Shown here: positions 1-64,000 of the stretch, piece by piece | Layout of the letters: every line of letters starts with the position of its first letter | Position numbering within the stretch: position 1 is the first letter of the stretch | Assembly (NCBI GenBank): GCA_903842345.1 | Contig: CAIMLR010000039.1 | Span: forward strand, 3,984-67,983 | From: an uncultured Myxococcales bacterium | Lineage (GTDB): Bacteria > Myxococcota_A > UBA9042 | Reading direction: 5' to 3' | Length of the DNA stretch: 64,000 nucleotides | Notes under the pieces: generated by a model | Seen by the model: only the letters and a program-made list of their open reading frames with translations | Database searches by the model: none | Told to the model about the DNA's origin: nothing | Position numbers and translations under genes: made by a program

Positions 1-618
1 TGGGCGATCGGCAGCGCGCTCTGGACGTGGAAGTCCAACTGCGGGCTTGACGCCAATTCGACGTGCGAAGGCGCCTGGTCGTACTTCCTGACGCCGCCGG
101 GCGGTCCAGGCCCGCAGCCCCAGAACGGCTTGCCGCAGCCGTCCCGCGAGAAGTTCATGGTGCGCGTCTACCCGCGGGCGGTTGCCGGGCGGCTTGTCGA
201 CTACGCGTTTGACCCGGGCACGCACGCATTCGTCCTGCGCGCCACCGAGGCGCAAGCGGCGGAAGTCGGCGACAAGGCCAAGGAGACGCTCGTGTGGATT
301 GCAGCGGACGTGACCGGCGCAGTTGCAGTGAATGGCGCCGCGGCAATCGATGAAGTGGCGACGATGCCCGATGGCAACCGCTTCGCGTGGATCGCGCCGA
401 CGGGATCCTCGGCGTATGGCGTGACAGTGGGCGATGCGGCGGCGCTGGATGCCAAGCTGCTGGCCGCCCCGCCGCGCGTGCCGATTGATCAGGCAACGGC
501 GACGGCGGCGTTCAAGGCGTTCGTCATTGATCTGCAGAGTTCGCCGGACGCCAATCTGGCGTCCAAGGCCGCGCTGGTACAGGGAATTGTCGAGAATATC
601 CTGAAGATCGCCTGGTAG
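1..618 (+). CDS. Glycoside hydrolase family 5 (endoglycoceramidase-like), C-terminal part; 5' truncated by the window edge
   Basis: Frame is open from base 1 (WAIGSALWTWKSNCG...). W-x-W-K followed by RVYPRAVAG...FDPGT..F.L matches the end of the GH5 barrel plus the Glyco_hydro_5_C sandwich of endoglycoceramidases. Confidence 0.65.
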   Translation, partial: WAIGSALWTWKSNCGLDANSTCEGAWSYFLTPPGGPGPQPQNGLPQPSREKFMVRVYPRAVAGRLVDYAFDPGTHAFVLRATEAQAAEVGDKAKETLVWIAADVTGAVAVNGAAAIDEVATMPDGNRFAWIAPTGSSAYGVTVGDAAALDAKLLAAPPRVPIDQATATAAFKAFVIDLQSSPDANLASKAALVQGIVENILKIAW

Positions 619-621
619 CGG

Positions 622-1200
622 CTACTCGATTTCGGTCAGCTCTTCCGGCTCGTCGTCGCGCGCCAGCGCCGCCAGTTCCATCTCTTCCTCGTCTTCCATC
701 GCCAGCTCGGGATCGTCGACCAGCGCCTGCGCGTCGCCCGCCTGCCATTTCACGCCCTGCCAGACCAGGTCGTTGTACGTGGCCTCGTCGTCTTCATCGC
801 CGCCGATCTCGTGAACCCACTGCGGCTCAACAAGTTCAAGGCGCGGCGCGTCCGCAAACAGCCGCTCGAGCTCGTAGTACGCCCGCACCGGCTTGTGGAA
901 GATGTGCACGACGATGTCGCCAAAGTCGATCAGCACCCAGCGACCGGTCCGCCGACCTTCCTCGCCAATCGCCTTCTGGCCGAGCTTCTTGCGGACTTCG
1001 TCTTCCACGTTGTCGGCGATCGCCATCGCCTGACGCTCGTTGCGCGCCGAGGCAATCACCATGTAGTCGGTGTACTGGACGATTTCCTTGACGCGTAGCG
1101 CCACAACGTCAAAGCCCTTCTTCTCCCAAATCGCTTCCACCACGGCAAGCGAGAGCTTCTTGGAATACACGGAACTGTCTACCATTACGCTGTCTGTCAT
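622..1200 (-). CDS. rsfS: Ribosome silencing factor RsfS (Iojap) with an acidic C-terminal extension
   Basis: Motifs EKKGFDVVAL, DYMVIAS, WVLIDFGDIVVHIF and R.YYELERLF.DAP; usual position downstream of proA. Confidence 0.95.
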   Translation of the reverse strand: MTDSVMVDSSVYSKKLSLAVVEAIWEKKGFDVVALRVKEIVQYTDYMVIASARNERQAMAIADNVEDEVRKKLGQKAIGEEGRRTGRWVLIDFGDIVVHIFHKPVRAYYELERLFADAPRLELVEPQWVHEIGGDEDDEATYNDLVWQGVKWQAGDAQALVDDPELAMEDEEEMELAALARDDEPEELTEIE

Positions 1201-1212
1201 TTCTGCTCCAGT

Positions 1213-2487
1213 TTACTGCCGAACGTGGCCGTCGCCGACTACCAGCCAGCGCTCAGTCGTCAGCGAATCGAGGCCCATTGGCCCGTATGCATGCAACTTC
1301 GTTGTTGAAATACCGATTTCTGCGCCCAAGCCGAGGCAACTGCCGTCGTTGAGCCGGGTCGACGCGTTCACCACCACGCAGGACGCGTCCACGCCCTGCG
1401 TAAACCGGTGCGCCGCGGCGATGTCGCGCGTCAAAATGCCTTCGGTATGGCGCGAGCCAAACTGGCGGATGTGCGCCAGCGCGTCGTCCAGGTCGTCGAC
1501 GACGTGCATCAGGCAGATGAGGTCGAGGAATTCCTGACCATAATCGTCCGGTTGGGCCGCCACTGCGCAGCCGCCCGCGTGCGCAATCGTCCGCTTGCAC
1601 GCGCGCACCTGCACGTTGGCCGCCGTCAGCGCCCGCACCAGCATCGGCACGGCTTCATCGGCGATCGCCGCGTCAACCAGCACCGCCTCGAGCGCGTTGC
1701 ACACGCCCGGCCGCTGCGCCTTCGCGTTGACGACGACGCGCGTCGCCTGCGCCAGATCGGCCGCGCTGTGCACGTACAGGTGGCACACGCCCTGATAGTG
1801 CTGAATCACCGGCACGCGCGCGACTTGCATAATGAAGTCAATCAGCTGCGTGCCGCCGCGGGGAATGCACAGGTCCAGCCCGTCGCGTTCGGAAACCAGC
1901 GCTTCGATCGCCTGGCGCTCCGCCGTCGCTGGCTGCTGCACCGCGTCCATCGGGAGGCCAACGGCGTGCAGCGACGATCGCAGCATCTCAATCAGCGCTG
2001 AATTGCTGTGCAGCGCTTCTGAACCGCCGCGCAGGACCACCGCGTTGCCCGCCTTGAGGCACAGCGCCGCGGCGTCGATCGTCACATTCGGCCGCGATTC
2101 ATAGACCATGCCGATGACGCCGAGCGGGACGCGCTGTTTGCGCACCTCAAAACCCTGCGGCCGCACTTCGCCCGACGTCACGCGCCCCACCGGATCGGGC
2201 ATCGCCGCGATCTCATGCAGCGCCGTCACCAGGTTCTGGATCCCGCGATCGTCCAGCCGCAGCCGGTCGACCATGGCGCCTGAACGCCCGGCATCCACAG
2301 CGTTCTTCAGGTCGATCTGATTGGCGGCGAGGATCGTGTCCTGCCCCGTTTGCAGCGTCTCCGCCAGCCGCACCAGCCAGCGATTCTTCAGCGCGCCAGA
2401 GGCCTGCGCCAGCGTCCACGAAGCCTCACGCGCGCGTTTCAGCACCGCTCGGGTCTCGATTCGCAAGGCTTCAGGCAAGTGGCTCAC
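1213..2487 (-). CDS. proA: Gamma-glutamyl phosphate reductase
   Basis: Motifs VPLGVIGMVYESRPNVT, GVCNALE and NASTRLNDG..LGLGAEIGISTTKLHAYGPMGL. Start placed at GTG 2487 after GGAG; the longer ORF to 3144 is a spurious extension overlapping the cytochrome gene. Confidence 0.95.
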   Translation of the reverse strand: MSHLPEALRIETRAVLKRAREASWTLAQASGALKNRWLVRLAETLQTGQDTILAANQIDLKNAVDAGRSGAMVDRLRLDDRGIQNLVTALHEIAAMPDPVGRVTSGEVRPQGFEVRKQRVPLGVIGMVYESRPNVTIDAAALCLKAGNAVVLRGGSEALHSNSALIEMLRSSLHAVGLPMDAVQQPATAERQAIEALVSERDGLDLCIPRGGTQLIDFIMQVARVPVIQHYQGVCHLYVHSAADLAQATRVVVNAKAQRPGVCNALEAVLVDAAIADEAVPMLVRALTAANVQVRACKRTIAHAGGCAVAAQPDDYGQEFLDLICLMHVVDDLDDALAHIRQFGSRHTEGILTRDIAAAHRFTQGVDASCVVVNASTRLNDGSCLGLGAEIGISTTKLHAYGPMGLDSLTTERWLVVGDGHVRQ

Positions 2488-2528
2488 AGATGGACGCTCC
2501 GGCGGATCAACCGGCAGCAGGGTAGGAG

Positions 2529-2563
2529 GCGGCGGGGTGAACGTCAACGTCTCACCCCGCCGC
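2529..2563 (-). terminator. Strong hairpin just downstream of the giant cytochrome gene (terminator or mRNA stabiliser)
   Basis: GCGGCGGGGTGA...TCACCCCGCCGC forms a perfect 12-bp stem 7 nt after the stop codon. There is no clear U-tract. Confidence 0.55.
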
Positions 2564-2570
2564 GGACCAT

Positions 2571-5500
2571 TTACCAACTGTAGTTGTGGCTCTGGCCGTG
2601 GCACGTGCCGCTGCAGCTCACGCGGCCGGTCGTGGCGTTGCGGGTGGTCGCCACGCTGCCGGTGTAGGACGCGCTGCTGCAGGTCGCATTGACGTCGCGC
2701 AGGCCATTCATGTGCAGCGCGGAGGTCGCCGCCGGGTGGCAACCGATACAGCCGACGTTGTTGGACGTCTTGGTGTGCGTGCTGTGCGTGCCGGAGGTCG
2801 GCGTGGTGGCGTGACACATCGCGCAGCTGCCGACCGTCCAGGCGGTGGTGCCCGTTCCCGCCCAATACGGCGTGACCAAGGGCGCCTGGACCGTCGCCGT
2901 GCCCGTGCGCCCGCTGGAGTGGCAGTTGCCAGTGCAGGTGCCGCGGCCGGTGAACGGCGTCGTACCCGCCGTAGTCGCCACGGCCCAGGTCATCGCGCTC
3001 GTCGGAGAACCGAGCGGGGTCGTGGGCAGCGCCGGGAACGCCACGTCGCCGTGGTGGCCCGCCGTCGTCAGATCCGCCGAGTACACATACTGCGCGATGT
3101 GGGCGATGTCGCCCGCGCCTGGAATCGTGTGACACGCGGTGCACGCAAATGCCACGTGCGTCGTGCTCGCCGCCAGGTGCTGCGCGTGCTTGCCCACGCC
3201 CAGCGTCGTCGTCGCCGTCTCATTGGCCACGCCGTGCGGCGGGTTGTTCTGCGTCGCGCCGCCATGGCAGAAGTTGCACGCCTTCCAGTCGCCACCCGTG
3301 CCGTTCGCCGGTGCATTCTGGCCGTGGCAGTTGATCGTGCTGTTGTTGCAGCTGACGTTCACCGTGCCGCCATCCAGGTTCGCGCCGTGGCACGTCGTGC
3401 ATGCCACGTTGTGCTCGTCGCGCATCTGGTTGCGGATGAAGTAGTTGCTGCCGTGGTGGTTGGCGCCGTAGTTCGGCGTCGTCCAGCCCGCGAGGTTGTG
3501 GTACTTGTTGGACTCGACCACGCCGTTCACGTGCAGGCTGCGGTCCTTCCACGTCGTCACTTTGGTCGCTGCGTCAAACGATGCCACGACCGCCGTGTGG
3601 CAGATGCTGCAATCCGTGTGCGCCACGTGCGTGCCACCGACGGGAATGCTGTGGCAAGCCAGGCCGCAGGCGTCAAAGCTGCCGTTGACCGTCGTCCACA
3701 CCGGCGTCTGCTTGATCGTCCCGCTGACGTTGGCGCTGGCGAGCGTCGTGCCGTGGCAGTAGACCGCGTTGCAGGTGACGTTGCTGGCGTTGAACGCCGG
3801 CGTTGCGCCATCGCTGGTGGCGATCGTGCCAAAGTTGATGTCGTCCGTGCCATTGGCGTGCAGCGGCTGCGCGGGAACCGTGTGGCAATCCACGCACTGC
3901 CCGTCACGATGCCACGTGTTGGTGCCCAGATGCTGCTGGTGCGCGCCGACCGCCGGCTGCGACGTCAGCGTTTCACCTTGCGTGCCCTTGGGCGGCGCGG
4001 GATCATTGCTGACGGCATCGCCATGGCAAGCCGTGCAGCTCAGGGCCGGCGCGTCAATCACGCCGTCGACGTGCCGCGTCGCGTCCTGCCAGACCACGGT
4101 CGGCGGCGCTTTGCCGACGCCCGGGATGAACGACGCGATCACCGCGCCGTGGCAATCCTGGCAATTGTTGTTCTGGACGTGCGGCAGGCCCGGCGGCGTC
4201 GTGTGGCAGCTCTGGCCGCACGAGTCGTACGTTCCGTCCACTTTCGTCCAGACTGGCGTCATCTTCAGCGTGCCGGTCGCGTTGGCGCCAAACGGCAGCG
4301 TGTTGCCGTGGCAGTAGACGCCGCTGCAGGTCGCGGTGGCGGTGTCAAAGCTCGGCTTCGCGCCGTTGACCGCGGCCGGGCCACCCCAGGCAAAGTCAAA
4401 GACGCCGTTGCTGTGGCTCGTCGACGACGGCACCACGTGGCAATCCTCGCACTGGACCTGACGGTGCCAATTGCTGGTGCTCACGTGCTGGCTGTGCGCG
4501 CCGACCGCCGGCTGCGTGGTCAGCGTCTCGCCGTTCGTACCCATCGGCGGCGCCGGGTTGTTGGTCGCCACGTCGCCGTGACAGGACGTGCAAGTCAGCG
4601 TCTTCACTTCCAGCACGCCGTCGACGTGCTTGGAACTGTCCGCCCAGACCGCCGTCTTGGTGCCCGGGTCGTAGCTCTGAATGACTTCGCCATGGCACGT
4701 CGCGCACGCCGTATTCTGCGGGTGCGTGCCGCCGGGCGGGTTGGTGTGGCAACTGGCGCCGCAGGAGTCAAACGTGCCGTTGACCGTCGTCCACACCGGC
4801 GTCTTGGCCGTGATGCCGCCCGGATTGGCTGCCGGCAACGTCGTCCCGTGGCAGTAGACCGCGTTGCAGGTCACGGTCGCCACGTCAAAGGCCGGCGTTG
4901 CGCCTGCCGCCGTTGCGACGGTGCCAAAGCTCATGTTTGCCGTGCCGTCGCTGTGCGACATGCTGACCGGAACCGCGTGGCAGTCCGTGCATTGGCCATC
5001 GCGGTGCCACGTGCTCGGCGTCAGGTGATTCTGGTGCGCGCCCACTGCCGCCTGGCTGGTCTGCGTCTCGCCCTTGGTGCCAAGCGGCGGCGCCGGGTCA
5101 TTCGTGGCAGCGTTGCCGTGACAGGACGTGCACGTCATCGCCTTCACTTCCACCTGGCCGTCGATGTGCAGCGCGCGATCCGCCCAGACTGCCGTCTTGG
5201 TGGCGACGTCGTAGCTCTGGATCACGTCCGTGTGGCAAGTCGCACATGCCGTGTTCTGCGGATGCGTGCCGCCGGGCGGATTGGTGTGGCAGCTCGCGCC
5301 GCAGGAGTCGAACGTGCCGTTGACCGTTGTCCACACCGGCGTCTTCTTTGTCGTCCCGCCGGAGTTGGCCGCGGGCAGCGTCGCGCCGTGGCAGTAGACC
5401 GCGTTGCAGGTCACCGTGCTGACGTCCCACGCCGGCGTGGTGCCGCCGGTCGCGGCGATGGTGCCAAAGTCGACGTCATCCACGCCGTTGGAGTGCAGCG

Positions 5501-8500
5501 ACGACGCCGGCACGACGTGGCAATCCGTGCACTGGACGTCGCGGTGCCACGTGCTCGTGCTCAAGTGCTGCGCGTGCGCGCCCACCGCGGGTTGCGTCGT
5601 CAGCGTCTCGCCCTTGGTGCCCTTGGGCGGCGCCGGGTTGTTGGTCGCCGTGTCGCCGTGGCAAGCCGTGCAACTGAGCGCCGGCGCGTCGATGATGCCG
5701 TCCACGTGCCGCGTCGCGTCCTTCCAAACCACCGTCGGCGCCGCGCCGTTGAAGCCCGGCGTGAACGAACTGATCACCGCGCCGTGGCAGTCCTGGCAGT
5801 TGTTGTTCTGCACGTGGGGCGCGCCGGGCGGCGTCGTGTGGCAGCTCTGGCCGCAGGAATCGTACGTCCCGTCGACCTTCGTCCACACCGGCGTCATCTT
5901 CAGCGTGCCGGTCGCGTTGGCGCCGAACGGCAGCGTGTTGCCGTGGCAGTAGACGCCGCTGCACGTGACCGTCGCGGTGTCAAAGCTCGGCGTCGCGCCG
6001 TTGACCGCTGCTGGGCCACCCCAGGCAAAGTCAAAGACGCCGTTGCTGTGGCTCGTCGACGTCGGCACCACGTGACAGTCATCGCATTTCACCTGGCGGT
6101 GCCAGTTGCTGCTGTTCAAGTGCTGGGTGTGCGCGCCGACCGCCGCCTGACTGGTCAGCGTTTCGCCCTTGGTGCCGAGCGGCGGCGCCGGGTTGTTGTT
6201 CACCGCGTCGCCGTGGCACGTCGTGCACGTCAGGGTCTTGACCTCGAGAATGCCGTCAATGTGCAGCGCCTTGTCCTTCCAGACGGCCAGCTTGCCGATG
6301 GGGTCGTAGCTCTGGATGACTTCCGGGTGGCACGTGGCGCAATTGGTGTTCTGCGGGTGCGATCCGCCGGGCGGATTCGTGTGGCAGCTGGCACCGCAAG
6401 AGTCAAACGAGCCATCCACGGTCGTCCATACCGGCGTCTTGGCCGTCGCGCCGCCCGCATTGGCCGCCGCCAGCGTCGTGCCGTGGCAGTACACCGCGTT
6501 GCACGTCACCGTATTGGGCTCAAAAGTCGGATTCGCGCCCGCCGTCTTGGCAACCGTGCCCCACGTGATGTCCGCGGTGCCGTTGCTGTGCGTCGTGCTC
6601 TGCGGCACCGTGTGGCAATCGACGCATTGGCCGTCGCGGTGCCACGAACTTGCCGTCAGGTGCTGCTGGTGCGCGCCGACCGCCGCCTGATTCGTCGCCG
6701 TCTCGCCGTGCGTACCCAGCGGCGGTGCAGGATCGTTCGTCGCCGCCGTGCCGTGGCAAGTCGTGCAACTGAGCGTGATCACCTCGACCGTACCGTCGAT
6801 ATGCTTGCCCTTGTCGACCCACACGGCCGTCTTGGCGTTGGCGTCGTAGCTCTGGATGACGGTCGGGTGGCACATCTGGCAGTTGCTGTTTTGCGGATGC
6901 GATCCGCCCGGCGGATTGGTGTGGCAGCTCGCCCCGCAGGAATCGTACGTGCCGTTGACGGTCGTCCAGATCGGCGCCTTCTGCGTCGTCCCGCCGGGAT
7001 TGGCCGCCGGCAGCGTCGCGCCGTGGCAGTACACCGCGTTGCAGGTCACAGTCGCCGGATCAAACTGTGGCAGCGTGCCGCCCGTCGTCGCCAGCAGACC
7101 AAAATCGACGTCGTCCACGCCATTGGAGTGCAGCGTCTGCGCCGGCACTTTGTGGCAATCCGTGCACTGGACGTCGCGGTGCCACGTGCTCGCGCTCAGG
7201 TGCTGCGCGTGCGCGCCCACGGCCGGCTGGGTCGTCAGCGTCTCGCCCTTGGTGCCCTTGGGCGGCGCGGGATTGTTGCTGGCGGCATCGCCATGGCATG
7301 CCGTGCAGGTCAGCGCCGGCGCGTCGATGATGCCGTTCACGTGACGCGAAGCGTCCTTCCACACCACCGTCGGCAGCCCGCCATTGACGCCCGGCGTAAA
7401 CGACTGGATCACCTCGCCGTGGCACTGCTCGCACTTGGTGCTCTGCACGTGCGGCGCACCCGGCGGCGTCGTGTGGCAGCTCGCGCCACAGGAATCAAAG
7501 GTGCCATCCACCTGCGTCCAAATGGGCTCCTGTTTCAGCGTGCCGCCTGGATTGGGACCGAACAGCGTCACGCCGTGGCAGTACACGCTGCTGCAGGTCA
7601 CCGTGCTTGCGTCAAATGTCGGCTGCGCGCCGCCCACCGTGCTCGGACCGCCAAAGCTCATTTCGGTCGTGCCGTTGCTGTGCGAGACGGAAGCCGGGAC
7701 CGTGTGGCAATCCGTGCATTGACCCTGACGGTGCCACGAGCTCGCGCTCAGGTGATTCTGGTGCGCGCCCACCGCCGCCGCAGTCGTGGCGACCTCGCCG
7801 TGCGTCCCGGTCGGCGGCGCCGGATCGTTCTTGACCGCGTCGCCATGGCACGTCGTGCACGTCAGCGTCTTCACTTCCACAATGCCGTCGATGTGCAAGC
7901 CCGGGCTGTTCCAGCTCGCGTTCTTGGTCGCCGGGTCGTAGTTGGCGATGACTTCCGTGTGGCAAATCTGGCACGCGGTGCTCTGCGGGTGACTGCCGCC
8001 CGGCGGATTGGTGTGGCAGCTCGCGCCGCAGGAATCAAACGTCCCGTTGACGGTCGTCCACACCGGCGATTTCTTGGTCGTGCCGCCCTGATTGGCCGCG
8101 GGCAGCGTGTTGCCGTGGCAGTACACGGCGTTGCAGGTCAGCGTGCCGGCGTCAAACGCAGGCGTGCTGTTGGCTGCCGTTGCGACCGCGCCCCACAGGA
8201 ATTCCACAATGCCGTCCGTGTGCGTCATCGACGTCGGCACGACGTGGCAGTCCGTGCACTGGCCGTCGCGGTGCCACGAGCTCGCGCCGAGGTGCTGCGC
8301 GTGCGCGCCCACGGCCGCCTGCGAAGTCAGCGTCTCGCCGAGCGTGCCCTTGGGCGGTGCGGGGTTATTGGTCGGCGCATCGCCGTGACACGTCGTGCAC
8401 GTCAGGCTGGTCAGTTCCACGCTGCCGTCGATGTGCAGGCCCGGGCTGGCCCACGTCGCGGTCTGCGTCGCTGCGTCAAACGAGGCGATGACCGGCGTGT

Positions 8501-11273
8501 GGCACAGCGCGCACTTGTCGTTCTTGGGGTGCGTGCCGCCCGGCGGGTTGGTGTGGCAACTGGCGCCGCATGAATCAAATGTGCCATCGACCTGCGTCCA
8601 CTTCGGCTGCGTCTTGATGGTGCCACCAGCTTTCGGCCCTGGCAGGGTGTTGCCGTGGCAGTAGACGCCGGAGCACGTCGTGGTCGCGGCGTCAAAAGCC
8701 GGCAGGGAGTTGCTGGACGTCGCGACATCGCCCCACGTGAAATCGATCTGGTTGTTCGAGTGTCCGACGGAAGCCGGCACCGTATGGCAGTCCGTGCACT
8801 GCCCGTCACGGTGCCACGCGCTCGCGGTCAGGTGCTGCGCGTGCGCGCCAACTGCCGCCTGCGTCGTCAGCGTCTCGCCCTTGGTGCCCTTGGGCGGCGC
8901 GGGGTTGTTGCTGGCCGCGTCGCCGTGGCAAGTCGTGCAGGTCAGGCCAATCACGTCGACGTTGCCGTTGATGTGCAGCTCTGCCTTGTTCCACGTCGCG
9001 ACGAGCGTCGTTGCGTCGTAGCTGGCAATCACGTCCGTGTGGCACTGCTCACACTTGCTATTGTTCGGATGCTTGCCGCCCGGCGGATTGGTGTGGCAGC
9101 TCGCGCCGCACGACTCGAACGAGCCGTCGTTCTGCGTCCATACCGGCGTCTGCTTCAGCGTGCCGCCGACGTTCGGTCCGGCCTTCAGCGTCGTGCCGTG
9201 GCAATACGCCGTGGCGCAGGTCAGCGTCTCGCTGTTGAACACCGGCTGCGCGCCATCGGCGGCCGAAACCGTGCCCCAATTGAACTCCGTCACGCCATTG
9301 GTGTGCGTCGTGGACTGCGGCACCGTGTGGCAATCCGCGCACTGTCCCTGGCGGTGCCAATCGCTGCCCTTCAAGTGCTTCTGGTGCGCGCCCACCGCCG
9401 CTTGGGTCGGCAGCATTTCGCCCTTGGTGCCCTTGGGCGGCGCGGGGTCGTTGGCCAGCGCATCGCCGTGGCAGCTGGTGCAGGTCAGACCGACAACCTC
9501 GATCTTGCCGTTGACGTGCAGCGCCGGATTGTTCCAGCTCGCCGTCGCGCTGAGCGGGTCGTAGGAGGAGATGACGTCCGTGTGGCACTGGCTGCAATTG
9601 CTCGCCTGCGGATGCGGTTCTGCCGGCGGATTGGTGTGGCAGCTCGCGCCGCACGTTTCAAAGCTGCCGTCGACCTGGTTCCAAATCGGCTCATGTTTGA
9701 CGATGCCGCCGACCTTCGGGTTGCCCGTGGTCACGCCGTGGCAGTACGTGTTGGAGCAGGTCACCGTGCCCGCGTCGAACGTCGGGTTGGCGCCGCTGGC
9801 AGAAGCGACCGCGCTGAAGGCAAAATCAAACACGCCGTTGGAATGCGCCGTCGAATCCGGAAGCGCATGGCAGTCGGTGCACAGGACCTGACGGTGCCAA
9901 TTGCCGCCCACCAAGTGCGCCGTGTGCGCGCCGACCGCCGCTTGGCTTGTCAGCGTCTCGCCCTTGGTGCCCTTGGGCGGCGCCGGGTTGTTGTTGGCCG
10001 CGTCGCCGTGGCAGGACGTGCAAGTGAGGTTGCCCACTTCCAGCAATCCGTCGATGTGCAGGTTCGGATTGGCCCACGTCGCCTTGTTGGTCACCGGGTC
10101 AAACGTCGCGATCACTTCTCCGTGGCAATTTGCGCAGTTGCTGTCCAGCGGGTGCTTGCCGCCGGGCGGCACCGTGTGGCAAGCCGTGCCGCACGCTTCC
10201 TGCGACCCGTCCACGACGGTCCACGTCGGCGTTTTATTGGACGTCGCGCCAGGCGCATCGCCGACCGGCAGCGTTCCGCCGTGGCAGTAGGAGCCCGAGC
10301 ACTGCAGCGTCGTCTGATCAAACGTACCCTGCTTGGCCAGCGGTCCCCAGACAAAATCGACCTTCGAGTTGTAGTGCGTCGAGGCATACGGATTCGGCAC
10401 CGGGTGGCACTCGTTGCACGTCACATCATGGCGCCAATCGGCTTTCTTCAAGTGCGACTGGTGCGCGCCCACGCCCGCGTAGCTCGTCTCCGTATGGCCG
10501 GCGAGGTCGTACGGCGGCGCGGGATCGTCCCGCAGCTGATCGCCGTGACACATGAAGCAGGCGGGCAGCCACTGGCTGATTTTCACGTCCGCTGCATCCA
10601 CGCCCGCGTCGACGTCCGGCTGCGCGACGTCCGCGCTCGCATCCGTCGCAGCATCTTCCCCGACCGTATCCGTGCCCGCGACGTCCTGAACCGGCACATC
10701 ATCCACTGCGGCGATGTCCGCCACGTCATCCACGGGCACGTCCGGCGTCGCCACGTCGTCCATGACCTCGGTCAAGTCGGTCGCGTCCACGATGTCATCC
10801 GGGGTGAGGATGACGTCCGTACCCAGCGCGACGTCCTCGGGCACATCCGGCGGCACATCGACCGTCACATCGACCGTCACGTCCGGCGCCGCGTCGGGGG
10901 CGGCGTCCAGCGCTGCATCCGGGGCAATGTCCGTCGCAACGTCCGGGGCCACGTCCGGAATCAGGATGATATCAATATCGTCAGCCACATCGGACTGCGC
11001 GTCCGCCGTCTCGGCTGCGTCGACATCCTGGCTGGCATCCGTCGCCGCATCCCCCGCAACATCCGTGGACTGCACGTCGTCGTGGGTATCCGCCTGGGTG
11101 TCGAGCTTGGCGTCCGTCTGCCCGTCGCCGTCCAATTGCGAGACGGGCGCGTCGTCCAGGACGTCGGTGCCGGTCGAACTGGTCGTCGAAGCCTTGTCGC
11201 CACAGCCCAGGATCAGGAGCAATCCACAAAGTATTCCGATCCTTGCGATGGTCGGCGTGGTCAATTCTGGCAT
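2571..11273 (-). CDS. Giant lipoprotein multiheme c-type cytochrome (CxxxxCH/CxxCH-domain family), ~2900 aa
   Basis: ATG 11273 follows a G-rich RBS. Signal peptide with lipobox LILG-C, then a ~210-aa Asp-rich linker, 13 repeats each with 3 CxxCH + 1 CX4CH + 1 CX3CH and spare His residues, and a C-terminal domain with 8 further motifs. Confidence 0.93.
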   Translation of the reverse strand: MPELTTPTIARIGILCGLLLILGCGDKASTTSSTGTDVLDDAPVSQLDGDGQTDAKLDTQADTHDDVQSTDVAGDAATDASQDVDAAETADAQSDVADDIDIILIPDVAPDVATDIAPDAALDAAPDAAPDVTVDVTVDVPPDVPEDVALGTDVILTPDDIVDATDLTEVMDDVATPDVPVDDVADIAAVDDVPVQDVAGTDTVGEDAATDASADVAQPDVDAGVDAADVKISQWLPACFMCHGDQLRDDPAPPYDLAGHTETSYAGVGAHQSHLKKADWRHDVTCNECHPVPNPYASTHYNSKVDFVWGPLAKQGTFDQTTLQCSGSYCHGGTLPVGDAPGATSNKTPTWTVVDGSQEACGTACHTVPPGGKHPLDSNCANCHGEVIATFDPVTNKATWANPNLHIDGLLEVGNLTCTSCHGDAANNNPAPPKGTKGETLTSQAAVGAHTAHLVGGNWHRQVLCTDCHALPDSTAHSNGVFDFAFSAVASASGANPTFDAGTVTCSNTYCHGVTTGNPKVGGIVKHEPIWNQVDGSFETCGASCHTNPPAEPHPQASNCSQCHTDVISSYDPLSATASWNNPALHVNGKIEVVGLTCTSCHGDALANDPAPPKGTKGEMLPTQAAVGAHQKHLKGSDWHRQGQCADCHTVPQSTTHTNGVTEFNWGTVSAADGAQPVFNSETLTCATAYCHGTTLKAGPNVGGTLKQTPVWTQNDGSFESCGASCHTNPPGGKHPNNSKCEQCHTDVIASYDATTLVATWNKAELHINGNVDVIGLTCTTCHGDAASNNPAPPKGTKGETLTTQAAVGAHAQHLTASAWHRDGQCTDCHTVPASVGHSNNQIDFTWGDVATSSNSLPAFDAATTTCSGVYCHGNTLPGPKAGGTIKTQPKWTQVDGTFDSCGASCHTNPPGGTHPKNDKCALCHTPVIASFDAATQTATWASPGLHIDGSVELTSLTCTTCHGDAPTNNPAPPKGTLGETLTSQAAVGAHAQHLGASSWHRDGQCTDCHVVPTSMTHTDGIVEFLWGAVATAANSTPAFDAGTLTCNAVYCHGNTLPAANQGGTTKKSPVWTTVNGTFDSCGASCHTNPPGGSHPQSTACQICHTEVIANYDPATKNASWNSPGLHIDGIVEVKTLTCTTCHGDAVKNDPAPPTGTHGEVATTAAAVGAHQNHLSASSWHRQGQCTDCHTVPASVSHSNGTTEMSFGGPSTVGGAQPTFDASTVTCSSVYCHGVTLFGPNPGGTLKQEPIWTQVDGTFDSCGASCHTTPPGAPHVQSTKCEQCHGEVIQSFTPGVNGGLPTVVWKDASRHVNGIIDAPALTCTACHGDAASNNPAPPKGTKGETLTTQPAVGAHAQHLSASTWHRDVQCTDCHKVPAQTLHSNGVDDVDFGLLATTGGTLPQFDPATVTCNAVYCHGATLPAANPGGTTQKAPIWTTVNGTYDSCGASCHTNPPGGSHPQNSNCQMCHPTVIQSYDANAKTAVWVDKGKHIDGTVEVITLSCTTCHGTAATNDPAPPLGTHGETATNQAAVGAHQQHLTASSWHRDGQCVDCHTVPQSTTHSNGTADITWGTVAKTAGANPTFEPNTVTCNAVYCHGTTLAAANAGGATAKTPVWTTVDGSFDSCGASCHTNPPGGSHPQNTNCATCHPEVIQSYDPIGKLAVWKDKALHIDGILEVKTLTCTTCHGDAVNNNPAPPLGTKGETLTSQAAVGAHTQHLNSSNWHRQVKCDDCHVVPTSTSHSNGVFDFAWGGPAAVNGATPSFDTATVTCSGVYCHGNTLPFGANATGTLKMTPVWTKVDGTYDSCGQSCHTTPPGAPHVQNNNCQDCHGAVISSFTPGFNGAAPTVVWKDATRHVDGIIDAPALSCTACHGDTATNNPAPPKGTKGETLTTQPAVGAHAQHLSTSTWHRDVQCTDCHVVPASSLHSNGVDDVDFGTIAATGGTTPAWDVSTVTCNAVYCHGATLPAANSGGTTKKTPVWTTVNGTFDSCGASCHTNPPGGTHPQNTACATCHTDVIQSYDVATKTAVWADRALHIDGQVEVKAMTCTSCHGNAATNDPAPPLGTKGETQTSQAAVGAHQNHLTPSTWHRDGQCTDCHAVPVSMSHSDGTANMSFGTVATAAGATPAFDVATVTCNAVYCHGTTLPAANPGGITAKTPVWTTVNGTFDSCGASCHTNPPGGTHPQNTACATCHGEVIQSYDPGTKTAVWADSSKHVDGVLEVKTLTCTSCHGDVATNNPAPPMGTNGETLTTQPAVGAHSQHVSTSNWHRQVQCEDCHVVPSSTSHSNGVFDFAWGGPAAVNGAKPSFDTATATCSGVYCHGNTLPFGANATGTLKMTPVWTKVDGTYDSCGQSCHTTPPGLPHVQNNNCQDCHGAVIASFIPGVGKAPPTVVWQDATRHVDGVIDAPALSCTACHGDAVSNDPAPPKGTQGETLTSQPAVGAHQQHLGTNTWHRDGQCVDCHTVPAQPLHANGTDDINFGTIATSDGATPAFNASNVTCNAVYCHGTTLASANVSGTIKQTPVWTTVNGSFDACGLACHSIPVGGTHVAHTDCSICHTAVVASFDAATKVTTWKDRSLHVNGVVESNKYHNLAGWTTPNYGANHHGSNYFIRNQMRDEHNVACTTCHGANLDGGTVNVSCNNSTINCHGQNAPANGTGGDWKACNFCHGGATQNNPPHGVANETATTTLGVGKHAQHLAASTTHVAFACTACHTIPGAGDIAHIAQYVYSADLTTAGHHGDVAFPALPTTPLGSPTSAMTWAVATTAGTTPFTGRGTCTGNCHSSGRTGTATVQAPLVTPYWAGTGTTAWTVGSCAMCHATTPTSGTHSTHTKTSNNVGCIGCHPAATSALHMNGLRDVNATCSSASYTGSVATTRNATTGRVSCSGTCHGQSHNYSW
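3520..10560 (-). repeat. 13 intragenic tandem repeats of ~545 bp (~180 aa) with a higher-order ~1635-bp period
   Basis: Recurring unit CxxCHGD..PAPPxGTxGET..AVGAHxxHL..WHR..CxDCH..CxxxYCHG..CGxSCH..CxxCH..H(I/V)(D/N)G. Near-identical DNA blocks start at 4261 and 5896. Confidence 0.9.
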
Positions 11274-11351
11274 AGAGTCCCCCTGATTCTGACTGGCGAA
11301 AGCGGCGTAAGCACGGTGCGCAGCACATTCCACAGGCCACGCAGCGACCGT

Positions 11352-11367
11352 TGTCACGCTGATGACA
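11352..11367. promoter_or_regulatory. TGTCA-N6-TGACA palindrome (CooA/Crp-family-like box)
   Basis: TGTCACGCTGATGACA lies ~80-95 bp upstream of the cytochrome start codon. Confidence 0.35.
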
Positions 11368-11419
11368 CCCGCGAACAAGGGTCGAAACGGGTCGCATTTG
11401 GGTCGCATCAAGGCGAATC

Positions 11420-11433
11420 TTGATCTTCGTCAA
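11420..11433. promoter_or_regulatory. FNR-like box upstream of the cytochrome gene
   Basis: TTGATCTTCGTCAA has one mismatch to TTGAT-N4-ATCAA and sits in an AT-rich intergenic patch. Confidence 0.5.
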
Positions 11434-11680
11434 TTTTTGGCGGCATAAAACCAAAATACCGGCTTGGCAGCGCGATTTTTCGTGATCATCGCAAGGATCG
11501 CATTGGATCATCCCGCAACACTGCGTTGGCTCAGCTACCGGCGCGACTCGGGCCGACTCGCCGCCCGTTGTCGGGCGATCTGCGTGGCGAATCACCGGGA
11601 TCGCCATTGTTCCCTTGCGCGCAAGCCGCCCCGCCCTTACGCTCCGGCCCTTCCATGGCCCACTGCGGCTTGAGGCGAAC

Positions 11681-12445
11681 GTGATTCAACGCAAATCCCC
11701 AGATCAAATCCGCAAGATGCGCACCTCAGGCGCCATCGTCGGCGACACGCTGCGGATGGTGCGCGGACTGTGCGTCGAAGGCGCGACGCTCAAGGACCTT
11801 GACCGCGCGGCTGAAGCGTTCATCCGCGGCCGCGGCGCGAAACCGACCTTCAAGGGCTACCACGGCTTTCCGGCGACGCTGTGCCTGTCGCTGAACAGTG
11901 AAGTCGTGCACGGGATCCCCAACGGCCGCAAGCTGAAGAACGGCGACATCCTCGCGATCGACTGCGGCGCGACAAAGGACGACTTCGTCGGCGACGCGGC
12001 GATCACCGTCATGGTCGGCACCGTCGCGCCAGAAGTCGCCGAGTTGGTCGAGCACACGCGGCTCAGCCTGATGGCCGGAATCGCGGCGGCGAAGGTCGGC
12101 GCGCGGCTGGGCGATCTCAGCTGGGCGATTGAATCGGTCATCAACAAGAAGGGCTACGGCATCGTGCGCGACTACTGCGGTCACGGCGTCGGCCGCGCGC
12201 TGCATGAAGACCCGCAAGTGCCCAACTACGGCAAGCCCGACAGCGGCCCCCGCATCCAGTCTGGCTGGTGTCTGGCGCTGGAACCGATGGTCAACCTCGG
12301 CGGCGATGACGTGCACACGCTGGGCGATGGTTGGACCGTCGTGACCGACGACGGCAAGCCGTCTGCGCACTGGGAACACTCGATCGCGATTACCGACGCC
12401 GGCGTGGAAATCCTGACGCTGACGTCCGACGGCGAGCAGCCGTAG
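11681..12445 (+). CDS. map: Type I methionine aminopeptidase
   Basis: Motifs GYHGFPATLCLSLNSEVVHGIP, GHGVGRALHEDP, EPMVN and SAHWEHSI. GTG start at 11681 after GAGG. Confidence 0.96.
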   Translation: MIQRKSPDQIRKMRTSGAIVGDTLRMVRGLCVEGATLKDLDRAAEAFIRGRGAKPTFKGYHGFPATLCLSLNSEVVHGIPNGRKLKNGDILAIDCGATKDDFVGDAAITVMVGTVAPEVAELVEHTRLSLMAGIAAAKVGARLGDLSWAIESVINKKGYGIVRDYCGHGVGRALHEDPQVPNYGKPDSGPRIQSGWCLALEPMVNLGGDDVHTLGDGWTVVTDDGKPSAHWEHSIAITDAGVEILTLTSDGEQP

Positions 12446-12455
12446 AGGCCACGTC

Positions 12456-13046
12456 ATGCGTTCCATTGCCCCCAAGTGCCGCCGCGCGTTCTGCATCCTC
12501 GGAATGGGCGCCAGCTTCGCAGCCTGCAGCACGCCCGCAACCGACGCCCAGACAGACGCCACCGCGCTGGGCGATGCGACGCCACTGAGCGATGGCGATC
12601 CCTCGGTCGACGGCTTGATCCTGACCGATACGGCGACCGACGTTGCCGCTGCGGACGTGCAGGCTCTGTGCCTGGCCGCATCCCCCACTGGCGTGGTCTT
12701 TGACCCGACCCCGGTGGCCAGCGGTGCGATGGCGAGCGTCAAGCTCAGCAACTGCGGCTTGCAGGGCCTGTGCATCACCAGCATCGACCTGCAGTTGCAG
12801 TCCGCCTACGTCGGCGAGTACGGTGTGACGGCCAAGGGACTGGAAGCCATCTGTCCGGGCATTGACACCAAGAACGGACCGTCGGTGAGCAAGCCTTGCT
12901 GCATCGCGCCGAATACGACTGCGGGGCTGGAGGTCTACTTCACGCCCAAGTCCGCCAGCAGCAGCCCCAAGACCGCGCAGGTTTGGGTGACGTCCAACCT
13001 CGGCAAGACCGTCATCCTGATGCAGGGCATCGCGACCGGTCCGTAG
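12456..13046 (+). CDS. Putative lipoprotein with an Ig-like (ASH/choice-of-anchor D-like) domain
   Basis: Lipobox FAAC, Asp/Ala/Thr linker, then a beta-rich domain (VKLSNCG...LEVYFTP...AQVWVTSN). Confidence 0.6.
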   Translation: MRSIAPKCRRAFCILGMGASFAACSTPATDAQTDATALGDATPLSDGDPSVDGLILTDTATDVAAADVQALCLAASPTGVVFDPTPVASGAMASVKLSNCGLQGLCITSIDLQLQSAYVGEYGVTAKGLEAICPGIDTKNGPSVSKPCCIAPNTTAGLEVYFTPKSASSSPKTAQVWVTSNLGKTVILMQGIATGP

Positions 13047-13126
13047 CCGCACTTTTTTTCAGTCCCGCGCGCGGCAAAATCCGCCAATCGCCGAATACCT
13101 TCTGGGCGCAATGCCCGGAGGTGACC

Positions 13127-13747
13127 ATGTGGTGGTTTGGCACAACGTGCGCGGGCTGCGGCGCGCGGCTGCAACTTCTGGCCCAGAGCGGCTTCTGCGA
13201 CGGCTGTTCGCCGGCGCTGGAGTGCGCCGAATCGTGGCTCGGCGCGCCGACGCTGCCCGTCGCCGCAGGTTGGGCGTACACGGGACCGCTGCAGGCGTGG
13301 ATCGGCCGGTGCAAACAGGGCATCTTCAGCGATCCGCAGCTGCTGCTTCCCCCCCTGCAGCGGCTGTTGCAGCAGCTGACCGCGGCGGGACCGGTCGCGC
13401 TCGTGGCGATTCCGCCGGAGCGGACGCGGCTGCGGCAGCGCGGGCTGCATTTGCCCGATTTGCTTGTCGATTGCCTGCGGACGCGCGAGACGCCGCGCGC
13501 GTGGCTGCTCGAGCGCGTCGATCGCGCGCCGGTTCGCCGCGAGCGGGTGCGGTCGCCGCCTGTGCTCCGGGCGCGCGCGCTGCGGGAAACGCTGCCGGTC
13601 GTGCTGATCGATGATGTGGTGACGACTGGCCAGACACTGACGACGGCTTGCGCGGCGCTGCAGTCGGTCGGCCAGCCGGTCAAAGCGGCGATCTGCTTGG
13701 CCGATGCGCGGCCGCAGATCCTCGCGCAGATTCTGGGTCAGGGCTGA
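13127..13747 (+). CDS. comF: ComF-family protein (zinc ribbon + phosphoribosyltransferase), divergent
   Basis: N-terminal CAGC...CDGC, R...RG motif, and PRT loop VLIDDVVTTGQTL. ATG follows GGAGG. Confidence 0.75.
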   Translation: MWWFGTTCAGCGARLQLLAQSGFCDGCSPALECAESWLGAPTLPVAAGWAYTGPLQAWIGRCKQGIFSDPQLLLPPLQRLLQQLTAAGPVALVAIPPERTRLRQRGLHLPDLLVDCLRTRETPRAWLLERVDRAPVRRERVRSPPVLRARALRETLPVVLIDDVVTTGQTLTTACAALQSVGQPVKAAICLADARPQILAQILGQG

Positions 13748-13750
13748 CGG

Positions 13751-14857
13751 TCAAGGGTGCAGCATACTCGCCGTCGCCCAACCGGACCACGCACCACCGG
13801 CGAGCGCTGCAGCAGCCGCGATCTGCACAACGCCAGCGGCGCGGGCTGCCCAACCACCGGGGGCGCGCGTCCGCACCAGCGCGGCGAGGAGCAGGGTCAG
13901 CAAGGCGAACGTCAGCGGATCGACGAACCACGCCGGGCCGAGAAATGCCGGCGCGGTCAGTGTCAGGAGCGCCAACGTGAGGCTCGCGCCGATGCCCGTC
14001 CAGGCGTCAAGGCGCGTGGCAAGCGGCGGCAGATCGGCGGCCAGCAGCAGCCCCAGCGAACCGATCCGGGCAAGCGCGAGCGCGACGCCGGCGAGGTCCC
14101 AGCCTTGGGCCTGCCCGGCAACCCGCGCAAAGCCCGGGGCGTGGGCCGGCAACGCCAGCGCGGCCACGGTCTGGCCAGCCAACAACAGCAGCGCGAGGAG
14201 CAGCAGCACCAACGCCGCGATCTTCAGGCGCGGCCGCGACCGACGGACGGCAATCCACGCGAGCAGCAGCGCGCCAAATTGCAGGCAACGCGCGATGCGA
14301 TCGGCCAGAAACCACAGAGCGGCGAGCGGCGCCGCGGCGATCTCCCCCGGACCGGCAAAGCGCCAGTCAGCGGCAACTTGCGGGAGGGGCAACGCGGCCG
14401 TCAGGTGCACGGGCTGCAGCAAACTGTCGCCAAACGGCGCAAACGGCAGCACCGCCAGGACAAGCGCCAGCGGCCAGCGGAGGTCGGACTCGAGCGCCGC
14501 GGCAAGGGCGAAGCTCGCAGTCAGCGCGGCGGGCAGCAGCCAGACGAGATTGGGCCACACAATCAGGGGCGCGGGCGGCTGGAGCACCGCGACCGGCAAC
14601 CACAGCAGCGCGATGCGCGCGACGGTCGACAACTGTTGCGGCGACGCGAGGCCGCGGAGCAGGAGCGCGAGGACGACAACGCCGCCAACAAGCCCCGGAC
14701 CGGGCGCCCCGAGGAGCAGCGGCACGGCGGTGAGACAGGTGACAAGCGCGATCGCGCGCTGCGGCCGTATCGCCAACCACACAAGGAGAGGCAGTGGCAG
14801 GAGCGCGAGCGGCGAGATTTCAACCGCGCCAAGCGCGAAGGACGGGAGTTGGAGCAC
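13751..14857 (-). CDS. Divergent CcsA/ResC-like polytopic membrane protein (cytochrome c biogenesis System II-like)
   Basis: Multiple TM segments. APLAALWFLADR..LQFGALL resembles PALQSxWLxxHV..LSYAALL, LGPAWFVDP resembles WGxYWxWDP, and the C-terminal MLHP resembles GLHSY. Directly follows a ResB-like gene. Confidence 0.55.
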   Translation of the reverse strand: MLQLPSFALGAVEISPLALLPLPLLVWLAIRPQRAIALVTCLTAVPLLLGAPGPGLVGGVVVLALLLRGLASPQQLSTVARIALLWLPVAVLQPPAPLIVWPNLVWLLPAALTASFALAAALESDLRWPLALVLAVLPFAPFGDSLLQPVHLTAALPLPQVAADWRFAGPGEIAAAPLAALWFLADRIARCLQFGALLLAWIAVRRSRPRLKIAALVLLLLALLLLAGQTVAALALPAHAPGFARVAGQAQGWDLAGVALALARIGSLGLLLAADLPPLATRLDAWTGIGASLTLALLTLTAPAFLGPAWFVDPLTFALLTLLLAALVRTRAPGGWAARAAGVVQIAAAAALAGGAWSGWATASMLHP

Positions 14858-14859
14858 GG

Positions 14860-15876
14860 CTAGTTCGCCTCAGGGTGCGACTGGCGCGCGCCCAGATAGA
14901 ACGCCGCGGCGAGTCCGAGGAACGCGAGGAGCAGAGGCGCAACAGTGCCAGACGGTGCCACTTGCAGCCGAATGAGCGGCTCGCCAGTCACTTGCGCGGA
15001 CGGCCGACCTTGGGGAAGGAGCTCGGGCGAAGCGAGGACGCGAATCGTCGGGTGCTCGGCGCCGTCGCTGACCAGCACAAACGGACCGGTTTCCTTGGCG
15101 ACGCTCGGCTGCAGGCGGGCGGCCATCGAGGGCGCTTCAGACAGGACGCCATCGGCGAGCGTCAAGGCAAACACACGGGAATCAGGAAGCTTTGCCTGCC
15201 AATTCAAAGTCAGGTTCGGCGGGAGCGGCGCCGTGGCGGTCGCCAGCCAGGTGAACTGCACACCCTGGTTCACCGCCGGCATCCCCGGCGCGAGGATGAC
15301 CTCATGGCGGAGACCCGCGCCCTCCACCTTGCACGCGAGCGAGTCCAGACCCGCGCGCGCACGGCAGGATGCCTGCCAGCGACCCGGCGCCGGTGCTGGC
15401 CCGCCGCCATCCGATCGCCACGCGGGAACGGTCGCCAGATCCGCGCCCACCGTCACGTCGAGCGCAACGGGCAGCTCCGTCGTCGTCCAAAGCCAGTAGC
15501 CCGCGACGACGGGCAGCGCGATCGCCAACAGCACCGCTCCCCGCTGACCGCGCGACCGCCCCATGAGCAACGCCGTCAACGCGGCAAAGACTGTCAGGCC
15601 AGCCAACAGGCAAACCACCAACGACCAAGCGAGGTTATCGAGACCGAGCGCGTGGAGCGCCAGCAGTTCTGAGCGGGGCAGGCCGTCCGTCGCCATTCCC
15701 GCGGCGTGCAATTGCGGCACCTGCGTGCCAAGCCACGCGACGCAGGACCACAGGAACGCCAGCATGGCGAGCGTTTGCGGTGAACCGGCAATGTCGAGGA
15801 GAACGTCAGGCAAAGGCCGCGATGCAGCAACCGTCAGCGCAGCCGTCAGGTCGCGCGCGCCGGAACGGTCACTCAC
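14860..15876 (-). CDS. Divergent ResB/Ccs1 (CcsB)-like membrane protein
   Basis: N-terminal S...LAML..LW..VAWLGTQVPQ...LGLDNLAWS resembles ResB GTxxPQ...LGLxxxYxS. C-terminal LQVAPSG...LGLAAAFY resembles ResB LQVxxDPG...GL..SFY. GTGA overlap with the khpA stop. Confidence 0.6.
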   Translation of the reverse strand: MSDRSGARDLTAALTVAASRPLPDVLLDIAGSPQTLAMLAFLWSCVAWLGTQVPQLHAAGMATDGLPRSELLALHALGLDNLAWSLVVCLLAGLTVFAALTALLMGRSRGQRGAVLLAIALPVVAGYWLWTTTELPVALDVTVGADLATVPAWRSDGGGPAPAPGRWQASCRARAGLDSLACKVEGAGLRHEVILAPGMPAVNQGVQFTWLATATAPLPPNLTLNWQAKLPDSRVFALTLADGVLSEAPSMAARLQPSVAKETGPFVLVSDGAEHPTIRVLASPELLPQGRPSAQVTGEPLIRLQVAPSGTVAPLLLAFLGLAAAFYLGARQSHPEAN

Positions 15877-16106
15877 GAGTCAACGAAATGGACCGTCACC
15901 CGCTGTTGGCGCAAGGCCGCCGCGGCGTGAACGAGGTTGCGGATGGCGCGAGCCGTGCGGCCCTGTTTGCCGATCACTTTGCCGATGTCTTCCCGACGCA
16001 CGAACAGACGGAGAACGACCCCTTGGTCGCCATTCTCCTCGTCCACGCGCACGTCTTCCGGGTGATCGACCAGTACGCTGGCGAGATAATGCAGAAATTC
16101 GCGCAT
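15873..16106 (-). CDS. khpA: KH-domain RNA-binding protein KhpA (YlqC)
   Basis: Motifs LVDHPEDV and DIGKVIGKQGRTARAIR; directly downstream of rpsP. Confidence 0.93.
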   Translation of the reverse strand: MREFLHYLASVLVDHPEDVRVDEENGDQGVVLRLFVRREDIGKVIGKQGRTARAIRNLVHAAAALRQQRVTVHFVDS

Positions 16107-16164
16107 TCAAGCTCTCCAGACCTGCAACGGGCTCGCCGCCAATCAGCGGACGAGCACGCGCGGT

Positions 16165-16416
16165 TTACGCGCGGTCGAGCTGGCGGACGAGCGAGGCGAC
16201 GGTGTCCGACGGAGTCGCGCCAACGCCCACCCAGTGGTCATAGCGGGCGCGTTCAAGCGTCACGCGACCATGGAAGGCGCCCTTGGCGGCGGGATCGTAC
16301 GTGCCGATCTGCTCCAGAAAACGGCCGTCGCGGCGCGCTTCATTCGGCGCGGCAACGATGCGGTAGTACGGGTGTTTTTTGCCGCCAAAGCGGGCCAGAC
16401 GAATGCGAACCGACAT
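16165..16416 (-). CDS. rpsP: 30S ribosomal protein S16
   Basis: MSVRIRLARFGGKKHPYYRIV...RDGRFLEQIGTYDP...GATPSDTV. Confidence 0.98.
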   Translation of the reverse strand: MSVRIRLARFGGKKHPYYRIVAAPNEARRDGRFLEQIGTYDPAAKGAFHGRVTLERARYDHWVGVGATPSDTVASLVRQLDRA

Positions 16417-16464
16417 GAGACCTCAACAATTTGACCGGCACCGGGACACGGCGCGGGGGTGAAA

Positions 16465-16493
16465 AGTCTAATGGGGATCGGAGGTCGTGTCAA
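16465..16493 (-). promoter_or_regulatory. Sigma-70 promoter of the rpsP operon
   Basis: Minus strand TTGACA-17 nt-TAGACT, about 50 bp upstream of the rpsP ATG. Confidence 0.8.
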
Positions 16494-16733
16494 TCTGATC
16501 CGCCACTCGCGGGAAGAATGGCCGCCGTTGACCGCCGTCCATGGGCGCGCCGCGGTCGGTTGTGGCGGCGGCAATGGCCAAAACGTGACGACGACCGCGA
16601 AGTCCCGCAAGTCCGCCGTAAACTTCCGGAGTTTGCGCGCTGGTTCACCGCGAGTTTACTTGCCGCTGGGCGCTGCGATCCGGTACGCTGAGGGATTGCG
16701 CCGATGGTGACAAACCGGCGAGGTGAACTGTCC

Positions 16734-18923
16734 ATGCGGATGCGGCCGACCAGCTTTCAAAATAGCCCAATTTTCGCCCTCTTGCCCCGCCTCGCTGCGG
16801 CGCTGATCGGCGTCTCAACCGCCATCGCATGCAGCACGCCGGCGGCCAACAAGGATGGCGACGCGATCGCGGACGACGCGACAACGGGCGACACCGGTGC
16901 TGAACTCGGCGCGGGACAGATCTGCCTGCCCGGCAGCGCGACCTCCTGCGCGACGGACGACTACGTGACGCGCTGCAACGACGGCGGCACGGCGATCGAG
17001 ACCGTGCTCTGCACCAACGGCGACGGCGAACCCACCAAGTGCTTTGAGAATGGCCGGTGCAGCGACTGCGTGCCAGGCCTCGGCAAGCGGTGCGCGCCAA
17101 CCGACTCGACCGTGGTCGAACATTGCGACGACACCGGCCGCTGGGTCACCGACCAGCAATGCGACGCGGCCAGCGGCCAGCAATGCGCGCCCGGCGGATT
17201 GTGCCAAAAAGCCTGCGACATCAACGTAAAAGCCAACAGCTACGTCGGATGCGCATTCTGGGCAACGGACCTCGACAACGCGTTCGTCCCCGGCGGCGCG
17301 CGGAGCTATTTTGACGCCGCCAACGCGCAGTACGCCATCGTCGTGTCCAATCCGTCAGACAAGCTGACCGCGGACATCAAGATCGGCTACTTTGAGGACG
17401 GCAAGGAACAGGAGCAGACGCTCGACTCCCAGAACAATCCGCTGGATTTGTCGCCACTTGGCCCGGGCGATCTGCGGACGTTCCTGCTGCCGCCGCGCAA
17501 CATCGACGCCACGTCATCGACGTTCCAGGCGTGGCGGGTCACGTCGTCGGCACCGATCGCGGCGTATCAGTTCAACCCGCTTGAAAACGTTGGCGTTTAC
17601 TCCAATGATGCGACGAATCTGCTGCCGGAAGAGCTGCTTGGCACCTACTACATCGCCATGACGCGCGAGGAGACGTTCTCCATTTTGCGCAGCTTCATCA
17701 CGATCGTCGCGACCCAGGGCGGCCAGACCAGCGTGACCGTGACGTTCCCGTCGCCCGACAATGACGCCAGCGGCGGAACGTGGCCGCTGCTCACGCTCGC
17801 CAGCCAGGATGGCGCGATCAAGTCCTACAAAAGCGGCGAATCTGCGTCGTTCACGCTGAGCCAGTGGGGCACGCTGAACATCGAGACGAACATGGTCGGC
17901 AGCGATCTGACGGGCGCGGTCATCCTGGCCGACAAGAAGATCGCGGTGTTCGCCGGCAGCGAAGCCGCCAACGTGCCCAACACCAACCACTGCGACGTCG
18001 CCAAATGCAAGCCGGGCGACCTGAGCACCGGCCAAAAGTGCGGCCACTGCGTGTGGGACGGCAAGACGCAATGCGCGAGCAACGACGACTGCGGCGCCTT
18101 TGTGATCTGCTGCGCCGACCATCTGGAAATGCAGATGTTTCCGGTGCCGGTGTGGGACAACCACTACGTGGCCGTGAAGCTGTTTCCGCGCGGCAAGGAG
18201 CGCGATTCGTGGCGCATCCTGGCGGCGACCGACGGCACGATCGTCAATCTGGTGCCCGCGCCCAAAGATCCCAAGGGCAAGGCGGTGAGCGTGCCGGTGC
18301 TGAACAAGGGCGAGTGGTACGAGTTCGAAACCGTCGACAACTTTGAGATTCTGTCCCGCCATGAGGACAAGACGCCCGCGCCGGTGTTGATCGGCCACTT
18401 CATGGCCAGCCAGGACGCCCCGGATCCCGGCGCGCAACCGGACGATGCCGGCACAGGCGATCCCGCGTTTCTGTTGGCGATTCCGTCGGCGCAGTGGCGC
18501 TCGGAGTACGTGTTCCTGACGCCGGACAAATACCGCTTCAACTACATCTCCGTCGCGGCGCCGATCCACCGCGTCTGCGGCACGACGACGGCAAACAAGG
18601 GCAAGACCTGCACGACGGACAGCGATTGCGGCGATGGCGCGGCGACCAACGCGTGCGCGGACGACACGGTCGTGACGTTTGACGGCCAGCCGGTGCCGCC
18701 CGACCAATTCTTCAACATTTCCAAGAGCTACAAAGGCGCGCGCTTTGCCGTGAACGCAGGTCCGCACACCGTGCGTGGCCTGCCGGTGCTCGGCACGGAT
18801 GGCAAGCCCGCGGAATCGCGCGTTGCCGTCGACGTCTACGGTTTTGACCAGTACGTGTCCTACGGCTATCCCGCCGGGCTGGACTTGAAGGACCTGAAAT
18901 ACGTCAAGCAACCGGGACAGTGA
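16734..18923 (+). CDS. IgGFc-binding-domain lipoprotein with Cys-rich repeats
   Basis: Lipobox AIAC, Cys-rich N-terminal region, and motifs SYVGCAFWATDLDN, AYQFNPL..YSNDA..LLP, ADHLEMQMFPV..W, GDPAF...QWR..Y.F and SYGYPAG. Confidence 0.85.
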   Translation: MRMRPTSFQNSPIFALLPRLAAALIGVSTAIACSTPAANKDGDAIADDATTGDTGAELGAGQICLPGSATSCATDDYVTRCNDGGTAIETVLCTNGDGEPTKCFENGRCSDCVPGLGKRCAPTDSTVVEHCDDTGRWVTDQQCDAASGQQCAPGGLCQKACDINVKANSYVGCAFWATDLDNAFVPGGARSYFDAANAQYAIVVSNPSDKLTADIKIGYFEDGKEQEQTLDSQNNPLDLSPLGPGDLRTFLLPPRNIDATSSTFQAWRVTSSAPIAAYQFNPLENVGVYSNDATNLLPEELLGTYYIAMTREETFSILRSFITIVATQGGQTSVTVTFPSPDNDASGGTWPLLTLASQDGAIKSYKSGESASFTLSQWGTLNIETNMVGSDLTGAVILADKKIAVFAGSEAANVPNTNHCDVAKCKPGDLSTGQKCGHCVWDGKTQCASNDDCGAFVICCADHLEMQMFPVPVWDNHYVAVKLFPRGKERDSWRILAATDGTIVNLVPAPKDPKGKAVSVPVLNKGEWYEFETVDNFEILSRHEDKTPAPVLIGHFMASQDAPDPGAQPDDAGTGDPAFLLAIPSAQWRSEYVFLTPDKYRFNYISVAAPIHRVCGTTTANKGKTCTTDSDCGDGAATNACADDTVVTFDGQPVPPDQFFNISKSYKGARFAVNAGPHTVRGLPVLGTDGKPAESRVAVDVYGFDQYVSYGYPAGLDLKDLKYVKQPGQ

Positions 18924-19014
18924 GCCATCGCGGCGCGCCCCGATTGCCCTGCCCCGCTGTTTGCCGAATCACGTTGGCCGTTCCATCGGCACCGTGCGGT
19001 TTGAAGGAGTCGCC

Positions 19015-22000
19015 ATGAATCCGCAACGCCAGTCGTTCCGACCGCTTGCCCACGTGTTGCTGCTGCTGGGCGTCGTCCACGGCCTCGCGCTGACCGCGTG
19101 CAGTTCACCGTCTTCCGGCGGCCAAGCCAATCAGGCCGATCAGGACGTCGCGACCGGCGATGCAACGGCGACCGACGCGATCGCGGGGAAGGACGCGATT
19201 GCCGCCTCCGACGCAAGCACGCAGACACAAGCCGGTTTCTCGCTTGAATCGCTGAGCCCGTCTGAAGGACGCGCAAGCGGCGGCGAATCCATCGTGCTCA
19301 ATGGCCACGGCTTCACGGACGGCGTCCAGGTGATCTTCGGCAGCGCGCCGCTCGACGCGGCTGTCGTGTACGTGATCGACGAATCGCAAATCCAGATCAC
19401 CACGCCGCCGCATGAGACGGGGCTTGTGGACGTGACGGTCGTGCTGCCGGGCGACAAGCCCAAGTCGGCGTCGCTGGCCAAGGCGTACCTGTATTTCAAC
19501 GACGTGCTCGTGACCAAGGTCGATCCGCCGCAGGGTCCGACGGCGGGCGGGACGGCGATCAGCATCCACGGCACCGGCTTCACGGGCGACTGTCAGGTCC
19601 TGGTTGGCGGCAAGCAGGCGCTGAACGTCCAGGTGGTGTCCGACGACACCGTGACGGCCATCACGCCGCCGGGCGCGTTTGGCGCGGTGCCGGTTCACGT
19701 CATCAACACGCGCGGCACAGGCCTGCTCAAGAAAGGCTTCTTCTACACCGCGGCGCCGACCATCACGTCCGTTTCGCCTGCTTCCGGTCCCACCGTCGGC
19801 GGCACACAGGCGATTGTCCACGGCACCGGCTTCAGCGCCGACGTTGACCTCCAAATCGGCGCCGGCAAGGCCACCGTCATCAGCGTGAAGGGCAGCACGG
19901 AAGCGCACATCACCACGCCGCCGGGCGCCGCGGGCAAAACGGACGTGACGGCGACAACCGCGTTTGGCGCCAACACCCTGGCGGGCGGTTACGTCTACTC
20001 CGACGACACCGGCGCGGCTGCCACGCAAATCCTGTCGATTGCCCCGCCAAGCGGCCCGTTGGCCGGCGGCAACACCGTCGCCCTCATCGCCACCGGACTC
20101 ATTGCCAAGAGCGACACGACGGTCCTGTTCGGGCAGAAACTCGCGGAAATCCTCAGCGTCGACGCCGTCGCCCACACGGCGCTCGTCTCCGTGCCCGCGG
20201 GCAGCGCGGTCGGCGCGGTCGACGTCACGCTCATGACGTCCAAAGGCACCGACAAGGCGACTGGCGGCTACACCTACAACGATGTCCTCACCGTCACTGG
20301 CATCTCGCCCTCGGCGGGCCCCAGCGAAGGCGGCACCAAGATCGTCATCCACGGCAGCGGCTTCAGCAAAGGCAGCGTCAACGTCAAGATCGGCGCGCTG
20401 GCGGCGAGCGCCGTTGCCATCGTCAGCGACAGCGAAATCCAGGCCATCACGCCACCCGGCCAGCCCGGTTATGCCGACGTCACCGTGCTCAACGACGTCG
20501 CGGCGGTCACGCTCACCGCCGGCTACACGTACACCGGCGGCAAATTGGCGCTCTACGTCGTCTACCCGCCGATGGGCGCGCAGGCGGGCGGCACGCTTGT
20601 CCACGTCTACGGCCAGGGCTTTGACGCGGGCATGGGCGTCACGTTCGGCGGCAATCCGGCGACGCACTTCACGTTCGTCGATCCCGGCCACGTCACGGTC
20701 AAGACGCCGCCCGGCAAGGTCGGCTCGGTCGACGTCGGCGTCACGGTCAAGGACGGCAAGGCGACTTTGACCAATGGCTACGCCTACTTCAACCCCATGT
20801 CCGGCAACGGCGGCACGTGGGGCAGCACCGTCGACGGCTCCGTCAACATCACCGTCCTGGACGCCAGCAACAACGCCGCCATTCCCGACGCGTTCACGAT
20901 GCTGTGGACCGATCCGACGACGCCGTACCAGGGCTACACCAACGCCGATGGCCAGATCACCTTCTCCGGCGACGACTTGAGCGGCAAACAGATGATCTCC
21001 GCATCCAAGACTGGCTACGACGCCGCCTCCGTGGTGCTGTTTGACGCGCAAAACGTCACGGTGCACCTGCATCCGACCTCGCCGCCCTCGCCCGGCGGCC
21101 CGCCGCCTGGGCAGATTCCGCCGACGATTTCTGGCCACGTGACCGGCGTCGACAAGTACGTCTTTGTGCCCAACGGCGACTGCAACCAGTACACCGGCCA
21201 GGGTCCGGGCGCGACGTGCAACGCGTGCTCCGCGGACAGCCAGTGCGGCGCGGGCTTCGCGTGCTTGGACATCGGCGCCGACGGCAGCGGCAACACCAAC
21301 GGCAAGCGCTGCGTCGCCGATTGCGGCCAAGGCCAAGGCTGTCCGGCGCAGTTCAAGTGCGCGGGCGTCGGCACGTCCGGCTTCCGCTGCATCCCCGCCG
21401 CGGGCGAGATCGCGTCATTCTGCCTGCATTCCAAGCCGGCGCTGTTCAGCCAGGACGACTACCCGGCCGAAGGCCCGGGCTTCACCGCCGATCCGCTGAA
21501 AGCCTACGCGTACAAAATCGAAGTCGCGCCGGGTGAGCAGGCCGTCATCTGCTTTGGCGGCTACAAGACCTTTGGCGCGGTCCTGCAGGCCGACGACGCG
21601 ACGTCCATGGCCGCGTTCACGCCGACCGTCATGGGCATCAAGCGCCACGTGATGGTGCAGCCGGAGGAGCAGGTCACCGGCGTGGACGTCAAGCTGGACA
21701 CGCCGCTGGGCCAAACCGCGTCCGTCCGCCTCGACCAGCCGCCGACGTGGGGCGCGCCGGCGTCGACCATCATCAACTACGTCCAGCCGCAGCTGATCCT
21801 CGGCTCCGATGGCGCGCTGCGCTGGCCGACGCGCGCCTACAAGTTCGAGTTCGACGTTGATCCGAGCTTCATGACGTTGACCAACCTGCCCAACAGCTTC
21901 TCGGGCGATCTCGCCGACGCGTCCTTGACCCTTGAGACGTTCGTTTTTGACCTGAACGAGGCGACGCAGCTGCCGCGCTCCATCAACATCAAGGACAACG

Positions 22001-23250
22001 TGCGCACTTTGGCCGACGACCGGATGATTCGCCGCGTGGTCGGCGGCGACTTCGAATCCGTGGAAACCGGCGTCAAAAAGAACATCTACGGCATGTGGGG
22101 CACCAGCGCGCAGAACGTCTATGCAGTCGGCGCGCTCGGTTCGCTGTGGCACTGGGACGGCGGCGGCTGGACGCAGCAGGCCACGGTCGCCAAGGCCGAT
22201 TGGCGCGGCGTCTTCGGCGTCGACGCACAGAACATCTTCGCCGTCGGCTTGGCCGGCACCGCCGCCGTTTTTGACGGCATGACGTGGAAAGTCGCCGCCG
22301 TCGCCGGTAACCAGAACCTCACTGGCGTCTTCGCCGCGACAAGCCCCGGCGGCATCGTCGCCTTCGCGTCGAGCCAATCCGGCATCTACAAATACGCCGC
22401 CGCGAGCGGTTGGCAAAAAGACAGCCTCTACAGCAACTTTCTTGCCATCCACGGCAGCGACGCGACGCACATGTGGGCCGTCGGCATGACCGGCGCGCTT
22501 GCCGCATGGGACGGCGCAAGTTGGACCAATCAGGCATCCGGGACGTCCATCGCGTTGCGCGACGTCTGGGCGGCGAGCGCGACGCTCGTCTACGCGGTCG
22601 GCGAGAAGGGCATCATCCTCAAGTACGACGGCAAGTCGTGGAAGCCAATGAACTCCGGCGTGACCACGACGCTATCCTCGGTTTGGGGCAACGCGGGCGA
22701 CGACGTGTGGGCCGTGGGCGCGCGCGGCGTGGTGCTGCACTACAACGGCAAGACGTGGCAGAAGGTGCCGGGCCAAGCGCTGGACAAGCTGCTGGACGCG
22801 GTGTGGACGTCGCCAGCGGGCGATCTGTTTGCCCTGGGCGAGCAGGAACTGCTGATCACGCCGCTCATCTATCCGCCGCTGGCCGTGATGCCCAAGCCGG
22901 ACGCCGTGCTCATCGGCAACAAGCTGAAGTGGAGCGTGGACACGAGCTATCCGGAGCCGCACTTCAACTGGGTGACAATCGGCGCGCCCAATCCGATGGC
23001 GCCGACGGATCCGAGCAAGGACACGCCGGTGTGGAACATCGTGCAAAAGGGCAGCGTGAGTGAAGTCGACCTGCCCGATTTTCCGTCGATCCAGGGCACG
23101 CCCGGGATTCCCAAAGGCAAGCAGCTGCGGCTGACCATCATCCGCGGCTACAAGGAAGGCTTTGACATCGACGCGTACACGGAGAACGACCTGAACGCGT
23201 ACTACTGGCACGCGTGGGCCGAGCACTCCTTCTTCTTTACCGCGCAGTAA
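19015..23250 (+). CDS. Large lipoprotein: 6 IPT/TIG domains, a carboxypeptidase-regulatory-like domain, a Cys-rich region and beta-propeller repeats
   Basis: ATG after AAGGAG; lipobox LTAC. Six repeats of P..G...GG....I.G.GF...TPP...Y.Y. C-terminal repeats of the type VWG....VWAVG..G..L.YDG..W. Confidence 0.85.
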   Translation: MNPQRQSFRPLAHVLLLLGVVHGLALTACSSPSSGGQANQADQDVATGDATATDAIAGKDAIAASDASTQTQAGFSLESLSPSEGRASGGESIVLNGHGFTDGVQVIFGSAPLDAAVVYVIDESQIQITTPPHETGLVDVTVVLPGDKPKSASLAKAYLYFNDVLVTKVDPPQGPTAGGTAISIHGTGFTGDCQVLVGGKQALNVQVVSDDTVTAITPPGAFGAVPVHVINTRGTGLLKKGFFYTAAPTITSVSPASGPTVGGTQAIVHGTGFSADVDLQIGAGKATVISVKGSTEAHITTPPGAAGKTDVTATTAFGANTLAGGYVYSDDTGAAATQILSIAPPSGPLAGGNTVALIATGLIAKSDTTVLFGQKLAEILSVDAVAHTALVSVPAGSAVGAVDVTLMTSKGTDKATGGYTYNDVLTVTGISPSAGPSEGGTKIVIHGSGFSKGSVNVKIGALAASAVAIVSDSEIQAITPPGQPGYADVTVLNDVAAVTLTAGYTYTGGKLALYVVYPPMGAQAGGTLVHVYGQGFDAGMGVTFGGNPATHFTFVDPGHVTVKTPPGKVGSVDVGVTVKDGKATLTNGYAYFNPMSGNGGTWGSTVDGSVNITVLDASNNAAIPDAFTMLWTDPTTPYQGYTNADGQITFSGDDLSGKQMISASKTGYDAASVVLFDAQNVTVHLHPTSPPSPGGPPPGQIPPTISGHVTGVDKYVFVPNGDCNQYTGQGPGATCNACSADSQCGAGFACLDIGADGSGNTNGKRCVADCGQGQGCPAQFKCAGVGTSGFRCIPAAGEIASFCLHSKPALFSQDDYPAEGPGFTADPLKAYAYKIEVAPGEQAVICFGGYKTFGAVLQADDATSMAAFTPTVMGIKRHVMVQPEEQVTGVDVKLDTPLGQTASVRLDQPPTWGAPASTIINYVQPQLILGSDGALRWPTRAYKFEFDVDPSFMTLTNLPNSFSGDLADASLTLETFVFDLNEATQLPRSINIKDNVRTLADDRMIRRVVGGDFESVETGVKKNIYGMWGTSAQNVYAVGALGSLWHWDGGGWTQQATVAKADWRGVFGVDAQNIFAVGLAGTAAVFDGMTWKVAAVAGNQNLTGVFAATSPGGIVAFASSQSGIYKYAAASGWQKDSLYSNFLAIHGSDATHMWAVGMTGALAAWDGASWTNQASGTSIALRDVWAASATLVYAVGEKGIILKYDGKSWKPMNSGVTTTLSSVWGNAGDDVWAVGARGVVLHYNGKTWQKVPGQALDKLLDAVWTSPAGDLFALGEQELLITPLIYPPLAVMPKPDAVLIGNKLKWSVDTSYPEPHFNWVTIGAPNPMAPTDPSKDTPVWNIVQKGSVSEVDLPDFPSIQGTPGIPKGKQLRLTIIRGYKEGFDIDAYTENDLNAYYWHAWAEHSFFFTAQ

Positions 23251-23290
23251 GCAAACCGCGCGCGGCCCGTGCCGGCGCTGTGGAATTCCC

Positions 23291-25240
23291 GTGACGAACT
23301 CGACTATCCATTGGCGATTCTGGACATGCGGCGCGCTGCTCGTGCTCCTCGCGGCGTGCGGCACGCCAGCCAGCAGCGCCAGCAACGACGCAACGGCCAA
23401 CAGCGACGCGAGCAGCGACAGCGCGATCGGCGACGCGAGCAGCGGCGACGCCGACAAGAGCGACGCCGACGTGGGCCCGCCGAGCTTGTTGACCGCGCGC
23501 TCCCTCCGTTTTGACGAAGACCTGACCGCGGCATGGGGCAGCGACGCCGACGACGTGTGGTTTGTCGGCAAGGCCGGCCGCGTTCTGCACTGGAATGGCG
23601 CGACGCTGAGCCCGCGCGACGCCGGCACCCAGAAAGACCTCTTCAGCGTCTGGGGCAAGAGCGCCAACGAGGCGTACATCGTCGGCGACGGCGTGATCCT
23701 GCGCTGGGACGGCAAGAGCTGGAGCAACGAGGCACCCGACGGCACCGGCATCCTCCGCGGCGTCCACGTGCCCGCCGACGGCTCGACCGTGTTGACGTGT
23801 GGCGACGGCGGCGTCGTGCTCCGCCGGAGCAGCGCCGGCAAGTGGCAGAGCGAGGAGACCGCCAGCAAGCTCAACCTCCAGGCCATCTGGGCCAGCAGCG
23901 CCAGTCAGGTCTGGGCGGTCGGCGAACAGGGCCGCGCGCTGCGGCTCTCCGGCGGCGTCTGGGGCGAAACGGACATGCCCGGCGCGGCCAGTCGGACGGT
24001 GCGCGCAGTCGTCGGAACCCTCGACGGCCGCATGTTTGCCTGCGGCGACGGCGGGTACCTCGCCGCGACGGACGACACCGCGACGTGGCAGCAGACCTTG
24101 GCCAACGATGGCGACACCCCCCGCGACCTCCGAGGCTTGTGGGCGCGCAGCAGCACGGACGCGTGGGCGATCGGCAGCTCCGGCGCGCTGCTCCACTTCG
24201 TCGGCAAGAAATGGCAAGTGGATAGCATCGCCGGCACGTACATGAAGACCGCCAGCTTTTTCGGCCTGTTTGGCAGCAACGACAGCAACGGCCAACCGTT
24301 TGGCTTCGCCGTCGGCATCGCGGGCGCTGGCCTGCAGTTCTCCGCCGGTCAGCCCGACAACGCCGACCCGCAGTTGCAGGACGACCGCTGGCTCGATTTT
24401 CGCGCGGAGACGGTCGCTGACCTGAAGACCGTGCAGGCCGACAGCGACGGCCGCCTCATCACGTGCGGAAGCAGCGGCGTCGCGCTCCTCGCCAAGGACA
24501 GCCAGGCGCCGTTCTATGACCTCGCAGCGCCCGTCACCGGGGCGGACATCGTCGACTGCACGCTGCGCAACGGCGAAGCGTGGTTGGTCGGCCCGAGCGG
24601 CGCGATCCTGCACGCCAACGTCCAGACGGCCGGCAGCGCCTGGAGCCTCGACAAGCCGGCCAACACCAAGAAGCTCAGCGGCATTGCGCGGCTGGGCAAT
24701 GACCTGCTCGTGGTCGGCGATGGCGGCGTCGCGCTGCACAAGGTGGCCGACGGCGCGTGGCAGGCGGAGACGACGGGCGTGCAATTCAAACTGCGCAGCG
24801 TCGCGGCGACCGGGGAAGTCGCGTACGCGGTTGGCGAGTTGGGCACCGTGCTCAGGCGCGACGCGGCGGGCACGTGGACAAAGGAAACGACCGGCAACCT
24901 CGGCCAGTTCTCGCGCGTGACCGCGTGGGGCGACGGCGAAGCGGCGGCGGTGACGGAGGAAGGTACGCTGCTGGTGCGCACTGCCGGCGCGAGCGGCGCG
25001 TGGAAGCAGATGTCGGAGACGCCGGGCCAGCTGCTCTACGGCATCGCGCGGCGGACCGACGGACTGCTGCTCGCGGTTGGCTACGCCGGCACGCTTGTCA
25101 CCGGCCAGCCTGGCGGACCGTTCACCAACCATCCCAAAAACGTCCCGAATCTGCTCAGCAGCATCGCGTGCGGCGCGAACGGCTGTGTCGTCGTGGGTCA
25201 AAAAGGCGGCATCTTCCAGGTCGCGGAGGCGATTCCATGA
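23291..25240 (+). CDS. Beta-propeller (YCF48/BNR-like repeat) lipoprotein
   Basis: Lipobox LAAC, Asp/Ser/Ala linker, and many L..vW....w.VG..G..l repeats. Confidence 0.8.
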   Translation: MTNSTIHWRFWTCGALLVLLAACGTPASSASNDATANSDASSDSAIGDASSGDADKSDADVGPPSLLTARSLRFDEDLTAAWGSDADDVWFVGKAGRVLHWNGATLSPRDAGTQKDLFSVWGKSANEAYIVGDGVILRWDGKSWSNEAPDGTGILRGVHVPADGSTVLTCGDGGVVLRRSSAGKWQSEETASKLNLQAIWASSASQVWAVGEQGRALRLSGGVWGETDMPGAASRTVRAVVGTLDGRMFACGDGGYLAATDDTATWQQTLANDGDTPRDLRGLWARSSTDAWAIGSSGALLHFVGKKWQVDSIAGTYMKTASFFGLFGSNDSNGQPFGFAVGIAGAGLQFSAGQPDNADPQLQDDRWLDFRAETVADLKTVQADSDGRLITCGSSGVALLAKDSQAPFYDLAAPVTGADIVDCTLRNGEAWLVGPSGAILHANVQTAGSAWSLDKPANTKKLSGIARLGNDLLVVGDGGVALHKVADGAWQAETTGVQFKLRSVAATGEVAYAVGELGTVLRRDAAGTWTKETTGNLGQFSRVTAWGDGEAAAVTEEGTLLVRTAGASGAWKQMSETPGQLLYGIARRTDGLLLAVGYAGTLVTGQPGGPFTNHPKNVPNLLSSIACGANGCVVVGQKGGIFQVAEAIP

Positions 25241-27915
25241 ACGGCCGCACCCGCGCCCTCCCTTTGCGCATCTGCGCGCTCGCGCTCGCGGGTCTGAGCG
25301 CCTGTGGCCAGACAACCGCGGCCAAGACCGATGACGCTGCGACCGAAGATGGCGTTGTCGATGACGCCGTCGATGCCGCGGACGACGTCACGGCCGATAC
25401 CGGCAGCGCCGACGCCACGCCGACCAGCGACACCCATTCCAACGGCTTGTGGACGGCCATCGCGCTTCCCGGCGCCGCCAACGTCAGCTTGCACGGCGTC
25501 TGGTCAGACGGCAGCACGCGCGTCGTCGCGGCCGGCACCAACGGCACCATCGTCACGTGGGATGGCCTTGGCTGGAAAGTCGCCACGTCCGGCAAGTTTG
25601 CCACGTTGAACGCCGTCGCGGGTTCACCCGGCGCTGGCTTGGCCTGCGCGGTCGGCATGGGCGGCACCGTCGTCCAGAGCGCCGGCAGCGACGGCACCCT
25701 CGGCGAAGTCTGGGCACCGCCTGGCGGCTGCCTCGCCCCCGCGGATTGCGACGACGCCGACGTGTGCACCACCGACGTCTGCGATTCCGGCGTCTGCCAG
25801 CACAGCAGCTCCGGCGCACCTGGCTGCTGCGGCGGCATCGTGTTCGCCGACAGCTTTGACAGCGGCATCGGCAAATGGACCGTCACCGACAACTACGCGG
25901 GCAATCCGGCGTACGGCGGCATCGTCTGGAAGTCCGCGGGCGTCTACGGCATCGACGGCATCCTGCGCGCGTCCAGCCCGCCTTCCGCCGCATACTTTGG
26001 CCGCACGGACGTCCCGTGCGCCGACGACGCCAGCAAGTCCTGCGCCACGTACGACAACGGCAAGACCGTCGGCTCCGTCATGACAAGCCAGGAATTCAGC
26101 ATTCCCGCTGGCCAAAGCGCGACGCTGACATTCCAACTGTTCCTGGACGTGCAATCCGGCTTCTACGACACGCTGCAAATCAGCGTGATCCCCAGCAACG
26201 GCGGCAGCAAGAAGACCCTCGCCGACAAGCAGAGCGTCTGGCCCACCGGCAGCACCAACGGCAAGTTCGCGCCGCAGACGCTCGATATGACCGAGTACGT
26301 CGGCCAGAAGGTCAAGCTGGAAATCCGTTTTGAGACCTACAGCAGCTCCGACAACGGCGGCCAGGGCGTGTTCATCGACGACCTGTTGGTCAGCACGACG
26401 TGCCAGAGCGGCGCGGGGACGGGCAAGGGCCTGACTGACAAGACGCTGTTTGGCGCCTGGGCCTTCGCCGACAACGACGCGTACGCGGTGGGCGACGGCG
26501 GCGTCATCGCCCACTGGGACGGCCACGCGTGGGGCTTGCAGGCCGGCGCGACAACCGGAGAATTGGACGGCATGACCGGCGCTGACGGGATTGGCCTATT
26601 GGCAGTCGGCGATCAGGGCGTCATCGGCTCGGTCACGGCCACGGGCGTCGCGCCCACGACCGTCCCCAGCCCGAGTCATCTGTACGCGATCGCGATCGAC
26701 GCCACGGGCAACGGCGCGTACACCGCGTGCGCAGTGGGCACAGGCGGCGCGACGTTGGACGGCAGCAGCGCGACGGGCTGGAAGCTCGGCCCCAGCGCGG
26801 GCGTCGACCTGACCGGCGTGACGGCCAACGGCAGCGGCGGCTGGATCGCCGTCTCGCCCGCGGGCAGCATTTACGAGCGCACCAAGACGGCCAAGACCTG
26901 GGCCAACGTCAGCTCCAACGGCATCGGCATGCACGCCGTCACGCACACCGCGACGGGCCAGGTCATCGCGGTCGGCGATTACGGCTCGGTTTCCACGCGG
27001 GCGTCCGGTGCAAGCGGCTGGAACATGACGCTCGGAGACTGGACCTCGACCAACCTCTGGGGCGTCTACGCGATCAGCGACACGGACATCTGGGCCGTCG
27101 GCGAAGGCGGCACCGCCGGGCATTTCAAGGACGGCACGTGGACCGCAATGCCGACCGCCACACCCGCCAACCTCCGCGCCGTGTGGGCCGCCAGCCCGAC
27201 GCTTGTCTACGCCGTCGGCCTCCAGGGCGCCATCGTCCGCTGGGACGGCAAGGCGTGGAAGAAGATGCTCAGTCCGTCGGTCAAGAACTGGTACGCGGTC
27301 TGGGGCAACGGCCCGGACGACGTCTACGCCATCGGCGAAGGCGGCCAGGTCGCCCACTGGGATGGCCAGGACACGACCAAATGGACGTGGAAGGCCGTCG
27401 GTACGCACATCGACGGCAGCATGCGCGCGGTGTGGGGCCTCACGCCCGACGACGTGTGGGCCGTCGGCGAGCTTGGCCTCATCTACCACAACGACGGCAC
27501 GGGCTGGACCCACACGCCGATCCCCGACTACAAAGCCGACGACACCGCCAAGCCGGTCAAGATCAAGCCCACCTTGTTGGCGATCTGGGGCGCGACCTGG
27601 GACAACGTCTGGGCCGTGGGCGAACCGGACAGCAAGGGCAAGGGCGTCCTCGTCCATTGGGATGGCAGCACGTGGGGCTACGATCCGAGCTTCGCCGACG
27701 AAGGCCGCACCGTGCGCGCGATGTGGGGCTGGAGCCAGGACAAGATCCTGATGGCCGGCACGCAAGGGATGGTGCTGCGCTTCGACGGCCAAGGCACTTT
27801 CAAAGAACTGCATCCCGACACGATCGCGACGCTCTTTGGCATCACGGGTTACGGGAAAGACGCGCTTTTGGTAGGCGATATTGGTACAGTATTGCGCTGG
27901 ACGCCTTTGGACTGA
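25237..27915 (+). CDS. Beta-propeller lipoprotein with an inserted Cys-rich module and a jelly-roll-like domain
   Basis: ATGA overlap with the upstream stop; lipobox LSAC. Propeller repeats are interrupted by CDDADVCTTDVC and FADSFDSG.GKW...GVFIDDL. Confidence 0.8.
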   Translation: MNGRTRALPLRICALALAGLSACGQTTAAKTDDAATEDGVVDDAVDAADDVTADTGSADATPTSDTHSNGLWTAIALPGAANVSLHGVWSDGSTRVVAAGTNGTIVTWDGLGWKVATSGKFATLNAVAGSPGAGLACAVGMGGTVVQSAGSDGTLGEVWAPPGGCLAPADCDDADVCTTDVCDSGVCQHSSSGAPGCCGGIVFADSFDSGIGKWTVTDNYAGNPAYGGIVWKSAGVYGIDGILRASSPPSAAYFGRTDVPCADDASKSCATYDNGKTVGSVMTSQEFSIPAGQSATLTFQLFLDVQSGFYDTLQISVIPSNGGSKKTLADKQSVWPTGSTNGKFAPQTLDMTEYVGQKVKLEIRFETYSSSDNGGQGVFIDDLLVSTTCQSGAGTGKGLTDKTLFGAWAFADNDAYAVGDGGVIAHWDGHAWGLQAGATTGELDGMTGADGIGLLAVGDQGVIGSVTATGVAPTTVPSPSHLYAIAIDATGNGAYTACAVGTGGATLDGSSATGWKLGPSAGVDLTGVTANGSGGWIAVSPAGSIYERTKTAKTWANVSSNGIGMHAVTHTATGQVIAVGDYGSVSTRASGASGWNMTLGDWTSTNLWGVYAISDTDIWAVGEGGTAGHFKDGTWTAMPTATPANLRAVWAASPTLVYAVGLQGAIVRWDGKAWKKMLSPSVKNWYAVWGNGPDDVYAIGEGGQVAHWDGQDTTKWTWKAVGTHIDGSMRAVWGLTPDDVWAVGELGLIYHNDGTGWTHTPIPDYKADDTAKPVKIKPTLLAIWGATWDNVWAVGEPDSKGKGVLVHWDGSTWGYDPSFADEGRTVRAMWGWSQDKILMAGTQGMVLRFDGQGTFKELHPDTIATLFGITGYGKDALLVGDIGTVLRWTPLD

Positions 27916-27971
27916 CAAGTTCTGGGGCGCGCGTGGGTGGGAACGCAACGGTTTCAATTGGGTAGGTCACG

Positions 27972-30086
27972 ATGAACACGAAGAAAGCTTCAGTGGCAAC
28001 GCTGCTGGCCATGCTGGTCCTCGGGGCGCTGGCTGGCTGCAGCGACAACACGACCAGCGGCTCGATCTACTTTGCGGATGCGAAGGGCGACGGCATCAAT
28101 TTCAACCTGAAGGATGGCAAAGGCGACGGCTTGGCCACCGACGCCAGCGACGACGCCACTGCGACGGAAGACGACGCAGCGAGCACCGACGACATCTCCA
28201 ACCTGCCCGGCTTCCTGTACTTTGACCTCGGCGTCGCTGCCGGCAAGCCGCCCAAGGGCGATGACGGCCTGCCCTGCTTTGACCAGTGCCAGGTCGCGGT
28301 GACGCAGAACAGCTCGCGGGCCATTGGCGCGCTGCTGCTGGCCGACAAGAAGTTCCCGATGGCCAACGCCATGGTCAAGTTTGAGATCAAGGATCCGACC
28401 CTGACCGACGCGACGATCCTGAGCGGCACCGTGCCGACCGATCAGGACGGTCGCGCGACGACCTCCGTGAAAGCCGGCATGCAGACGGGCTTCTTCACCG
28501 TTGTCGTGTCCGTCGTCGATCACGCTGAGATCACGCCGATCGAGTACACCGTGTCCGCGCAGAGCAAGGTCAAGGGCCCGCCGACGATCACGTTGCACTA
28601 CCAAGGCGCGACTTCGCTCTCGGCGTTTGGCGATCTGAATGTGCGCCTCATCAAGCAGGTGGCGGGCGAGCCCGCGTGCAAGAACCTGGACCTCTTTGAC
28701 AAGGACAACCTCCCGCCGGCAGTTTCCACGAGCCCGAACCTCAAGTTCGACAAAGCCTGGTCGGTCTCCAGCGCGTACGTCGGCACGCTGCCCGCGGACG
28801 GTTCGTCCGTCGCCTACACGGTCGTCGCGCTCGGCTGGAAGCTCGGCACCGGCTCCTTGAGCGGCAATCCGTCGATCGGCGGCTGCGCGGACACGGGCTT
28901 CACCGTCCACCTGAACAAGTCGACAAAGGGCATTGAAGGCGATGCCGTCCTCGTGAACGTGCGCGACCTGCCGCTGCGCCTCAAGGGCGTCTACGACATG
29001 ACGACGTTCATCGACCTGCTGACGCTCCTGCCGCCGACGGTGGAGAAGTTCGTCAAGATCGTGCTGAACATCGTCTCCGATCCGGTGGCGGGCTTGCTCG
29101 CGACCATCTGCCAGCTGACCAACGGCAGCCTCCAGGACATCTGCGCAGCGATCTTTGCCGATCCGACCAACCCCGATCCCGATCAGGTCACCGGCGTGGG
29201 CGGCATCATCGTCACGTTCCTGAAGAACATCATCTACGCGCTTTTGCCGCCGCAAGTCCTGCAAGTCATCACGACGACCAAGGACCTGAAGTCCATCCTT
29301 GAGAACTTCACCGTCAACGGCACGATCGAAATCAACGCGGAGCCGGACTCCACGGGCTTCCTCTCCGCGACGTACACCAAGCAGACGTGGGCCTCGATCA
29401 CCTACAAGTGGTCGCTCGGCCAGAGCTGCCCGGCGACCGACCCGAATTGCGGCAAGAAGACCATCAACTTTGACCAGTTCCAGCCCGACGCGGTGACCGG
29501 CTCGTTTGACCTCTGGCGCAACTTCCTGCCCAACTCGCAGGTGCCCGACGGGACGATCAAGTTTGGCAAGCACGCGCTGAACGTGAAGTGGGGCGCGCTG
29601 ATCAACTTCATCATCGAGAAGCAGTTGCTGCCGCTCGTCACCTACGATCCCAAGGATCCGACGGCGCCGACGATCGACAGCTACGAGAAGCTGCTGAAGT
29701 ACCTGCTCGGCGGCAGCAAGAAGTGCCTCATCAAGGACACCTGCTGCGCGGACTTCGTCGCCGGCATCACGTCGCAAACCGGCCTCGCCAGCTCGCTCCT
29801 CACCGGCGCGTGCAACGCCGCCACGACGCTTGGCTCGTCGTTCCTCGAAGGCTACTTGAACAGCCTGGACGGCGTCAGTGGCAATCCGGCGACCGGCCAG
29901 GGCCTCGTGCTCGGCACGGACAAGTGCCCGATTCTCGACCCGAACGGCGACAACATCGTCGACGACCTCGGCTCGCCGGACACGACCTCGACGCTCAATC
30001 AGTGCCAGTGGGACATGACGTTGGGCATCGGCGGCGGCACGCCCAAGGCGATCTCCGCGCGCTTCTTCGCGATTCGCCAGCCGTAG
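27972..30086 (+). CDS. Lipoprotein with a Big_1/Ig-like domain and a Cys-containing helical domain
   Basis: Lipobox LAGC, acidic linker, and the Big_1-like motif TDQDGRATTSVKAG. Confidence 0.7.
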   Translation: MNTKKASVATLLAMLVLGALAGCSDNTTSGSIYFADAKGDGINFNLKDGKGDGLATDASDDATATEDDAASTDDISNLPGFLYFDLGVAAGKPPKGDDGLPCFDQCQVAVTQNSSRAIGALLLADKKFPMANAMVKFEIKDPTLTDATILSGTVPTDQDGRATTSVKAGMQTGFFTVVVSVVDHAEITPIEYTVSAQSKVKGPPTITLHYQGATSLSAFGDLNVRLIKQVAGEPACKNLDLFDKDNLPPAVSTSPNLKFDKAWSVSSAYVGTLPADGSSVAYTVVALGWKLGTGSLSGNPSIGGCADTGFTVHLNKSTKGIEGDAVLVNVRDLPLRLKGVYDMTTFIDLLTLLPPTVEKFVKIVLNIVSDPVAGLLATICQLTNGSLQDICAAIFADPTNPDPDQVTGVGGIIVTFLKNIIYALLPPQVLQVITTTKDLKSILENFTVNGTIEINAEPDSTGFLSATYTKQTWASITYKWSLGQSCPATDPNCGKKTINFDQFQPDAVTGSFDLWRNFLPNSQVPDGTIKFGKHALNVKWGALINFIIEKQLLPLVTYDPKDPTAPTIDSYEKLLKYLLGGSKKCLIKDTCCADFVAGITSQTGLASSLLTGACNAATTLGSSFLEGYLNSLDGVSGNPATGQGLVLGTDKCPILDPNGDNIVDDLGSPDTTSTLNQCQWDMTLGIGGGTPKAISARFFAIRQP

Positions 30087-30136
30087 CGGCCCGATGGCCT
30101 CAGCCAAGGACGTTCAGGCAACTGCGGAACGCGGGC

Positions 30137-30691
30137 TCAGAGGTTCGAGCCGTTGCGCAGCAGCTTCAACAGTTCTGACCGCGTCGCGTAGTTGTCGCGG
30201 AACTGGCCCTTCATCGCGCTGGTAATCGTCACTGCGTTGGGCTTGCGCACGCCGCGCATCACCATGCACATGTGCTTGGCCTCGATCACGACGGCCACGC
30301 CCAGCGGATCCAGGCCTTCCTGCAGCGCCTCCGCGATCTGCGTCGTCATGCGCTCCTGCACCTGCAGGCGCCGCGCGAACGTGTCCACGATGCGCGCGAG
30401 CTTGGACAAGCCCACGACCTTGCCGCGCGGCAGGTAGGCGACGTGCGCCTTGCCCATGAACGGCAGCATGTGGTGCTCGCACAGGCTGGAGAAGTCGATG
30501 TCCCGGACCAGCACCATCTCGTCGTTGTCGACGTTGAACAGCGCGGAGCGCAGGATCGCCAGCGGATCCTCGGCGTACCCACTCGTCAAGTCGCGCAGGG
30601 CCTTGGCCACACGCTGCGGCGTCTTGACCAGGCCTTCGCGCTCGGGATCTTCGCCCAGATCCACCAGAATTTTGCGTACGAGATCTTCCAC
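30137..30691 (-). CDS. folE: GTP cyclohydrolase I
   Basis: Motifs [30 protein letters not shown] and HMCMVMRG. Confidence 0.97.
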
Positions 30692-30724
30692 GATGTCCTC
30701 TCGCTCCAGGATTGGCCGATCACG

Positions 30725-31669
30725 CTAGACCGGAGGCACCACGGATTCGATGATTTGATGCAAAAGCGCTGCGATCGTCTCACGTTCGCTCGCGGACCCG
30801 GTCATGCCGGTCGGAATCACCCGGTGGCCAGCGACCGGCACGAAGAGTTGCCGCACGTCGTCCGGCGTCACAAACGTCCGCCCAGAGACCAGGGCGCGCG
30901 CTTGCACCGCGCGGTAAAAGCCGATTGCGGCGCGCGTGGACAGGCCCAGCTCGAAAGAACTGTGCGAACGCGTCGCTTGGGTCAACGCGTGCAGGTAGGC
31001 CAGCACTTCATCGCTCACGTGGACCTGTTCAGCCGCCGCGCACAGCGCCGCGACGTCACCCGGACCGCACACCGCGGGCGGCATCGTCTCCGGCGCGCCG
31101 TGCTGCCGAATCAGCGCCATTTCCTGCGCGCTTTCCAGATAGCCCACCGACGTCCGCACCAGGAAGCGGTCCAACTGCGACTCCGGCAGCGGATAGGTGC
31201 CGTGAAACTCGCGGGGATTCTGCGTCGCCAGCACGATGAACGGCTGCGGCAGGGCGTGCGTCACGCCGTCGACGGTCACACGGCCCTCGGCCATCGACTC
31301 CAGCAGCGCCGATTGTGTGCGCGGCGTCGTGCGATTGATTTCGTCCGCCAGGAGCACGTTGGCAAAGACCGGCCCGGGCTTGAACTCGAAGCGGCCAGTC
31401 TTCTGGTCATAGATCGAGATGCCGACGATGTCTGCGGGCAAAAGATCGCTGGCGAACTGAATCCGCTGCCAGGAAAGGCCGAGCACGTGCGCGAACGTGC
31501 GCGCGAGCGTCGTCTTGCCCACGCCGGGGACGTCTTCAAACAGCACGTGACCGCGCGCGAGGATCGCCACCATCACAAGCTCGACGATCTCCGTCTTGCC
31601 GACGAACGCCTGCTCGACTCCGGCGATGATGCGGCGGCAGAGAATTTCCGGCGAAACAGCTTCCGTCAT
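30725..31669 (-). CDS. MoxR-family AAA+ ATPase
   Basis: Motifs GHVLFEDVPGVGKT, RIQF..DLLPADI, LADEINRTTPRTQSALLE and GTYPLPESQLDRF. ATGA overlap with the upstream stop. Confidence 0.93.
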   Translation of the reverse strand: MTEAVSPEILCRRIIAGVEQAFVGKTEIVELVMVAILARGHVLFEDVPGVGKTTLARTFAHVLGLSWQRIQFASDLLPADIVGISIYDQKTGRFEFKPGPVFANVLLADEINRTTPRTQSALLESMAEGRVTVDGVTHALPQPFIVLATQNPREFHGTYPLPESQLDRFLVRTSVGYLESAQEMALIRQHGAPETMPPAVCGPGDVAALCAAAEQVHVSDEVLAYLHALTQATRSHSSFELGLSTRAAIGFYRAVQARALVSGRTFVTPDDVRQLFVPVAGHRVIPTGMTGSASERETIAALLHQIIESVVPPV

Positions 31670-32925
31670 GGATGTCCTGGGGCCGGAATCGCCGGCGTCG
31701 GTGCGGTGCGGCAACGCGCCACGGCAGCGCGCACGGCATCTTCCACAGTGTTGGCCGCTGCGGTCAATTCCGCCGGCGTCGTCTTGATCGCCGATTTTTC
31801 CGCCGCAGTCAGCAGTTCCCGCTCCAACCCCGCGCTATTGCGGTCATGTCGGCACACGCGCTGGGTCATGACCGCGGCGATGATCGCCCGCAATTGCAGC
31901 GCATCCAGCTCCGGCATCGCGACGGTGTCCTGCACGCGCGCCTGCACGAGCGCCCGCGCTTGCCCAGCCGCCTGCACGGCGCGATCCGGCCAGCCGGCGT
32001 CCAGCGCGACCTCGGCCAGATTGCGGTACAGCACGGGACGCCGTGGCTGCAGGCTGATCGCCGTATCCAGCGCCGCGATCGCGCCCTCTGAATTGCCGTT
32101 CTTGTGCTTGGCCGCCGCCAGCTGATTCCAGAGCGACGCATCGCCGGGCAGCGTCGCCACCAGCTTCTGCAGGAGCTTGAGCGCTTTGTCCGTCGCGCCC
32201 TGCTCCAGCCAAACGCTGGCCAGCTCACTTTGGCCGTCGCGACTGTCCGGTACGATCTCCAGCGCCACTTTTAGCGACGCTTCAGCTTCTGCGAGATCGC
32301 CGCTCATGGCGTGCACTTGACCGAGCACCAGCCAGGCATCGGCGTTGCGCGGCGCCAACTCCGTCACATGCTTGGCCAAATCGAGCGCGGTGGGCAGTCG
32401 ACCGCGCGCCAGCATCGTCCGGGCCGCCATCACCAGCAGCCGCGGCTCGTCCGGGGTCAGTTTGAGTGCAGCATACGCCACGCGCGACGCATGCTCCGGA
32501 TCGCCGCGGCCCAGCAGCAGCTCGGCCATCCGCACCGCCGCGAAGACGTCGTCGGGCTTGAGGGTCAACCGCCGCGCATAGGTCGCGATCGCCTCGTCGA
32601 TCCGACCGAGACCATCGTAGGCCCGCGCCACAAGCGCGGCCGCCTCCGCATCGTTGACGTTCGCCGCCAGCCGCGGCTTGAGCAGCGCGAGCGCCTCCGC
32701 ATGGTGGCCGCGCAGGATCTGCGTCTCCGCCAGCTCCAGCAGCGCCCGGTCGTCGCCGCGATCCGCCAGGGCCTTGAACTCCAACTCCGCGTCCGCCAGA
32801 CGGCCTTCCTCGCGCAGGTGCTGGGCGTGCTCCATCGGCGTCAGCGGCTTGGCCACTTGCGGCGCACTGCATTGGCACAGGCCAAGCGCAGACAGGAGGC
32901 AAAGCGCGGCGAAGTGGCGGTTCAC
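31666..32925 (-). CDS. Tetratricopeptide-repeat (lipo)protein
   Basis: Signal peptide with Cys (LCQC) followed by multiple TPR-like helical repeats. Confidence 0.8.
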
Positions 32926-33299
32926 GGCTTTTCGTCCCAGCGCAGGCGATTGGCCCGCACCTGTTCGGTCGTCGGCCGATGCTTGGGCTGCAGACGGCCT
33001 TCGGCGTCGCGATGCGGCGATGCAACGCGGAACAGCTTGGGCGTGTCCTGCGTCGTCGCGTTCAGCGACAAGTCGCCCGCGAACATGTCCGGCAGCTCGC
33101 GATCCTCAAAGATCGCCTGCCACGGACACTCGGGCTCGCACGCGCCGCAGTTGATGCATTCGGTCGGATGGATGTAGAGCATGTTCGGCCGTTCGGGCGA
33201 CACGGCGTCCTTGGGCTCGTAGATGCACTCGACCGGACACACTTCCACGCAGCCCTGATCCAGGCAGTCAACACAGAGGCGCGTAATCACATAGGCCAT
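32922..33299 (-). CDS. 7Fe-type (FdxA-like) ferredoxin
   Basis: Cys motifs [18 protein letters not shown] and [12 protein letters not shown]. Confidence 0.9.
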
Positions 33300-33518
33300 G
33301 CAGTTCCCTCAAAATCGTCAGTTGGCGGCTGCACGTCCGCTCACGGTGATGGTACACTCGTTCGCCGACGCCCGCATGCCATCTGCGTGGAAAGATGGTG
33401 CGCGAGGCGCATTGAATACGCGTTCTTGTTGTGCGTTGTCCATGGTGTCAGGTGCGAAATTCCTGACCGCCGGCTGCAAGCCGCCTGACTTGCCTGGCAC
33501 CAATTGGAGGAAGAAGAC

Positions 33519-35156
33519 ATGAAGACCTCAACTTACAAGCACCTCGCATGGGCCGTCCTCGCCACGAGCGTCGCGTTCATGAGCGGCTGCGGCCCGGTGT
33601 ACACCGAGGATCGCTGGTATGCGCGCGACTACTACGCGCATCCTGCCGCGACCACCTACGCCGCGCCACAGCAGCAGGTTGCGGTCCAGGCGGGCATCGC
33701 GCCGGATCCGCAGTTCACCGACCTCTCGCCGTACGGCCAGTGGGAAATGACGGGCGAATACGGCCGCATTTGGGTGCCGTACGCCAATCGCACGCCAGGC
33801 TGGCGTCCGTATTTCTACGGCCAGTGGCAATACACGGACTGGGGCTGGAGTTGGGTCAGCGACGAAGCGTGGGGTGCCGGTCCGTACCACTACGGCCGCT
33901 GGACCTGGCTGAACGGCCGCAACTGGGTGTGGATCCCCGACTACACGTGGGGTCCGGCTTGGGTGACGTGGAGCCACGGCGGCGGTTGCGTCGGTTGGGC
34001 GCCCATGGGCCCGGGCGGCGCGACGTGGGGCGATATCCACGCGCATTCCACCTACTGGACCTACGTGCCAACGGGCCAGTTCGGCGGCGGCAAAGTGCAG
34101 CACGTAGTGGTGTCGGCGGCGGATGTGCCGCGCATCCACCAGCAGACGGTCATTGTCGACAACACCTCGCAGATCCGCGGCAACAACGGCAGCGTCGTGA
34201 CCTACAGCCCAGGACCGCCGCGTGAGCAGGTGGCCCAGTGGACGGCGCGTCCGGTGGACGTGCGGCCGATCAACCAGGTGCCGCAGGTGCAGCCGCGGCG
34301 GATTCCGGACAACACGCCGCCGCCCGTGGGTGGAACGAATGGCACCGCGACCGCGCCGCCGCCGACGCGCACCGGTCCGGGCTACACGGGGCCTGGCCCG
34401 GCGACGCAGCCCGATCCGCGCAATTCGACGCAAGTGCAGCCGCCGACCCGCCAAGGTGCGGTGCCGCCGACCACGCCGACCACGCCAAATCCGACCGTGC
34501 CGAATCCCGGCACGCCGGATCCGCGCAATCCGAACGTGGGCCTGCCGCCGACGCGGACTGGCCCGGTGCCGCCGACGACGCCCATCCCGCCGACGACTCG
34601 CCCGGGCACGGGTACACCGCCGGTCACGCCGCCGCCGAGCTACACGCCGCCGACGCGGCCGGGCACCGGCACGCCGATCGTGGAGCCGCCGACGCGGCCG
34701 GGCACGGGCTCGACGACGGTGGATCCGCCGACGCGGCCGGGTGCGGGCTACACGGGCCCCGGCCCGATCAACCTGCCGCCGCAGCCGACTGTGCCGCGGC
34801 CGACCCCGCCGCCCGTGGATCGCGGCAACTATGCGCCGGCGCCCACGCGCTATGCGCCGCCGGCTTACACGCCGCCGACCAACACGCCGGCGCCCGCGTA
34901 CAACCCGCAGCCCGCGTACCGTCCGGCCACGCCGAGTTACAATCCCGCGCCGACCTACAATCCGCAGCCGGCGTATCGCCCGGCCACGCCGAGCTACAAT
35001 CCCGCGCCGGCCTACAATCCGCAGCCCGCGTATCGTCCGGCGACGCCGAGTTACAACCCGGCTCCTGCGCAGCGTTTCTCGCCGCCGCCGTCGTATTCGC
35101 CGCCCGCTTCCCGGCCGGCCGCGCCTTCCGCGCCCGCGCCGACGCGTCGCAGGTAG
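33519..35156 (+). CDS. DUF6600-like Trp-rich lipoprotein with a long Pro-rich tail
   Basis: Lipobox MSGC and LSPYGQW..YGRIWVP..WRPY..GQW.YTDWGWSWVS..PYHYGRW..WGPAWV.W..GWAP, followed by a ~280-aa Pro/Thr tail. Confidence 0.8.
   Translation: MKTSTYKHLAWAVLATSVAFMSGCGPVYTEDRWYARDYYAHPAATTYAAPQQQVAVQAGIAPDPQFTDLSPYGQWEMTGEYGRIWVPYANRTPGWRPYFYGQWQYTDWGWSWVSDEAWGAGPYHYGRWTWLNGRNWVWIPDYTWGPAWVTWSHGGGCVGWAPMGPGGATWGDIHAHSTYWTYVPTGQFGGGKVQHVVVSAADVPRIHQQTVIVDNTSQIRGNNGSVVTYSPGPPREQVAQWTARPVDVRPINQVPQVQPRRIPDNTPPPVGGTNGTATAPPPTRTGPGYTGPGPATQPDPRNSTQVQPPTRQGAVPPTTPTTPNPTVPNPGTPDPRNPNVGLPPTRTGPVPPTTPIPPTTRPGTGTPPVTPPPSYTPPTRPGTGTPIVEPPTRPGTGSTTVDPPTRPGAGYTGPGPINLPPQPTVPRPTPPPVDRGNYAPAPTRYAPPAYTPPTNTPAPAYNPQPAYRPATPSYNPAPTYNPQPAYRPATPSYNPAPAYNPQPAYRPATPSYNPAPAQRFSPPPSYSPPASRPAAPSAPAPTRRR
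34899..35069 (+). repeat. 3 x 57-bp coding tandem repeat (YNPQPAYRPATPSYNPAP[A/T])
   Basis: Units start at 34899, 34956 and 35013 and differ mainly at synonymous sites. Confidence 0.9.
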
Positions 35157-35223
35157 TCGCGCGCGCCTTGACGGATCGCATGGGGTCTTGCACGCTTCGC
35201 CCGGCATTCACGCGAGGCGCCCC

Positions 35224-36225
35224 ATGTCCGAGTTGATGACCCTCTCCCGCACCATCCTGCAGCGCAAGAAGGCCTATGAAGGCGCGACCGGCGACTTCAC
35301 CTTGTTGCTCAACCACATCGCGCTCGCCGCCAAGGTCGTGTCCCGGCAAGTGGCCAAGGCGGGCCTGCTGGACGTGCTCGGCAAGGCCGGTAAAGACAAC
35401 ATCCAGGGCGAGGAAGTGCAGCGCCTCGACGTCATTGCCAACGACCTGCTGATCGAGCTGTTGAACGATCTGCCGATGGTCGCCGCGATCGCGTCGGAGG
35501 AAGAGGAGTTCATTCAGGTCACGGAGGCGGGCCGCCTCGACGGCAAGTACCTGGTCTGCTTCGATCCGCTCGACGGCTCCTCCAACATCGACGTCAACGT
35601 CACGATCGGCACGATCTTTGGCATCCGCAAGCGCCGCGAAACCGGCCGCGAAGCGACGGTCGAGGATTTCCTCGGCGCCGGCAGCGAGCAGGTCTGCGCG
35701 GGCTACGCCGTGTACGGCTCCTCCACGATGTTCGTCTACACGACCGGCGACGGCGTCGACGGCTTCACGCTCGATCCCAGCATCGGCGAGTTCGTCCTCA
35801 CGCACCCCGACATCCGGATTCCCGATTCGCCGCGGTGCCTGTCCGGCAACGTGCTGAACCGCAAGAACTGGCTGCCCGGCACCGTGGAGTTCTGGGACGG
35901 GATCGCCAACGGCAACGACGAGCGCTACAAGAAGACCGGTCTGCGCTACGTCGGCACGCTTGTCGCGGACGTGCACCGCAATCTCCTGCAAGGCGGCATC
36001 TTCATCTACCCGGATGACCGCAAGTCGCCCAACGGCAAGCTGCGCATCCTCTACGAATGCCATCCGCTCGCGTTCGTCGTGGAGCAAGCCGGCGGCGCGG
36101 CGACAAATGGCCGCCAGCGCATGTTGGACATCGAGGCGACGGGGCTGCACATGCGCGTGCCGCTGGTGATCGGCAACAAGCAGGAAGTCGAGCTCTACGG
36201 CAGGCTGATCGCGGCACACAGCTAG
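35224..36225 (+). CDS. fbp: Class 1 fructose-1,6-bisphosphatase
   Basis: Motifs FDPLDGSSNIDVN, RYVGTLVADVHR and GKLRILYEC.P. The ORF-track extension to 34222 is spurious. Confidence 0.96.
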   Translation: MSELMTLSRTILQRKKAYEGATGDFTLLLNHIALAAKVVSRQVAKAGLLDVLGKAGKDNIQGEEVQRLDVIANDLLIELLNDLPMVAAIASEEEEFIQVTEAGRLDGKYLVCFDPLDGSSNIDVNVTIGTIFGIRKRRETGREATVEDFLGAGSEQVCAGYAVYGSSTMFVYTTGDGVDGFTLDPSIGEFVLTHPDIRIPDSPRCLSGNVLNRKNWLPGTVEFWDGIANGNDERYKKTGLRYVGTLVADVHRNLLQGGIFIYPDDRKSPNGKLRILYECHPLAFVVEQAGGAATNGRQRMLDIEATGLHMRVPLVIGNKQEVELYGRLIAAHS

Positions 36226-36696
36226 ATGAAGCTGACGCATCTGGACGAGCACGGCCGCGCCCACATGGTCGCGGTCGGCGAAAAGCCCGAAACGGCGCGC
36301 CGAGCGGTCGCAGAGGCCCGGGTGACGATGTCCCCTGAGGCGCTGGCCGCGGTGCGCAACGGCACCAAGAAAGGCGATGCGCTGCAGGTCGCGCGGATCG
36401 CGGGCATCCAGGCCGCCAAGCGCACGCACGAGCTCATTCCGCTCTGCCATCCGCTGCGGCTGACGCAGATCGCGCTGACCGCGGAGTTCCTGGAGAACGG
36501 CGTGCAGCTGCAGGCAGAAGTCGCAGCCATGGATCGCACCGGCGTGGAGATGGAGGCGCTGACGGCGGTGACCGTCGCGGCGCTGACGCTGTATGACATG
36601 ATCAAGGCGGTCGACAAGGCGGCGGTGATCCGCGAAATCCGGCTGTTGGAGAAGAGCGGCGGCAAGTCCGGGTACCTGCGGCCGCACGGGCCATGA
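36226..36696 (+). CDS. moaC: Cyclic pyranopterin monophosphate synthase
   Basis: Motifs [26 protein letters not shown] and [10 protein letters not shown]. Confidence 0.96.
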
Positions 36697-37667
36697 TGGA
36701 CGAGCTGCCACCGCTGGCCGAACGCGTGCGCACCGAGACTGCGGATGCCCGCCGCGCGCTTGCCACGGAGCGCAAGAAGCTGACGCGCCTGCTGGACAAG
36801 CTGCCCGCGGATGCGGCGGCGTGTGCGGGCGGGGAAGCGCTGCGACTGGCCGGCGAGGTGCTCAAGGTGTCCCTGGAGCGCGTGCCACGCGGCGCGGATC
36901 GCGTGACGCTGCCGGTGCCCTGGCTGGATGGCGAGACCGTCGACGTGCCGCTCCAGCGCGACCTGTCACCGCAGCAGAACGTGGACAAGCTGTTTCGCCG
37001 GGCCAAGGGGCTGACGCTGGGCCTGAAGATCGTCCGGCAGCGCGAGGCGCAGACCCAGGCGCGGCTTGTGCAGGTCGCGGCGCAAGTGGCGGCACTGGAA
37101 CCGCTGCTGCAGGCGTCCCAGGCCTTTGACGACCACGCGCCCAACGCCCAGCGGCCCCGCGATGTGCTGCGGCAGGTCGCGGCTTGGCTGGTGGCGGTGC
37201 GGCAACTGGGCGTGCGGCTGCAGGAGTTGCCCAAGCCGGCGCCGGAGCTGCGCAAGGTCGCCCGCGGCAAGGAGCTGCCGGACGGCGTGCGGCTGTTCCG
37301 TTCGCCGCTGAATGCGGTCGTCCTGGCCGGCAAGACGGCGGAAGGCAACGACGCGCTGGTCACCCGGCTCCTGCGCGGGCGCGACCTTTGGCTGCACCTG
37401 CGCGATCGGCCGGGCGCGCACGTCATGCTGCGCGTGGAAGGCACGGCGTTGGTCAAACAGTCGGAGCTGGAAGCGTGCGCGATGCTGGCCGGGCATCTGT
37501 CAGGCGTTGGCAAGGGCGACGCCTGCGACATCACCGTCTGTGCGGGCAAGGACGTGCGCAAAGTGAAGGGTGCGCCAGCCGGCAGCGTGTACGTGAGCCG
37601 CGAACGCGTGGTGCGCGTGGTCGTGGACGGCGAAGTGATCGACGCGTTCTACGCCCGCAACCGCTGA
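36693..37667 (+). CDS. NFACT-R (RqcH/FbpA-like) protein lacking the N-terminal NFACT-N domain
   Basis: LSPQQN..KLFRRAK coiled-coil segment and the NFACT-R motif GKTAEGND.L...[14 protein letters not shown]. Confidence 0.8.
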
Positions 37668-37670
37668 CGC

Positions 37671-40600
37671 TTACTGTGCCGCGATCGCCGCGTCATGGGC
37701 CCATCGCAGGGCGCTGCCGCATTCTTCCAGCGACGGCCCTTCGTTCTGGATAATCGTCACGGACGTCTTGGAACGCACGACGAGGTCCTGACAGCCGTCG
37801 CCATCCATGTCGGAAATCTCCAGGCCAGCCGGGTCCGCAGCGACTGAACCGCCGTCATACGCGATGAAACTGCCGTCGCCTGTGCCGAGCATGAACGTAA
37901 TCTGCGACGACTTGCTCAGCAGCACCAAATCGAGATTGCCATCTTTGTTGACGTCGCCCATCGCCGCCGACACGGCGCCGGGAAAGGACGCGGTCACGAG
38001 GCTCAGCGCCGTCTGCGTGTCAAACGCGGCGTCCTTTGGATTGTCGTTGTTCAATTTGCCCGTCAGGATCGCCAACTGCGTGCCGCCCTTGGACAGCACG
38101 AGCAGATCCGCGATTCCGTCGCCGTTGATGTCCGCAGCATTGAACGCGTCCGGCGGTCCGCCCATCGGCGCGCTCGTCCGCGCCACGTAGTTGAACTTGT
38201 CCAGGTGCGGCAGGATGCCGATCTGGCCATACGCGTGGCCAAGGCCAAAGATCGTCGCCGGGTCCTTCTTGCCATCTTTGGGATTGGGCCACGGCCCGGT
38301 GACGATGGCGGTCAGCTGATCCGGCATGGTCCGGTAGCTCACGGTGGAGAGCCCGAGCGCGGCCGGATTGGTACACGACGCGATCGACACGATGTCGCGG
38401 ATGCTCAGCTTGTCGGCCGAATCGCTGATGAAGGTCGGCTTGAACAGCGCCTTGGTCGGGTCCGACTGCGGCACATTCTGGAACACCCGTACGCGCGCCT
38501 GGAGGTACGGCGCGTAACCGGGCACGACCTTGAAGCAGGGCGTGCCGTCATTGTCCATCGCCGTGATGATGTCGGGATGCTTGTCGCCATCGACGTCCGT
38601 CACTTGCACGTCCACCGGATTGCGACCGGCGGAGAACGCGTACGCTGGCGCGGTCACGCACACGCCATTGCCGCCGGTTGACGGTGGCAGCGCGTTGCAG
38701 GTCGCCTTCATGCCCAGCGGTCCGGACGCGTTGGAGAGGAACACGTGGCCGGACGCGCGCAGCATCGGGGCGCCACCGCCAAAGCCGACGAGCGGGACCG
38801 ACTTTGTCGCGTCATCGCCGTAGTAGTTGTTGCAGCACTTGCTCGGGTCGGGCTTGTCACCCGGCGGAATCTCCTCGCCGTAGCTGTTTGTCACTTCATT
38901 TTGCTCGTCAAACAGACACTGGCAGGTCTTGGCCGTCGACGTTTCCTGACCAACCGCGTACGAGCTCGACGTGCGCACGGTCACGAGATCGGGCAGACCG
39001 TCGCCATTGACGTCGGCGAGCACCGCGGCGTTGACGTGGCCAAAGAGCTGCGGCCCGCCCTTGGCGCAATCGGTCACCAAGCCAGCGTTCTTGGTGTTGA
39101 TCGGATGGTAGGGCGAGAACTCCGTCTGCCGCGGCTCCGGATTGAGCATGCCGGCGTCATTCATGAACGTTGCGATCGGCCAGACCGGCATGGCCGCCGG
39201 GCCGCTTGGCGTCTTGCACGCGCCTGCCTCGCCGGGCTGGTCGGACGCCGATTCCTTGCCGACGACGAGCAATTCCTTGAACTTGTCCTTGTTGAAATCG
39301 GCGACCTTGGCGGCGACGATTTCCTGCACGCCGCGGCTGCTCGCCGGCCAATAGCTCGCACAGAGATGGTGGGCGGTCGGCGCGACGAATCCGCCGGTGA
39401 ACTTGCCCGCCTTGGTGTGCCCGGGCGCGATCTGGATGCCGCTGTCGCTGGCATTGACGAGGTCGAGGACGGTGTCGCCATCGACGTCGCGCGCCATGAC
39501 CTTGACCGAGCCGCCGCCGATGATCCAGCTGCGGAAACACGCCCGCACGTACTCGGTGTCGGCGGGATCGAGCGGAATGACCTCGACTTCGCGTCCTGCC
39601 ACGCCGGCGATCACGTAGGGCTCGCCCTTGGCGCCGACGGTGCCGACATCCATCGCCTGCACGTCGATGTGGAGAATCTGCCGATTGGCGACGTTCTGCT
39701 GCTCGACGAACGTGAACTGGCCCGCGTGGTTGGTCCTGAGCCAGCGCAGGTAATGTCCCGTTCCGCTGGCGACGAGCAGATCCGGGCCGCTCTTGCCTGA
39801 CTTGACTGGCAGGTCAACCTGCAGGATCAGGTGCGTGTCCGTGCCGTCCTTGAACTGATACGCGTCCTGCGCCTGATTCAACGTCCCGTCCTTGGCCACG
39901 TTGCGGTAGCACGACACGATGGGCCGGTTGGACGAGCCCACGCAGACGTCCACGCCATCGCCGTCCCAGAATTCGCCGGTCGCGATCGACACAACGCCGG
40001 TAACGCCCATGTTTGGCGCCACTTTGATGCCCGCGCTGAAGACCTTGCCTGCCTTCAGGTACGCATACTCGACGCTCGGATCGCCGCACGGCTTCTCCCC
40101 CGGATTGGCATCGCCCGACGTGACGCACGTCGGCGACGGCGTGAGCACCAGCGTCATCAAGCCAAAGTCAACGTCCTGCCCCGTTTCGCTCGTCGTCTTC
40201 AGCGCGCCGATCAGCAGGTCGTCAAAATCGTCATCGTTCAGCTTGGCCATCTCCGCGGTCGACGGCGGCGCGGGCAACACGAGCGTGTCGATGACCTTGA
40301 AGCCGCGGATCGTTTCCGTGAATTCCACCGTCTTGCCGTCGGTGCCGATCGTCGACTTCTTGATGTTCACAGGCACGTTCAGGATCGCCCACACTTCGCC
40401 GCGCGGCTTGCCGTCGCCCGTGATGGTGCCCACCGCGATGATGTCGAGATCGCCGTCGGCGTCGAGATCGCGCAGGAACACGCGCGCCATGTTGGCGTTG
40501 ATCTTCGCGGTCGCCTCAGCGGGCGAGCCATAGTGCAGGACGCGGTACTTCGCGAGGCTGTCTTCTGGCCTCAGATCCTCGAATTTCAACGAATGCGCGT

Positions 40601-41666
40601 GGGTATTCGCATCGTTGGACAGCTGCTGACCGTCCTTGTCGATCGGCTGGCCAAGGTCGTTGCGCTTGGGCATGCCCGCGCGGATGTACACGCCATCGTT
40701 CGCGGCGACCACGACATCGGCGAGCTGATCCAGGCCGGACGTCGGCGTCGGATCCGTCGTGAAAGCGACAAACCCATCGGCCGCGTCTGCGACCGTCGGC
40801 ATGACGAAATCATTGATCGTATGGGAAAACTGATCATTGGCCTGACCGAGAAAGCTCGCGGCCTTGACGCTGAACACCTCGGCCGATGTCGTGGTTTCGT
40901 CGTTCGTCTTGTCCTTGGCGGTAACGGCGACGGTCAACTTCTCCGTCGCGGCCAGCCGCGTCGTATCCAGCTTGTAGTCAAACTTCCAGGTCGTCCCCGT
41001 CCCGGTCGGCATGACGAACTGACCACCCGTCAGGATCGTGTTGCCATCCGGAGCCAGCACGTCCAGATGCGCGGTGTCGAGGTGGCCATCGCTCACGAGC
41101 ACATGCAGCGTCGTGGTGCCCACGAAGGTTGGGACGCCGCCGGGCGTGCTGGGCGCATCGGTCGTGATCTTGATTGACGGGACGCAGTTGTCGACTTCAA
41201 CGTCCGCGCTGGCGCTTCCGGAAACGTCCGCTCCCGACAGCGTGCCGGTCGCCGTGGCTACCAACGAGAGCGTCTCATTGCAGCCGACAAGCGGCTTGCC
41301 ATCCTTGCCCATGCCGGTCGTGTCGACCGCACAGGTGAAATTGGCGCCATTGACGTTGCACGGTGCGGTGATCTTGTCACCGAGCAGGACGACGACGCCG
41401 CCGGTCTTCTTGAGGATGACGCCTTTGTCGAGCACGAGGCTGCCGGAGACCGCGATGCTTGTGGACACCGGACCAGTGAGGAGTGCCGTCGTCTTTTTGT
41501 CGAACGTGACGGTGATACCGCCGCTTGCAGCGCCGGAATCGTCCACAGCCGCGGGCGTCGGGCTGCACGCAGCGCAAGCCACGAGCCAAGCGCAAAGCCA
41601 AGCGCCGATCAGCCGCGATTGCAGCGGTGATTTGGCGTGGTGGCTGGTCGGGACAGAAACGAGCAT
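37671..41666 (-). CDS. Large FG-GAP/VCBS-repeat surface lipoprotein
   Basis: Lipobox-like ACAAC, Ig-like N-terminal part, and repeated D(L/V/I)(D/N)xDGxxDL motifs (DLDADGDLDI, DVNGDGLPDL, DVDGDKHPDI, DINGDGIADL, DVNKDGNLDL, DMDGDGCQDL). Confidence 0.85.
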   Translation of the reverse strand: MLVSVPTSHHAKSPLQSRLIGAWLCAWLVACAACSPTPAAVDDSGAASGGITVTFDKKTTALLTGPVSTSIAVSGSLVLDKGVILKKTGGVVVLLGDKITAPCNVNGANFTCAVDTTGMGKDGKPLVGCNETLSLVATATGTLSGADVSGSASADVEVDNCVPSIKITTDAPSTPGGVPTFVGTTTLHVLVSDGHLDTAHLDVLAPDGNTILTGGQFVMPTGTGTTWKFDYKLDTTRLAATEKLTVAVTAKDKTNDETTTSAEVFSVKAASFLGQANDQFSHTINDFVMPTVADAADGFVAFTTDPTPTSGLDQLADVVVAANDGVYIRAGMPKRNDLGQPIDKDGQQLSNDANTHAHSLKFEDLRPEDSLAKYRVLHYGSPAEATAKINANMARVFLRDLDADGDLDIIAVGTITGDGKPRGEVWAILNVPVNIKKSTIGTDGKTVEFTETIRGFKVIDTLVLPAPPSTAEMAKLNDDDFDDLLIGALKTTSETGQDVDFGLMTLVLTPSPTCVTSGDANPGEKPCGDPSVEYAYLKAGKVFSAGIKVAPNMGVTGVVSIATGEFWDGDGVDVCVGSSNRPIVSCYRNVAKDGTLNQAQDAYQFKDGTDTHLILQVDLPVKSGKSGPDLLVASGTGHYLRWLRTNHAGQFTFVEQQNVANRQILHIDVQAMDVGTVGAKGEPYVIAGVAGREVEVIPLDPADTEYVRACFRSWIIGGGSVKVMARDVDGDTVLDLVNASDSGIQIAPGHTKAGKFTGGFVAPTAHHLCASYWPASSRGVQEIVAAKVADFNKDKFKELLVVGKESASDQPGEAGACKTPSGPAAMPVWPIATFMNDAGMLNPEPRQTEFSPYHPINTKNAGLVTDCAKGGPQLFGHVNAAVLADVNGDGLPDLVTVRTSSSYAVGQETSTAKTCQCLFDEQNEVTNSYGEEIPPGDKPDPSKCCNNYYGDDATKSVPLVGFGGGAPMLRASGHVFLSNASGPLGMKATCNALPPSTGGNGVCVTAPAYAFSAGRNPVDVQVTDVDGDKHPDIITAMDNDGTPCFKVVPGYAPYLQARVRVFQNVPQSDPTKALFKPTFISDSADKLSIRDIVSIASCTNPAALGLSTVSYRTMPDQLTAIVTGPWPNPKDGKKDPATIFGLGHAYGQIGILPHLDKFNYVARTSAPMGGPPDAFNAADINGDGIADLLVLSKGGTQLAILTGKLNNDNPKDAAFDTQTALSLVTASFPGAVSAAMGDVNKDGNLDLVLLSKSSQITFMLGTGDGSFIAYDGGSVAADPAGLEISDMDGDGCQDLVVRSKTSVTIIQNEGPSLEECGSALRWAHDAAIAAQ

Positions 41667-41738
41667 GGAACCCCCGAATTCATTGTGCCAGCCGCGGACG
41701 CAAGGTCAAGCTAAGTGGCGACGGCGGTGGTCACGGAT

Positions 41739-41778
41739 TCGGTCTCAGTACTGGTCTCGGTACCGAAAGTGAGACCGA
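41739..41778. other. Nested inverted repeat in the divergent intergenic region
   Basis: A 9-bp stem TCGGTCTCA...TGAGACCGA encloses an inner stem GTACTG-GTCT-CGGTAC. Confidence 0.5.
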
Positions 41779-41802
41779 TGCCGGGACGCGGAACTTCCAT
41801 GC

Positions 41803-41824
41803 AACCACCTGTTAACACGTGGTT
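41803..41824. promoter_or_regulatory. Near-perfect 22-bp palindrome (candidate operator) upstream of the radC-like gene
   Basis: AACCACCTGTTAACACGTGGTT has 10 of 11 symmetric pairs. Confidence 0.5.
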
Positions 41825-41841
41825 TCAGCGATATTCGCAAG

Positions 41842-42297
41842 TTGGCACAGACCTTGCTTTGGCCTGATCCGCCCGGCGCGCTGCCGGCTGCGAGGCAACA
41901 CGCCATGCTGAACCTGCCTGTCCGACTGCCCGACGCCGTGGCCGTTGCCGCGCATTTTCGCGACCTTGCGCTGCTGGAGCGCGAAGTGTTGGCGATTGCC
42001 GGCCTTGACCACCGCGGCTTCCTCCTGTGCGAGCGTCGGCTCCACGGCCATGGTTTTGGGGTACCCGCGACGCCGCGCGACCTGTTGCCGGCCGTGCTCT
42101 CGGCGGGTGCTGTCGCCGCCGTGCTGGTCCACAACCATCCCAGCGGCCGACTGGCGCCGTCGCATGCCGATCTGCTATTCACGACGCGCTTCCAGGAGGC
42201 TGCGGCGCTGTGCGGCCTGCAGCTGCTCGACCACGTGATTCTGGCGGGCGGCGGTTGGCTGAGCCTGCGTCACGCCGGCTGGATGGAGCTGCCATGA
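41842..42297 (+). CDS. radC: RadC-like JAB/MPN domain protein (short form)
   Basis: VLVHNHPSG..APSHAD...LLDHVIL. Start codon uncertain (TTG 41842 or a later ATG). Confidence 0.8.
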   Translation: MAQTLLWPDPPGALPAARQHAMLNLPVRLPDAVAVAAHFRDLALLEREVLAIAGLDHRGFLLCERRLHGHGFGVPATPRDLLPAVLSAGAVAAVLVHNHPSGRLAPSHADLLFTTRFQEAAALCGLQLLDHVILAGGGWLSLRHAGWMELP

Positions 42298-42623
42298 GCC
42301 GCCGTGACGCCGTTGCGGTCTTCCTTGCCGCGTTTGCCGCAGCGCTGCTGTGGGCGAGCGCGCTCACCTGCCTGCGGGCGCGGCCGCCGGCGTTGGCGCG
42401 CGCGGTCGGCGGCGCGTGGGCTGCCGCGGGGTGCATCGATCCGGCGACTGCAACCGCGCGCGATTGGCGCATCATCCCCGGGGTCACGCGGCGGGTCGCC
42501 GACGGCCTCGCCACGGCTTGCCGCCAGACGGACTGCGAACGGCAGATCCCCGTCCTGTCGGGCATCGGCCCGGTGTTGCGGGAACGTCTAACTGCAAGCG
42601 TGTGCCGAAAGCGGCGCGGCGTG
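42294..42623 (+). CDS. ComEA-like helix-hairpin-helix protein; 3' end undefined because there is no in-frame stop until 45002
   Basis: ATGA overlap with the radC stop. N-terminal TM segment, then IDPATAT..DW..IPGV and LSGIGP..RERL, which resemble the two ComEA HhH motifs. The end given is where lysC begins on the other strand. Confidence 0.5.
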
Positions 42624-43922
42624 TCAGGTCTTCTCGAGCTCGAACTTGTCGTGCAGCACGCGCACCGCCGCATCCGCAAACTGATCCTCAACGACGCAGG
42701 AGATTTTGATCTCGCTCGTGGAGACAAGCACGATGTTGATTCCCGCGTCGCCGAGCGCGGCGAACGTCCGCTGCGCGACGCCCGGCTGGGACACCATGCC
42801 TGCGCCGACGACGGAGACCTTGGCGAGCCGCTTGTCCAGCGAGCAACGCACAAAGCCGAGTTCGTCCTGCAGACCCTCGATGAGCGCCACCGCGCGGTCT
42901 GCGGCGTTGCGCGGCACGGTGAACGTCACGTCCGTGCGGCCGTTCTCCGGCGGATTTTGGATGATGACGTCGATGTTGATGCCCGCGTCCGCCATCGGCG
43001 CAAACAAGCGAGCCGCCGCGCCGGGCTTGTCCGCCATGCCGACGATGGTCAGTTTGGCGATGTTCTTGTCGCAGCTCACCGCAGTGACGACCGCGCCTTC
43101 CAAACCCTTCATTTCCGCACCCTCCAGACCAGACATCTCCGGCACGACCCAACTGCCCTCGCCATCGCTGAACGACGACCGGCAGTGCAACGTCACCTTG
43201 TACTTGAGCGCAAACTCCACGGAACGCGTCTGCAGCACCTTGGCGCCCAGGCTCGCCAGCTCCAGCATTTCCTCCGAGCCGATGCGCGGGATCTTGCGGG
43301 CCTTGGCGTAGACGTTCGGGTCGGTCGTGTAGATGCCGTCGACGTCGGAGTAGATTTCACAGGCGTCAGCCTTGAGCGCCGCGGCCATGGCGACCGCGGA
43401 GAGATCGCTGCCGCCGCGGCCGAGCGTCGTGATGTTCCCGTGCTGGTCGACGCCCTGGAACCCAGCGATGACGACAATCTCGCCATTTTGGAGGCATTCG
43501 TGCACCGGATCCGCCTTGATCGAGCGAATCCGCGCGCTGCCGTGCATCGAGTCCGTGCGAATTTCCACCTGGTGACCGAGGAAGCTCCGCGCTTGGAAAC
43601 CCAGTTCACGGATCGCCAGCGCCAGGAGCGCGATGGACACCTGTTCACCCGTCGCCAGCAGCACATCAATTTCGCGATCCGCCGGCCGGCTCGATACGCC
43701 CGCCGCCAATTTCAGCAGTCGGTCGGTCTCGCCCTGCATCGCGGAGACGACGACGACGACCTGATGGCCCTCGCTGGCCGTCTTGACGGCGCGGCGGGCG
43801 ACGTTCTGGATGCGTTCGATGCTGCCCATGGAGCTACCGCCAAACTTCTGGACGATCAGCTTCTGCGACTTGTTGGGTGGCGACTTGTGCATCGTGGAGG
43901 ACATCGCTCGTGGGGCTTCCAT
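42624..43922 (-). CDS. lysC: Aspartate kinase
   Basis: Motifs [34 protein letters not shown] and two ACT domains (STSEIKIS). The true start may be 43904 or 43892. Confidence 0.96.
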
Positions 43923-43943
43923 GGCCGTGGCCAGCCGACCCGG

Positions 43944-44951
43944 TCAATGGGTCGCGGCTGCCGTTGGCGGCGCGGGACTTTCGCGCAGCATCGACCACTT
44001 TGCAACCGAGGGCACGAGCGTCAGCGTCACGCCGGCCACCGGATGGAGCGAAAGCTTCACCGGGTTCTCAGCGCTGGCCCCGGCCAGATCGGCAAAAACC
44101 AGGTTGACGGGCGGTTTTTCCGCGAGCGCCGTCACCGCGTGCGCCAGGCCTTCGGCGTGAATCGTGACTTCGGCGGGCGTCAGCACGCAGCGCTGTTGCG
44201 GCGGACAACCGCGCACGGCGATGGGCTGATTCTCCAGATTCCGACTGATTTCGCGCTCCTCGAGCGCCACCTCGACCACGACTTCTTCAACGGAAAGTTG
44301 CACCCGCCGATCGCCGGGTGGCACGACGCGCAGGAGCGCGCGGACGTCGTGATCTGCGCCATGGAGATCGAGCGGATTGGTCCGCACCGAGCGCACCTGC
44401 CGCACCTGACTGGCCGGGCCAAAGACTTTCACGCGCGGCGGATCCACGACGACGCCCTTGGGACCCTGCCGGAAACCGGCGGCGGGCTCACCGGAGATGG
44501 GCACTTCCACCGGCACGAACACCTCAGCCGCCTGATCCAAACGCACCAAAAGCGACGGCGGCTCCACGCCGAGCACCTCGATTTGCGCCGATCCGAGCTG
44601 CACTTCCACAGTTCGCGGGTCAAAGACGTAGCGCTCGCCGTCGCGATACGCCGCGAGATCCATCGAGAGCCGACCCGCGTGTTCGCGCAGCAACTGCTGG
44701 ATCGCGCCACGGCGCCCGCGCACGCGAACTTTCACCGCTTCTGGCGCTTCCCCGACAAAGACCTTGTTCTTTGCCACGTTGGTGACGGTCAGCGGCACCG
44801 CCAGTTCGCTTTCCTTGACGCTGTCGCGCTGCACAACCATGTGCAGCAGCGCCGCCAGCGCGATCGAGATCAGCTTCAGACCGAGGTTGGCGGTCACCAG
44901 CGTGCGCAGGCGGGCAAAAAAACCGCTGAGGAGGCGAAACGGCATCATCAT
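43944..44951 (-). CDS. cdaR: CdaR/YbbR-like regulator of diadenylate cyclase
   Basis: N-terminal anchor NLGLKLISIALA, YbbR-like repeats (P..VKVRVRG, P..VKVFGP), and overlap with the cdaA stop. Confidence 0.85.
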   Translation of the reverse strand: MMMPFRLLSGFFARLRTLVTANLGLKLISIALAALLHMVVQRDSVKESELAVPLTVTNVAKNKVFVGEAPEAVKVRVRGRRGAIQQLLREHAGRLSMDLAAYRDGERYVFDPRTVEVQLGSAQIEVLGVEPPSLLVRLDQAAEVFVPVEVPISGEPAAGFRQGPKGVVVDPPRVKVFGPASQVRQVRSVRTNPLDLHGADHDVRALLRVVPPGDRRVQLSVEEVVVEVALEEREISRNLENQPIAVRGCPPQQRCVLTPAEVTIHAEGLAHAVTALAEKPPVNLVFADLAGASAENPVKLSLHPVAGVTLTLVPSVAKWSMLRESPAPPTAAATH

Positions 44952-45895
44952 GGGCCGCCCCCGATGTCGATGTCATCCGAGTCAGTGGCCGAGCGAGCGT
45001 GAACAGTCATGACGGTGCTGCCCGGGCGGACCGGCGAGGCCGTCGCACCGTGCACGTGAATGCGCCGTTTCCACGCGCGCCGCCACGGCGCCATGGCTTC
45101 CGGCTGGTCGCCAAACAGCAGACGGAACCGCTCGCGCAAATCGGCGGGCTGGAGATTCAGGTCCAGCTGACCCATGTAGGCAATCCCGCACGTCCCGGTT
45201 TCTTCTGAGACGACGACGACAACTGCGTCTGTCTCATCGGCCAGGCCAAGCGCCGCGCGGTGCCGGGAGCCGAGCGTTCCCGGGATACCCGCGCCACCCG
45301 CGAGCGGCAGGAAACACGCCGCGGCCGCGATCTTGCCCTTCTGCAGAATCACCGCGCCGTCGTGGGTCGCATTGGCGTGCTCGGGATTGAAAAGCGCGGC
45401 CAACAGCTGCCAGGAGACTTCCGCATTCATCCGCACGCCGTCCGCGACGTAGCGGTCCAGGGCGGCTTCCTGCTCAATCACGATCAGCGCGCCCAGATGC
45501 TTCTGACTCAGGACGGCGCAGGCCCGGAGCACTTCCTCCAGCACCTCATTGCTCGCCGAATCGCGGGACGAGAACACCAACGGCGAACGCACCATGGTCG
45601 TCAACGCGCGCTTGATGTCCTCCTGGAACAGGATCACGAAGAGCACGACGATCGACGAGACGAACCGACCGAGAATCCAGTGGATCGTCGGCAGATCGAG
45701 CACGTCCTCCTGGCTGGCGTAGTAGAGCAGAAAGAGCGCGGCGACGGCCGTGAGCATCGCGCCCGACCGCGAGCCGCGCAGCAGCGAGAGGACTTGGTAG
45801 ATGAGCGCGGCGACGAGCGCGATGTCCAATATCCAGCGCCACTCGGCGGGGGCCGAACCGGAGATGAACGCGCTGGAGAAGTCGAATTCGGGCAC
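44948..45895 (-). CDS. cdaA: Diadenylate cyclase CdaA/DacA
   Basis: Three N-terminal TM segments and motifs GALIVIE, HDGAVI, GSRHRAALG and VVSEETG. GTG start after GAGG. Confidence 0.92.
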   Translation of the reverse strand: MPEFDFSSAFISGSAPAEWRWILDIALVAALIYQVLSLLRGSRSGAMLTAVAALFLLYYASQEDVLDLPTIHWILGRFVSSIVVLFVILFQEDIKRALTTMVRSPLVFSSRDSASNEVLEEVLRACAVLSQKHLGALIVIEQEAALDRYVADGVRMNAEVSWQLLAALFNPEHANATHDGAVILQKGKIAAAACFLPLAGGAGIPGTLGSRHRAALGLADETDAVVVVVSEETGTCGIAYMGQLDLNLQPADLRERFRLLFGDQPEAMAPWRRAWKRRIHVHGATASPVRPGSTVMTVHARSATDSDDIDIGGGP

Positions 45896-45964
45896 TGCGC
45901 CTCGGTTTCTCGTCAAGGATTCCCGCCACGGACGGCGAAATGCCGTCCAAGGCCCATTCTCTAT

Positions 45965-46828
45965 TCAACAAGCAGCTTCAGCCGCAGCCTCGCGGATAGC
46001 CGCTGCAACGTCAAGTACTTGTCGCATCACGCGCACGTCGTGCACGCGGACAAAAGCGGCTCCGGCGAGCACCGCCGCAGTCACTGCAGCCGCCGTCGCC
46101 CCCAACCGATCGTCCACCGGCGCGCCCGTGATCGCGCCCAGAAAGGACTTTCGCGACGGGCCGACGTAGAGCGGCAGTCCGAGCCTAGCAAGCGCCCCGG
46201 ACGGGCGCAACAACGCCAAATTCTGCTGTACGGACTTGCCAAAGCCGATTCCGGGATCGATCGCAAGTTGCGTGCGGGCCACGCCAGCAGCCTCCGCGCG
46301 GGCGACCACTCCAGCCAACTCTGCGGCGATTTGGCGGATCGCGGCGAGCGGATCGTCGGGCAGCGCGGCAACCTTCTGCGACGCCCCCATCTGCCCCACC
46401 GCGTGCGGCATGTGCATGAGCACCCACGCCGCGCCCGTGCGCGCGACCACGTCGCCCATCTGCGGATCGCCAAAGCCGCTGACGTCGTTGACCATCGCGG
46501 CCCCGAGATCCAGCGCCGCCGCCGCGATCGCCGCGCGTCGCGTATCCACGGAGAGCGGCACGTCCAGCCGATCGGCCAAGGCTGCCACGGCGGGGAGCAC
46601 GCGGTCCGCTTCCTCGTCCGCTGACACCGCCGCCGCGTGCGGACGCGTCGACTCGCCGCCGAGATCGAGGATGTCCGCGCCGTCGCGCACCAGCTGTTCG
46701 GCGCGGCGCAGGAGGTGGTCCAGCGTCGGGATCTGGCCGCCATCGGAGAAACTATCGGGCGTCAGATTGACGATACCGACAAGCAACGGCTTGCGCAGGT
46801 CGAAGTGGCGATCGCGCAAGTGCATCAT
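45965..46828 (-). CDS. folP: Dihydropteroate synthase
   Basis: Motifs GIVNLTPDSFSDGG, DLGGESTRP, DPGIGFGK, SRKSF and VRVHDV. Confidence 0.97.
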   Translation of the reverse strand: MMHLRDRHFDLRKPLLVGIVNLTPDSFSDGGQIPTLDHLLRRAEQLVRDGADILDLGGESTRPHAAAVSADEEADRVLPAVAALADRLDVPLSVDTRRAAIAAAALDLGAAMVNDVSGFGDPQMGDVVARTGAAWVLMHMPHAVGQMGASQKVAALPDDPLAAIRQIAAELAGVVARAEAAGVARTQLAIDPGIGFGKSVQQNLALLRPSGALARLGLPLYVGPSRKSFLGAITGAPVDDRLGATAAAVTAAVLAGAAFVRVHDVRVMRQVLDVAAAIREAAAEAAC

Positions 46829-46882
46829 GGGCTCGCGAGGTGCGCACAGGCGCCGACCAGCAACGTGTTGCGCCCTGACGCG

Positions 46883-48820
<1,938 letters not shown>

Positions 48821-48932
48821 GATCGACTCCTGATGGGCTGCATTCGCTCGGCAGGCCGCATCCCGTTAGACGCGCAAACCGTCAAAGAAGTGCGCGGTAG
48901 ATGCGCACGATCTGCGAACACCCCACGTAGTC

Positions 48933-48961
48933 AGGTTAGTCCGCAGGTGCGGGTCGCGCAA
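48933..48961 (-). promoter_or_regulatory. Putative sigma-70 promoter for the ftsH operon
   Basis: Minus strand TTGCGC-17 nt-TAACCT overlapping the tilS stop. Confidence 0.4.
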
Positions 48962-49934
48962 CGTCCTTGGCAAAAAACTGCCACAAGATGCCGTCGCCGG
49001 TCGCGGTTAGCCCGTGCAAATCGCAGGTGCCGCGGGAACCGAGCGCCAGCCATTGCGCCACTGCACGCTGCGAGGGCGCCGGGATCGCCAGCCGCTGACA
49101 AACCAGCTGCAGCAGCGCGGCTTGCGCGGCCGGATGCTCCGGCAGATCGGCGACCGGCACGCGCGCCGCGCCCGCGACCGCGTCAATGTGCAGGCGATCG
49201 CCCAGCGCGCGATCGATCCACGCTGCCAGCGCGCCTTCCTGCGCCGCCGCCAGCATCGCCGACCGCGCCAGCCCCGCGGTCGCCCCGGGCAGCGCGCGCT
49301 CCAGCGCCGGAAGGACAACGTGGCGCAGGTGATTGCGACTCATGGCCAGATCGTCGTTGGACGGATCGGCGAGCCAGGGGACCTGAAAGTGCGCGGCGAT
49401 TGCGGCGAGCTGCCCGCGCGTCAGCGCCAACAGCGGCCGCACGATCGCATCCACCCGCACGCGCCTGACCCCCGCGTGCGCGTCCATGCCCGCACCGCGC
49501 GCGAGCCGCAAGAGCACCGTCTCGGCCTGATCGTCCGCGTGATGCGCCGTCGCGATGCAATCCGCCTGCAGAATCACCCGGCACGCCTCGAGCGCCCGAT
49601 ACCGCACGGTCCGCGCCCGCGCCTCCAGCCCCGCGCCGTGCTTCACCGTCACCGGGCGGAGGACGACCGGCAGCCCGCGACGCTCCGCTTCCGCCCGGAC
49701 GATCTCGGCGGTCGCGCTGTGGTTGGCCTGCAGCCCGTGATCGACGTGCGCCACAACCAGCGAATGGCCAAGCGACGGCCGCAGCGCATCGAGCAGGGCG
49801 AGCGCCGCCATGGAATCGCGACCGCCGCTGCATGCCAGCAGCACCCGCTGGCCGGGTCGCCAGAGCTGATGACGCCGCACGTCCCGGCGAACCTGGTCAA
49901 GCGCGCGGCGGATTTCGGTCGGAATCGGAGTCAT
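48936..49934 (-). CDS. tilS: tRNA(Ile)-lysidine synthetase
   Basis: Motifs CSGGRDS, HVDHGL, TAHHADDQAET, RPLL, DPSN and RN.LR. The ORF-track extension to 52907 is an antisense shadow. Confidence 0.93.
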   Translation of the reverse strand: MTPIPTEIRRALDQVRRDVRRHQLWRPGQRVLLACSGGRDSMAALALLDALRPSLGHSLVVAHVDHGLQANHSATAEIVRAEAERRGLPVVLRPVTVKHGAGLEARARTVRYRALEACRVILQADCIATAHHADDQAETVLLRLARGAGMDAHAGVRRVRVDAIVRPLLALTRGQLAAIAAHFQVPWLADPSNDDLAMSRNHLRHVVLPALERALPGATAGLARSAMLAAAQEGALAAWIDRALGDRLHIDAVAGAARVPVADLPEHPAAQAALLQLVCQRLAIPAPSQRAVAQWLALGSRGTCDLHGLTATGDGILWQFFAKDVARPAPAD

Positions 49935-49997
49935 GTCGTTGCACGCAGTCGGACGGCGAGCGTACCATAACGGCCCGGGAAACTCCGAGAGGACAAC

Positions 49998-51665
<1,668 letters not shown>

Positions 51666-51671
51666 TCGCTG

Positions 51672-52646
51672 ATGGCCGCGCAACTGACCTTCTTCTGCGA
51701 GTTGTCGAGCGAACGCCTGCAAGCGCTTTTCGCGGATCCGGCGTTGATTCCGCTGCTGGCGGAACACGGCTGCGGCGTGGCGATGGCGCTGATCGACCTG
51801 TCCCCGGAGCGCGCAGCGGTGGTCCGCGCGCTGACTGCGGCCGGCGTGCCGGTGACGGCGTGGCTCGTGCTGGACGAAATGGATGGCTACTGGCTGACGC
51901 TGGACAATGTGCAACTGGCGCGCGATCGCTGGCGGCAGATCCGCGCGTGGCTGCGGCGGTACGAACTGGAGTTCGCTTGCGTCGGTCTGGACATTGAGGC
52001 GCCGCACGACGATGCGGTCGCGCTGCTGGATACGCCGCTCCTGACGCTGGCGCGGCTGACGTGGCTGCGGCGGACCCGGCAGGAATGGCGGGCGGCGCTG
52101 GCCGACTTGCAGGCGCTCGTCGCGGAGATCCGCGCGGACGTGCCGGAAATCGAGACCTACCAGTTTCCGTTCATCGCCGACGAGCGTGCGGCGCGGTCCA
52201 CGCTGCTGCAGCGCGTGCTGGGCATTGTGGACCTGCGCGCCGATCGGGAAGTGCTGATGCTCTATCGTTCGACGCTGCCCGATCCGTGGGGCGCGTCGCT
52301 GATTGACGCCTACGGCCATCAGGCGGAAGCGATCGCGATTGGCATCACCGGCGGAGGCGTCGTGGCGCTGGAAGGGACGTTTGCGCCGCGGCAACTCGAC
52401 CTCGGCGCAACGCTCGACGAACTGGCGCGGGCGCGGCGGCACACGCAGCGCCTGTATGTGTTCTCGCTGGAAGGCTGCATCGCCCAAGGCTGGCTGGCCG
52501 ACCTGTTGCGCGCTGACTGGCCAGAACCGCAGCCCGCGCAAGGCGTTGGCCGCACGCGGGCGGGTCGCGTCGTCGTCGGCACGCTGCTCAAGGCCGATCG
52601 CGTGATCGGGCACCTCCGGCGATTCATCCGCGTGCAGTTGCCGTGA
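51672..52646 (+). CDS. Hypothetical protein (possible TIM-barrel)
   Basis: Starts 6 nt after the mutase stop, shows normal codon bias and an alternating beta/alpha pattern with GLDIE. Confidence 0.6.
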   Translation: MAAQLTFFCELSSERLQALFADPALIPLLAEHGCGVAMALIDLSPERAAVVRALTAAGVPVTAWLVLDEMDGYWLTLDNVQLARDRWRQIRAWLRRYELEFACVGLDIEAPHDDAVALLDTPLLTLARLTWLRRTRQEWRAALADLQALVAEIRADVPEIETYQFPFIADERAARSTLLQRVLGIVDLRADREVLMLYRSTLPDPWGASLIDAYGHQAEAIAIGITGGGVVALEGTFAPRQLDLGATLDELARARRHTQRLYVFSLEGCIAQGWLADLLRADWPEPQPAQGVGRTRAGRVVVGTLLKADRVIGHLRRFIRVQLP

Positions 52647-52704
52647 TTGTTGCGACAGTCTAACGTTGCGGCGCGGCCAAGGGCGGACGCACAGCGGAAT
52701 TTCC

Positions 52705-53769
52705 GTGGCCAAGAAGCACGCACTCAGCGCAACCGGTGGTCGCAGCCCATTTGGCCTCGCCGAGTTCATGGCGTTTTGGTGGCGCGACCCGCGCCGCCGC
52801 ATCATGCTGGCGATCCTGCTGTGCACGGCGTGGCTGTGTTTCTTCGGCGCGCAGTGGTTTCGCGTGGAAAAGACCGTCGCGGGCGGGCGCCGCGCGCTGG
52901 GCGTCACCGCGGAGACGACCTACTTGCCGCCCGGGCCCGTGCTGCGCATCCTGGCGCTCGGTCAACAGTCGTTCCTCGCGGACCTCGTGTACGTGCGGGC
53001 GGCGCACTATTTTGTCGAGCATCTGGTCACCGATAGCCAACTGCCGTGGCTGGACCGCTACCTGAACGCGATCTGGGCGCTGGACGCCAACTGCAAGTCG
53101 TCGTACCGGTGGGGCAGCGAGGTCGTGAAATTCGGCCAGCGTATCGACCGCGACGTCTCGATGCGCGCCAATCACTTCGCCCGCCTCGGTCTGGAGGCGC
53201 AGCCCGACAACCCGTGGCTGTACCATGAGATCGCGTTCAACCTGCGCTACGCCATGGATCCGCACACGCCGGCGGAGACCCAGTATTACCGGGAGTTGTC
53301 GCTGCGGTATCTGGAGATCGCCTACACGTTTCCCAATTTTGTCTATGATCCCAATTATCTCGCCTCACAGTATGCGCGCGCTGGGCAAGTCGATGAAGGC
53401 ATCAAGTCGGCGCTTGTGAACTATGGCGGCGCGACGGACGAGCAGCGCCGCGAGCTGCGCAACATGCTGACGGAGCGCAATCGCGGCGAAGAGGCGGGCG
53501 AGCTGGCGTGGCTCGACGTCGTGCATCAGCGCGACTGGTGGTACGTGGCGCCGGCGCTGGCGACGATGATTGGCCCCAAGCGCGTGCTCGTGCCGCCGCT
53601 GAACACGGCCGACGCGAGCGGTTGGCTGCGCGAGGTCGAGACCCCGCCGCCGCTGCTCAAGCGCCTGAACGTGCGGTTCATGCAGCCGACCGCCAACGAG
53701 CGCCCCGATTCTGCGGAATGGTTCACGGACCTGCCGCCGCCACTCACGGCGACTGCGCCGCTCAACTAA
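52705..53769 (+). CDS. Membrane-anchored helical protein, PilG/XapA-like
   Basis: N-terminal TM segment, YLP...LRILALG...LADLVYVRA..YF, TPR-like helices; lies upstream of a PilH/PilI-like ABC pair. Confidence 0.55.
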   Translation: MAKKHALSATGGRSPFGLAEFMAFWWRDPRRRIMLAILLCTAWLCFFGAQWFRVEKTVAGGRRALGVTAETTYLPPGPVLRILALGQQSFLADLVYVRAAHYFVEHLVTDSQLPWLDRYLNAIWALDANCKSSYRWGSEVVKFGQRIDRDVSMRANHFARLGLEAQPDNPWLYHEIAFNLRYAMDPHTPAETQYYRELSLRYLEIAYTFPNFVYDPNYLASQYARAGQVDEGIKSALVNYGGATDEQRRELRNMLTERNRGEEAGELAWLDVVHQRDWWYVAPALATMIGPKRVLVPPLNTADASGWLREVETPPPLLKRLNVRFMQPTANERPDSAEWFTDLPPPLTATAPLN

Positions 53770-53778
53770 AGGAACACC

Positions 53779-54798
53779 ATGGACCTCTCGCTGAAAGCTC
53801 TTTCCGGGCAAACGGTCGCCATCACCGGCGGCGCGGGCTTCATCGGCTCGGCGCTGGCAGAGCGCTTGGCCACGGATCCGACGATCCGCATCGTGCTTTT
53901 TGACAACATGCACCACGACGCCGTGTCCGCGACGCCGCTGCTGAAGCTCGCCAACGTCAAGCTGTTTCGCGGCGACGTGCGGGACAAGTTCGCCGTGGCG
54001 CAGGCGCTGGCGGGCGCCAATCACATCATCCACATGGCCTCGATCGCCGGCGTGGACACGGTGATGAAAGCACCGGTGCTGACGATGCAGGTCAGCCTGC
54101 AGGGCACGATGAACGTGCTGGAAGTCGCGCAGGCGATGCGCGAGCGCGGCGAGGATGTGCGGCGCGTCGTCGATTTCTCGACGTCGGAAGTGTTCGGGCG
54201 GTACGCGTTCAACGTCGCGGAGACCGATGCGACGTCGCTCGGCGCGGTGGGCGAAGCGCGCTGGACCTACGCCGTGGCCAAGCTGGCGACGGAGCACCTG
54301 TGCGCCAACTACCACAAGCAGTATGGCCTGCCGACCGTGGCGATTCGCCCGTTCAACATCTACGGTCCGCGGCAAATCGGCACGGGCGCGATCCACCATT
54401 TTGTCCGCCGGGCGCTGCGCAACGAGCCGCTGACCATTCACAACGACGGCTCGCAGATCCGGTCGTGGTGCTACATCGACGACATCATCGACGGCATGTT
54501 GCTGGTCCTGACGCGCGACGAGGCGGTCGGCCAGTCCTTCAACATCGGCAGTCCGCGGTCAACGGTGACGATTCACCAGCTGGCGCGCGACATTGTGCGG
54601 CTGGCCGGCTCGACGTCAGAATTGCAGTGCGTGCCTTGGAATTTCCCCGACGTGGAGCTGCGCGTGCCGGACATCTCCAAAGCCCGGAAGTTGCTCAGCT
54701 ACGAGCCGCTGATGGACCTGGAGGAAGGCCTGGCGCGCACGATCGCGTGGTACAAGGAGCAGGCGATGGACGCGCCGGTGAATACGACGCACGCGTGA
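53779..54798 (+). CDS. NAD-dependent epimerase/dehydratase (UDP-sugar-modifying extended SDR)
   Basis: Motifs TGGAGFIGS, STSEVFG, YAVAK and RPFNIYGPRQ. Confidence 0.92.
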   Translation: MDLSLKALSGQTVAITGGAGFIGSALAERLATDPTIRIVLFDNMHHDAVSATPLLKLANVKLFRGDVRDKFAVAQALAGANHIIHMASIAGVDTVMKAPVLTMQVSLQGTMNVLEVAQAMRERGEDVRRVVDFSTSEVFGRYAFNVAETDATSLGAVGEARWTYAVAKLATEHLCANYHKQYGLPTVAIRPFNIYGPRQIGTGAIHHFVRRALRNEPLTIHNDGSQIRSWCYIDDIIDGMLLVLTRDEAVGQSFNIGSPRSTVTIHQLARDIVRLAGSTSELQCVPWNFPDVELRVPDISKARKLLSYEPLMDLEEGLARTIAWYKEQAMDAPVNTTHA

Positions 54799-54873
54799 CG
54801 TTGCCGCGCAGGGATGCATGGTTTAGGGTTGGCGCCGGTGAATCGGCCGGCAAAACGGCGGAAAAGGGATCGC

Positions 54874-55866
54874 GTGGCAGAGCATCAGGACGACATTTTG
54901 GCGCTTGAGCACTTGGGCAAGACGTTTCGCGTCGGCTTTTGGGGCAAGAAAGTGCAGGCCGTGCGGGACGTCTCGCTGACGCTCAAGCGCGGTGAATCGC
55001 TGGGCTATCTGGGCCCGAACGGCAGCGGCAAGACCACGTCCATCAAGTGCATCCTCAGCCTCATCCAGCCAACGGTCGGCAAGATCCGCCTGTTCGGCGA
55101 GGATCCCAGCAACGCCAGCGCCCGCGCCCGCGTGGGCTACCTCCCGGAAGCGCCGTATTTCTACGACTACCTCAAGCCGACGGAAGTGCTCGACTACGTG
55201 GGCAAGCTCTACGGCTTGGACGCCGCGACGCGCAAGAAGCGGATTCCGTACCTGCTCGATCGCCTCGGGCTGTCCAACGCGCTGGATCGCGAGCTGCGCG
55301 GCTTCTCCAAAGGCATGCTGCAGCGCGTGGGCATCGCCCAGAGCCTGCTGTCCGACCCGGATCTGCTGATTTACGATGAGCCGCTCTCGGGCCTGGATCC
55401 GATTGGCCGCAAGGAAGTGCGCGAACTGATGGCGGATCTGCGCCGCGAGGGCAAGTCGCTGTTCTTCAGTTCGCACGTCCTGACTGACATTGAGACGCTT
55501 TGCGACGCCGTGTGCATCCTCGATCGCGGTGAAGTCGTGGCGCAAGGCCGGCTGAGCGACTTGTTGCGCATGGACAAGCTGGAATCGGAAGCGCTTGTGG
55601 AATTGCCGATCGCGGACCTGGAGGCGGCCAAGGCGCGGCTGCTGGCGCTGCCGGGCGTCGAAGTCATGGAGGAACTCGCCAACGTGCTGCGGCTGCGGCT
55701 GCCGACGGACGTCGTGCCGGGGCTGACGGCCGCGGTGGTCGAGATCCACGCCACGCTGCGCGAGTTGTCGCAGCGGCGCGAATCGCTCGAAGAGTTGTTT
55801 GTGCAAAAAGCCGTGCACGTGTCGGCAGATGGCCAGCGCAGTCCAGCGGCGGGAAAATCGGCATGA
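54874..55866 (+). CDS. ABC transporter ATP-binding protein (PilH/XapD-like)
   Basis: Walker A GPNGSGKTT, signature FSKGM, and DEPLSGLDP. N-terminal KTFRVGFW is typical of PilH-like ATPases. Confidence 0.88.
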   Translation: MAEHQDDILALEHLGKTFRVGFWGKKVQAVRDVSLTLKRGESLGYLGPNGSGKTTSIKCILSLIQPTVGKIRLFGEDPSNASARARVGYLPEAPYFYDYLKPTEVLDYVGKLYGLDAATRKKRIPYLLDRLGLSNALDRELRGFSKGMLQRVGIAQSLLSDPDLLIYDEPLSGLDPIGRKEVRELMADLRREGKSLFFSSHVLTDIETLCDAVCILDRGEVVAQGRLSDLLRMDKLESEALVELPIADLEAAKARLLALPGVEVMEELANVLRLRLPTDVVPGLTAAVVEIHATLRELSQRRESLEELFVQKAVHVSADGQRSPAAGKSA

Positions 55867-56708
55867 ACATCCAAACGACCAACGAGAAGCTGATCCTGCG
55901 CATCGACGGCCCCATGGCCGCGCTGAGCCGCATCTCCGCGGTGGCGGGCAATACGCTGCGCGAGGCGGGGCGCAACAAGCTGTTCTTCGGCCTGCTGGGC
56001 GTGACCATCCTGATGCTGATCTTCTCGATCCTGCTCTCAGACCTCGCGCTGACCGACCAGAAAATCCGCCTCGTGACGGATTTTGGCCTCGCCGTCATTC
56101 CGCTTGTCTGCATCGCCACGGCCGTGCTGCTTGGCGCCGTGCTGCTCTACAAGGAAATCGACCGCAAGACGCTGTACGCGATCCTGCCCAAGCCGATTCG
56201 CCGCAGCGAATTCCTGATCGGCAAGTTCGTCGGCCTGTCCGCGCTGCTGCTTGGCCAGCTCATCGCCCTGGCGCTGTGCTGGGCTGGCGTGCTGCACTTG
56301 CGCGGCGGCTCGTTCTCCCTCGCACTGGCGCAGGCGCTGGGTCTGAACTACATCGAGATCCTGCTCGTCACGTCCGCGGCGCTGTTCTTCAGCGCGCTCT
56401 CGCGGCCGGTGCTGTCCGGCGTGCTGACCATGGGCGTGTTCCTCATCGGCCGCATCACGTATGTCATCAACGACCTGATGCAGGCGACCAAGGGCGTCTT
56501 CGCGGAAGTGCCGGCGATGCGCGCGCTCGGTCGCGTCCTGGTCGCCGTCGTGCCGGACCTCTCGACCTTCAACATCGCCGACGAACTGCAGGCGGGCATC
56601 GCCATCCCGCCCGACTACTTCGTCCACGCGACGCTGTATGGCCTGTCCTGGGTCGGCTTCTTCATTGCCCTGTCGCTCCTCGTCTTTGAACGCCGTGACC
56701 TGGTCTGA
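55863..56708 (+). CDS. ABC-2 type permease (PilI/XapB-like)
   Basis: Motifs NTLREA.R, KEIDRKTLYAILPKPIRRSEFLIGKF and C-terminal FERRDL; about six TM segments. Confidence 0.88.
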   Translation: MNIQTTNEKLILRIDGPMAALSRISAVAGNTLREAGRNKLFFGLLGVTILMLIFSILLSDLALTDQKIRLVTDFGLAVIPLVCIATAVLLGAVLLYKEIDRKTLYAILPKPIRRSEFLIGKFVGLSALLLGQLIALALCWAGVLHLRGGSFSLALAQALGLNYIEILLVTSAALFFSALSRPVLSGVLTMGVFLIGRITYVINDLMQATKGVFAEVPAMRALGRVLVAVVPDLSTFNIADELQAGIAIPPDYFVHATLYGLSWVGFFIALSLLVFERRDLV

Positions 56709-56725
56709 ACATGCGGACGCCATAG

Positions 56726-57373
56726 ATGCAATTCCAGATGCTTTGGCAGCGTTTGCGCCTGCCGCTCCTCGCCGCGCTGATTGTCTTGACCGCGCTCGCG
56801 GCGCGCGCGACGTGGGAGCAAGTGCAGGCGTATGACCGTGCGGTCGCGCTGGAACGCAGCGCCAAGGTCGATGCCGCGATTGACGAATACCGTTGGACGC
56901 TGCGTTGGTACACGCCATGGGGACCGAAGTGGACGGACGCAGCCGACGCGCTCGTGCGCATCGCCAGGACCGCGGATCAGCCTGAGCCAACGCGGGCAAT
57001 GCGGGCGCTGGACGCGCTGCGCTCGGGGCTCATCGCCGGACGGCACCTGTGGCAGCCGCGCGCGGACCTGGTCGCGTGGGTCAACACGACGATTCCGCCG
57101 GTGATGGTGCGCGTCGCGACGCAGTTGGGCGACAAGCGCGACAGCACGCAGCTGCTCGCGCAATTCACCAAGGATTACGCCAGGCCCGTCGGCGTCGCGC
57201 CGCTGACCTCAGCCGCCGTGGTGCTGGGCTTTCTCGCATGGCTGCTTGGGCTGCTGATGCTGGCCCGCCGCGGCCTGGACGCGGACGCGCGCATCACCCG
57301 GCTCGGCTGGCGCTGGCTCGCCGTCGCGGTCAGCGGCTTCGTGATCTGGACGCTCGCGATGTGGCTCGGTTGA
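56726..57373 (+). CDS. Hypothetical membrane protein
   Basis: One N-terminal TM segment, a helical soluble domain, and two C-terminal TM segments; operonic spacing. Confidence 0.65.
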   Translation: MQFQMLWQRLRLPLLAALIVLTALAARATWEQVQAYDRAVALERSAKVDAAIDEYRWTLRWYTPWGPKWTDAADALVRIARTADQPEPTRAMRALDALRSGLIAGRHLWQPRADLVAWVNTTIPPVMVRVATQLGDKRDSTQLLAQFTKDYARPVGVAPLTSAAVVLGFLAWLLGLLMLARRGLDADARITRLGWRWLAVAVSGFVIWTLAMWLG

Positions 57374-57375
57374 AG

Positions 57376-59220
57376 ATGGCCGCGCCACCAGCTCCCGCTC
57401 GCCTGCCGCGCTCGCTGCCTGAAGTGAAGGCGCTCGTCGGCGACTTCTTTCAGGCGTTCACCAACGCGCCGCGCGCGCTGCAGCTCGCGTGGCAAACGTC
57501 GCCGCGGCTCCTGCTCAGCCTGCTGGCATGGACGCTCGTCGCTGGCGCGCTGCCGTCCGCGATCGCGTGGGTCGGTCGCAGCCTTGTGGACGCCGTCGTG
57601 GCGGCACAGCGCGGCGGCGATCGCAACGCGGCGGTGCGCTGGGTCGCGGTGGAACTCGCGCTGGTCCTGACGCTTCTCGTGGCGCAGCGGTGGCAATTGC
57701 TGTGCCAATCCCTGCTCCGCGCGCAGCTCGGCCACACGGTGCATGTGCAGATTTTTGAGAAGGCGCTGACGCTCTCCCTGCCGCAGTTTGAGGACAGCAA
57801 GACCTACGACCTCCTGACCCGCGCGCGCCGCGAGGCGTCCACCCGGCCGCTGGGCCTCATCGTCAAGCTGCTGAACGTGCTGCAAAACGCCGTTTCGCTG
57901 ATCGGCTTTTCCGCGCTGCTGATGGCGCTCTCGCCGTGGGCGGTGCTGGCGCTGGCGCTGGCCGGGCTGCCGGCGTTCCTGGCGGAGGCGCGCTTCTCCG
58001 GCGAGGCGTTCCGGCTGTTTCGCTACCGCGCGCCCGAGACGCGGATGCAGATGTACCTGGAGACGCTGATGGCGCGCGAGGACTCGGCCAAGGAGGTCAA
58101 AGTCTTCCAGTTTGGCCCGCGGCTGCTGCAGCGCTACCGCGACATCTACCAGCAGGTCTACGAGGAAGATCGCACGCTGACCTGGCGGCGGCATCGCTGG
58201 GGTCTGGCGCTGGCGGTGCTGGCGACGCTGGTGCTGTACGGCGCATTCGCGTGGCTGGCGCTGGCGACCTCCGCGGGCAAGTTGACGCTGGGCGCGATGA
58301 CGGCCGGGCTCCTGGCGTTCAAGCAGGGCCAGCAGGCGTTTGGCGCGCTGCTGCAGGCGATCGGCGGGCTGTACGAGGACAACCTCTACGTTTCGACGCT
58401 GTTTGAGCTCCTGGACCTGCCGCCTGACCCGGATCCGGGGACTGCGACGTCGGGGCCGGATCCGCAAGACGGCCTGCGGTTTGAGGGCGTCGGCTTTCGC
58501 TATCCTGGCTCGGACGAGCCGGCGCTGGCCGACATCACCCTGCACGTGCGCCCGGGCCAGACGCTGGCGTTGGTGGGCGCCAATGGCTCGGGCAAGACCA
58601 CGCTGATCAAGCTGTTGGCGCGCCTGTACCAGCCGACCTCAGGGCGCATTGTGCTGGACGGCCGCGATCTGCAGGAGTGGCAGCCCGCGGCGCTGCGGCT
58701 GCGGATTGGCGTGATTTTCCAGGACTTCCTGCGCTACCAGTTCCTCGCCGGCGAGAACGTCGGCGTGGGCGACGACCGGCACTTTGACGACGAAGTGCGC
58801 TGGCAGGAGGCCGCCGAGCACGCCGCGGCGCACGAGACGCTGACGAGCCTGCCGCAAGGCTATCGCACGCAATTGGGCAAATGGTTCGACAATGGCCGCG
58901 AGCTGTCCGGCGGCCAATGGCAGCGGGTGGCGCTGGCGCGGGCGATGATGCGGACGGACGCGCAGATTCTGGTGCTGGACGAGCCGACGTCGGCGATGGA
59001 CGCGGCGGCCGAAGTGGAGATCTTTGACCGGCTGCAGGATCAGGCCAAGGGCCGGATGAGCATCCTGATTTCCCACCGGTTTTCCACCGTGCGGCGCGCG
59101 GACTACATCGCGGTGCTGGACGGCGGGCGGATTACCGAGCAAGGGAGTCACGCCCAGTTGCTGGCGGCGGACGGCACGTACGCGCGCCTGTTTGAGCAGC
59201 AAGCGCAGGGCTACCGGTAG
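57376..59220 (+). CDS. ABC exporter with fused permease and ATPase
   Basis: TM domain plus motifs GANGSGKTT, LSGGQWQR, LDEPT and ISHRFSTV. ATG at 57376. Confidence 0.92.
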   Translation: MAAPPAPARLPRSLPEVKALVGDFFQAFTNAPRALQLAWQTSPRLLLSLLAWTLVAGALPSAIAWVGRSLVDAVVAAQRGGDRNAAVRWVAVELALVLTLLVAQRWQLLCQSLLRAQLGHTVHVQIFEKALTLSLPQFEDSKTYDLLTRARREASTRPLGLIVKLLNVLQNAVSLIGFSALLMALSPWAVLALALAGLPAFLAEARFSGEAFRLFRYRAPETRMQMYLETLMAREDSAKEVKVFQFGPRLLQRYRDIYQQVYEEDRTLTWRRHRWGLALAVLATLVLYGAFAWLALATSAGKLTLGAMTAGLLAFKQGQQAFGALLQAIGGLYEDNLYVSTLFELLDLPPDPDPGTATSGPDPQDGLRFEGVGFRYPGSDEPALADITLHVRPGQTLALVGANGSGKTTLIKLLARLYQPTSGRIVLDGRDLQEWQPAALRLRIGVIFQDFLRYQFLAGENVGVGDDRHFDDEVRWQEAAEHAAAHETLTSLPQGYRTQLGKWFDNGRELSGGQWQRVALARAMMRTDAQILVLDEPTSAMDAAAEVEIFDRLQDQAKGRMSILISHRFSTVRRADYIAVLDGGRITEQGSHAQLLAADGTYARLFEQQAQGYR

Positions 59221-60257
59221 CGCGACAACGCCGCGTTGGCCGTCAGGCTCGCCAAACCGATCGCACCGCGCGGAAACTCGACGGTCAGCAGCTCAGTCAG
59301 GGCGCTGAGCCGGGGCGGCAGCGGCGGACCTTGGCGGAGATAGTGGCGCTGCACGGCCGCGCGCTGCAGACGCAGCAGGTGGCGATCAACCGGCGGCAGC
59401 TGCGCAACCAGCGCTTCCAGGGGCGCGGACGGATTCAGCGGCTCCGCGAGCCAAGCGGCGCCGGCCCGCACCGCGCGCATCACGCCGAGCTGTGCGGCCA
59501 ACGCCGGCACTGAGGCCAGCGCGTCGCCGTGTTGCGCCAGCCACTGCCGGGCATCGGCCACGTGGCGCAAATCGCCGCCGAGCCCCGCCGCGAGGTGGAC
59601 GAGCAGGTGCAAGGTCGCATCGATGGGGTGCAGCACCCGCGTGCCGTCGGCCAGCTGGGTCGCGCGCGCGGCTGCGGCAGCCACGACCTGGGGCGTACCG
59701 TAGGCCGGAAAGCGCACGGGGCAGCCGAGCAGCAAATGCAGATCCAGCGACGCGCCACCGGCGGCCGCCACGTACTGCTCCGTGCGACCACTCGGCGCGC
59801 GATAGACGCAGGCCATGCCGCTCCGCGTCAGGAACCTCCGCACGTCGGGCAGCGCGTCAGGGGCGACAAGTGCGTCGACGTCGATGGCCGGCCGCAGGAT
59901 GCCAGGCGGATAGGCGCGCTCCTCGATCGACGTTCCCTTGAGGAGCACCAGCGCCGCCGACGGACCGGCGAAAAGTAGCCGCAGGCTCTGCCGCAGCGCA
60001 TCCACTTCCAGCACGCGGCGCATTTCGACATTGGCCGCTTTCTGCAGCGCCGCGTGTTGCCCGGACGTCCACTGCACCAGCCCCTGCGCGGCGTGCTCCA
60101 GCAGCCACGACGCGCCGCGTTCCTGGATCGCCCGCTGGACCAGCCAGTCGCGCTGGGCATCGGAGAGCTGCGCGGCATCGCCCGGCGCTTGCATGACCGG
60201 ACGCAACACCTGCGTGAGGACGCGATAGGCCTGGCGGTCTCCAATCGGCTGGTTCAC
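59211..60257 (-). CDS. Nucleotidyltransferase family protein (NTP_transf_5-like)
   Basis: LLKG.....YP....RP..DVD.LV, LDLH and HLLVH. Stop region overlaps that of the convergent ABC exporter. Confidence 0.75.
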   Translation of the reverse strand: MNQPIGDRQAYRVLTQVLRPVMQAPGDAAQLSDAQRDWLVQRAIQERGASWLLEHAAQGLVQWTSGQHAALQKAANVEMRRVLEVDALRQSLRLLFAGPSAALVLLKGTSIEERAYPPGILRPAIDVDALVAPDALPDVRRFLTRSGMACVYRAPSGRTEQYVAAAGGASLDLHLLLGCPVRFPAYGTPQVVAAAAARATQLADGTRVLHPIDATLHLLVHLAAGLGGDLRHVADARQWLAQHGDALASVPALAAQLGVMRAVRAGAAWLAEPLNPSAPLEALVAQLPPVDRHLLRLQRAAVQRHYLRQGPPLPPRLSALTELLTVEFPRGAIGLASLTANAALSRYR

Positions 60258-60329
60258 GGGACCTGTCTGGGCAAGCGCGCCCGGACGGCAAGGCTACGCG
60301 ACTCGGTCCCGCCGGCCAAGACCCGCACT

Positions 60330-60941
60330 TCAGAACCGCATGGCCAGCAGCACGCCCTGCGGGGTCGGCACCACCGCCGCATACCGCGACGGCTGGCGCA
60401 GGAGCAGCCACGTGCCCACACCCGCCACCGCCACGCCTGCCACCGCCACGCTCGCGCCGATCATCAGTTGGTTGTTGAGTGAAGCCGCCTTGTCCGCAAC
60501 CTGCTGTTGCGCCGCCGGCGAAGCGTACTGCAGTGGATTGGCGGTCACCTGTTGGCGCAGCGTCAGGCCATCCTGCACCGCTGAATACGCCGACCCGCCG
60601 CCCATGCCGATCGCCAGCACACCCACGCCCAACGTCACCCATCCCGGCCAGCGCTGTGGCGCGTCCGACCGCGTCAGCGTCTGATTGGCGTAGTCCGCGA
60701 TGCGCGGCGCGTCGTCAATCGCGTGCACCACGGTGCGCGCCTCGTGGCGGTGCTCCACCGTGACCGTGTACGACGGCGCCTCCTCCGCGCTTGCCGGACG
60801 CGGGGCCAGCAGCATGCCCGCAAGCGCGGCCAATGACAGGAAGATCTCGGGCTCGCGGCGGACGAGACGCACAACCGCACGCCAGGTCGGCCGCACGTGC
60901 GGGTGCTGGCCAAGGCGCAGCGGAACGGGCCAGTGATTCAT
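60330..60941 (-). CDS. Hypothetical exported/membrane protein
   Basis: Signal-like segment, two Gly-rich hydrophobic helices, and C-terminal VVPTPQGVLLAMRF. Confidence 0.55.
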   Translation of the reverse strand: MNHWPVPLRLGQHPHVRPTWRAVVRLVRREPEIFLSLAALAGMLLAPRPASAEEAPSYTVTVEHRHEARTVVHAIDDAPRIADYANQTLTRSDAPQRWPGWVTLGVGVLAIGMGGGSAYSAVQDGLTLRQQVTANPLQYASPAAQQQVADKAASLNNQLMIGASVAVAGVAVAGVGTWLLLRQPSRYAAVVPTPQGVLLAMRF

Positions 60942-61095
60942 AGCAACCCCCAATTCCCAAAAGGGAAACCTCATCCGGAAAAGTCCCGGACGCGCCAACC
61001 GTCTCACGGCATTGGGATGTCAGTAGCGGCCGGAAAGTTCATCGCGGCGGTGGCCAGCGCGCGAGGGGGCGCAACGGCAGGAACCGGGCAAAGGC

Positions 61096-62775
61096 TCAAA
61101 ACAGCCCTTCCACCAGACCCTGTTCGTTGATGTGAATGTGGTTGGCCGCCGGAATCCGCGGCAGCCCGGGCATCGTCATCACTTCCCCGCAAATCACCAC
61201 CAGGAATTCCGCGCCCGTCGCCAGCCGGATCTCGCGGATCGGCACGGTGTGGTTGGACGGCGCGCCTTTGAGGCTCTGATCCGTCGAAAAACTGTACGGC
61301 GTCTTGGCGATGCAGACGGGAAAGTGGCCGTACCCGAGCTTCTCGTAGTTGTGGAGTTCATCCCGCACTTTCTTGTCGGCGATCACCTCGCTCGCGCCAT
61401 AGAGCTTGAGCGCGATCGTTTTGACCTTCTCGAAGAGCGGCATGTCGTCCGGGTAAAGCGGCGCGTACTGAGCAGCACCGCTGTCGGCAATCGCCGCAAC
61501 GGCCTTGGCCAACTCCGCCGTCCCCGCGCCGCCGTCAGACCAATGCGTGCACAGGAACGCCTGCGAGCCCATCTCGGCCGCCACGTCGCGCACGAGTTGG
61601 ATCTCCTCGGCGGAATCTGTGTCAAAGCGGTTGATCGCCACGACCGCCGGCACGCCAAACTGCTTCAGGTTCGACAGATGCCGCTTCAGGTTGGCCGCAC
61701 CCTTCTTCAGCGCCACCAGATCCGGCTTCTCCAGATCGGCCAACTCCGCGCCGCCGTGCGCCTTCAACGCGCGGATCGTCGCCAGCAGCACGACGGCGTC
61801 CGGACGCAGCCCGGCCTTGCGGCACTTGATGTCAAAGAATTTCTCCGCGCCCAGATCCGCGCCAAAGCCGGCTTCCGTCACCACGTAGTCCGCCAGCTTG
61901 AGCGCGGTCTTGGTCGCCACGACCGAATTGCAGCCATGCGCGATGTTGGCAAACGGCCCGCCGTGCACAAACGCCGGATTGCCTTCCAGCGTCTGCACGA
62001 GGTTGGGCATCAGCGCGTCCTTGAGCAGCACGCTCATCGCGCCTGGCGCGTGCAGATCGCGGGCGAACACCGGCTTCTTGTCAAACGTGTAGCCAATCAG
62101 GATGTTGCCAAGTCGGCGGTGCAGATCTTCCAGGTTCTCCGCGAGGCAGAAGATCGCCATGACCTCGGACGCCACCGTGATGTTGAAGCCCGTCTCGCGC
62201 GGCGTCCCGTCGCCCGCGCCGCCCAAGCCCGTGACCATGGAGCGCAGCGAGCGGTCGTTCATGTCCATCGCGCGCCGCCAGGTGACCCGCCGCAAGTCGA
62301 TGTTGAGCGCGTTGCCCCAATGCACGTGATTGTCGATGAGCGCGGCCAGCAGGTTGTTCGCCGCGCCGATCGCGTGAAAATCGCCGGTGAAATGGAGATT
62401 GATGTCCTCCATTGGCACGACCTGCGCGAAACCGCCGCCCGCCGCGCCGCCTTTCATGCCAAAGCACGGACCGAGGCTCGGCTCGCGGAGGCAGACCATC
62501 GCGTTTTTGCCGATTTGGTTGAGGCCGTCGGTCAGGCCGACGCTCAAGGTGGTCTTGCCCTCGCCCGCGGCGGTCGGCGAAATGGCGGTCACGAGGATCA
62601 GCTTGCCGCTCGGCTTGTCCTTGAGCGTGTCGATGAAGTCGAACGCGACCTTGGCTTTGCTCGGGCCATATTGGTACAGGCTGTCGCGCGGAATGCCGAG
62701 GCGGTCGGCGACGTGGCTGATGGGCCGAATCGGCGCGCTGCGGGCGATGTCGATGTCTTGCGGAATGGAGCGCAT
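61096..62775 (-). CDS. fhs: Formate--tetrahydrofolate ligase
   Basis: Motifs [43 protein letters not shown] and MPGLP. ATG at 62775. Confidence 0.97.
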
Positions 62776-62816
62776 GTGGATTCCCCTGCCGCGTCTGTTC
62801 CCCGTGCGGCGGGGAG

Positions 62817-62845
62817 TTTGTAGGGGGAAATCGCGGCGGCGGCAA
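62817..62845 (-). promoter_or_regulatory. Putative sigma-70 promoter for fhs
   Basis: Minus strand TTGCCG-17 nt-TACAAA, about 40 bp upstream of the ATG. Confidence 0.4.
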
Positions 62846-62892
62846 GTCGCTCCCCAAGGGTCACCGACGCGCATGCGAAGCCGAGCCGTCTC

Positions 62893-63453
62893 TCACTTGC
62901 ACGAAGACCATCGTTGAACGCTCCACGTCCCTGCCAGATCGTCGGTTTCTGCCATCGGAAAGTGCGCGCCGGTGTTGAACGAGACCATGCCCTTCACCCT
63001 CAACTGCAGGACGACGCTCGCGCCGGTGACGATTTCAGGCAACCCCGCGCGGGACAACACCTCGATCGTGAGCGTGGCCGAAGCGCTGCCCGTTGTTGCC
63101 GGGTCGCGCATACCGACCGCCGTCACCGATTGCGGCGCGCCAGTCATCGGATCAAAATCGAATGTCATATCTTGCGTGCTGCCGCCTTCGGTGAGCCTCA
63201 TGACGAGCAAGAGCGGCGCGCCCGGCGGGAGCGTACGCGCGCTTCCCTGTTCTGGGGCGTTGATGTTGAGTTCGTACGCCACGGTTTCGGTTTGACCGCC
63301 GGGGAGTGTGAGCGTGTTCGTCATCTTCAAAGGCGACCCGCTCTGCAGGAACGCGGATTCGCCCGGGTCGGGGCAACCGCTCGTGCAGCCACCAGACCCG
63401 ATGATACCCGCGAGGAACGACAGGACGACGATGCCAGGCCGGTCCAACTTCAT
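62893..63453 (-). CDS. Hypothetical lipoprotein
   Basis: ATG after GAGGAG, a hydrophobic signal ending in GSGGC, and a beta-rich body. Confidence 0.6.
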   Translation of the reverse strand: MKLDRPGIVVLSFLAGIIGSGGCTSGCPDPGESAFLQSGSPLKMTNTLTLPGGQTETVAYELNINAPEQGSARTLPPGAPLLLVMRLTEGGSTQDMTFDFDPMTGAPQSVTAVGMRDPATTGSASATLTIEVLSRAGLPEIVTGASVVLQLRVKGMVSFNTGAHFPMAETDDLAGTWSVQRWSSCK

Positions 63454-63584
63454 CAGAATGATCTCCTCAGCTTGGGGCTTCGCGCTAGTATCCGGTCTGC
63501 GGACGTGCAGTCAACTGTCTCTTGCCTCGCGCCCGGCCGGGTCCTACCATGAGGGCCCGTCGGTTCGGCGGTTGCAGGTCGGTC

Positions 63585-63854
63585 ATGCCCGTCATCTCCA
63601 TGTTCTACGGCATCATCGTGCAGATGTTCGTGCTGGATACGGACCGCCATCACGCGCCCCATATCCACGTACGCTATGCCGAGTTCAACGCTTCGGTAGC
63701 CATCGACTCCGGTGAGTTGCTGGCCGGGCAACTTCCGGCGAGGCAACTGCGGTTGGTCCACGCATGGATCGAGATTCACCGGGAAGAATTGGTCGCGGAT
63801 TGGACGCTGGCGGTGAGCGGCACACAGCCGTACAAGATTGAGCCGCTGCGATGA
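63585..63854 (+). CDS. DUF4160 protein (putative toxin of a DUF4160/DUF2442 pair)
   Basis: MPVISMFYGIIV.M....HHAPHIHVRY...G.LP..QLRLV.AW.EIH.EEL..DW...KIEPL. Confidence 0.9.
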   Translation: MPVISMFYGIIVQMFVLDTDRHHAPHIHVRYAEFNASVAIDSGELLAGQLPARQLRLVHAWIEIHREELVADWTLAVSGTQPYKIEPLR

Positions 63855-64000
63855 CGATCGGAAGTGACATGCTGGTTAGCGCCTCTGTGCCCGCAGCTGC
63901 CGACATTGTCGCTGCATGCGCGCTGATTGGTGCCCAGCTCGCAGTCGAGTTCGCTGATGGCCGCAAGGGTTCGTTTGATACCCAGCCATTCCTGCGTTAC
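63851..64000 (+). CDS. DUF2442 protein (putative antitoxin), 3' truncated by the window edge
   Basis: ATGA overlap with the DUF4160 stop. Manual translation gives ...QLAVEFADGRKGSFDTQPFL. Confidence 0.75.
   Translation, partial: MTIGSDMLVSASVPAAADIVAACALIGAQLAVEFADGRKGSFDTQPFLRY

What the first reader, a model, noticed from the sequence alone, without database searches (positions are those of the whole stretch)
2571..11273. Giant ~73-heme-motif lipoprotein cytochrome built from 13 penta-heme modules: candidate single-chain electron wire
Seen: a ~2900-aa protein with a lipobox, an acidic linker and 13 tandem ~180-aa units. Each unit carries CxxCH, CxxCH, CX4CH, CX3CH and CxxCH, plus about five spare conserved His (HxxH, WHR, HxNG, HP/HV, HxDG). 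Manual count is 44 CxxCH, 15 CX3CH, 13 CX4CH and 1 CX6CH. Known: CxxxxCH/CxxCH domains occur in Geobacter and Anaeromyxobacter extracellular cytochromes. Inference: this is a membrane-tethered, covalently continuous, bis-His heme chain that could act like a cytochrome nanowire without needing to polymerise, in a probably myxobacterial lineage.
Basis: partly seen in the sequence, partly recalled or inferred. Interest (0 to 1): 0.88.

Follow-up and report, generated by a model that had tools for sequence, protein, structure and literature searches.

The report
Giant 73-heme lipoprotein cytochrome, known family
This is a real 2900-residue membrane-tethered protein with 73 heme-binding sites, probably a long single-chain electron conductor for respiration outside the cell, but it belongs to an already annotated cytochrome family that has larger members in public data.

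Summary
Window 2571-11273 (-) encodes a 2900-aa protein with 44 CxxCH, 15 CX3CH, 13 CX4CH and 1 CX6CH, 73 sites in all. It has a lipobox Cys24, a 208-aa acidic linker, 13 tandem penta-heme units of 179-185 aa and a 314-aa C-terminal domain with 8 heme sites.

146 of 149 Cys lie in heme motifs. Five spare His per unit are invariant in 99 three-unit windows.

It is not an assembly artefact. Units share only 60-87% DNA identity. The same 13 units are 1:1 orthologous in three other species-level MAGs that keep the map/proA synteny.

It is a clear TIGR01904 (CxxxxCH/CxxCH) member, 300.7 bits with 13 stretches. The lineage is Myxococcota, judged from the labels of related MAGs.

The kind is known. 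Public databases hold 146 relatives of 1595-5075 aa, and one of 5264 aa has 151 motifs. Single-chain "long wire" cytochromes are already in print (PMC11492766).

Heme-chain continuity is supported only indirectly: no inter-unit linkers, 36 aa per heme, AF2 pLDDT 80.7. No PDB relative was found.

Verdict: new member of a known kind, moderate interest.

The parts
11278..11284 (-). Shine-Dalgarno-like AGGGGGA, 4 nt upstream of the ATG start
   Evidence: Read directly from the sequence.
11205..11273 (-). Signal peptide, aa 1-23 (MPELTT...LLLILG), ending in the lipobox L-I-L-G
   Evidence: Translation. A hydrophobic core is followed by [LVI]-x-[GAS]-C. A lipobox-like pattern with Cys lies within the first 40 residues of the close relatives P0003, P0005, P0006, P0007 and P0008. 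No SignalP or LipoP was run.
11202..11204 (-). Cys24, the predicted lipid-modified first residue of the mature protein. Position +2 is Gly and +3 is Asp.
   Evidence: One of only 3 Cys outside heme motifs.
10578..11201 (-). Acidic low-complexity linker, aa 25-232: 54 D, 4 E, 3 K, 0 R; rich in D, A, V, T and P; short 12-nt repeats
   Evidence: Composition. TRF finds 12-nt and 24-nt repeats at 10854-10958. Only 36-41% identical in orthologs that are 74-87% identical in the C-terminal domain.
3516..10577 (-). Array of 13 tandem penta-heme units, aa 233-2586 (65 heme motifs). Each unit reads CxxCH - PAPP - VGAHxxH - WHR - CxxCH - HSNG - CX4CH - CX3CH - PPGGxHP - CxxCH - HxDG. There are no linkers between units. 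Units 6-7-8, 9-10-11 and 12-13 form a three-unit super-repeat.
   Evidence: TIGR01904 gives 13 stretches. Invariant Cys and His in 99 windows. Units are 1:1 orthologous in L011, L013 and L014.
2574..3515 (-). C-terminal domain, aa 2587-2900, with 8 heme motifs (5 CxxCH, 2 CX3CH, 1 CX6CH). It is shared by clade members carrying 14 to 83 heme motifs. Its middle part is a diverged repeat unit.
   Evidence: Alignment A3 of 36 sequences. tblastn identity is 44-86% in 35 further loci that passed the length filter, L011 left out. Positions 35-250 of A3 also match the repeat units at E about 1e-10 to 1e-14. The AF2 model of this domain was unusable, pLDDT 50.
2571..2573 (-). Stop codon TAA
2529..2563 (-). 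Perfect 12-bp GC-rich hairpin directly after the stop codon and before proA. Candidate terminator or mRNA-stabilising element; it has no U-tract.
   Evidence: Sequence. RNA fold -33.6 kcal/mol, z = -4.72, and 0 of 200 shuffles fold as well.

Best explanation
The gene encodes a Sec-exported, lipid-anchored c-type cytochrome of the CxxxxCH/CxxCH (TIGR01904) family. The apoprotein is about 295 kDa, and 73 covalently bound hemes would add about 45 kDa.

Shown from sequence:
- 73 C-Xn-CH sites.
- Five invariant distal-ligand His per penta-heme unit.
- No inter-unit linkers.
- A conserved lipobox.
- A conserved 13-unit architecture across species.

Inferred:
- All sites carry low-spin bis-His hemes, packed at about 36 residues per heme into one continuous chain. 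That would make a rod several tens of nanometres long.
- After heme attachment in the periplasm, the lipoprotein is sorted away from the inner membrane, since it has no +2 Asp or Lys, and is displayed at or beyond the outer membrane. The cell encodes CcmE, CcmF-like and ResB/CcsA-like maturation proteins.
- The polyanionic linker holds the rod off the cell surface.
- Electrons would enter the proximal end, at the divergent unit 1. They would come from quinol oxidases and a porin-cytochrome-like conduit encoded elsewhere in the genome. They would leave along the rod or at the conserved 8-heme C-terminal tip to insoluble or macromolecular acceptors such as Fe(III) minerals or humic matter, or flow the other way.

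In short, it most likely works as a fixed-length, single-chain electron conduit for extracellular electron transfer. Electron storage would be an unavoidable side property of 73 hemes.
For: Identity as a heme protein:
- Motif counts.
- 146 of 149 Cys lie in motifs.
- TIGR01904 scores 300.7 bits with 13 stretches; PF14522 and PF09698 also hit.

Heme sites rather than disulfides:
- Site 4 (CX3CH) aligns with canonical CxxCH, and site 3 (CX4CH) aligns with CX3CH, in distant relatives.
- The second motif of the C-terminal domain varies between CxxCH, CX4CH and CX6CH among 36 orthologs.

Bis-His ligation:
- H39, H42, H66, H143 and H175 are invariant in 99 three-unit windows taken from the window and 25 loci.
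- The same five His are kept in distant relatives.
- The 15 Met of the body sit at scattered positions, and no Met is among the invariant or nearly invariant columns of the units.

Continuity (indirect only):
- Units abut without linkers.
- 36.2 aa per heme.
- The AF2 three-unit model has mean pLDDT 80.7 and pTM 0.54. Junction blocks score 76-87. The lowest blocks (57-61) lie inside units, not between them.

Real gene under selection:
- 1:1 orthology of all 13 units in L011, L013 and L014, which keep the map | cytochrome | proA synteny.

Export and partners:
- Lipobox.
- CcmE, CcmF-like and ResB/CcsA-like genes.
- On contig C14, NrfD, a 4Fe-4S protein and a 4-heme protein lie next to a 36-heme cytochrome, a 468-aa protein with no family hit and a 13-heme cytochrome.
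- On contig C22, a 7-heme cytochrome is fused to a cytochrome-b domain (CbcL-like), next to a 12-heme protein.

Precedent in print:
- AF2-predicted single-chain long wires, extracellular and outside porin-cytochrome operons, in Geobacter (PMC11492766, passages).
- Boreal-lake Myxococcota MAGs are rich in novel multiheme clusters together with CbcL, ExtABC and MtrC (bioRxiv 10.1101/2022.03.26.485925, passages).
Against: - No model with hemes or coordinates was available, so no heme-heme distance was measured. A pTM of 0.54 leaves the inter-unit geometry uncertain.
- The locus is housekeeping: Met aminopeptidase upstream, proA and rsfS downstream. No porin, cytochrome or secretion gene lies nearby, so no genetic link ties the protein to a conduit.
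- Localisation rests on a pattern rule and on sorting rules I recalled. No SignalP or LipoP run was made, and no type II secretion search was made.
- No experimental data exist for any member with more than about 27 hemes in the papers I read.
Confidence: 0.6

Rival explanations
1. Electron capacitor. The protein mainly stores charge, up to 73 electrons per molecule, so that respiration can continue when external acceptors are briefly absent in a redox-fluctuating pond. Long-range conduction would not be its main role.
For: - 73 heme sites.
- The gene stands alone, away from conduit genes.
- A capacitor role is proposed in print for cytochromes with over 100 heme motifs (PMC11495043, passages) and for large multiheme cytochromes (PMC7399161, passage).
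- The DNA is held in pond metagenome runs of 2 studies.
Against: - Storage does not explain why exactly 13 individually conserved units are kept in order across species.
- It does not explain the lipid anchor with a long spacer, or the conserved terminal domain.
- Several smaller cytochromes would store charge equally well.
- The two roles are not exclusive.
Confidence: 0.2
2. Periplasmic or envelope-spanning conduit. The lipoprotein stays on the inner membrane, or on the inner face of the outer membrane, and carries electrons across the periplasm instead of being surface-exposed.
For: - Lipoproteins of diderm bacteria face the periplasm by default.
- No type II secretion or surface-export gene is linked to the locus.
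Against: - A 27-heme relative is modelled at 350 Angstrom against 170 Angstrom for the periplasm (PMC11492766, passage). A 73-heme rod would be several times too long.
- Neither Asp nor Lys at +2. The retention rules themselves are recalled, not tested here.
Confidence: 0.1
3. Polymerising subunit. The giant chains still join head to tail, C-terminal domain to unit 1, into longer filaments, so that the single chain is a building block and not the whole wire.
For: - Unit 1 is the most divergent unit (41-49% identity to the others), and the C-terminal domain is distinct and conserved. Specialised ends are what an interface would need.
- Polymerised cytochrome nanowires exist in bacteria and archaea (PMC11492766, background passage).
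Against: - A lipid anchor with a 208-aa spacer at the N-terminus fits a cell-attached end better than a filament interface.
- No test was run, and no similarity to solved filament subunits was found.
Confidence: 0.07
4. Assembly artefact, or a non-heme Cys/His-rich repeat protein. Either the array length is inflated by mis-assembly of repeats, or the motifs form disulfides or metal sites in an adhesin-like protein.
For: - Short-read contigs of four other runs cover the array only in pieces of 350-2300 bp.
- One contig joins 5274 to 8002, skipping 2727 nt in frame.
- Two paralogs in the same genome run off contig ends.
Against: - Units are only 60-87% identical in DNA.
- The longest exact internal repeat is 81 nt, and the odd joint sits exactly on a shared 32-mer.
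- The unit-length pattern and unit-by-unit orthology recur in independently assembled species-level MAGs.
- Every motif keeps its His. 146 of 149 Cys are in C-Xn-CH, and the family HMM matches 13 times.
Confidence: 0.03

Closest known systems
CxxxxCH/CxxCH domain c-type cytochromes (NCBIfam TIGR01904 / Pfam PF09698 GSu_C4xC__C2xCH), defined on Geobacter sulfurreducens and annotated in Anaeromyxobacter (for example P0030, 2081 aa, 58 motifs, Anaeromyxobacter sp. Fw109-5)
   Same: - Family HMM matched 13 times, far above the cut-off.
- The same unit logic, with four CxxCH-type sites plus one CX4CH and five distal His.
- Lipobox-like N-termini are common among relatives.
- Tandem arrays of variable length.
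   Different: - The window's clade has CX3CH instead of CxxCH at site 4 of every unit.
- It has an extra near-invariant WHR His.
- It has its own 8-heme C-terminal domain, found mainly in the window's own taxonomic family: 22 of 36 genomes searched, with full-length hits in about 15 genomes.
- Many members have a long acidic linker.
AlphaFold2-predicted single-chain 'long wire' multiheme cytochromes of Desulfuromonadia: a 27-heme protein of Geobacter metallireducens, and OmcA (GSU2884), OmcG and OmcH (Soares et al. 2024, PMC11492766; passages read, supplements not seen)
   Same: - One polypeptide with many closely spaced hemes.
- Predicted extracellular.
- Not encoded in a porin-cytochrome operon.
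- Longer than the periplasm is wide.
- Little secondary structure.
   Different: - Different phylum.
- 73 motifs here against 27. That survey's maximum was 87 per chain.
- Whether those proteins carry the same penta-heme unit was not tested here.
GSU1996, the dodecaheme 'nanowire' cytochrome built of four c7-type triheme domains (recalled from Pokkuluri et al. 2011; cited as reference 37 in PMC11492766)
   Same: Modular tandem repeat of small multiheme domains giving a linear heme array in one chain. The Pfam c7 model (PF14522) scores 167 bits on the whole protein.
   Different: - Triheme rather than penta-heme modules.
- One His-Met heme per module in GSU1996 (recalled). Here no Met is among the invariant or nearly invariant columns of the unit alignments.
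- GSU1996 is periplasmic and has 12 hemes, not 73.
- No PDB chain reached significance in sequence searches. No single PF14522 stretch passes on its own.
Polymerised cytochrome nanowires OmcS, OmcE and OmcZ (Geobacter) and archaeal homologs
   Same: Proposed function: long-range extracellular electron transport through a continuous stack of bis-His hemes.
   Different: Those are filaments of small subunits with 4-8 hemes (recalled). Here the length is encoded in one chain and fixed at 13 units. No sequence or fold similarity was found.
MtrC/OmcA-type surface decaheme lipoproteins of Shewanella
   Same: Lipobox-anchored multiheme cytochrome expected at the cell surface as the terminal electron-transfer component.
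   Different: PF22113 (MtrC/MtrF domains II/IV) does not hit the window protein. There is no adjacent MtrA/MtrB-like partner. The window protein has seven times more hemes.

Membership tests
TIGR01904 / PF09698 CxxxxCH/CxxCH domain c-type cytochrome | Score above the curated HMM cut-off | tested here: met
   TIGR01904.2 scores 300.7 bits against a cut-off of 27, E = 1e-91, with 13 stretches. PF09698 scores 27.4 against 21.7.
TIGR01904 / PF09698 CxxxxCH/CxxCH domain c-type cytochrome | A CX4CH motif followed by a CxxCH motif within each domain | tested here: inconclusive
   CX4CH is present in all 13 units. The motif that follows is CX3CH (CGASCH), not CxxCH. It aligns with CxxCH of distant relatives, so this is a one-residue loop variant at the same site.
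c-type (covalent heme) cytochrome | C-Xn-CH sites on an exported protein, in a genome that has a heme-attachment system | tested here: met
   73 sites. N-terminal signal peptide with a lipobox. CcmE, CcmF-like and ResB/CcsA-like genes in the genome.
c-type (covalent heme) cytochrome | Heme actually attached | not testable with these tools
   Needs a heme stain and mass spectrometry.
Bacterial lipoprotein | Signal peptide ending in a lipobox [LVI]-[ASTVIL]-[GAS]-C | tested here: met
   LILG-C24 follows a hydrophobic core. A lipobox-like pattern with Cys lies within the first 40 residues of the close relatives P0003, P0005, P0006, P0007 and P0008. This is a pattern match only; SignalP and LipoP were not available.
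c7-type modular 'nanowire' cytochromes (GSU1996 type, PF14522) | Triheme c7 modules, with a His-Met heme in each module | tested here: not met
   Modules carry five hemes. No Met is among the invariant or nearly invariant columns of the unit alignments. PF14522 passes only as a summed score, with 0 stretches passing alone. No PDB sequence hit.
Polymerising cytochrome nanowires (OmcS, OmcE, OmcZ) | Sequence or fold similarity to a solved filament subunit | tested here: not met
MtrC/OmcA surface decaheme cytochromes | PF22113 / MtrC-type domains and an adjacent MtrAB-like conduit | tested here: not met
   No PF22113 hit. The neighbours are Met aminopeptidase, proA and rsfS.
Porin-cytochrome complex component | Encoded next to a porin and a periplasmic multiheme cytochrome | tested here: not met
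   Not so at this locus. A candidate cluster lies elsewhere in the genome, on contig C14.

The most novel reading that the evidence does not exclude
The 13-unit array is a length-tuned molecular ruler. It would be a rigid heme rod of defined length, roughly 60-95 nm when scaled from published per-heme spacings. Its unit number and unit identities have been held constant since before several species diverged. The reason would be that the rod must bridge a fixed distance, for example a capsule, slime or sheath layer, or the gap to a partner cell or particle. On this reading its penta-heme unit is a heme-packing fold with no solved relative, and the polyanionic linker acts as a stand-off spacer.
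Probability: 0.25. Interest if true: 0.65.

Novelty: new member of a known kind. Interest (0 to 1): 0.35.

Why it matters
If the inferred mechanism holds, a cell can build a conductor tens of nanometres long, of genetically fixed length, as one polypeptide. That would complement the polymerised OmcS-type nanowires. It would also give a tractable modular system, since 1-3 units could be expressed alone, for studying heme-chain conduction.

The clade is common in Myxococcota MAGs labelled as coming from lakes and groundwater, and this gene's DNA is held in pond metagenome runs. Extracellular electron transfer to iron and humic matter is thought to shape carbon turnover in such waters.

The family, its giant members and the single-chain-wire idea are already known, so this locus adds detail rather than a new principle. 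The details it adds are:
- a CX3CH site-4 variant;
- a clade-specific 8-heme C-terminal domain;
- strict conservation of 13 orthologous units.

Tried and rejected
- C-terminal domain structure. AF2 on alignment A3 gave pLDDT 50.1 and pTM 0.42. The model is unusable and was not searched.
- PDB sequence searches with the whole protein and with the unit profile gave no significant hit. The best were unrelated proteins at E = 0.19-0.59.
- ESM Atlas by features only re-found PF14522/PF09698 clusters. No structure search was possible.
- RNA evidence: no RNA holder was listed among the 7 runs, so nothing can be said on expression.
- Read laying. Four runs gave only contig pieces. None spans the array, so the array was neither confirmed nor refuted as one molecule by this route. 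Parts without cover in X3 and X5 are uninformative.
- The X3 contig joint 5274>8002 (2727 nt, in frame). I considered it as a real 8-unit allele. I set it aside as undecidable, because it lies exactly on a 32-nt exact repeat, which is the assembler's word length plus one.
- TRF does not see the 540-nt units, because the period exceeds 500 and the copies are diverged.
- The sigma-70 promoter scan upstream found 0 sites.
- Literature. Searches for 'giant multiheme', 'mega-cytochrome', 'giant cytochrome', 'megacytochrome' and 'extremely large multiheme' found 0 papers. The search for TIGR01904, GSuC4xC and PF09698 found 2 papers, neither describing this clade. I therefore found no description of this clade in the library searched.
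- Supplementary tables are closed and were not seen. Those of PMC11492766 (Table S2, Fig. S1), PMC11495043 (Table S5) and the boreal-lake preprint may list such proteins.
- The longer TTG start at 11411 was rejected. It would put 46 residues before the signal peptide, and orthologs place the lipobox Cys at about the same position as the ATG start does.
Full report
**The observation.** The ORF listing and translation show one open frame on the minus strand from 11411 to 2571. The plausible start is the ATG at 11273. It is preceded by AGGGGGA four bases upstream, gives a 2900-aa product and places a signal peptide at the very N-terminus.

A regex count gives 44 CxxCH, 15 CX3CH, 13 CX4CH, no CX5CH and 1 CX6CH. 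The protein has 149 Cys and 172 His. Of the 149 Cys, 146 lie in these motifs. The other three are C16 in the signal peptide, C24 in the lipobox and C2865.

**Architecture.**
- Residues 1-23 form a signal peptide ending L-I-L-G, followed by Cys24.
- Residues 25-232 form a linker with 58 Asp/Glu and 3 Lys/Arg.
- Residues 233-2586 form 13 head-to-tail units of 179-185 aa.
- Residues 2587-2900 form a separate domain with eight further motifs.

Each unit reads CxxCH, PAPP, VGAHxxH, WHR, CxxCH, HSNG, CX4CH, CX3CH, PPGGxHP, CxxCH, HxDG. Units are 41-86% identical in protein and 60-87% in DNA. Units 6/9/12, 7/10/13 and 8/11 are each other's closest relatives, so the C-terminal half grew by duplication of a three-unit block.

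**Is the array real?** The longest exact repeat inside the gene is 81 nt.

Contigs from four other public runs, from two studies labelled pond metagenome, match at 99-100% and cover most of the gene. Of 30 bins, X2 covers 30, X3 covers 29, X4 covers 30 and X5 covers 28. The pieces are only 350-2300 bp long and none spans the array. One X3 contig joins 5274 to 8002, an in-frame loss of 909 codons. That joint sits on a 32-nt exact repeat, so it may be a graph artefact or a real shorter allele. I cannot tell which.

The stronger evidence is comparative. Among 73 related loci from species-representative genomes, five (L011-L015) carry ORFs with the same number of motifs. They show the same or nearly the same unit-length series 179,180,181,180,180,184,180,180,185,180,180,185.

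Each window unit has its best match in the unit of the same rank in L011, L013 and L014, 13 of 13 each at 76-98% identity. The figure is 12 of 13 in L012 and 11 of 13 in L015. L011, L013 and L014 also keep the flanking Met aminopeptidase and proA genes. L012 and L015 do not, and L015 lies in the same MAG as L013. So there are two old paralogous 13-unit lineages.

More distant clade members (L018, L021, L024) show no rank-for-rank correspondence, so their arrays expanded independently. An assembly artefact cannot produce this pattern.

**Family.** NCBIfam TIGR01904 (CxxxxCH/CxxCH domain c-type cytochrome) matches with 300.7 bits and 13 stretches. Pfam gives PF14522 and PF09698.

A search restricted to proteins of 1595-5075 aa found 146 relatives at E <= 0.001 among 8000 scored candidates. 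Many are already named 'CxxxxCH/CxxCH domain-containing protein', in Anaeromyxobacter and in Myxococcota or delta-proteobacterial MAGs.

A profile of the unit finds 2248 cluster representatives at E <= 0.001 and 599 at E <= 1e-30, out of 1.84 billion.

Counting motifs in the proteins fetched, 28 of 235 others have at least 73. Examples are P0004 (3795 aa, same clade, 102-103 motifs), P0011 (116), P0014 (126-127) and P0122 (5264 aa, 151), the last also with a lipobox-like N-terminus. So 73 hemes is about half of what the family reaches.

**Heme sites and ligands.** In an alignment of 99 three-unit windows, the invariant columns are the ten Cys and five His of the motifs plus five spare His per unit: H39, H42, H66, H143 and H175. 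The windows comprise 11 from the window and 88 from 25 loci, taken at steps of two units, with L011 left out as near-identical. The WHR His is kept in at least 90% of sequences.

The same five His are kept in distant relatives, where WHR is lost. No Met appears among the invariant or nearly invariant columns of the unit alignments. Five distal His for five hemes is what all-bis-His ligation needs.

The unusual motifs are loop-length variants of ordinary sites. Site 4 (CGASCH) aligns with CG-xCH of distant relatives, and site 3 is CX3CH in one of them. The CX6CH of the C-terminal domain is CX4CH or plain CxxCH in orthologs.

**Structure.** AF2 on the 99-row alignment gave a 544-aa three-unit model with mean pLDDT 80.7 and pTM 0.54. 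It has very little secondary structure. Its weakest stretches (57-61) lie at residues 61-70 of each unit. The two junctions score 76-87.

**Context and partners.** The locus is housekeeping. Met aminopeptidase lies divergently upstream. proA and rsfS lie downstream, after a 12-bp perfect hairpin (-33.6 kcal/mol, z = -4.7). The rest of the window holds large secreted repeat proteins and ordinary metabolism genes.

Elsewhere the 5.85-Mb genome (95.7% complete) holds:
- two smaller paralogs with the same C-terminal domain (971 aa, and over 828 aa cut by a contig end);
- a cluster of NrfD, a 4Fe-4S protein and a 4-heme protein, next to a 36-heme cytochrome, a 468-aa protein without any family hit and a 13-heme cytochrome;
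- a 7-heme cytochrome fused to a cytochrome-b domain, which is CbcL-like;
- CcmE, CcmF-like and ResB/CcsA-like maturation genes.

So the organism has the parts expected of an extracellular-electron-transfer chain, but nothing links them genetically to this gene.

**Distribution.** The C-terminal domain profile matches 33 of 61 related genomes. It matches all 5 other genomes of the genus and 22 of 36 of the family. Full-length hits lie almost entirely within that family. The named relatives are uncultured Myxococcales, Polyangiaceae or Myxococcota MAGs.

**What is in print.** Soares et al. 2024 (PMC11492766; passages read) report up to 87 heme motifs per chain in Desulfuromonadia. They also report AF2 models of single-chain 'long wires': a 27-heme protein 350 Angstrom long, and OmcA, OmcG and OmcH. 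These are predicted extracellular and lie outside porin-cytochrome operons.

A wastewater survey reports secreted cytochromes with up to 112 motifs and suggests capacitor roles (PMC11495043; passages). A boreal-lake preprint ranks Myxococcota MAGs highest in novel multiheme clusters (10.1101/2022.03.26.485925; passages). My searches found no paper on this particular clade. Supplements were closed.

**Mechanism and verdict.** The best-supported reading is a lipid-anchored, probably surface-displayed, single-chain bis-His heme conduit of fixed length. It has a specialised proximal unit and a conserved distal 8-heme domain, and serves extracellular electron transfer. Charge storage is a compatible second role.

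What is shown is the sequence architecture, its conservation and the family membership. The heme occupancy, the packing, the localisation and the direction of electron flow are inferred.

Its sense of novelty was too high. This is a new member of a known kind. Its most notable features are the strict conservation of 13 orthologous units and a unit fold without a solved relative.

Noticed in passing
window 2529-2563 (-): A perfect 12-bp GC-rich hairpin lies right after the cytochrome stop codon and before proA (-33.6 kcal/mol, z = -4.72). It has no U-tract. It may end or stabilise a monocistronic transcript.
   Followed up: partly
window 16704-30086 (+): A run of five large ORFs that are probably secreted: 739 aa with an IgGFc_binding domain, 1429 aa with six IPT/TIG domains, 649 aa BNR/YCF48-like, and 1052 aa and 704 aa without Pfam hits. 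It looks like a cell-surface or adhesion gene cluster.
   Followed up: no
window 37671-41666 (-): A 1331-aa protein with FG-GAP repeats.
   Followed up: no
window 30725-33299 (-): A MoxR-type AAA ATPase, a TPR protein (with weak CcmH/CycH-TPR similarity) and a small 4Fe-4S ferredoxin lie in a row.
   Followed up: no
L084 (G000:C14:3000-19000): NrfD, a 4Fe-4S protein and a 4-heme cytochrome are divergent from a 36-heme TIGR01904 cytochrome, a 468-aa protein with no family hit (possible porin) and a 13-heme cytochrome. This is a candidate quinol-oxidase plus porin-cytochrome conduit.
   Followed up: partly
L085 (G000:C22:18000-26507): A 593-aa fusion of a 7-heme c-type cytochrome with a cytochrome-b561/FdnI-like membrane domain (CbcL-like) lies next to a 12-heme cytochrome and a two-component pair.
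   Followed up: partly
L087 (G000:C30 end) and L088 (G000:C34 end): Two contigs of the window's genome end inside paralogous cytochrome genes. One is a C-terminal part of over 828 aa, the other a 245-aa N-terminal part with a lipobox. They may be the two halves of one gene broken by the assembler.
   Followed up: no
window 5274 / 8002: One contig of run X3 joins these two places, skipping 2727 nt (909 codons, five units) in frame. The joint lies at a 32-nt exact repeat in the most conserved part of units 5 and 10. It is either an 8-unit allele or a k-mer artefact.
   Followed up: partly
P0122 (public protein, 5264 aa): The largest relative seen: 30 unit matches, 151 C-X(2-4)-CH motifs and a lipobox-like N-terminus.
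   Followed up: partly
L013, L015, L021, L025 (one MAG): One related MAG carries four clade members with 72, 72, 67 and 32 motifs. Two of them are 13-unit paralogs, and only one of those lies at the map/proA locus.
   Followed up: partly
window 2574-3515 (-), alignment A3 columns 56-72: The second heme motif of the C-terminal domain changes loop length among orthologs. It is CxxCH in L042 and L049, CX4CH in many, and CX6CH in the window.
   Followed up: yes

Follow-up and report, generated by a model that had tools for sequence, protein, structure and literature searches.

The gene pair described here lies in a 64,000-nucleotide stretch of DNA from an uncultured Myxococcales bacterium (hereafter the window), where it follows two small genes on the minus strand. 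The leading gene of the group is rpsP (16165..16416; PF00886, E = 3.8e-22), which codes for ribosomal protein S16, and it is followed by khpA (15873..16106; PF13083, E = 1e-22), which codes for a small KH-domain RNA-binding protein of 77 amino acids. The TGA stop codon of khpA overlaps the GTG start codon of gene A (GTGA). Gene A (14860..15876) encodes a divergent ResB/CcsB-family membrane protein of 338 amino acids that lacks the histidine called TM-His1, whereas gene B (13751..14857), whose start is 2 nt past the stop of A, encodes a polytopic membrane protein of 368 amino acids with approximately 12 helices and no conserved histidine. Judging from the overlap of genes, we infer that rpsP, khpA, A, and B form one co-transcribed operon in which A and B come last. 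A possible promoter for this operon is a sigma-70-like sequence 5′ of rpsP (16465..16493, minus strand; TTGACA-17-TAGACT), which is a consensus match only (10 of 12 positions) and is the single match found where shuffled sequences predict 0.1.

An initial annotation of this DNA had described both reading frames as divergent members of the cytochrome c maturation apparatus, and every sequence landmark it quoted is present in the minus-strand translations. In A these are GTQVPQ (residues 50-55), LGLDN (77-81), and LQV..G...FY (303-325), and in B they are WFLADR (182-187), LGPAWFVDP (306-314), ALVR (326-329), and a terminal LH (366-367). An open reading frame antisense to B (13757-14863, plus strand) was considered and rejected as a true gene; it is the minus frame that has homologues, shows a hydrophobic profile, and is higher in GC3. 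Approximately 2.3-2.5 kb from the pair lies a neighboring gene that we place outside the A-B system. This gene (2571..11411, minus strand) encodes a giant multiheme cytochrome c of 2946 amino acids that matches PF14522 and PF09698 and carries 73 heme motifs (44 CX2CH, 15 CX3CH, 13 CX4CH, and 1 CX6CH).

The predicted layout of protein A begins with an N terminus inside the cell, followed by TM1, a short periplasmic loop, TM2, a basic cytoplasmic loop (GRSRGQRG), TM3, a beta-rich periplasmic domain of approximately 175 amino acids, and TM4. This topology, which is derived from hydrophobic segments and a low-confidence model and is oriented by the positive-inside rule, fits that of ResB, in which TM1 to TM3 are followed by a large periplasmic domain and a C-terminal TM. 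The GTQVPQ sequence (15712..15729) is located at the periplasmic end of TM1 and aligns to GT(L/I)(I/V)PQ of ResB. Its residues Q52, P54, and Q55 are each retained in 26 of the 27 sequences of the A family. The beta-rich stretch (residues 135-310) carries Cys171 and Cys182 (15331..15366), each of which is present in all 27 sequences, and this invariant pair likely forms a disulfide.

Standard family models do not recognize A. It gave no match to PF05140, the ResB/CcsB family model, at E ≤ 1 and thus misses the cut-off, and 20 divergent A homologues likewise matched no Pfam or NCBIfam model, with none reaching E ≤ 0.1 for PF05140. Homology to ResB members is detectable by profile-profile comparison, both directly and through intermediates. 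With hhalign, the alignment of 27 A sequences matched the short forms of ResB at E = 1.9e-4 (A 28-99 on ResB 15-87) and the full set of 22 ResB sequences at E = 1.1e-3, compared to E values of 0.04-0.55 for controls against CcsA, CcmF, and B. PF05140 is carried by 24 of the 30 clusters that lie nearest to A in the ESM Atlas (score 0.92). A search of PDB sequences with the A profile gave no match at E ≤ 10, and the AlphaFold model of A alone (pLDDT 40) was too poor for a fold search.

The intermediates are provided by gene pairs, here called A′-B′, in three sister families of the same class (f45, f47, and f50). A′ aligns with A at E = 8.3e-16 over 311 columns and with ResB at E = 3.5e-20 over 358 columns. 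Because A′ is linked to both, A is firmly tied to ResB. On this profile-profile and transitive evidence, together with the ESM neighbors, A is genuinely, if very remotely, related to ResB/CcsB, and the initial assignment of A as ResB-like holds even though Pfam is blind to it. A′ is followed by B′ on the same strand in seven of the eight loci of the bridging clade, and the eighth locus stops 310 bases beyond the B′ gene. The position of B, 2 nt after A, matches that of B′ after the ResB-like A′. Thus the two kinds of pairs share their gene order, and A′-B′ pairs have already lost both transmembrane histidines (TM-His1 and TM-His2). However, B′ proteins remain recognizable as CcsA (E = 4.8e-12, with one passing the PF01578 cut-off of 29.9 at 36.3 bits) and keep more of the tryptophan-rich WWD motif. 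Their genomic context also differs, as rpsP is absent; in one genome (G264) the neighbors include an open reading frame whose N terminus resembles dephospho-CoA kinase by eye.

Protein B is probably a decayed CcsA. The earlier proposal that B is CcsA-like is plausible in view of its motif placement, but no comparison reached significance. B and 13 divergent homologues match no Pfam or NCBIfam model and miss the PF01578 cut-off. Alignments by hhalign against CcsA and CcmF gave E values of 0.45-0.8 (0.58-0.73 for CcmF), although GPAWFVDP (residues 307-314; 13916..13939) was set on the WGxxWxWDP segment of the WWD motif each time. When B′ is included among the targets, the range is 0.14-0.8, again with no significant link. 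Whole, subgroup, and C-terminally trimmed alignments against B′ or CcsA gave a best E value of 0.012, which followed post hoc trimming and is not counted. Genus-level alignments compared with the 602-aa CcsA of the same genome yielded nothing. Similarly, a B HMM run against 71 open reading frames found one B′ at E = 3.7e-4, a match with heavy composition bias that we do not count as evidence. Each time hhalign was run against CcsA or B′, it set D313-P314 of B, the only residues that the B family keeps invariant or nearly so, on the DP of the WWD motif, and it set the tail at the C terminus, GW...S(M/L)(H/x), on the CcsA/B′ tail.

Structure searches with the B model gave a weak likeness to the heme-handling family. 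The closest relevant fold match is CcmF (6zmq; Z 10.1, 204 aligned residues at 16% identity with an rmsd of 5.3, rank 4 of 48,161 chains), at a Z score that is common among helical bundles. CcmF is the only match that spans the full B model. CcsBA itself, to which structural likeness had been anticipated, is absent from both fold lists. Foldseek against the PDB gave no match at E ≤ 0.001 (E = 0.33), and a search of PDB sequences with the B profile gave none at E ≤ 10. In the ESM Atlas, B has no named neighbor (best score 0.78), and a search of 1.84 billion representatives with the B profile recovered five proteins, all from B’s own family.

Four histidines and the WWD motif are the features by which the heme-handling superfamily and its partner ResB are defined and understood. 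As described in PMC6299221, CcsBA needs all four histidines, and the WWD motif with the pair of periplasmic histidines defines the heme-handling family. We compared each ligand site across the reference and query families. All 22 reference ResB sequences carry TM-His1 at the beginning of TM3; it is missing from all six A′ sequences and from A. TM-His2 is found in 10 of 11 CcsA and none of eight B′ sequences. The periplasmic ligands P-His1 and P-His2 are each present in 11 of 11 CcsA sequences and are retained in seven and six of eight B′ sequences, respectively. In the A family the most frequent histidine column reaches 11 of 27 (H75) and is located away from the TM-His1 site, whereas no histidine column in the B family exceeds 9 of 23, so that neither P-His1 nor P-His2 is found there. 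Indeed, the alignments of A (27 sequences) and B (23 sequences) contain no conserved His, Met, Tyr, or Lys, and because neither family keeps such a residue, all four heme ligands are gone. The absence of heme-ligand histidines is thus stronger than the initial annotation had claimed. Its reading of WFLADR as the former P-His1 site is probably wrong, as hhalign puts the P-His1 region of CcsA near B residues 249-255, but this leaves the conclusion unaffected. Of the WWD motif (WGxxWxWDxKE), only D313 (23 of 23) and P314 (22 of 23) are conserved in B, and its tryptophans are down to one. A full-text literature search, supplements aside, returned no description of ResB/CcsA-type proteins that lack these histidines. 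The loss of histidines is not proof of lost heme handling; heme may instead be held by ligands that are unconserved or unusual, or be bound with no axial ligand at all.

Relatives of A (n = 6) and B (n = 7) share 52-64% identity. Searching the word index again with the A alignment returned the same seven proteins only, and a related-locus search with a genus-level alignment added one locus, from an uncultured Myxococcales MAG. Across the order, 29 of 37 genomes have an A-family match, including all 24 of those that are at least 90% complete. The pair is carried by all 24 of the family’s good genomes and occurs in 13 of 14 genera, and its frames are intact in 30 loci. A hydrophobic open reading frame downstream of A is clear in 19 of these 30 loci; four are cut by the locus end, and seven are ambiguous due to over-extension of the first-start frame. 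In all 13 loci examined, each from a different genome, the genes form a fixed block, map-comF-[B-A]-khpA-rpsP, with khpA always between the S16 gene and A.

This distribution is independent of the giant cytochrome. Among the same 13 loci, such a cytochrome adjoins the pair only in the window’s genus, at one other locus (L093). The cytochrome repeat and PF09698, the CX4CH family, are each found in 17 of the 24 good genomes, and the same seven genomes (G015, G017, G018, G021, G023, G034, and G035) carry the pair while lacking both. The pair had been suggested to be a dedicated or accessory factor for the CX3CH/CX4CH-rich cytochrome. Because it is present regardless of noncanonical cytochromes, this reading is unsupported, and the proposed co-occurrence (24 of 24 genomes versus 17 of 24) fails. 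Moreover, a CX4CH cytochrome in genome G001 adjoins a different, canonical-looking ResB/CcsA pair, and as a candidate dedicated synthetase that pair is preferable to A-B. The canonical maturation genes that the initial annotation suggested seeking elsewhere in the genome were found for both systems. System I is represented by CcmF and CcmE, and System II by a 404-aa ResB and a 602-aa CcsA that has WGRFWGWDPKE and His residues. When all six frames of the genome were searched, PF05140 matched only the canonical gene on another contig, and a genome search with PF01578 matched three other genes, with B not among them.

Both A and B are under purifying selection. For the closest pair of genomes (G000 and G003), pairwise Nei-Gojobori estimates of omega are 0.153 for A and 0.191 for B at a dS of ~0.35. 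Thus dN/dS, which had been proposed as a check for decay, is far from 1. The corresponding values for neighboring genes are 0.083 (map), 0.111 (comF), 0.215 (the neighboring lipoprotein), and 0.064 (p739). A model of the A-B complex reached an ipSAE of 0.80, compared to 0.00 for the best of three controls. Of 157 solved complexes 116 score at this mark, as do 2 of 215 mismatched pairs; these counts apply only roughly here because the models were built on custom alignments. Model runs share at least 88% of contacts, with partner pLDDT of at least 79. The predicted interface consists of TM1, TM4, and the post-TM1 loop with GTQVPQ from A, and of the last three helices and the WWD-remnant loop from B. 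This result supports complex formation as a prediction rather than as demonstrated binding, and it may in part reflect memory of solved CcsBA-type complexes.

The A-B pair resembles the CcsB-CcsA system (ResB-ResC, or the fused CcsBA of Helicobacter hepaticus) in its order of a ResB-like gene followed by a CcsA-like gene. A shares with CcsB the TM1-GTxxPQ / LGLD...S TM2 region and a layout of four TMs plus a large periplasmic domain, and B shares with CcsA a periplasmic GxxWxxDP loop that precedes two helices and a short tail. The predicted heterodimer is also built from TM helices of A and C-terminal helices of B, as in System II. In contrast, A-B lacks TM-His1, TM-His2, P-His1, and P-His2, retains one WWD tryptophan, falls below all Pfam thresholds, and is encoded in a ribosomal protein operon of a genome with separate intact Systems I and II. 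The periplasmic domain of A is also short relative to that of ResB, and it carries the invariant Cys pair.

Wolinella NrfI and CcsA1 are dedicated CcsA paralogues for odd heme motifs, and such paralogues keep the histidines. They are similar to A-B in that each is a further pair of System II type that accompanies a canonical pair in a host rich in multiheme cytochromes. However, they keep a slightly modified WWD motif, whereas A-B has neither motif nor histidines nor cytochrome co-occurrence. A modified motif of this kind, WGXXAWGXYFLWDAK, is given for the CcsA of a second anammox CcsA-CcsB pair in PMC4222556. CcmC is described in PMC6299221 as a WWD protein that works without transmembrane histidines, which makes it comparable to the intermediate A′-B′ state. 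Nevertheless, the WWD motif and the two periplasmic histidines are retained in CcmC and CcmF, and B keeps neither, although CcmF is the structure that best matches the B model over its full length.

We conclude that A-B is probably a repurposed, non-heme-ligating derivative of System II, or a “pseudo-synthetase,” and not a dedicated maturase. The earlier suggestion of a repurposed System II scaffold fits the ancestry of A, the loss of four histidines, purifying selection, the predicted complex, and the canonical systems elsewhere in the genome. A and B would be the two subunits of a membrane complex derived from the System II cytochrome c synthetase (CcsB/ResB plus CcsA/ResC). Both transmembrane histidines would have been lost first, a condition that would correspond to the present state of the sister families. 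In the A-B family, both periplasmic histidines and most of the WWD motif would then have been lost. Assembly of the complex would still occur through TM1, TM4, and the post-TM1 loop of A and through the last three helices and the WWD remnant of B. With the histidine ligands gone, the known His-based way of holding heme is closed to the complex, which most likely has ceased to act as a heme exporter or lyase. A conserved polar patch predicted to face the periplasm (Q52, P54, Q55, D64, G65, and R68 of A with D313 and P314 of B) may handle something other than His-ligated heme, or A-B may act as a scaffold.

It is unlikely that only A derives from ResB and that B is an unrelated polytopic protein that replaced CcsA and has no mechanistic tie to the heme-handling family. 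This possibility draws on the statistically null comparisons of B with CcsA and B′, on the lack of a named ESM Atlas neighbor, on the recovery of only five same-family proteins from the large profile search, and on the approximately 12 helices of B, which would set it apart from a shorter 312-aa reference CcsA. However, B is positionally equivalent to B′ behind a ResB-like gene, the invariant DP and the C-terminal tail fall on their CcsA and B′ counterparts in every run, CcmF is the sole full-length fold match, and the predicted interface comprises exactly the WWD-remnant loop and flanking helices.

Two other explanations would assign the pair its ancestral function or none at all. We consider it quite improbable that A-B still serves cytochrome c maturation at CX3CH/CX4CH sites by using nonclassical ligands, either as an apocytochrome holdase or as a lyase that is fed heme by the canonical systems. 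System II descent, the existence of dedicated CcsA paralogues for odd motifs, the abundance of CX4CH cytochromes in the window’s genus (23 PF09698 matches in genome G000), and the location of the pair 2.3 kb from one of them all make this idea attractive. Against it stand the fact that neither protein has a conserved His, Met, Tyr, or Lys, an adjacency to rpsP-khpA in 13 of 13 loci where a cytochrome is adjacent only in the other locus of the window’s genus, the seven good genomes with the pair that have neither cytochrome match, and the separate ResB/CcsA pair beside the CX4CH cytochrome of G001. Even more improbable, to the point of being nearly negligible, is that the genes are functionless remnants on their way to becoming pseudogenes. 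Every catalytic ligand has been lost, and the proteins evolve fast (55-64% identity within the genus, versus 78-99% for map, comF, S16, p739, and p1429 in a comparison with G006). But this prospect is difficult to reconcile with intact frames in 30 loci, presence in every good genome of the family and in 13 of 14 genera, omega values of 0.15 and 0.19 at a dS of ~0.35, several residues that are invariant family-wide, and conserved translational coupling with khpA.

If A-B is indeed a non-heme-ligating derivative of System II, then we tentatively suggest, as a proposal held with somewhat less than even confidence, that it is the first heme-handling/ResB complex to lack any heme ligand and yet remain a family-wide core pair, expressed from an rpsP-khpA operon. 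The CcsBA architecture would have been re-used for another task on the periplasmic side, where it might move or present a hydrophobic molecule other than heme or serve as a scaffold for envelope assembly, and the pairs in sister families would record the stepwise path to this state. To our knowledge, every studied heme-handling/ResB member moves or attaches heme. The attractive inference that the pair serves the adjacent 73-heme cytochrome is corrected as wrong by our findings.

The A-B family can be viewed as a natural loss-of-ligand experiment, in which the parts that remain (the TM1 GTxxPQ, the DP of the WWD motif, and the A-B interface) would be the structural ones. Canonical complexes with four histidines, sister families with two periplasmic histidines, and the A-B family with none form a graded series, and this provides a testable path by which a heme exporter or lyase may lose transport first and ligation second. 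The pair points to an unrecognized second use of the CcsBA membrane scaffold.

The adjacent membrane genes A (14860-15876, minus strand, 338 aa) and B (13751-14857, minus strand, 368 aa) are real genes, arranged end to end with 2 nt between the stop of A and the start of B. Their region is 70% G+C and has a strong excess of A over T on the plus strand, as expected from a Leu/Ala/Val-rich membrane gene encoded on the minus strand. An antisense ORF of equal length is unsupported as a gene. The apparent 288-bp gap between rpsP and A is occupied by a previously unlisted gene, khpA (15873-16106, minus strand, 77 aa), whose product carries a KH domain (PF13083, E=1e-22). Because the TGA stop of khpA overlaps the GTG start of A (GTGA) and rpsP (PF00886) lies directly upstream, we consider rpsP-khpA-A-B to be one unit, with a promoter-like site at 16465-16493 upstream of rpsP. 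The unit converges on comF, with map beyond. Unlike in the usual arrangement, khpA is not followed by rimM-trmD-rplS in the window.

Within the reach of the contigs, the order map-comF-[B-A]-khpA-rpsP-p739-p1429-p649 is conserved at 13 loci from 13 genomes. The last three genes, at 16704-25240 on the plus strand and divergent from rpsP, encode large secreted proteins with an IgGFc_binding domain (p739), six IPT/TIG domains (p1429) and a YCF48-like BNR propeller (p649); their order is kept across the genera of the family at 47-58% identity between genera. Between map and comF lies a rapidly evolving 196-aa ORF without a Pfam match (12456-13046, plus strand; 52% identity within the genus). As called from its first start, it overlaps an over-extended comF ORF.

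Relatives at 52-64% identity were found for both A (n=6) and B (n=7); the only named relative belongs to an uncultured Myxococcales MAG. The order contains a single family; 29 of its 37 genomes have an A-family match, as do all 24 that are at least 90% complete, and the matches span 13 of 14 genera. In a 301-genome sample of the phylum, every genome of this family (23/23) has a match, and matches outside it are weak and confined to three genomes of the same class. At 19 of 30 family loci, A is clearly followed by a hydrophobic ORF with a length of at least 360 aa; at 4 the ORF is cut by the end of the locus, and at 7 the case is ambiguous because the ORF, taken from its first start, extends too far. 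Between the window's own genome and G003, the closest pair of genomes (dS ~0.35), A has a dN/dS of 0.153 and B one of 0.191, compared to 0.083 for map, 0.111 for comF, 0.064 for p739, 0.074 for p1429 and 0.215 for the 196-aa protein. The pair evolves faster than its neighbors, yet is clearly constrained, and it is very improbable that these genes are a decaying remnant, even though they have lost hallmark residues of their relatives, as described below.

Pfam and NCBIfam models miss A and likewise all 20 divergent members of its family. The first positive lead came from the ESM Atlas, where 24 of the 30 clusters nearest to A carry PF05140 ResB (score 0.92). In profile-profile comparisons with 22 ResB proteins from the phylum, the A family aligns with the whole set over ~220 collinear columns (E=0.0011-0.002) and with the short ResB forms at E=1.9e-4 (A 28-99 on ResB 15-87), such that GTQVPQ falls on GT(L/I)(I/V)PQ and LGLDNLAWS on LGLxDvxhS. 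As controls, the A family was compared with CcsA, CcmF and B (E 0.04-0.55), and CcsA with CcmF as the positive control (E=3.8e-16). The decisive link is a bridge clade, found with a broad A profile and composed of A counterparts (A') from three sister families: these match the A family over 311 columns (E=8.3e-16) and ResB over 358 (E=3.5e-20). Thus, by sequence comparison, A is homologous to ResB/CcsB. The layout predicted for it is that of ResB: TM1, a short external loop, TM2, a basic internal loop, TM3, an external domain predicted to be beta-rich and holding an invariant Cys pair, and TM4.

The ancestry of B must be approached less directly. Pfam has no match for B or 13 divergent relatives, a PDB sequence search and the ESM Atlas gave no match or lead for B, and a B profile run against 1.84 billion representatives returned five proteins, all of the B family. 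Using hhalign, comparisons of the B family with CcsA, CcmF or B', the bridge-clade counterpart of B, are non-significant (E 0.14-0.8), with 0.012 reached only after post hoc trimming of both alignments. Such results are what an unrelated subunit would give. However, four circumstantial observations all point to a CcsA origin. In 7 of 8 bridge-clade loci, B' follows A' on the same strand (the eighth locus stops 310 bases beyond B'), and thus B holds the slot after A that B' holds after A'; B' itself matches CcsA (E=4.8e-12), and one representative, from G264, passes PF01578 (36.3 bits, cut-off 29.9). Every hhalign run, though non-significant, places B GPAWFVDP on the WWD core WGxxWxWDP and the C-terminal GW..AS(M/L)xxP on the CcsA/B' tail; across the entire B family, no other residue is as well conserved as D313 (23/23) and P314 (22/23). 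As modeled by AlphaFold (pLDDT 74, pTM 0.77), B has a sole full-length structural match, the heme lyase CcmF (rank 4 of 48,161 chains, Z 10.1, rmsd 5.3, 204 residues aligned at 16% identity), while the other top matches are helical-bundle sub-matches of ~110 residues; Z values of this size are common for helical proteins, and the match is not decisive by itself. The fourth observation is the predicted complex with A. We conclude that B probably descended from CcsA, and consider it unlikely that it is an unrelated subunit.

The A-B complex model reached an ipSAE of 0.80 (best of three controls, 0.00), with contact agreement of at least 88% between runs and partner pLDDT of at least 79. Of 157 solved complexes, 116 attain this value, against 2 of 215 mismatched pairs; these rates apply roughly here, where our own alignments were used. 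The model supports binding of A and B to each other, although part of its score may come from resemblance to solved CcsBA. The predicted interface comprises TM1, the post-TM1 loop (residues 50-64), TM3 and TM4 of A, and residues 281-365 of B, including the 303-314 loop.

The motifs that the initial annotation quoted for A and B were all located at the expected positions in translation, and the loss of heme-ligand histidines that it proposed holds and extends to both families. In the reference sets, TM-His1 of ResB is present in 22/22 proteins, and P-His1, P-His2 and TM-His2 of CcsA in 11/11, 11/11 and 10/11, the last exception being a short 281-aa paralogue. In contrast, neither family has a conserved His column, the best being 11/27 in A (H75, essentially one genus and a few others) and 9/23 in B, and every Met, Tyr or Lys column stays below 40%. 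Only P-His1 was probably misplaced at WFLADR in the initial annotation, since hhalign assigns this region to the vicinity of B residues 249-255. Both transmembrane histidines are missing from the bridge clade (TM-His1 in 0/6 A', TM-His2 in 0/8 B'), which mostly keeps the periplasmic pair (7/8 and 6/8 B') and so has a System II frame with ligands like those of CcmC. The WWD motif is partly eroded in A'-B' pairs at loci L131 and L134-L142 (genomes G264, G303, G336, G329, G330, G332, G249 and G334). In CcsBA, as published, all four histidines are needed, and what defines the heme-handling family is the WWD motif with P-His1 and P-His2 on either side (PMC6299221).

The pair had also been proposed as a dedicated maturase for the nearby giant cytochrome c (2571-11411, minus strand, 2946 aa). 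This protein has 73 heme-binding motifs (44 CX2CH, 15 CX3CH, 13 CX4CH and 1 CX6CH), an Asp/Ala/Val/Pro-rich N-terminal region of low complexity, and ~13 repeats of ~180 aa, each with CX2CH, CX2CH, CX4CH, CX3CH and CX2CH, and it matches PF14522 and PF09698 (the Geobacter CX4CH...CX2CH motif family). Paralogues of 700-3300 aa lie on other contigs and occur in 9 of 14 genera. Among the 13 conserved loci, the cytochrome adjoins A-B at only one other, from the window's genus. The repeat and PF09698 occur in the same 24 of 37 genomes of the order and the same 17 of 24 good ones, and A is present in all seven good genomes that lack both (G015, G017, G018, G021, G023, G034 and G035). A search for canonical systems elsewhere in the window's genome found both represented: System I by CcmF (~796 aa) and CcmE, and System II by a canonical pair, ResB (404 aa) and a CcsA of unusual length (602 aa), that has the WWD motif and the histidines. 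The 281-aa CcsA-like paralogue, which lacks the WWD consensus as well as TM-His2, is also encoded there; these genes lie on contigs C2, C14, C20 and C21 (loci L001-L004 and L144). Given the occurrence of A without these cytochromes and the presence of canonical systems, the dedicated-maturase proposal fails the test that the initial annotation set for it. A still-active accessory role in cytochrome maturation, for which System II ancestry and the neighboring cytochrome might speak, is improbable for a histidine-free pair. In a sister genus, a 940-aa CX4CH cytochrome adjoins a canonical-looking ResB/CcsA pair (G001:C30:165443-170938, partly L071) that matches PF05140 and PF01578 and is a better candidate than A-B for a synthetase dedicated to odd heme motifs.

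The best-supported reading is that A-B is a System II-derived heterodimer that became unable to ligate heme and was kept for another role, and it would be expressed together with rpsP-khpA. Conserved polar residues of A (Q52, P54, Q55, D64, G65 and R68) and B (D313 and P314) are located on the periplasmic side of the membrane surface, in contact with each other in the complex model; a new activity or binding site would be expected at this patch. Histidine-free ResB/CcsA-type proteins did not turn up in full-text literature searches. Closest among the published cases found is a second CcsA-CcsB pair of anammox bacteria with a modified motif, which, unlike A-B, keeps a clear WWD motif (PMC4222556). 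A-B should interest specialists who work on cytochrome biogenesis and on the evolution of pseudoenzymes.
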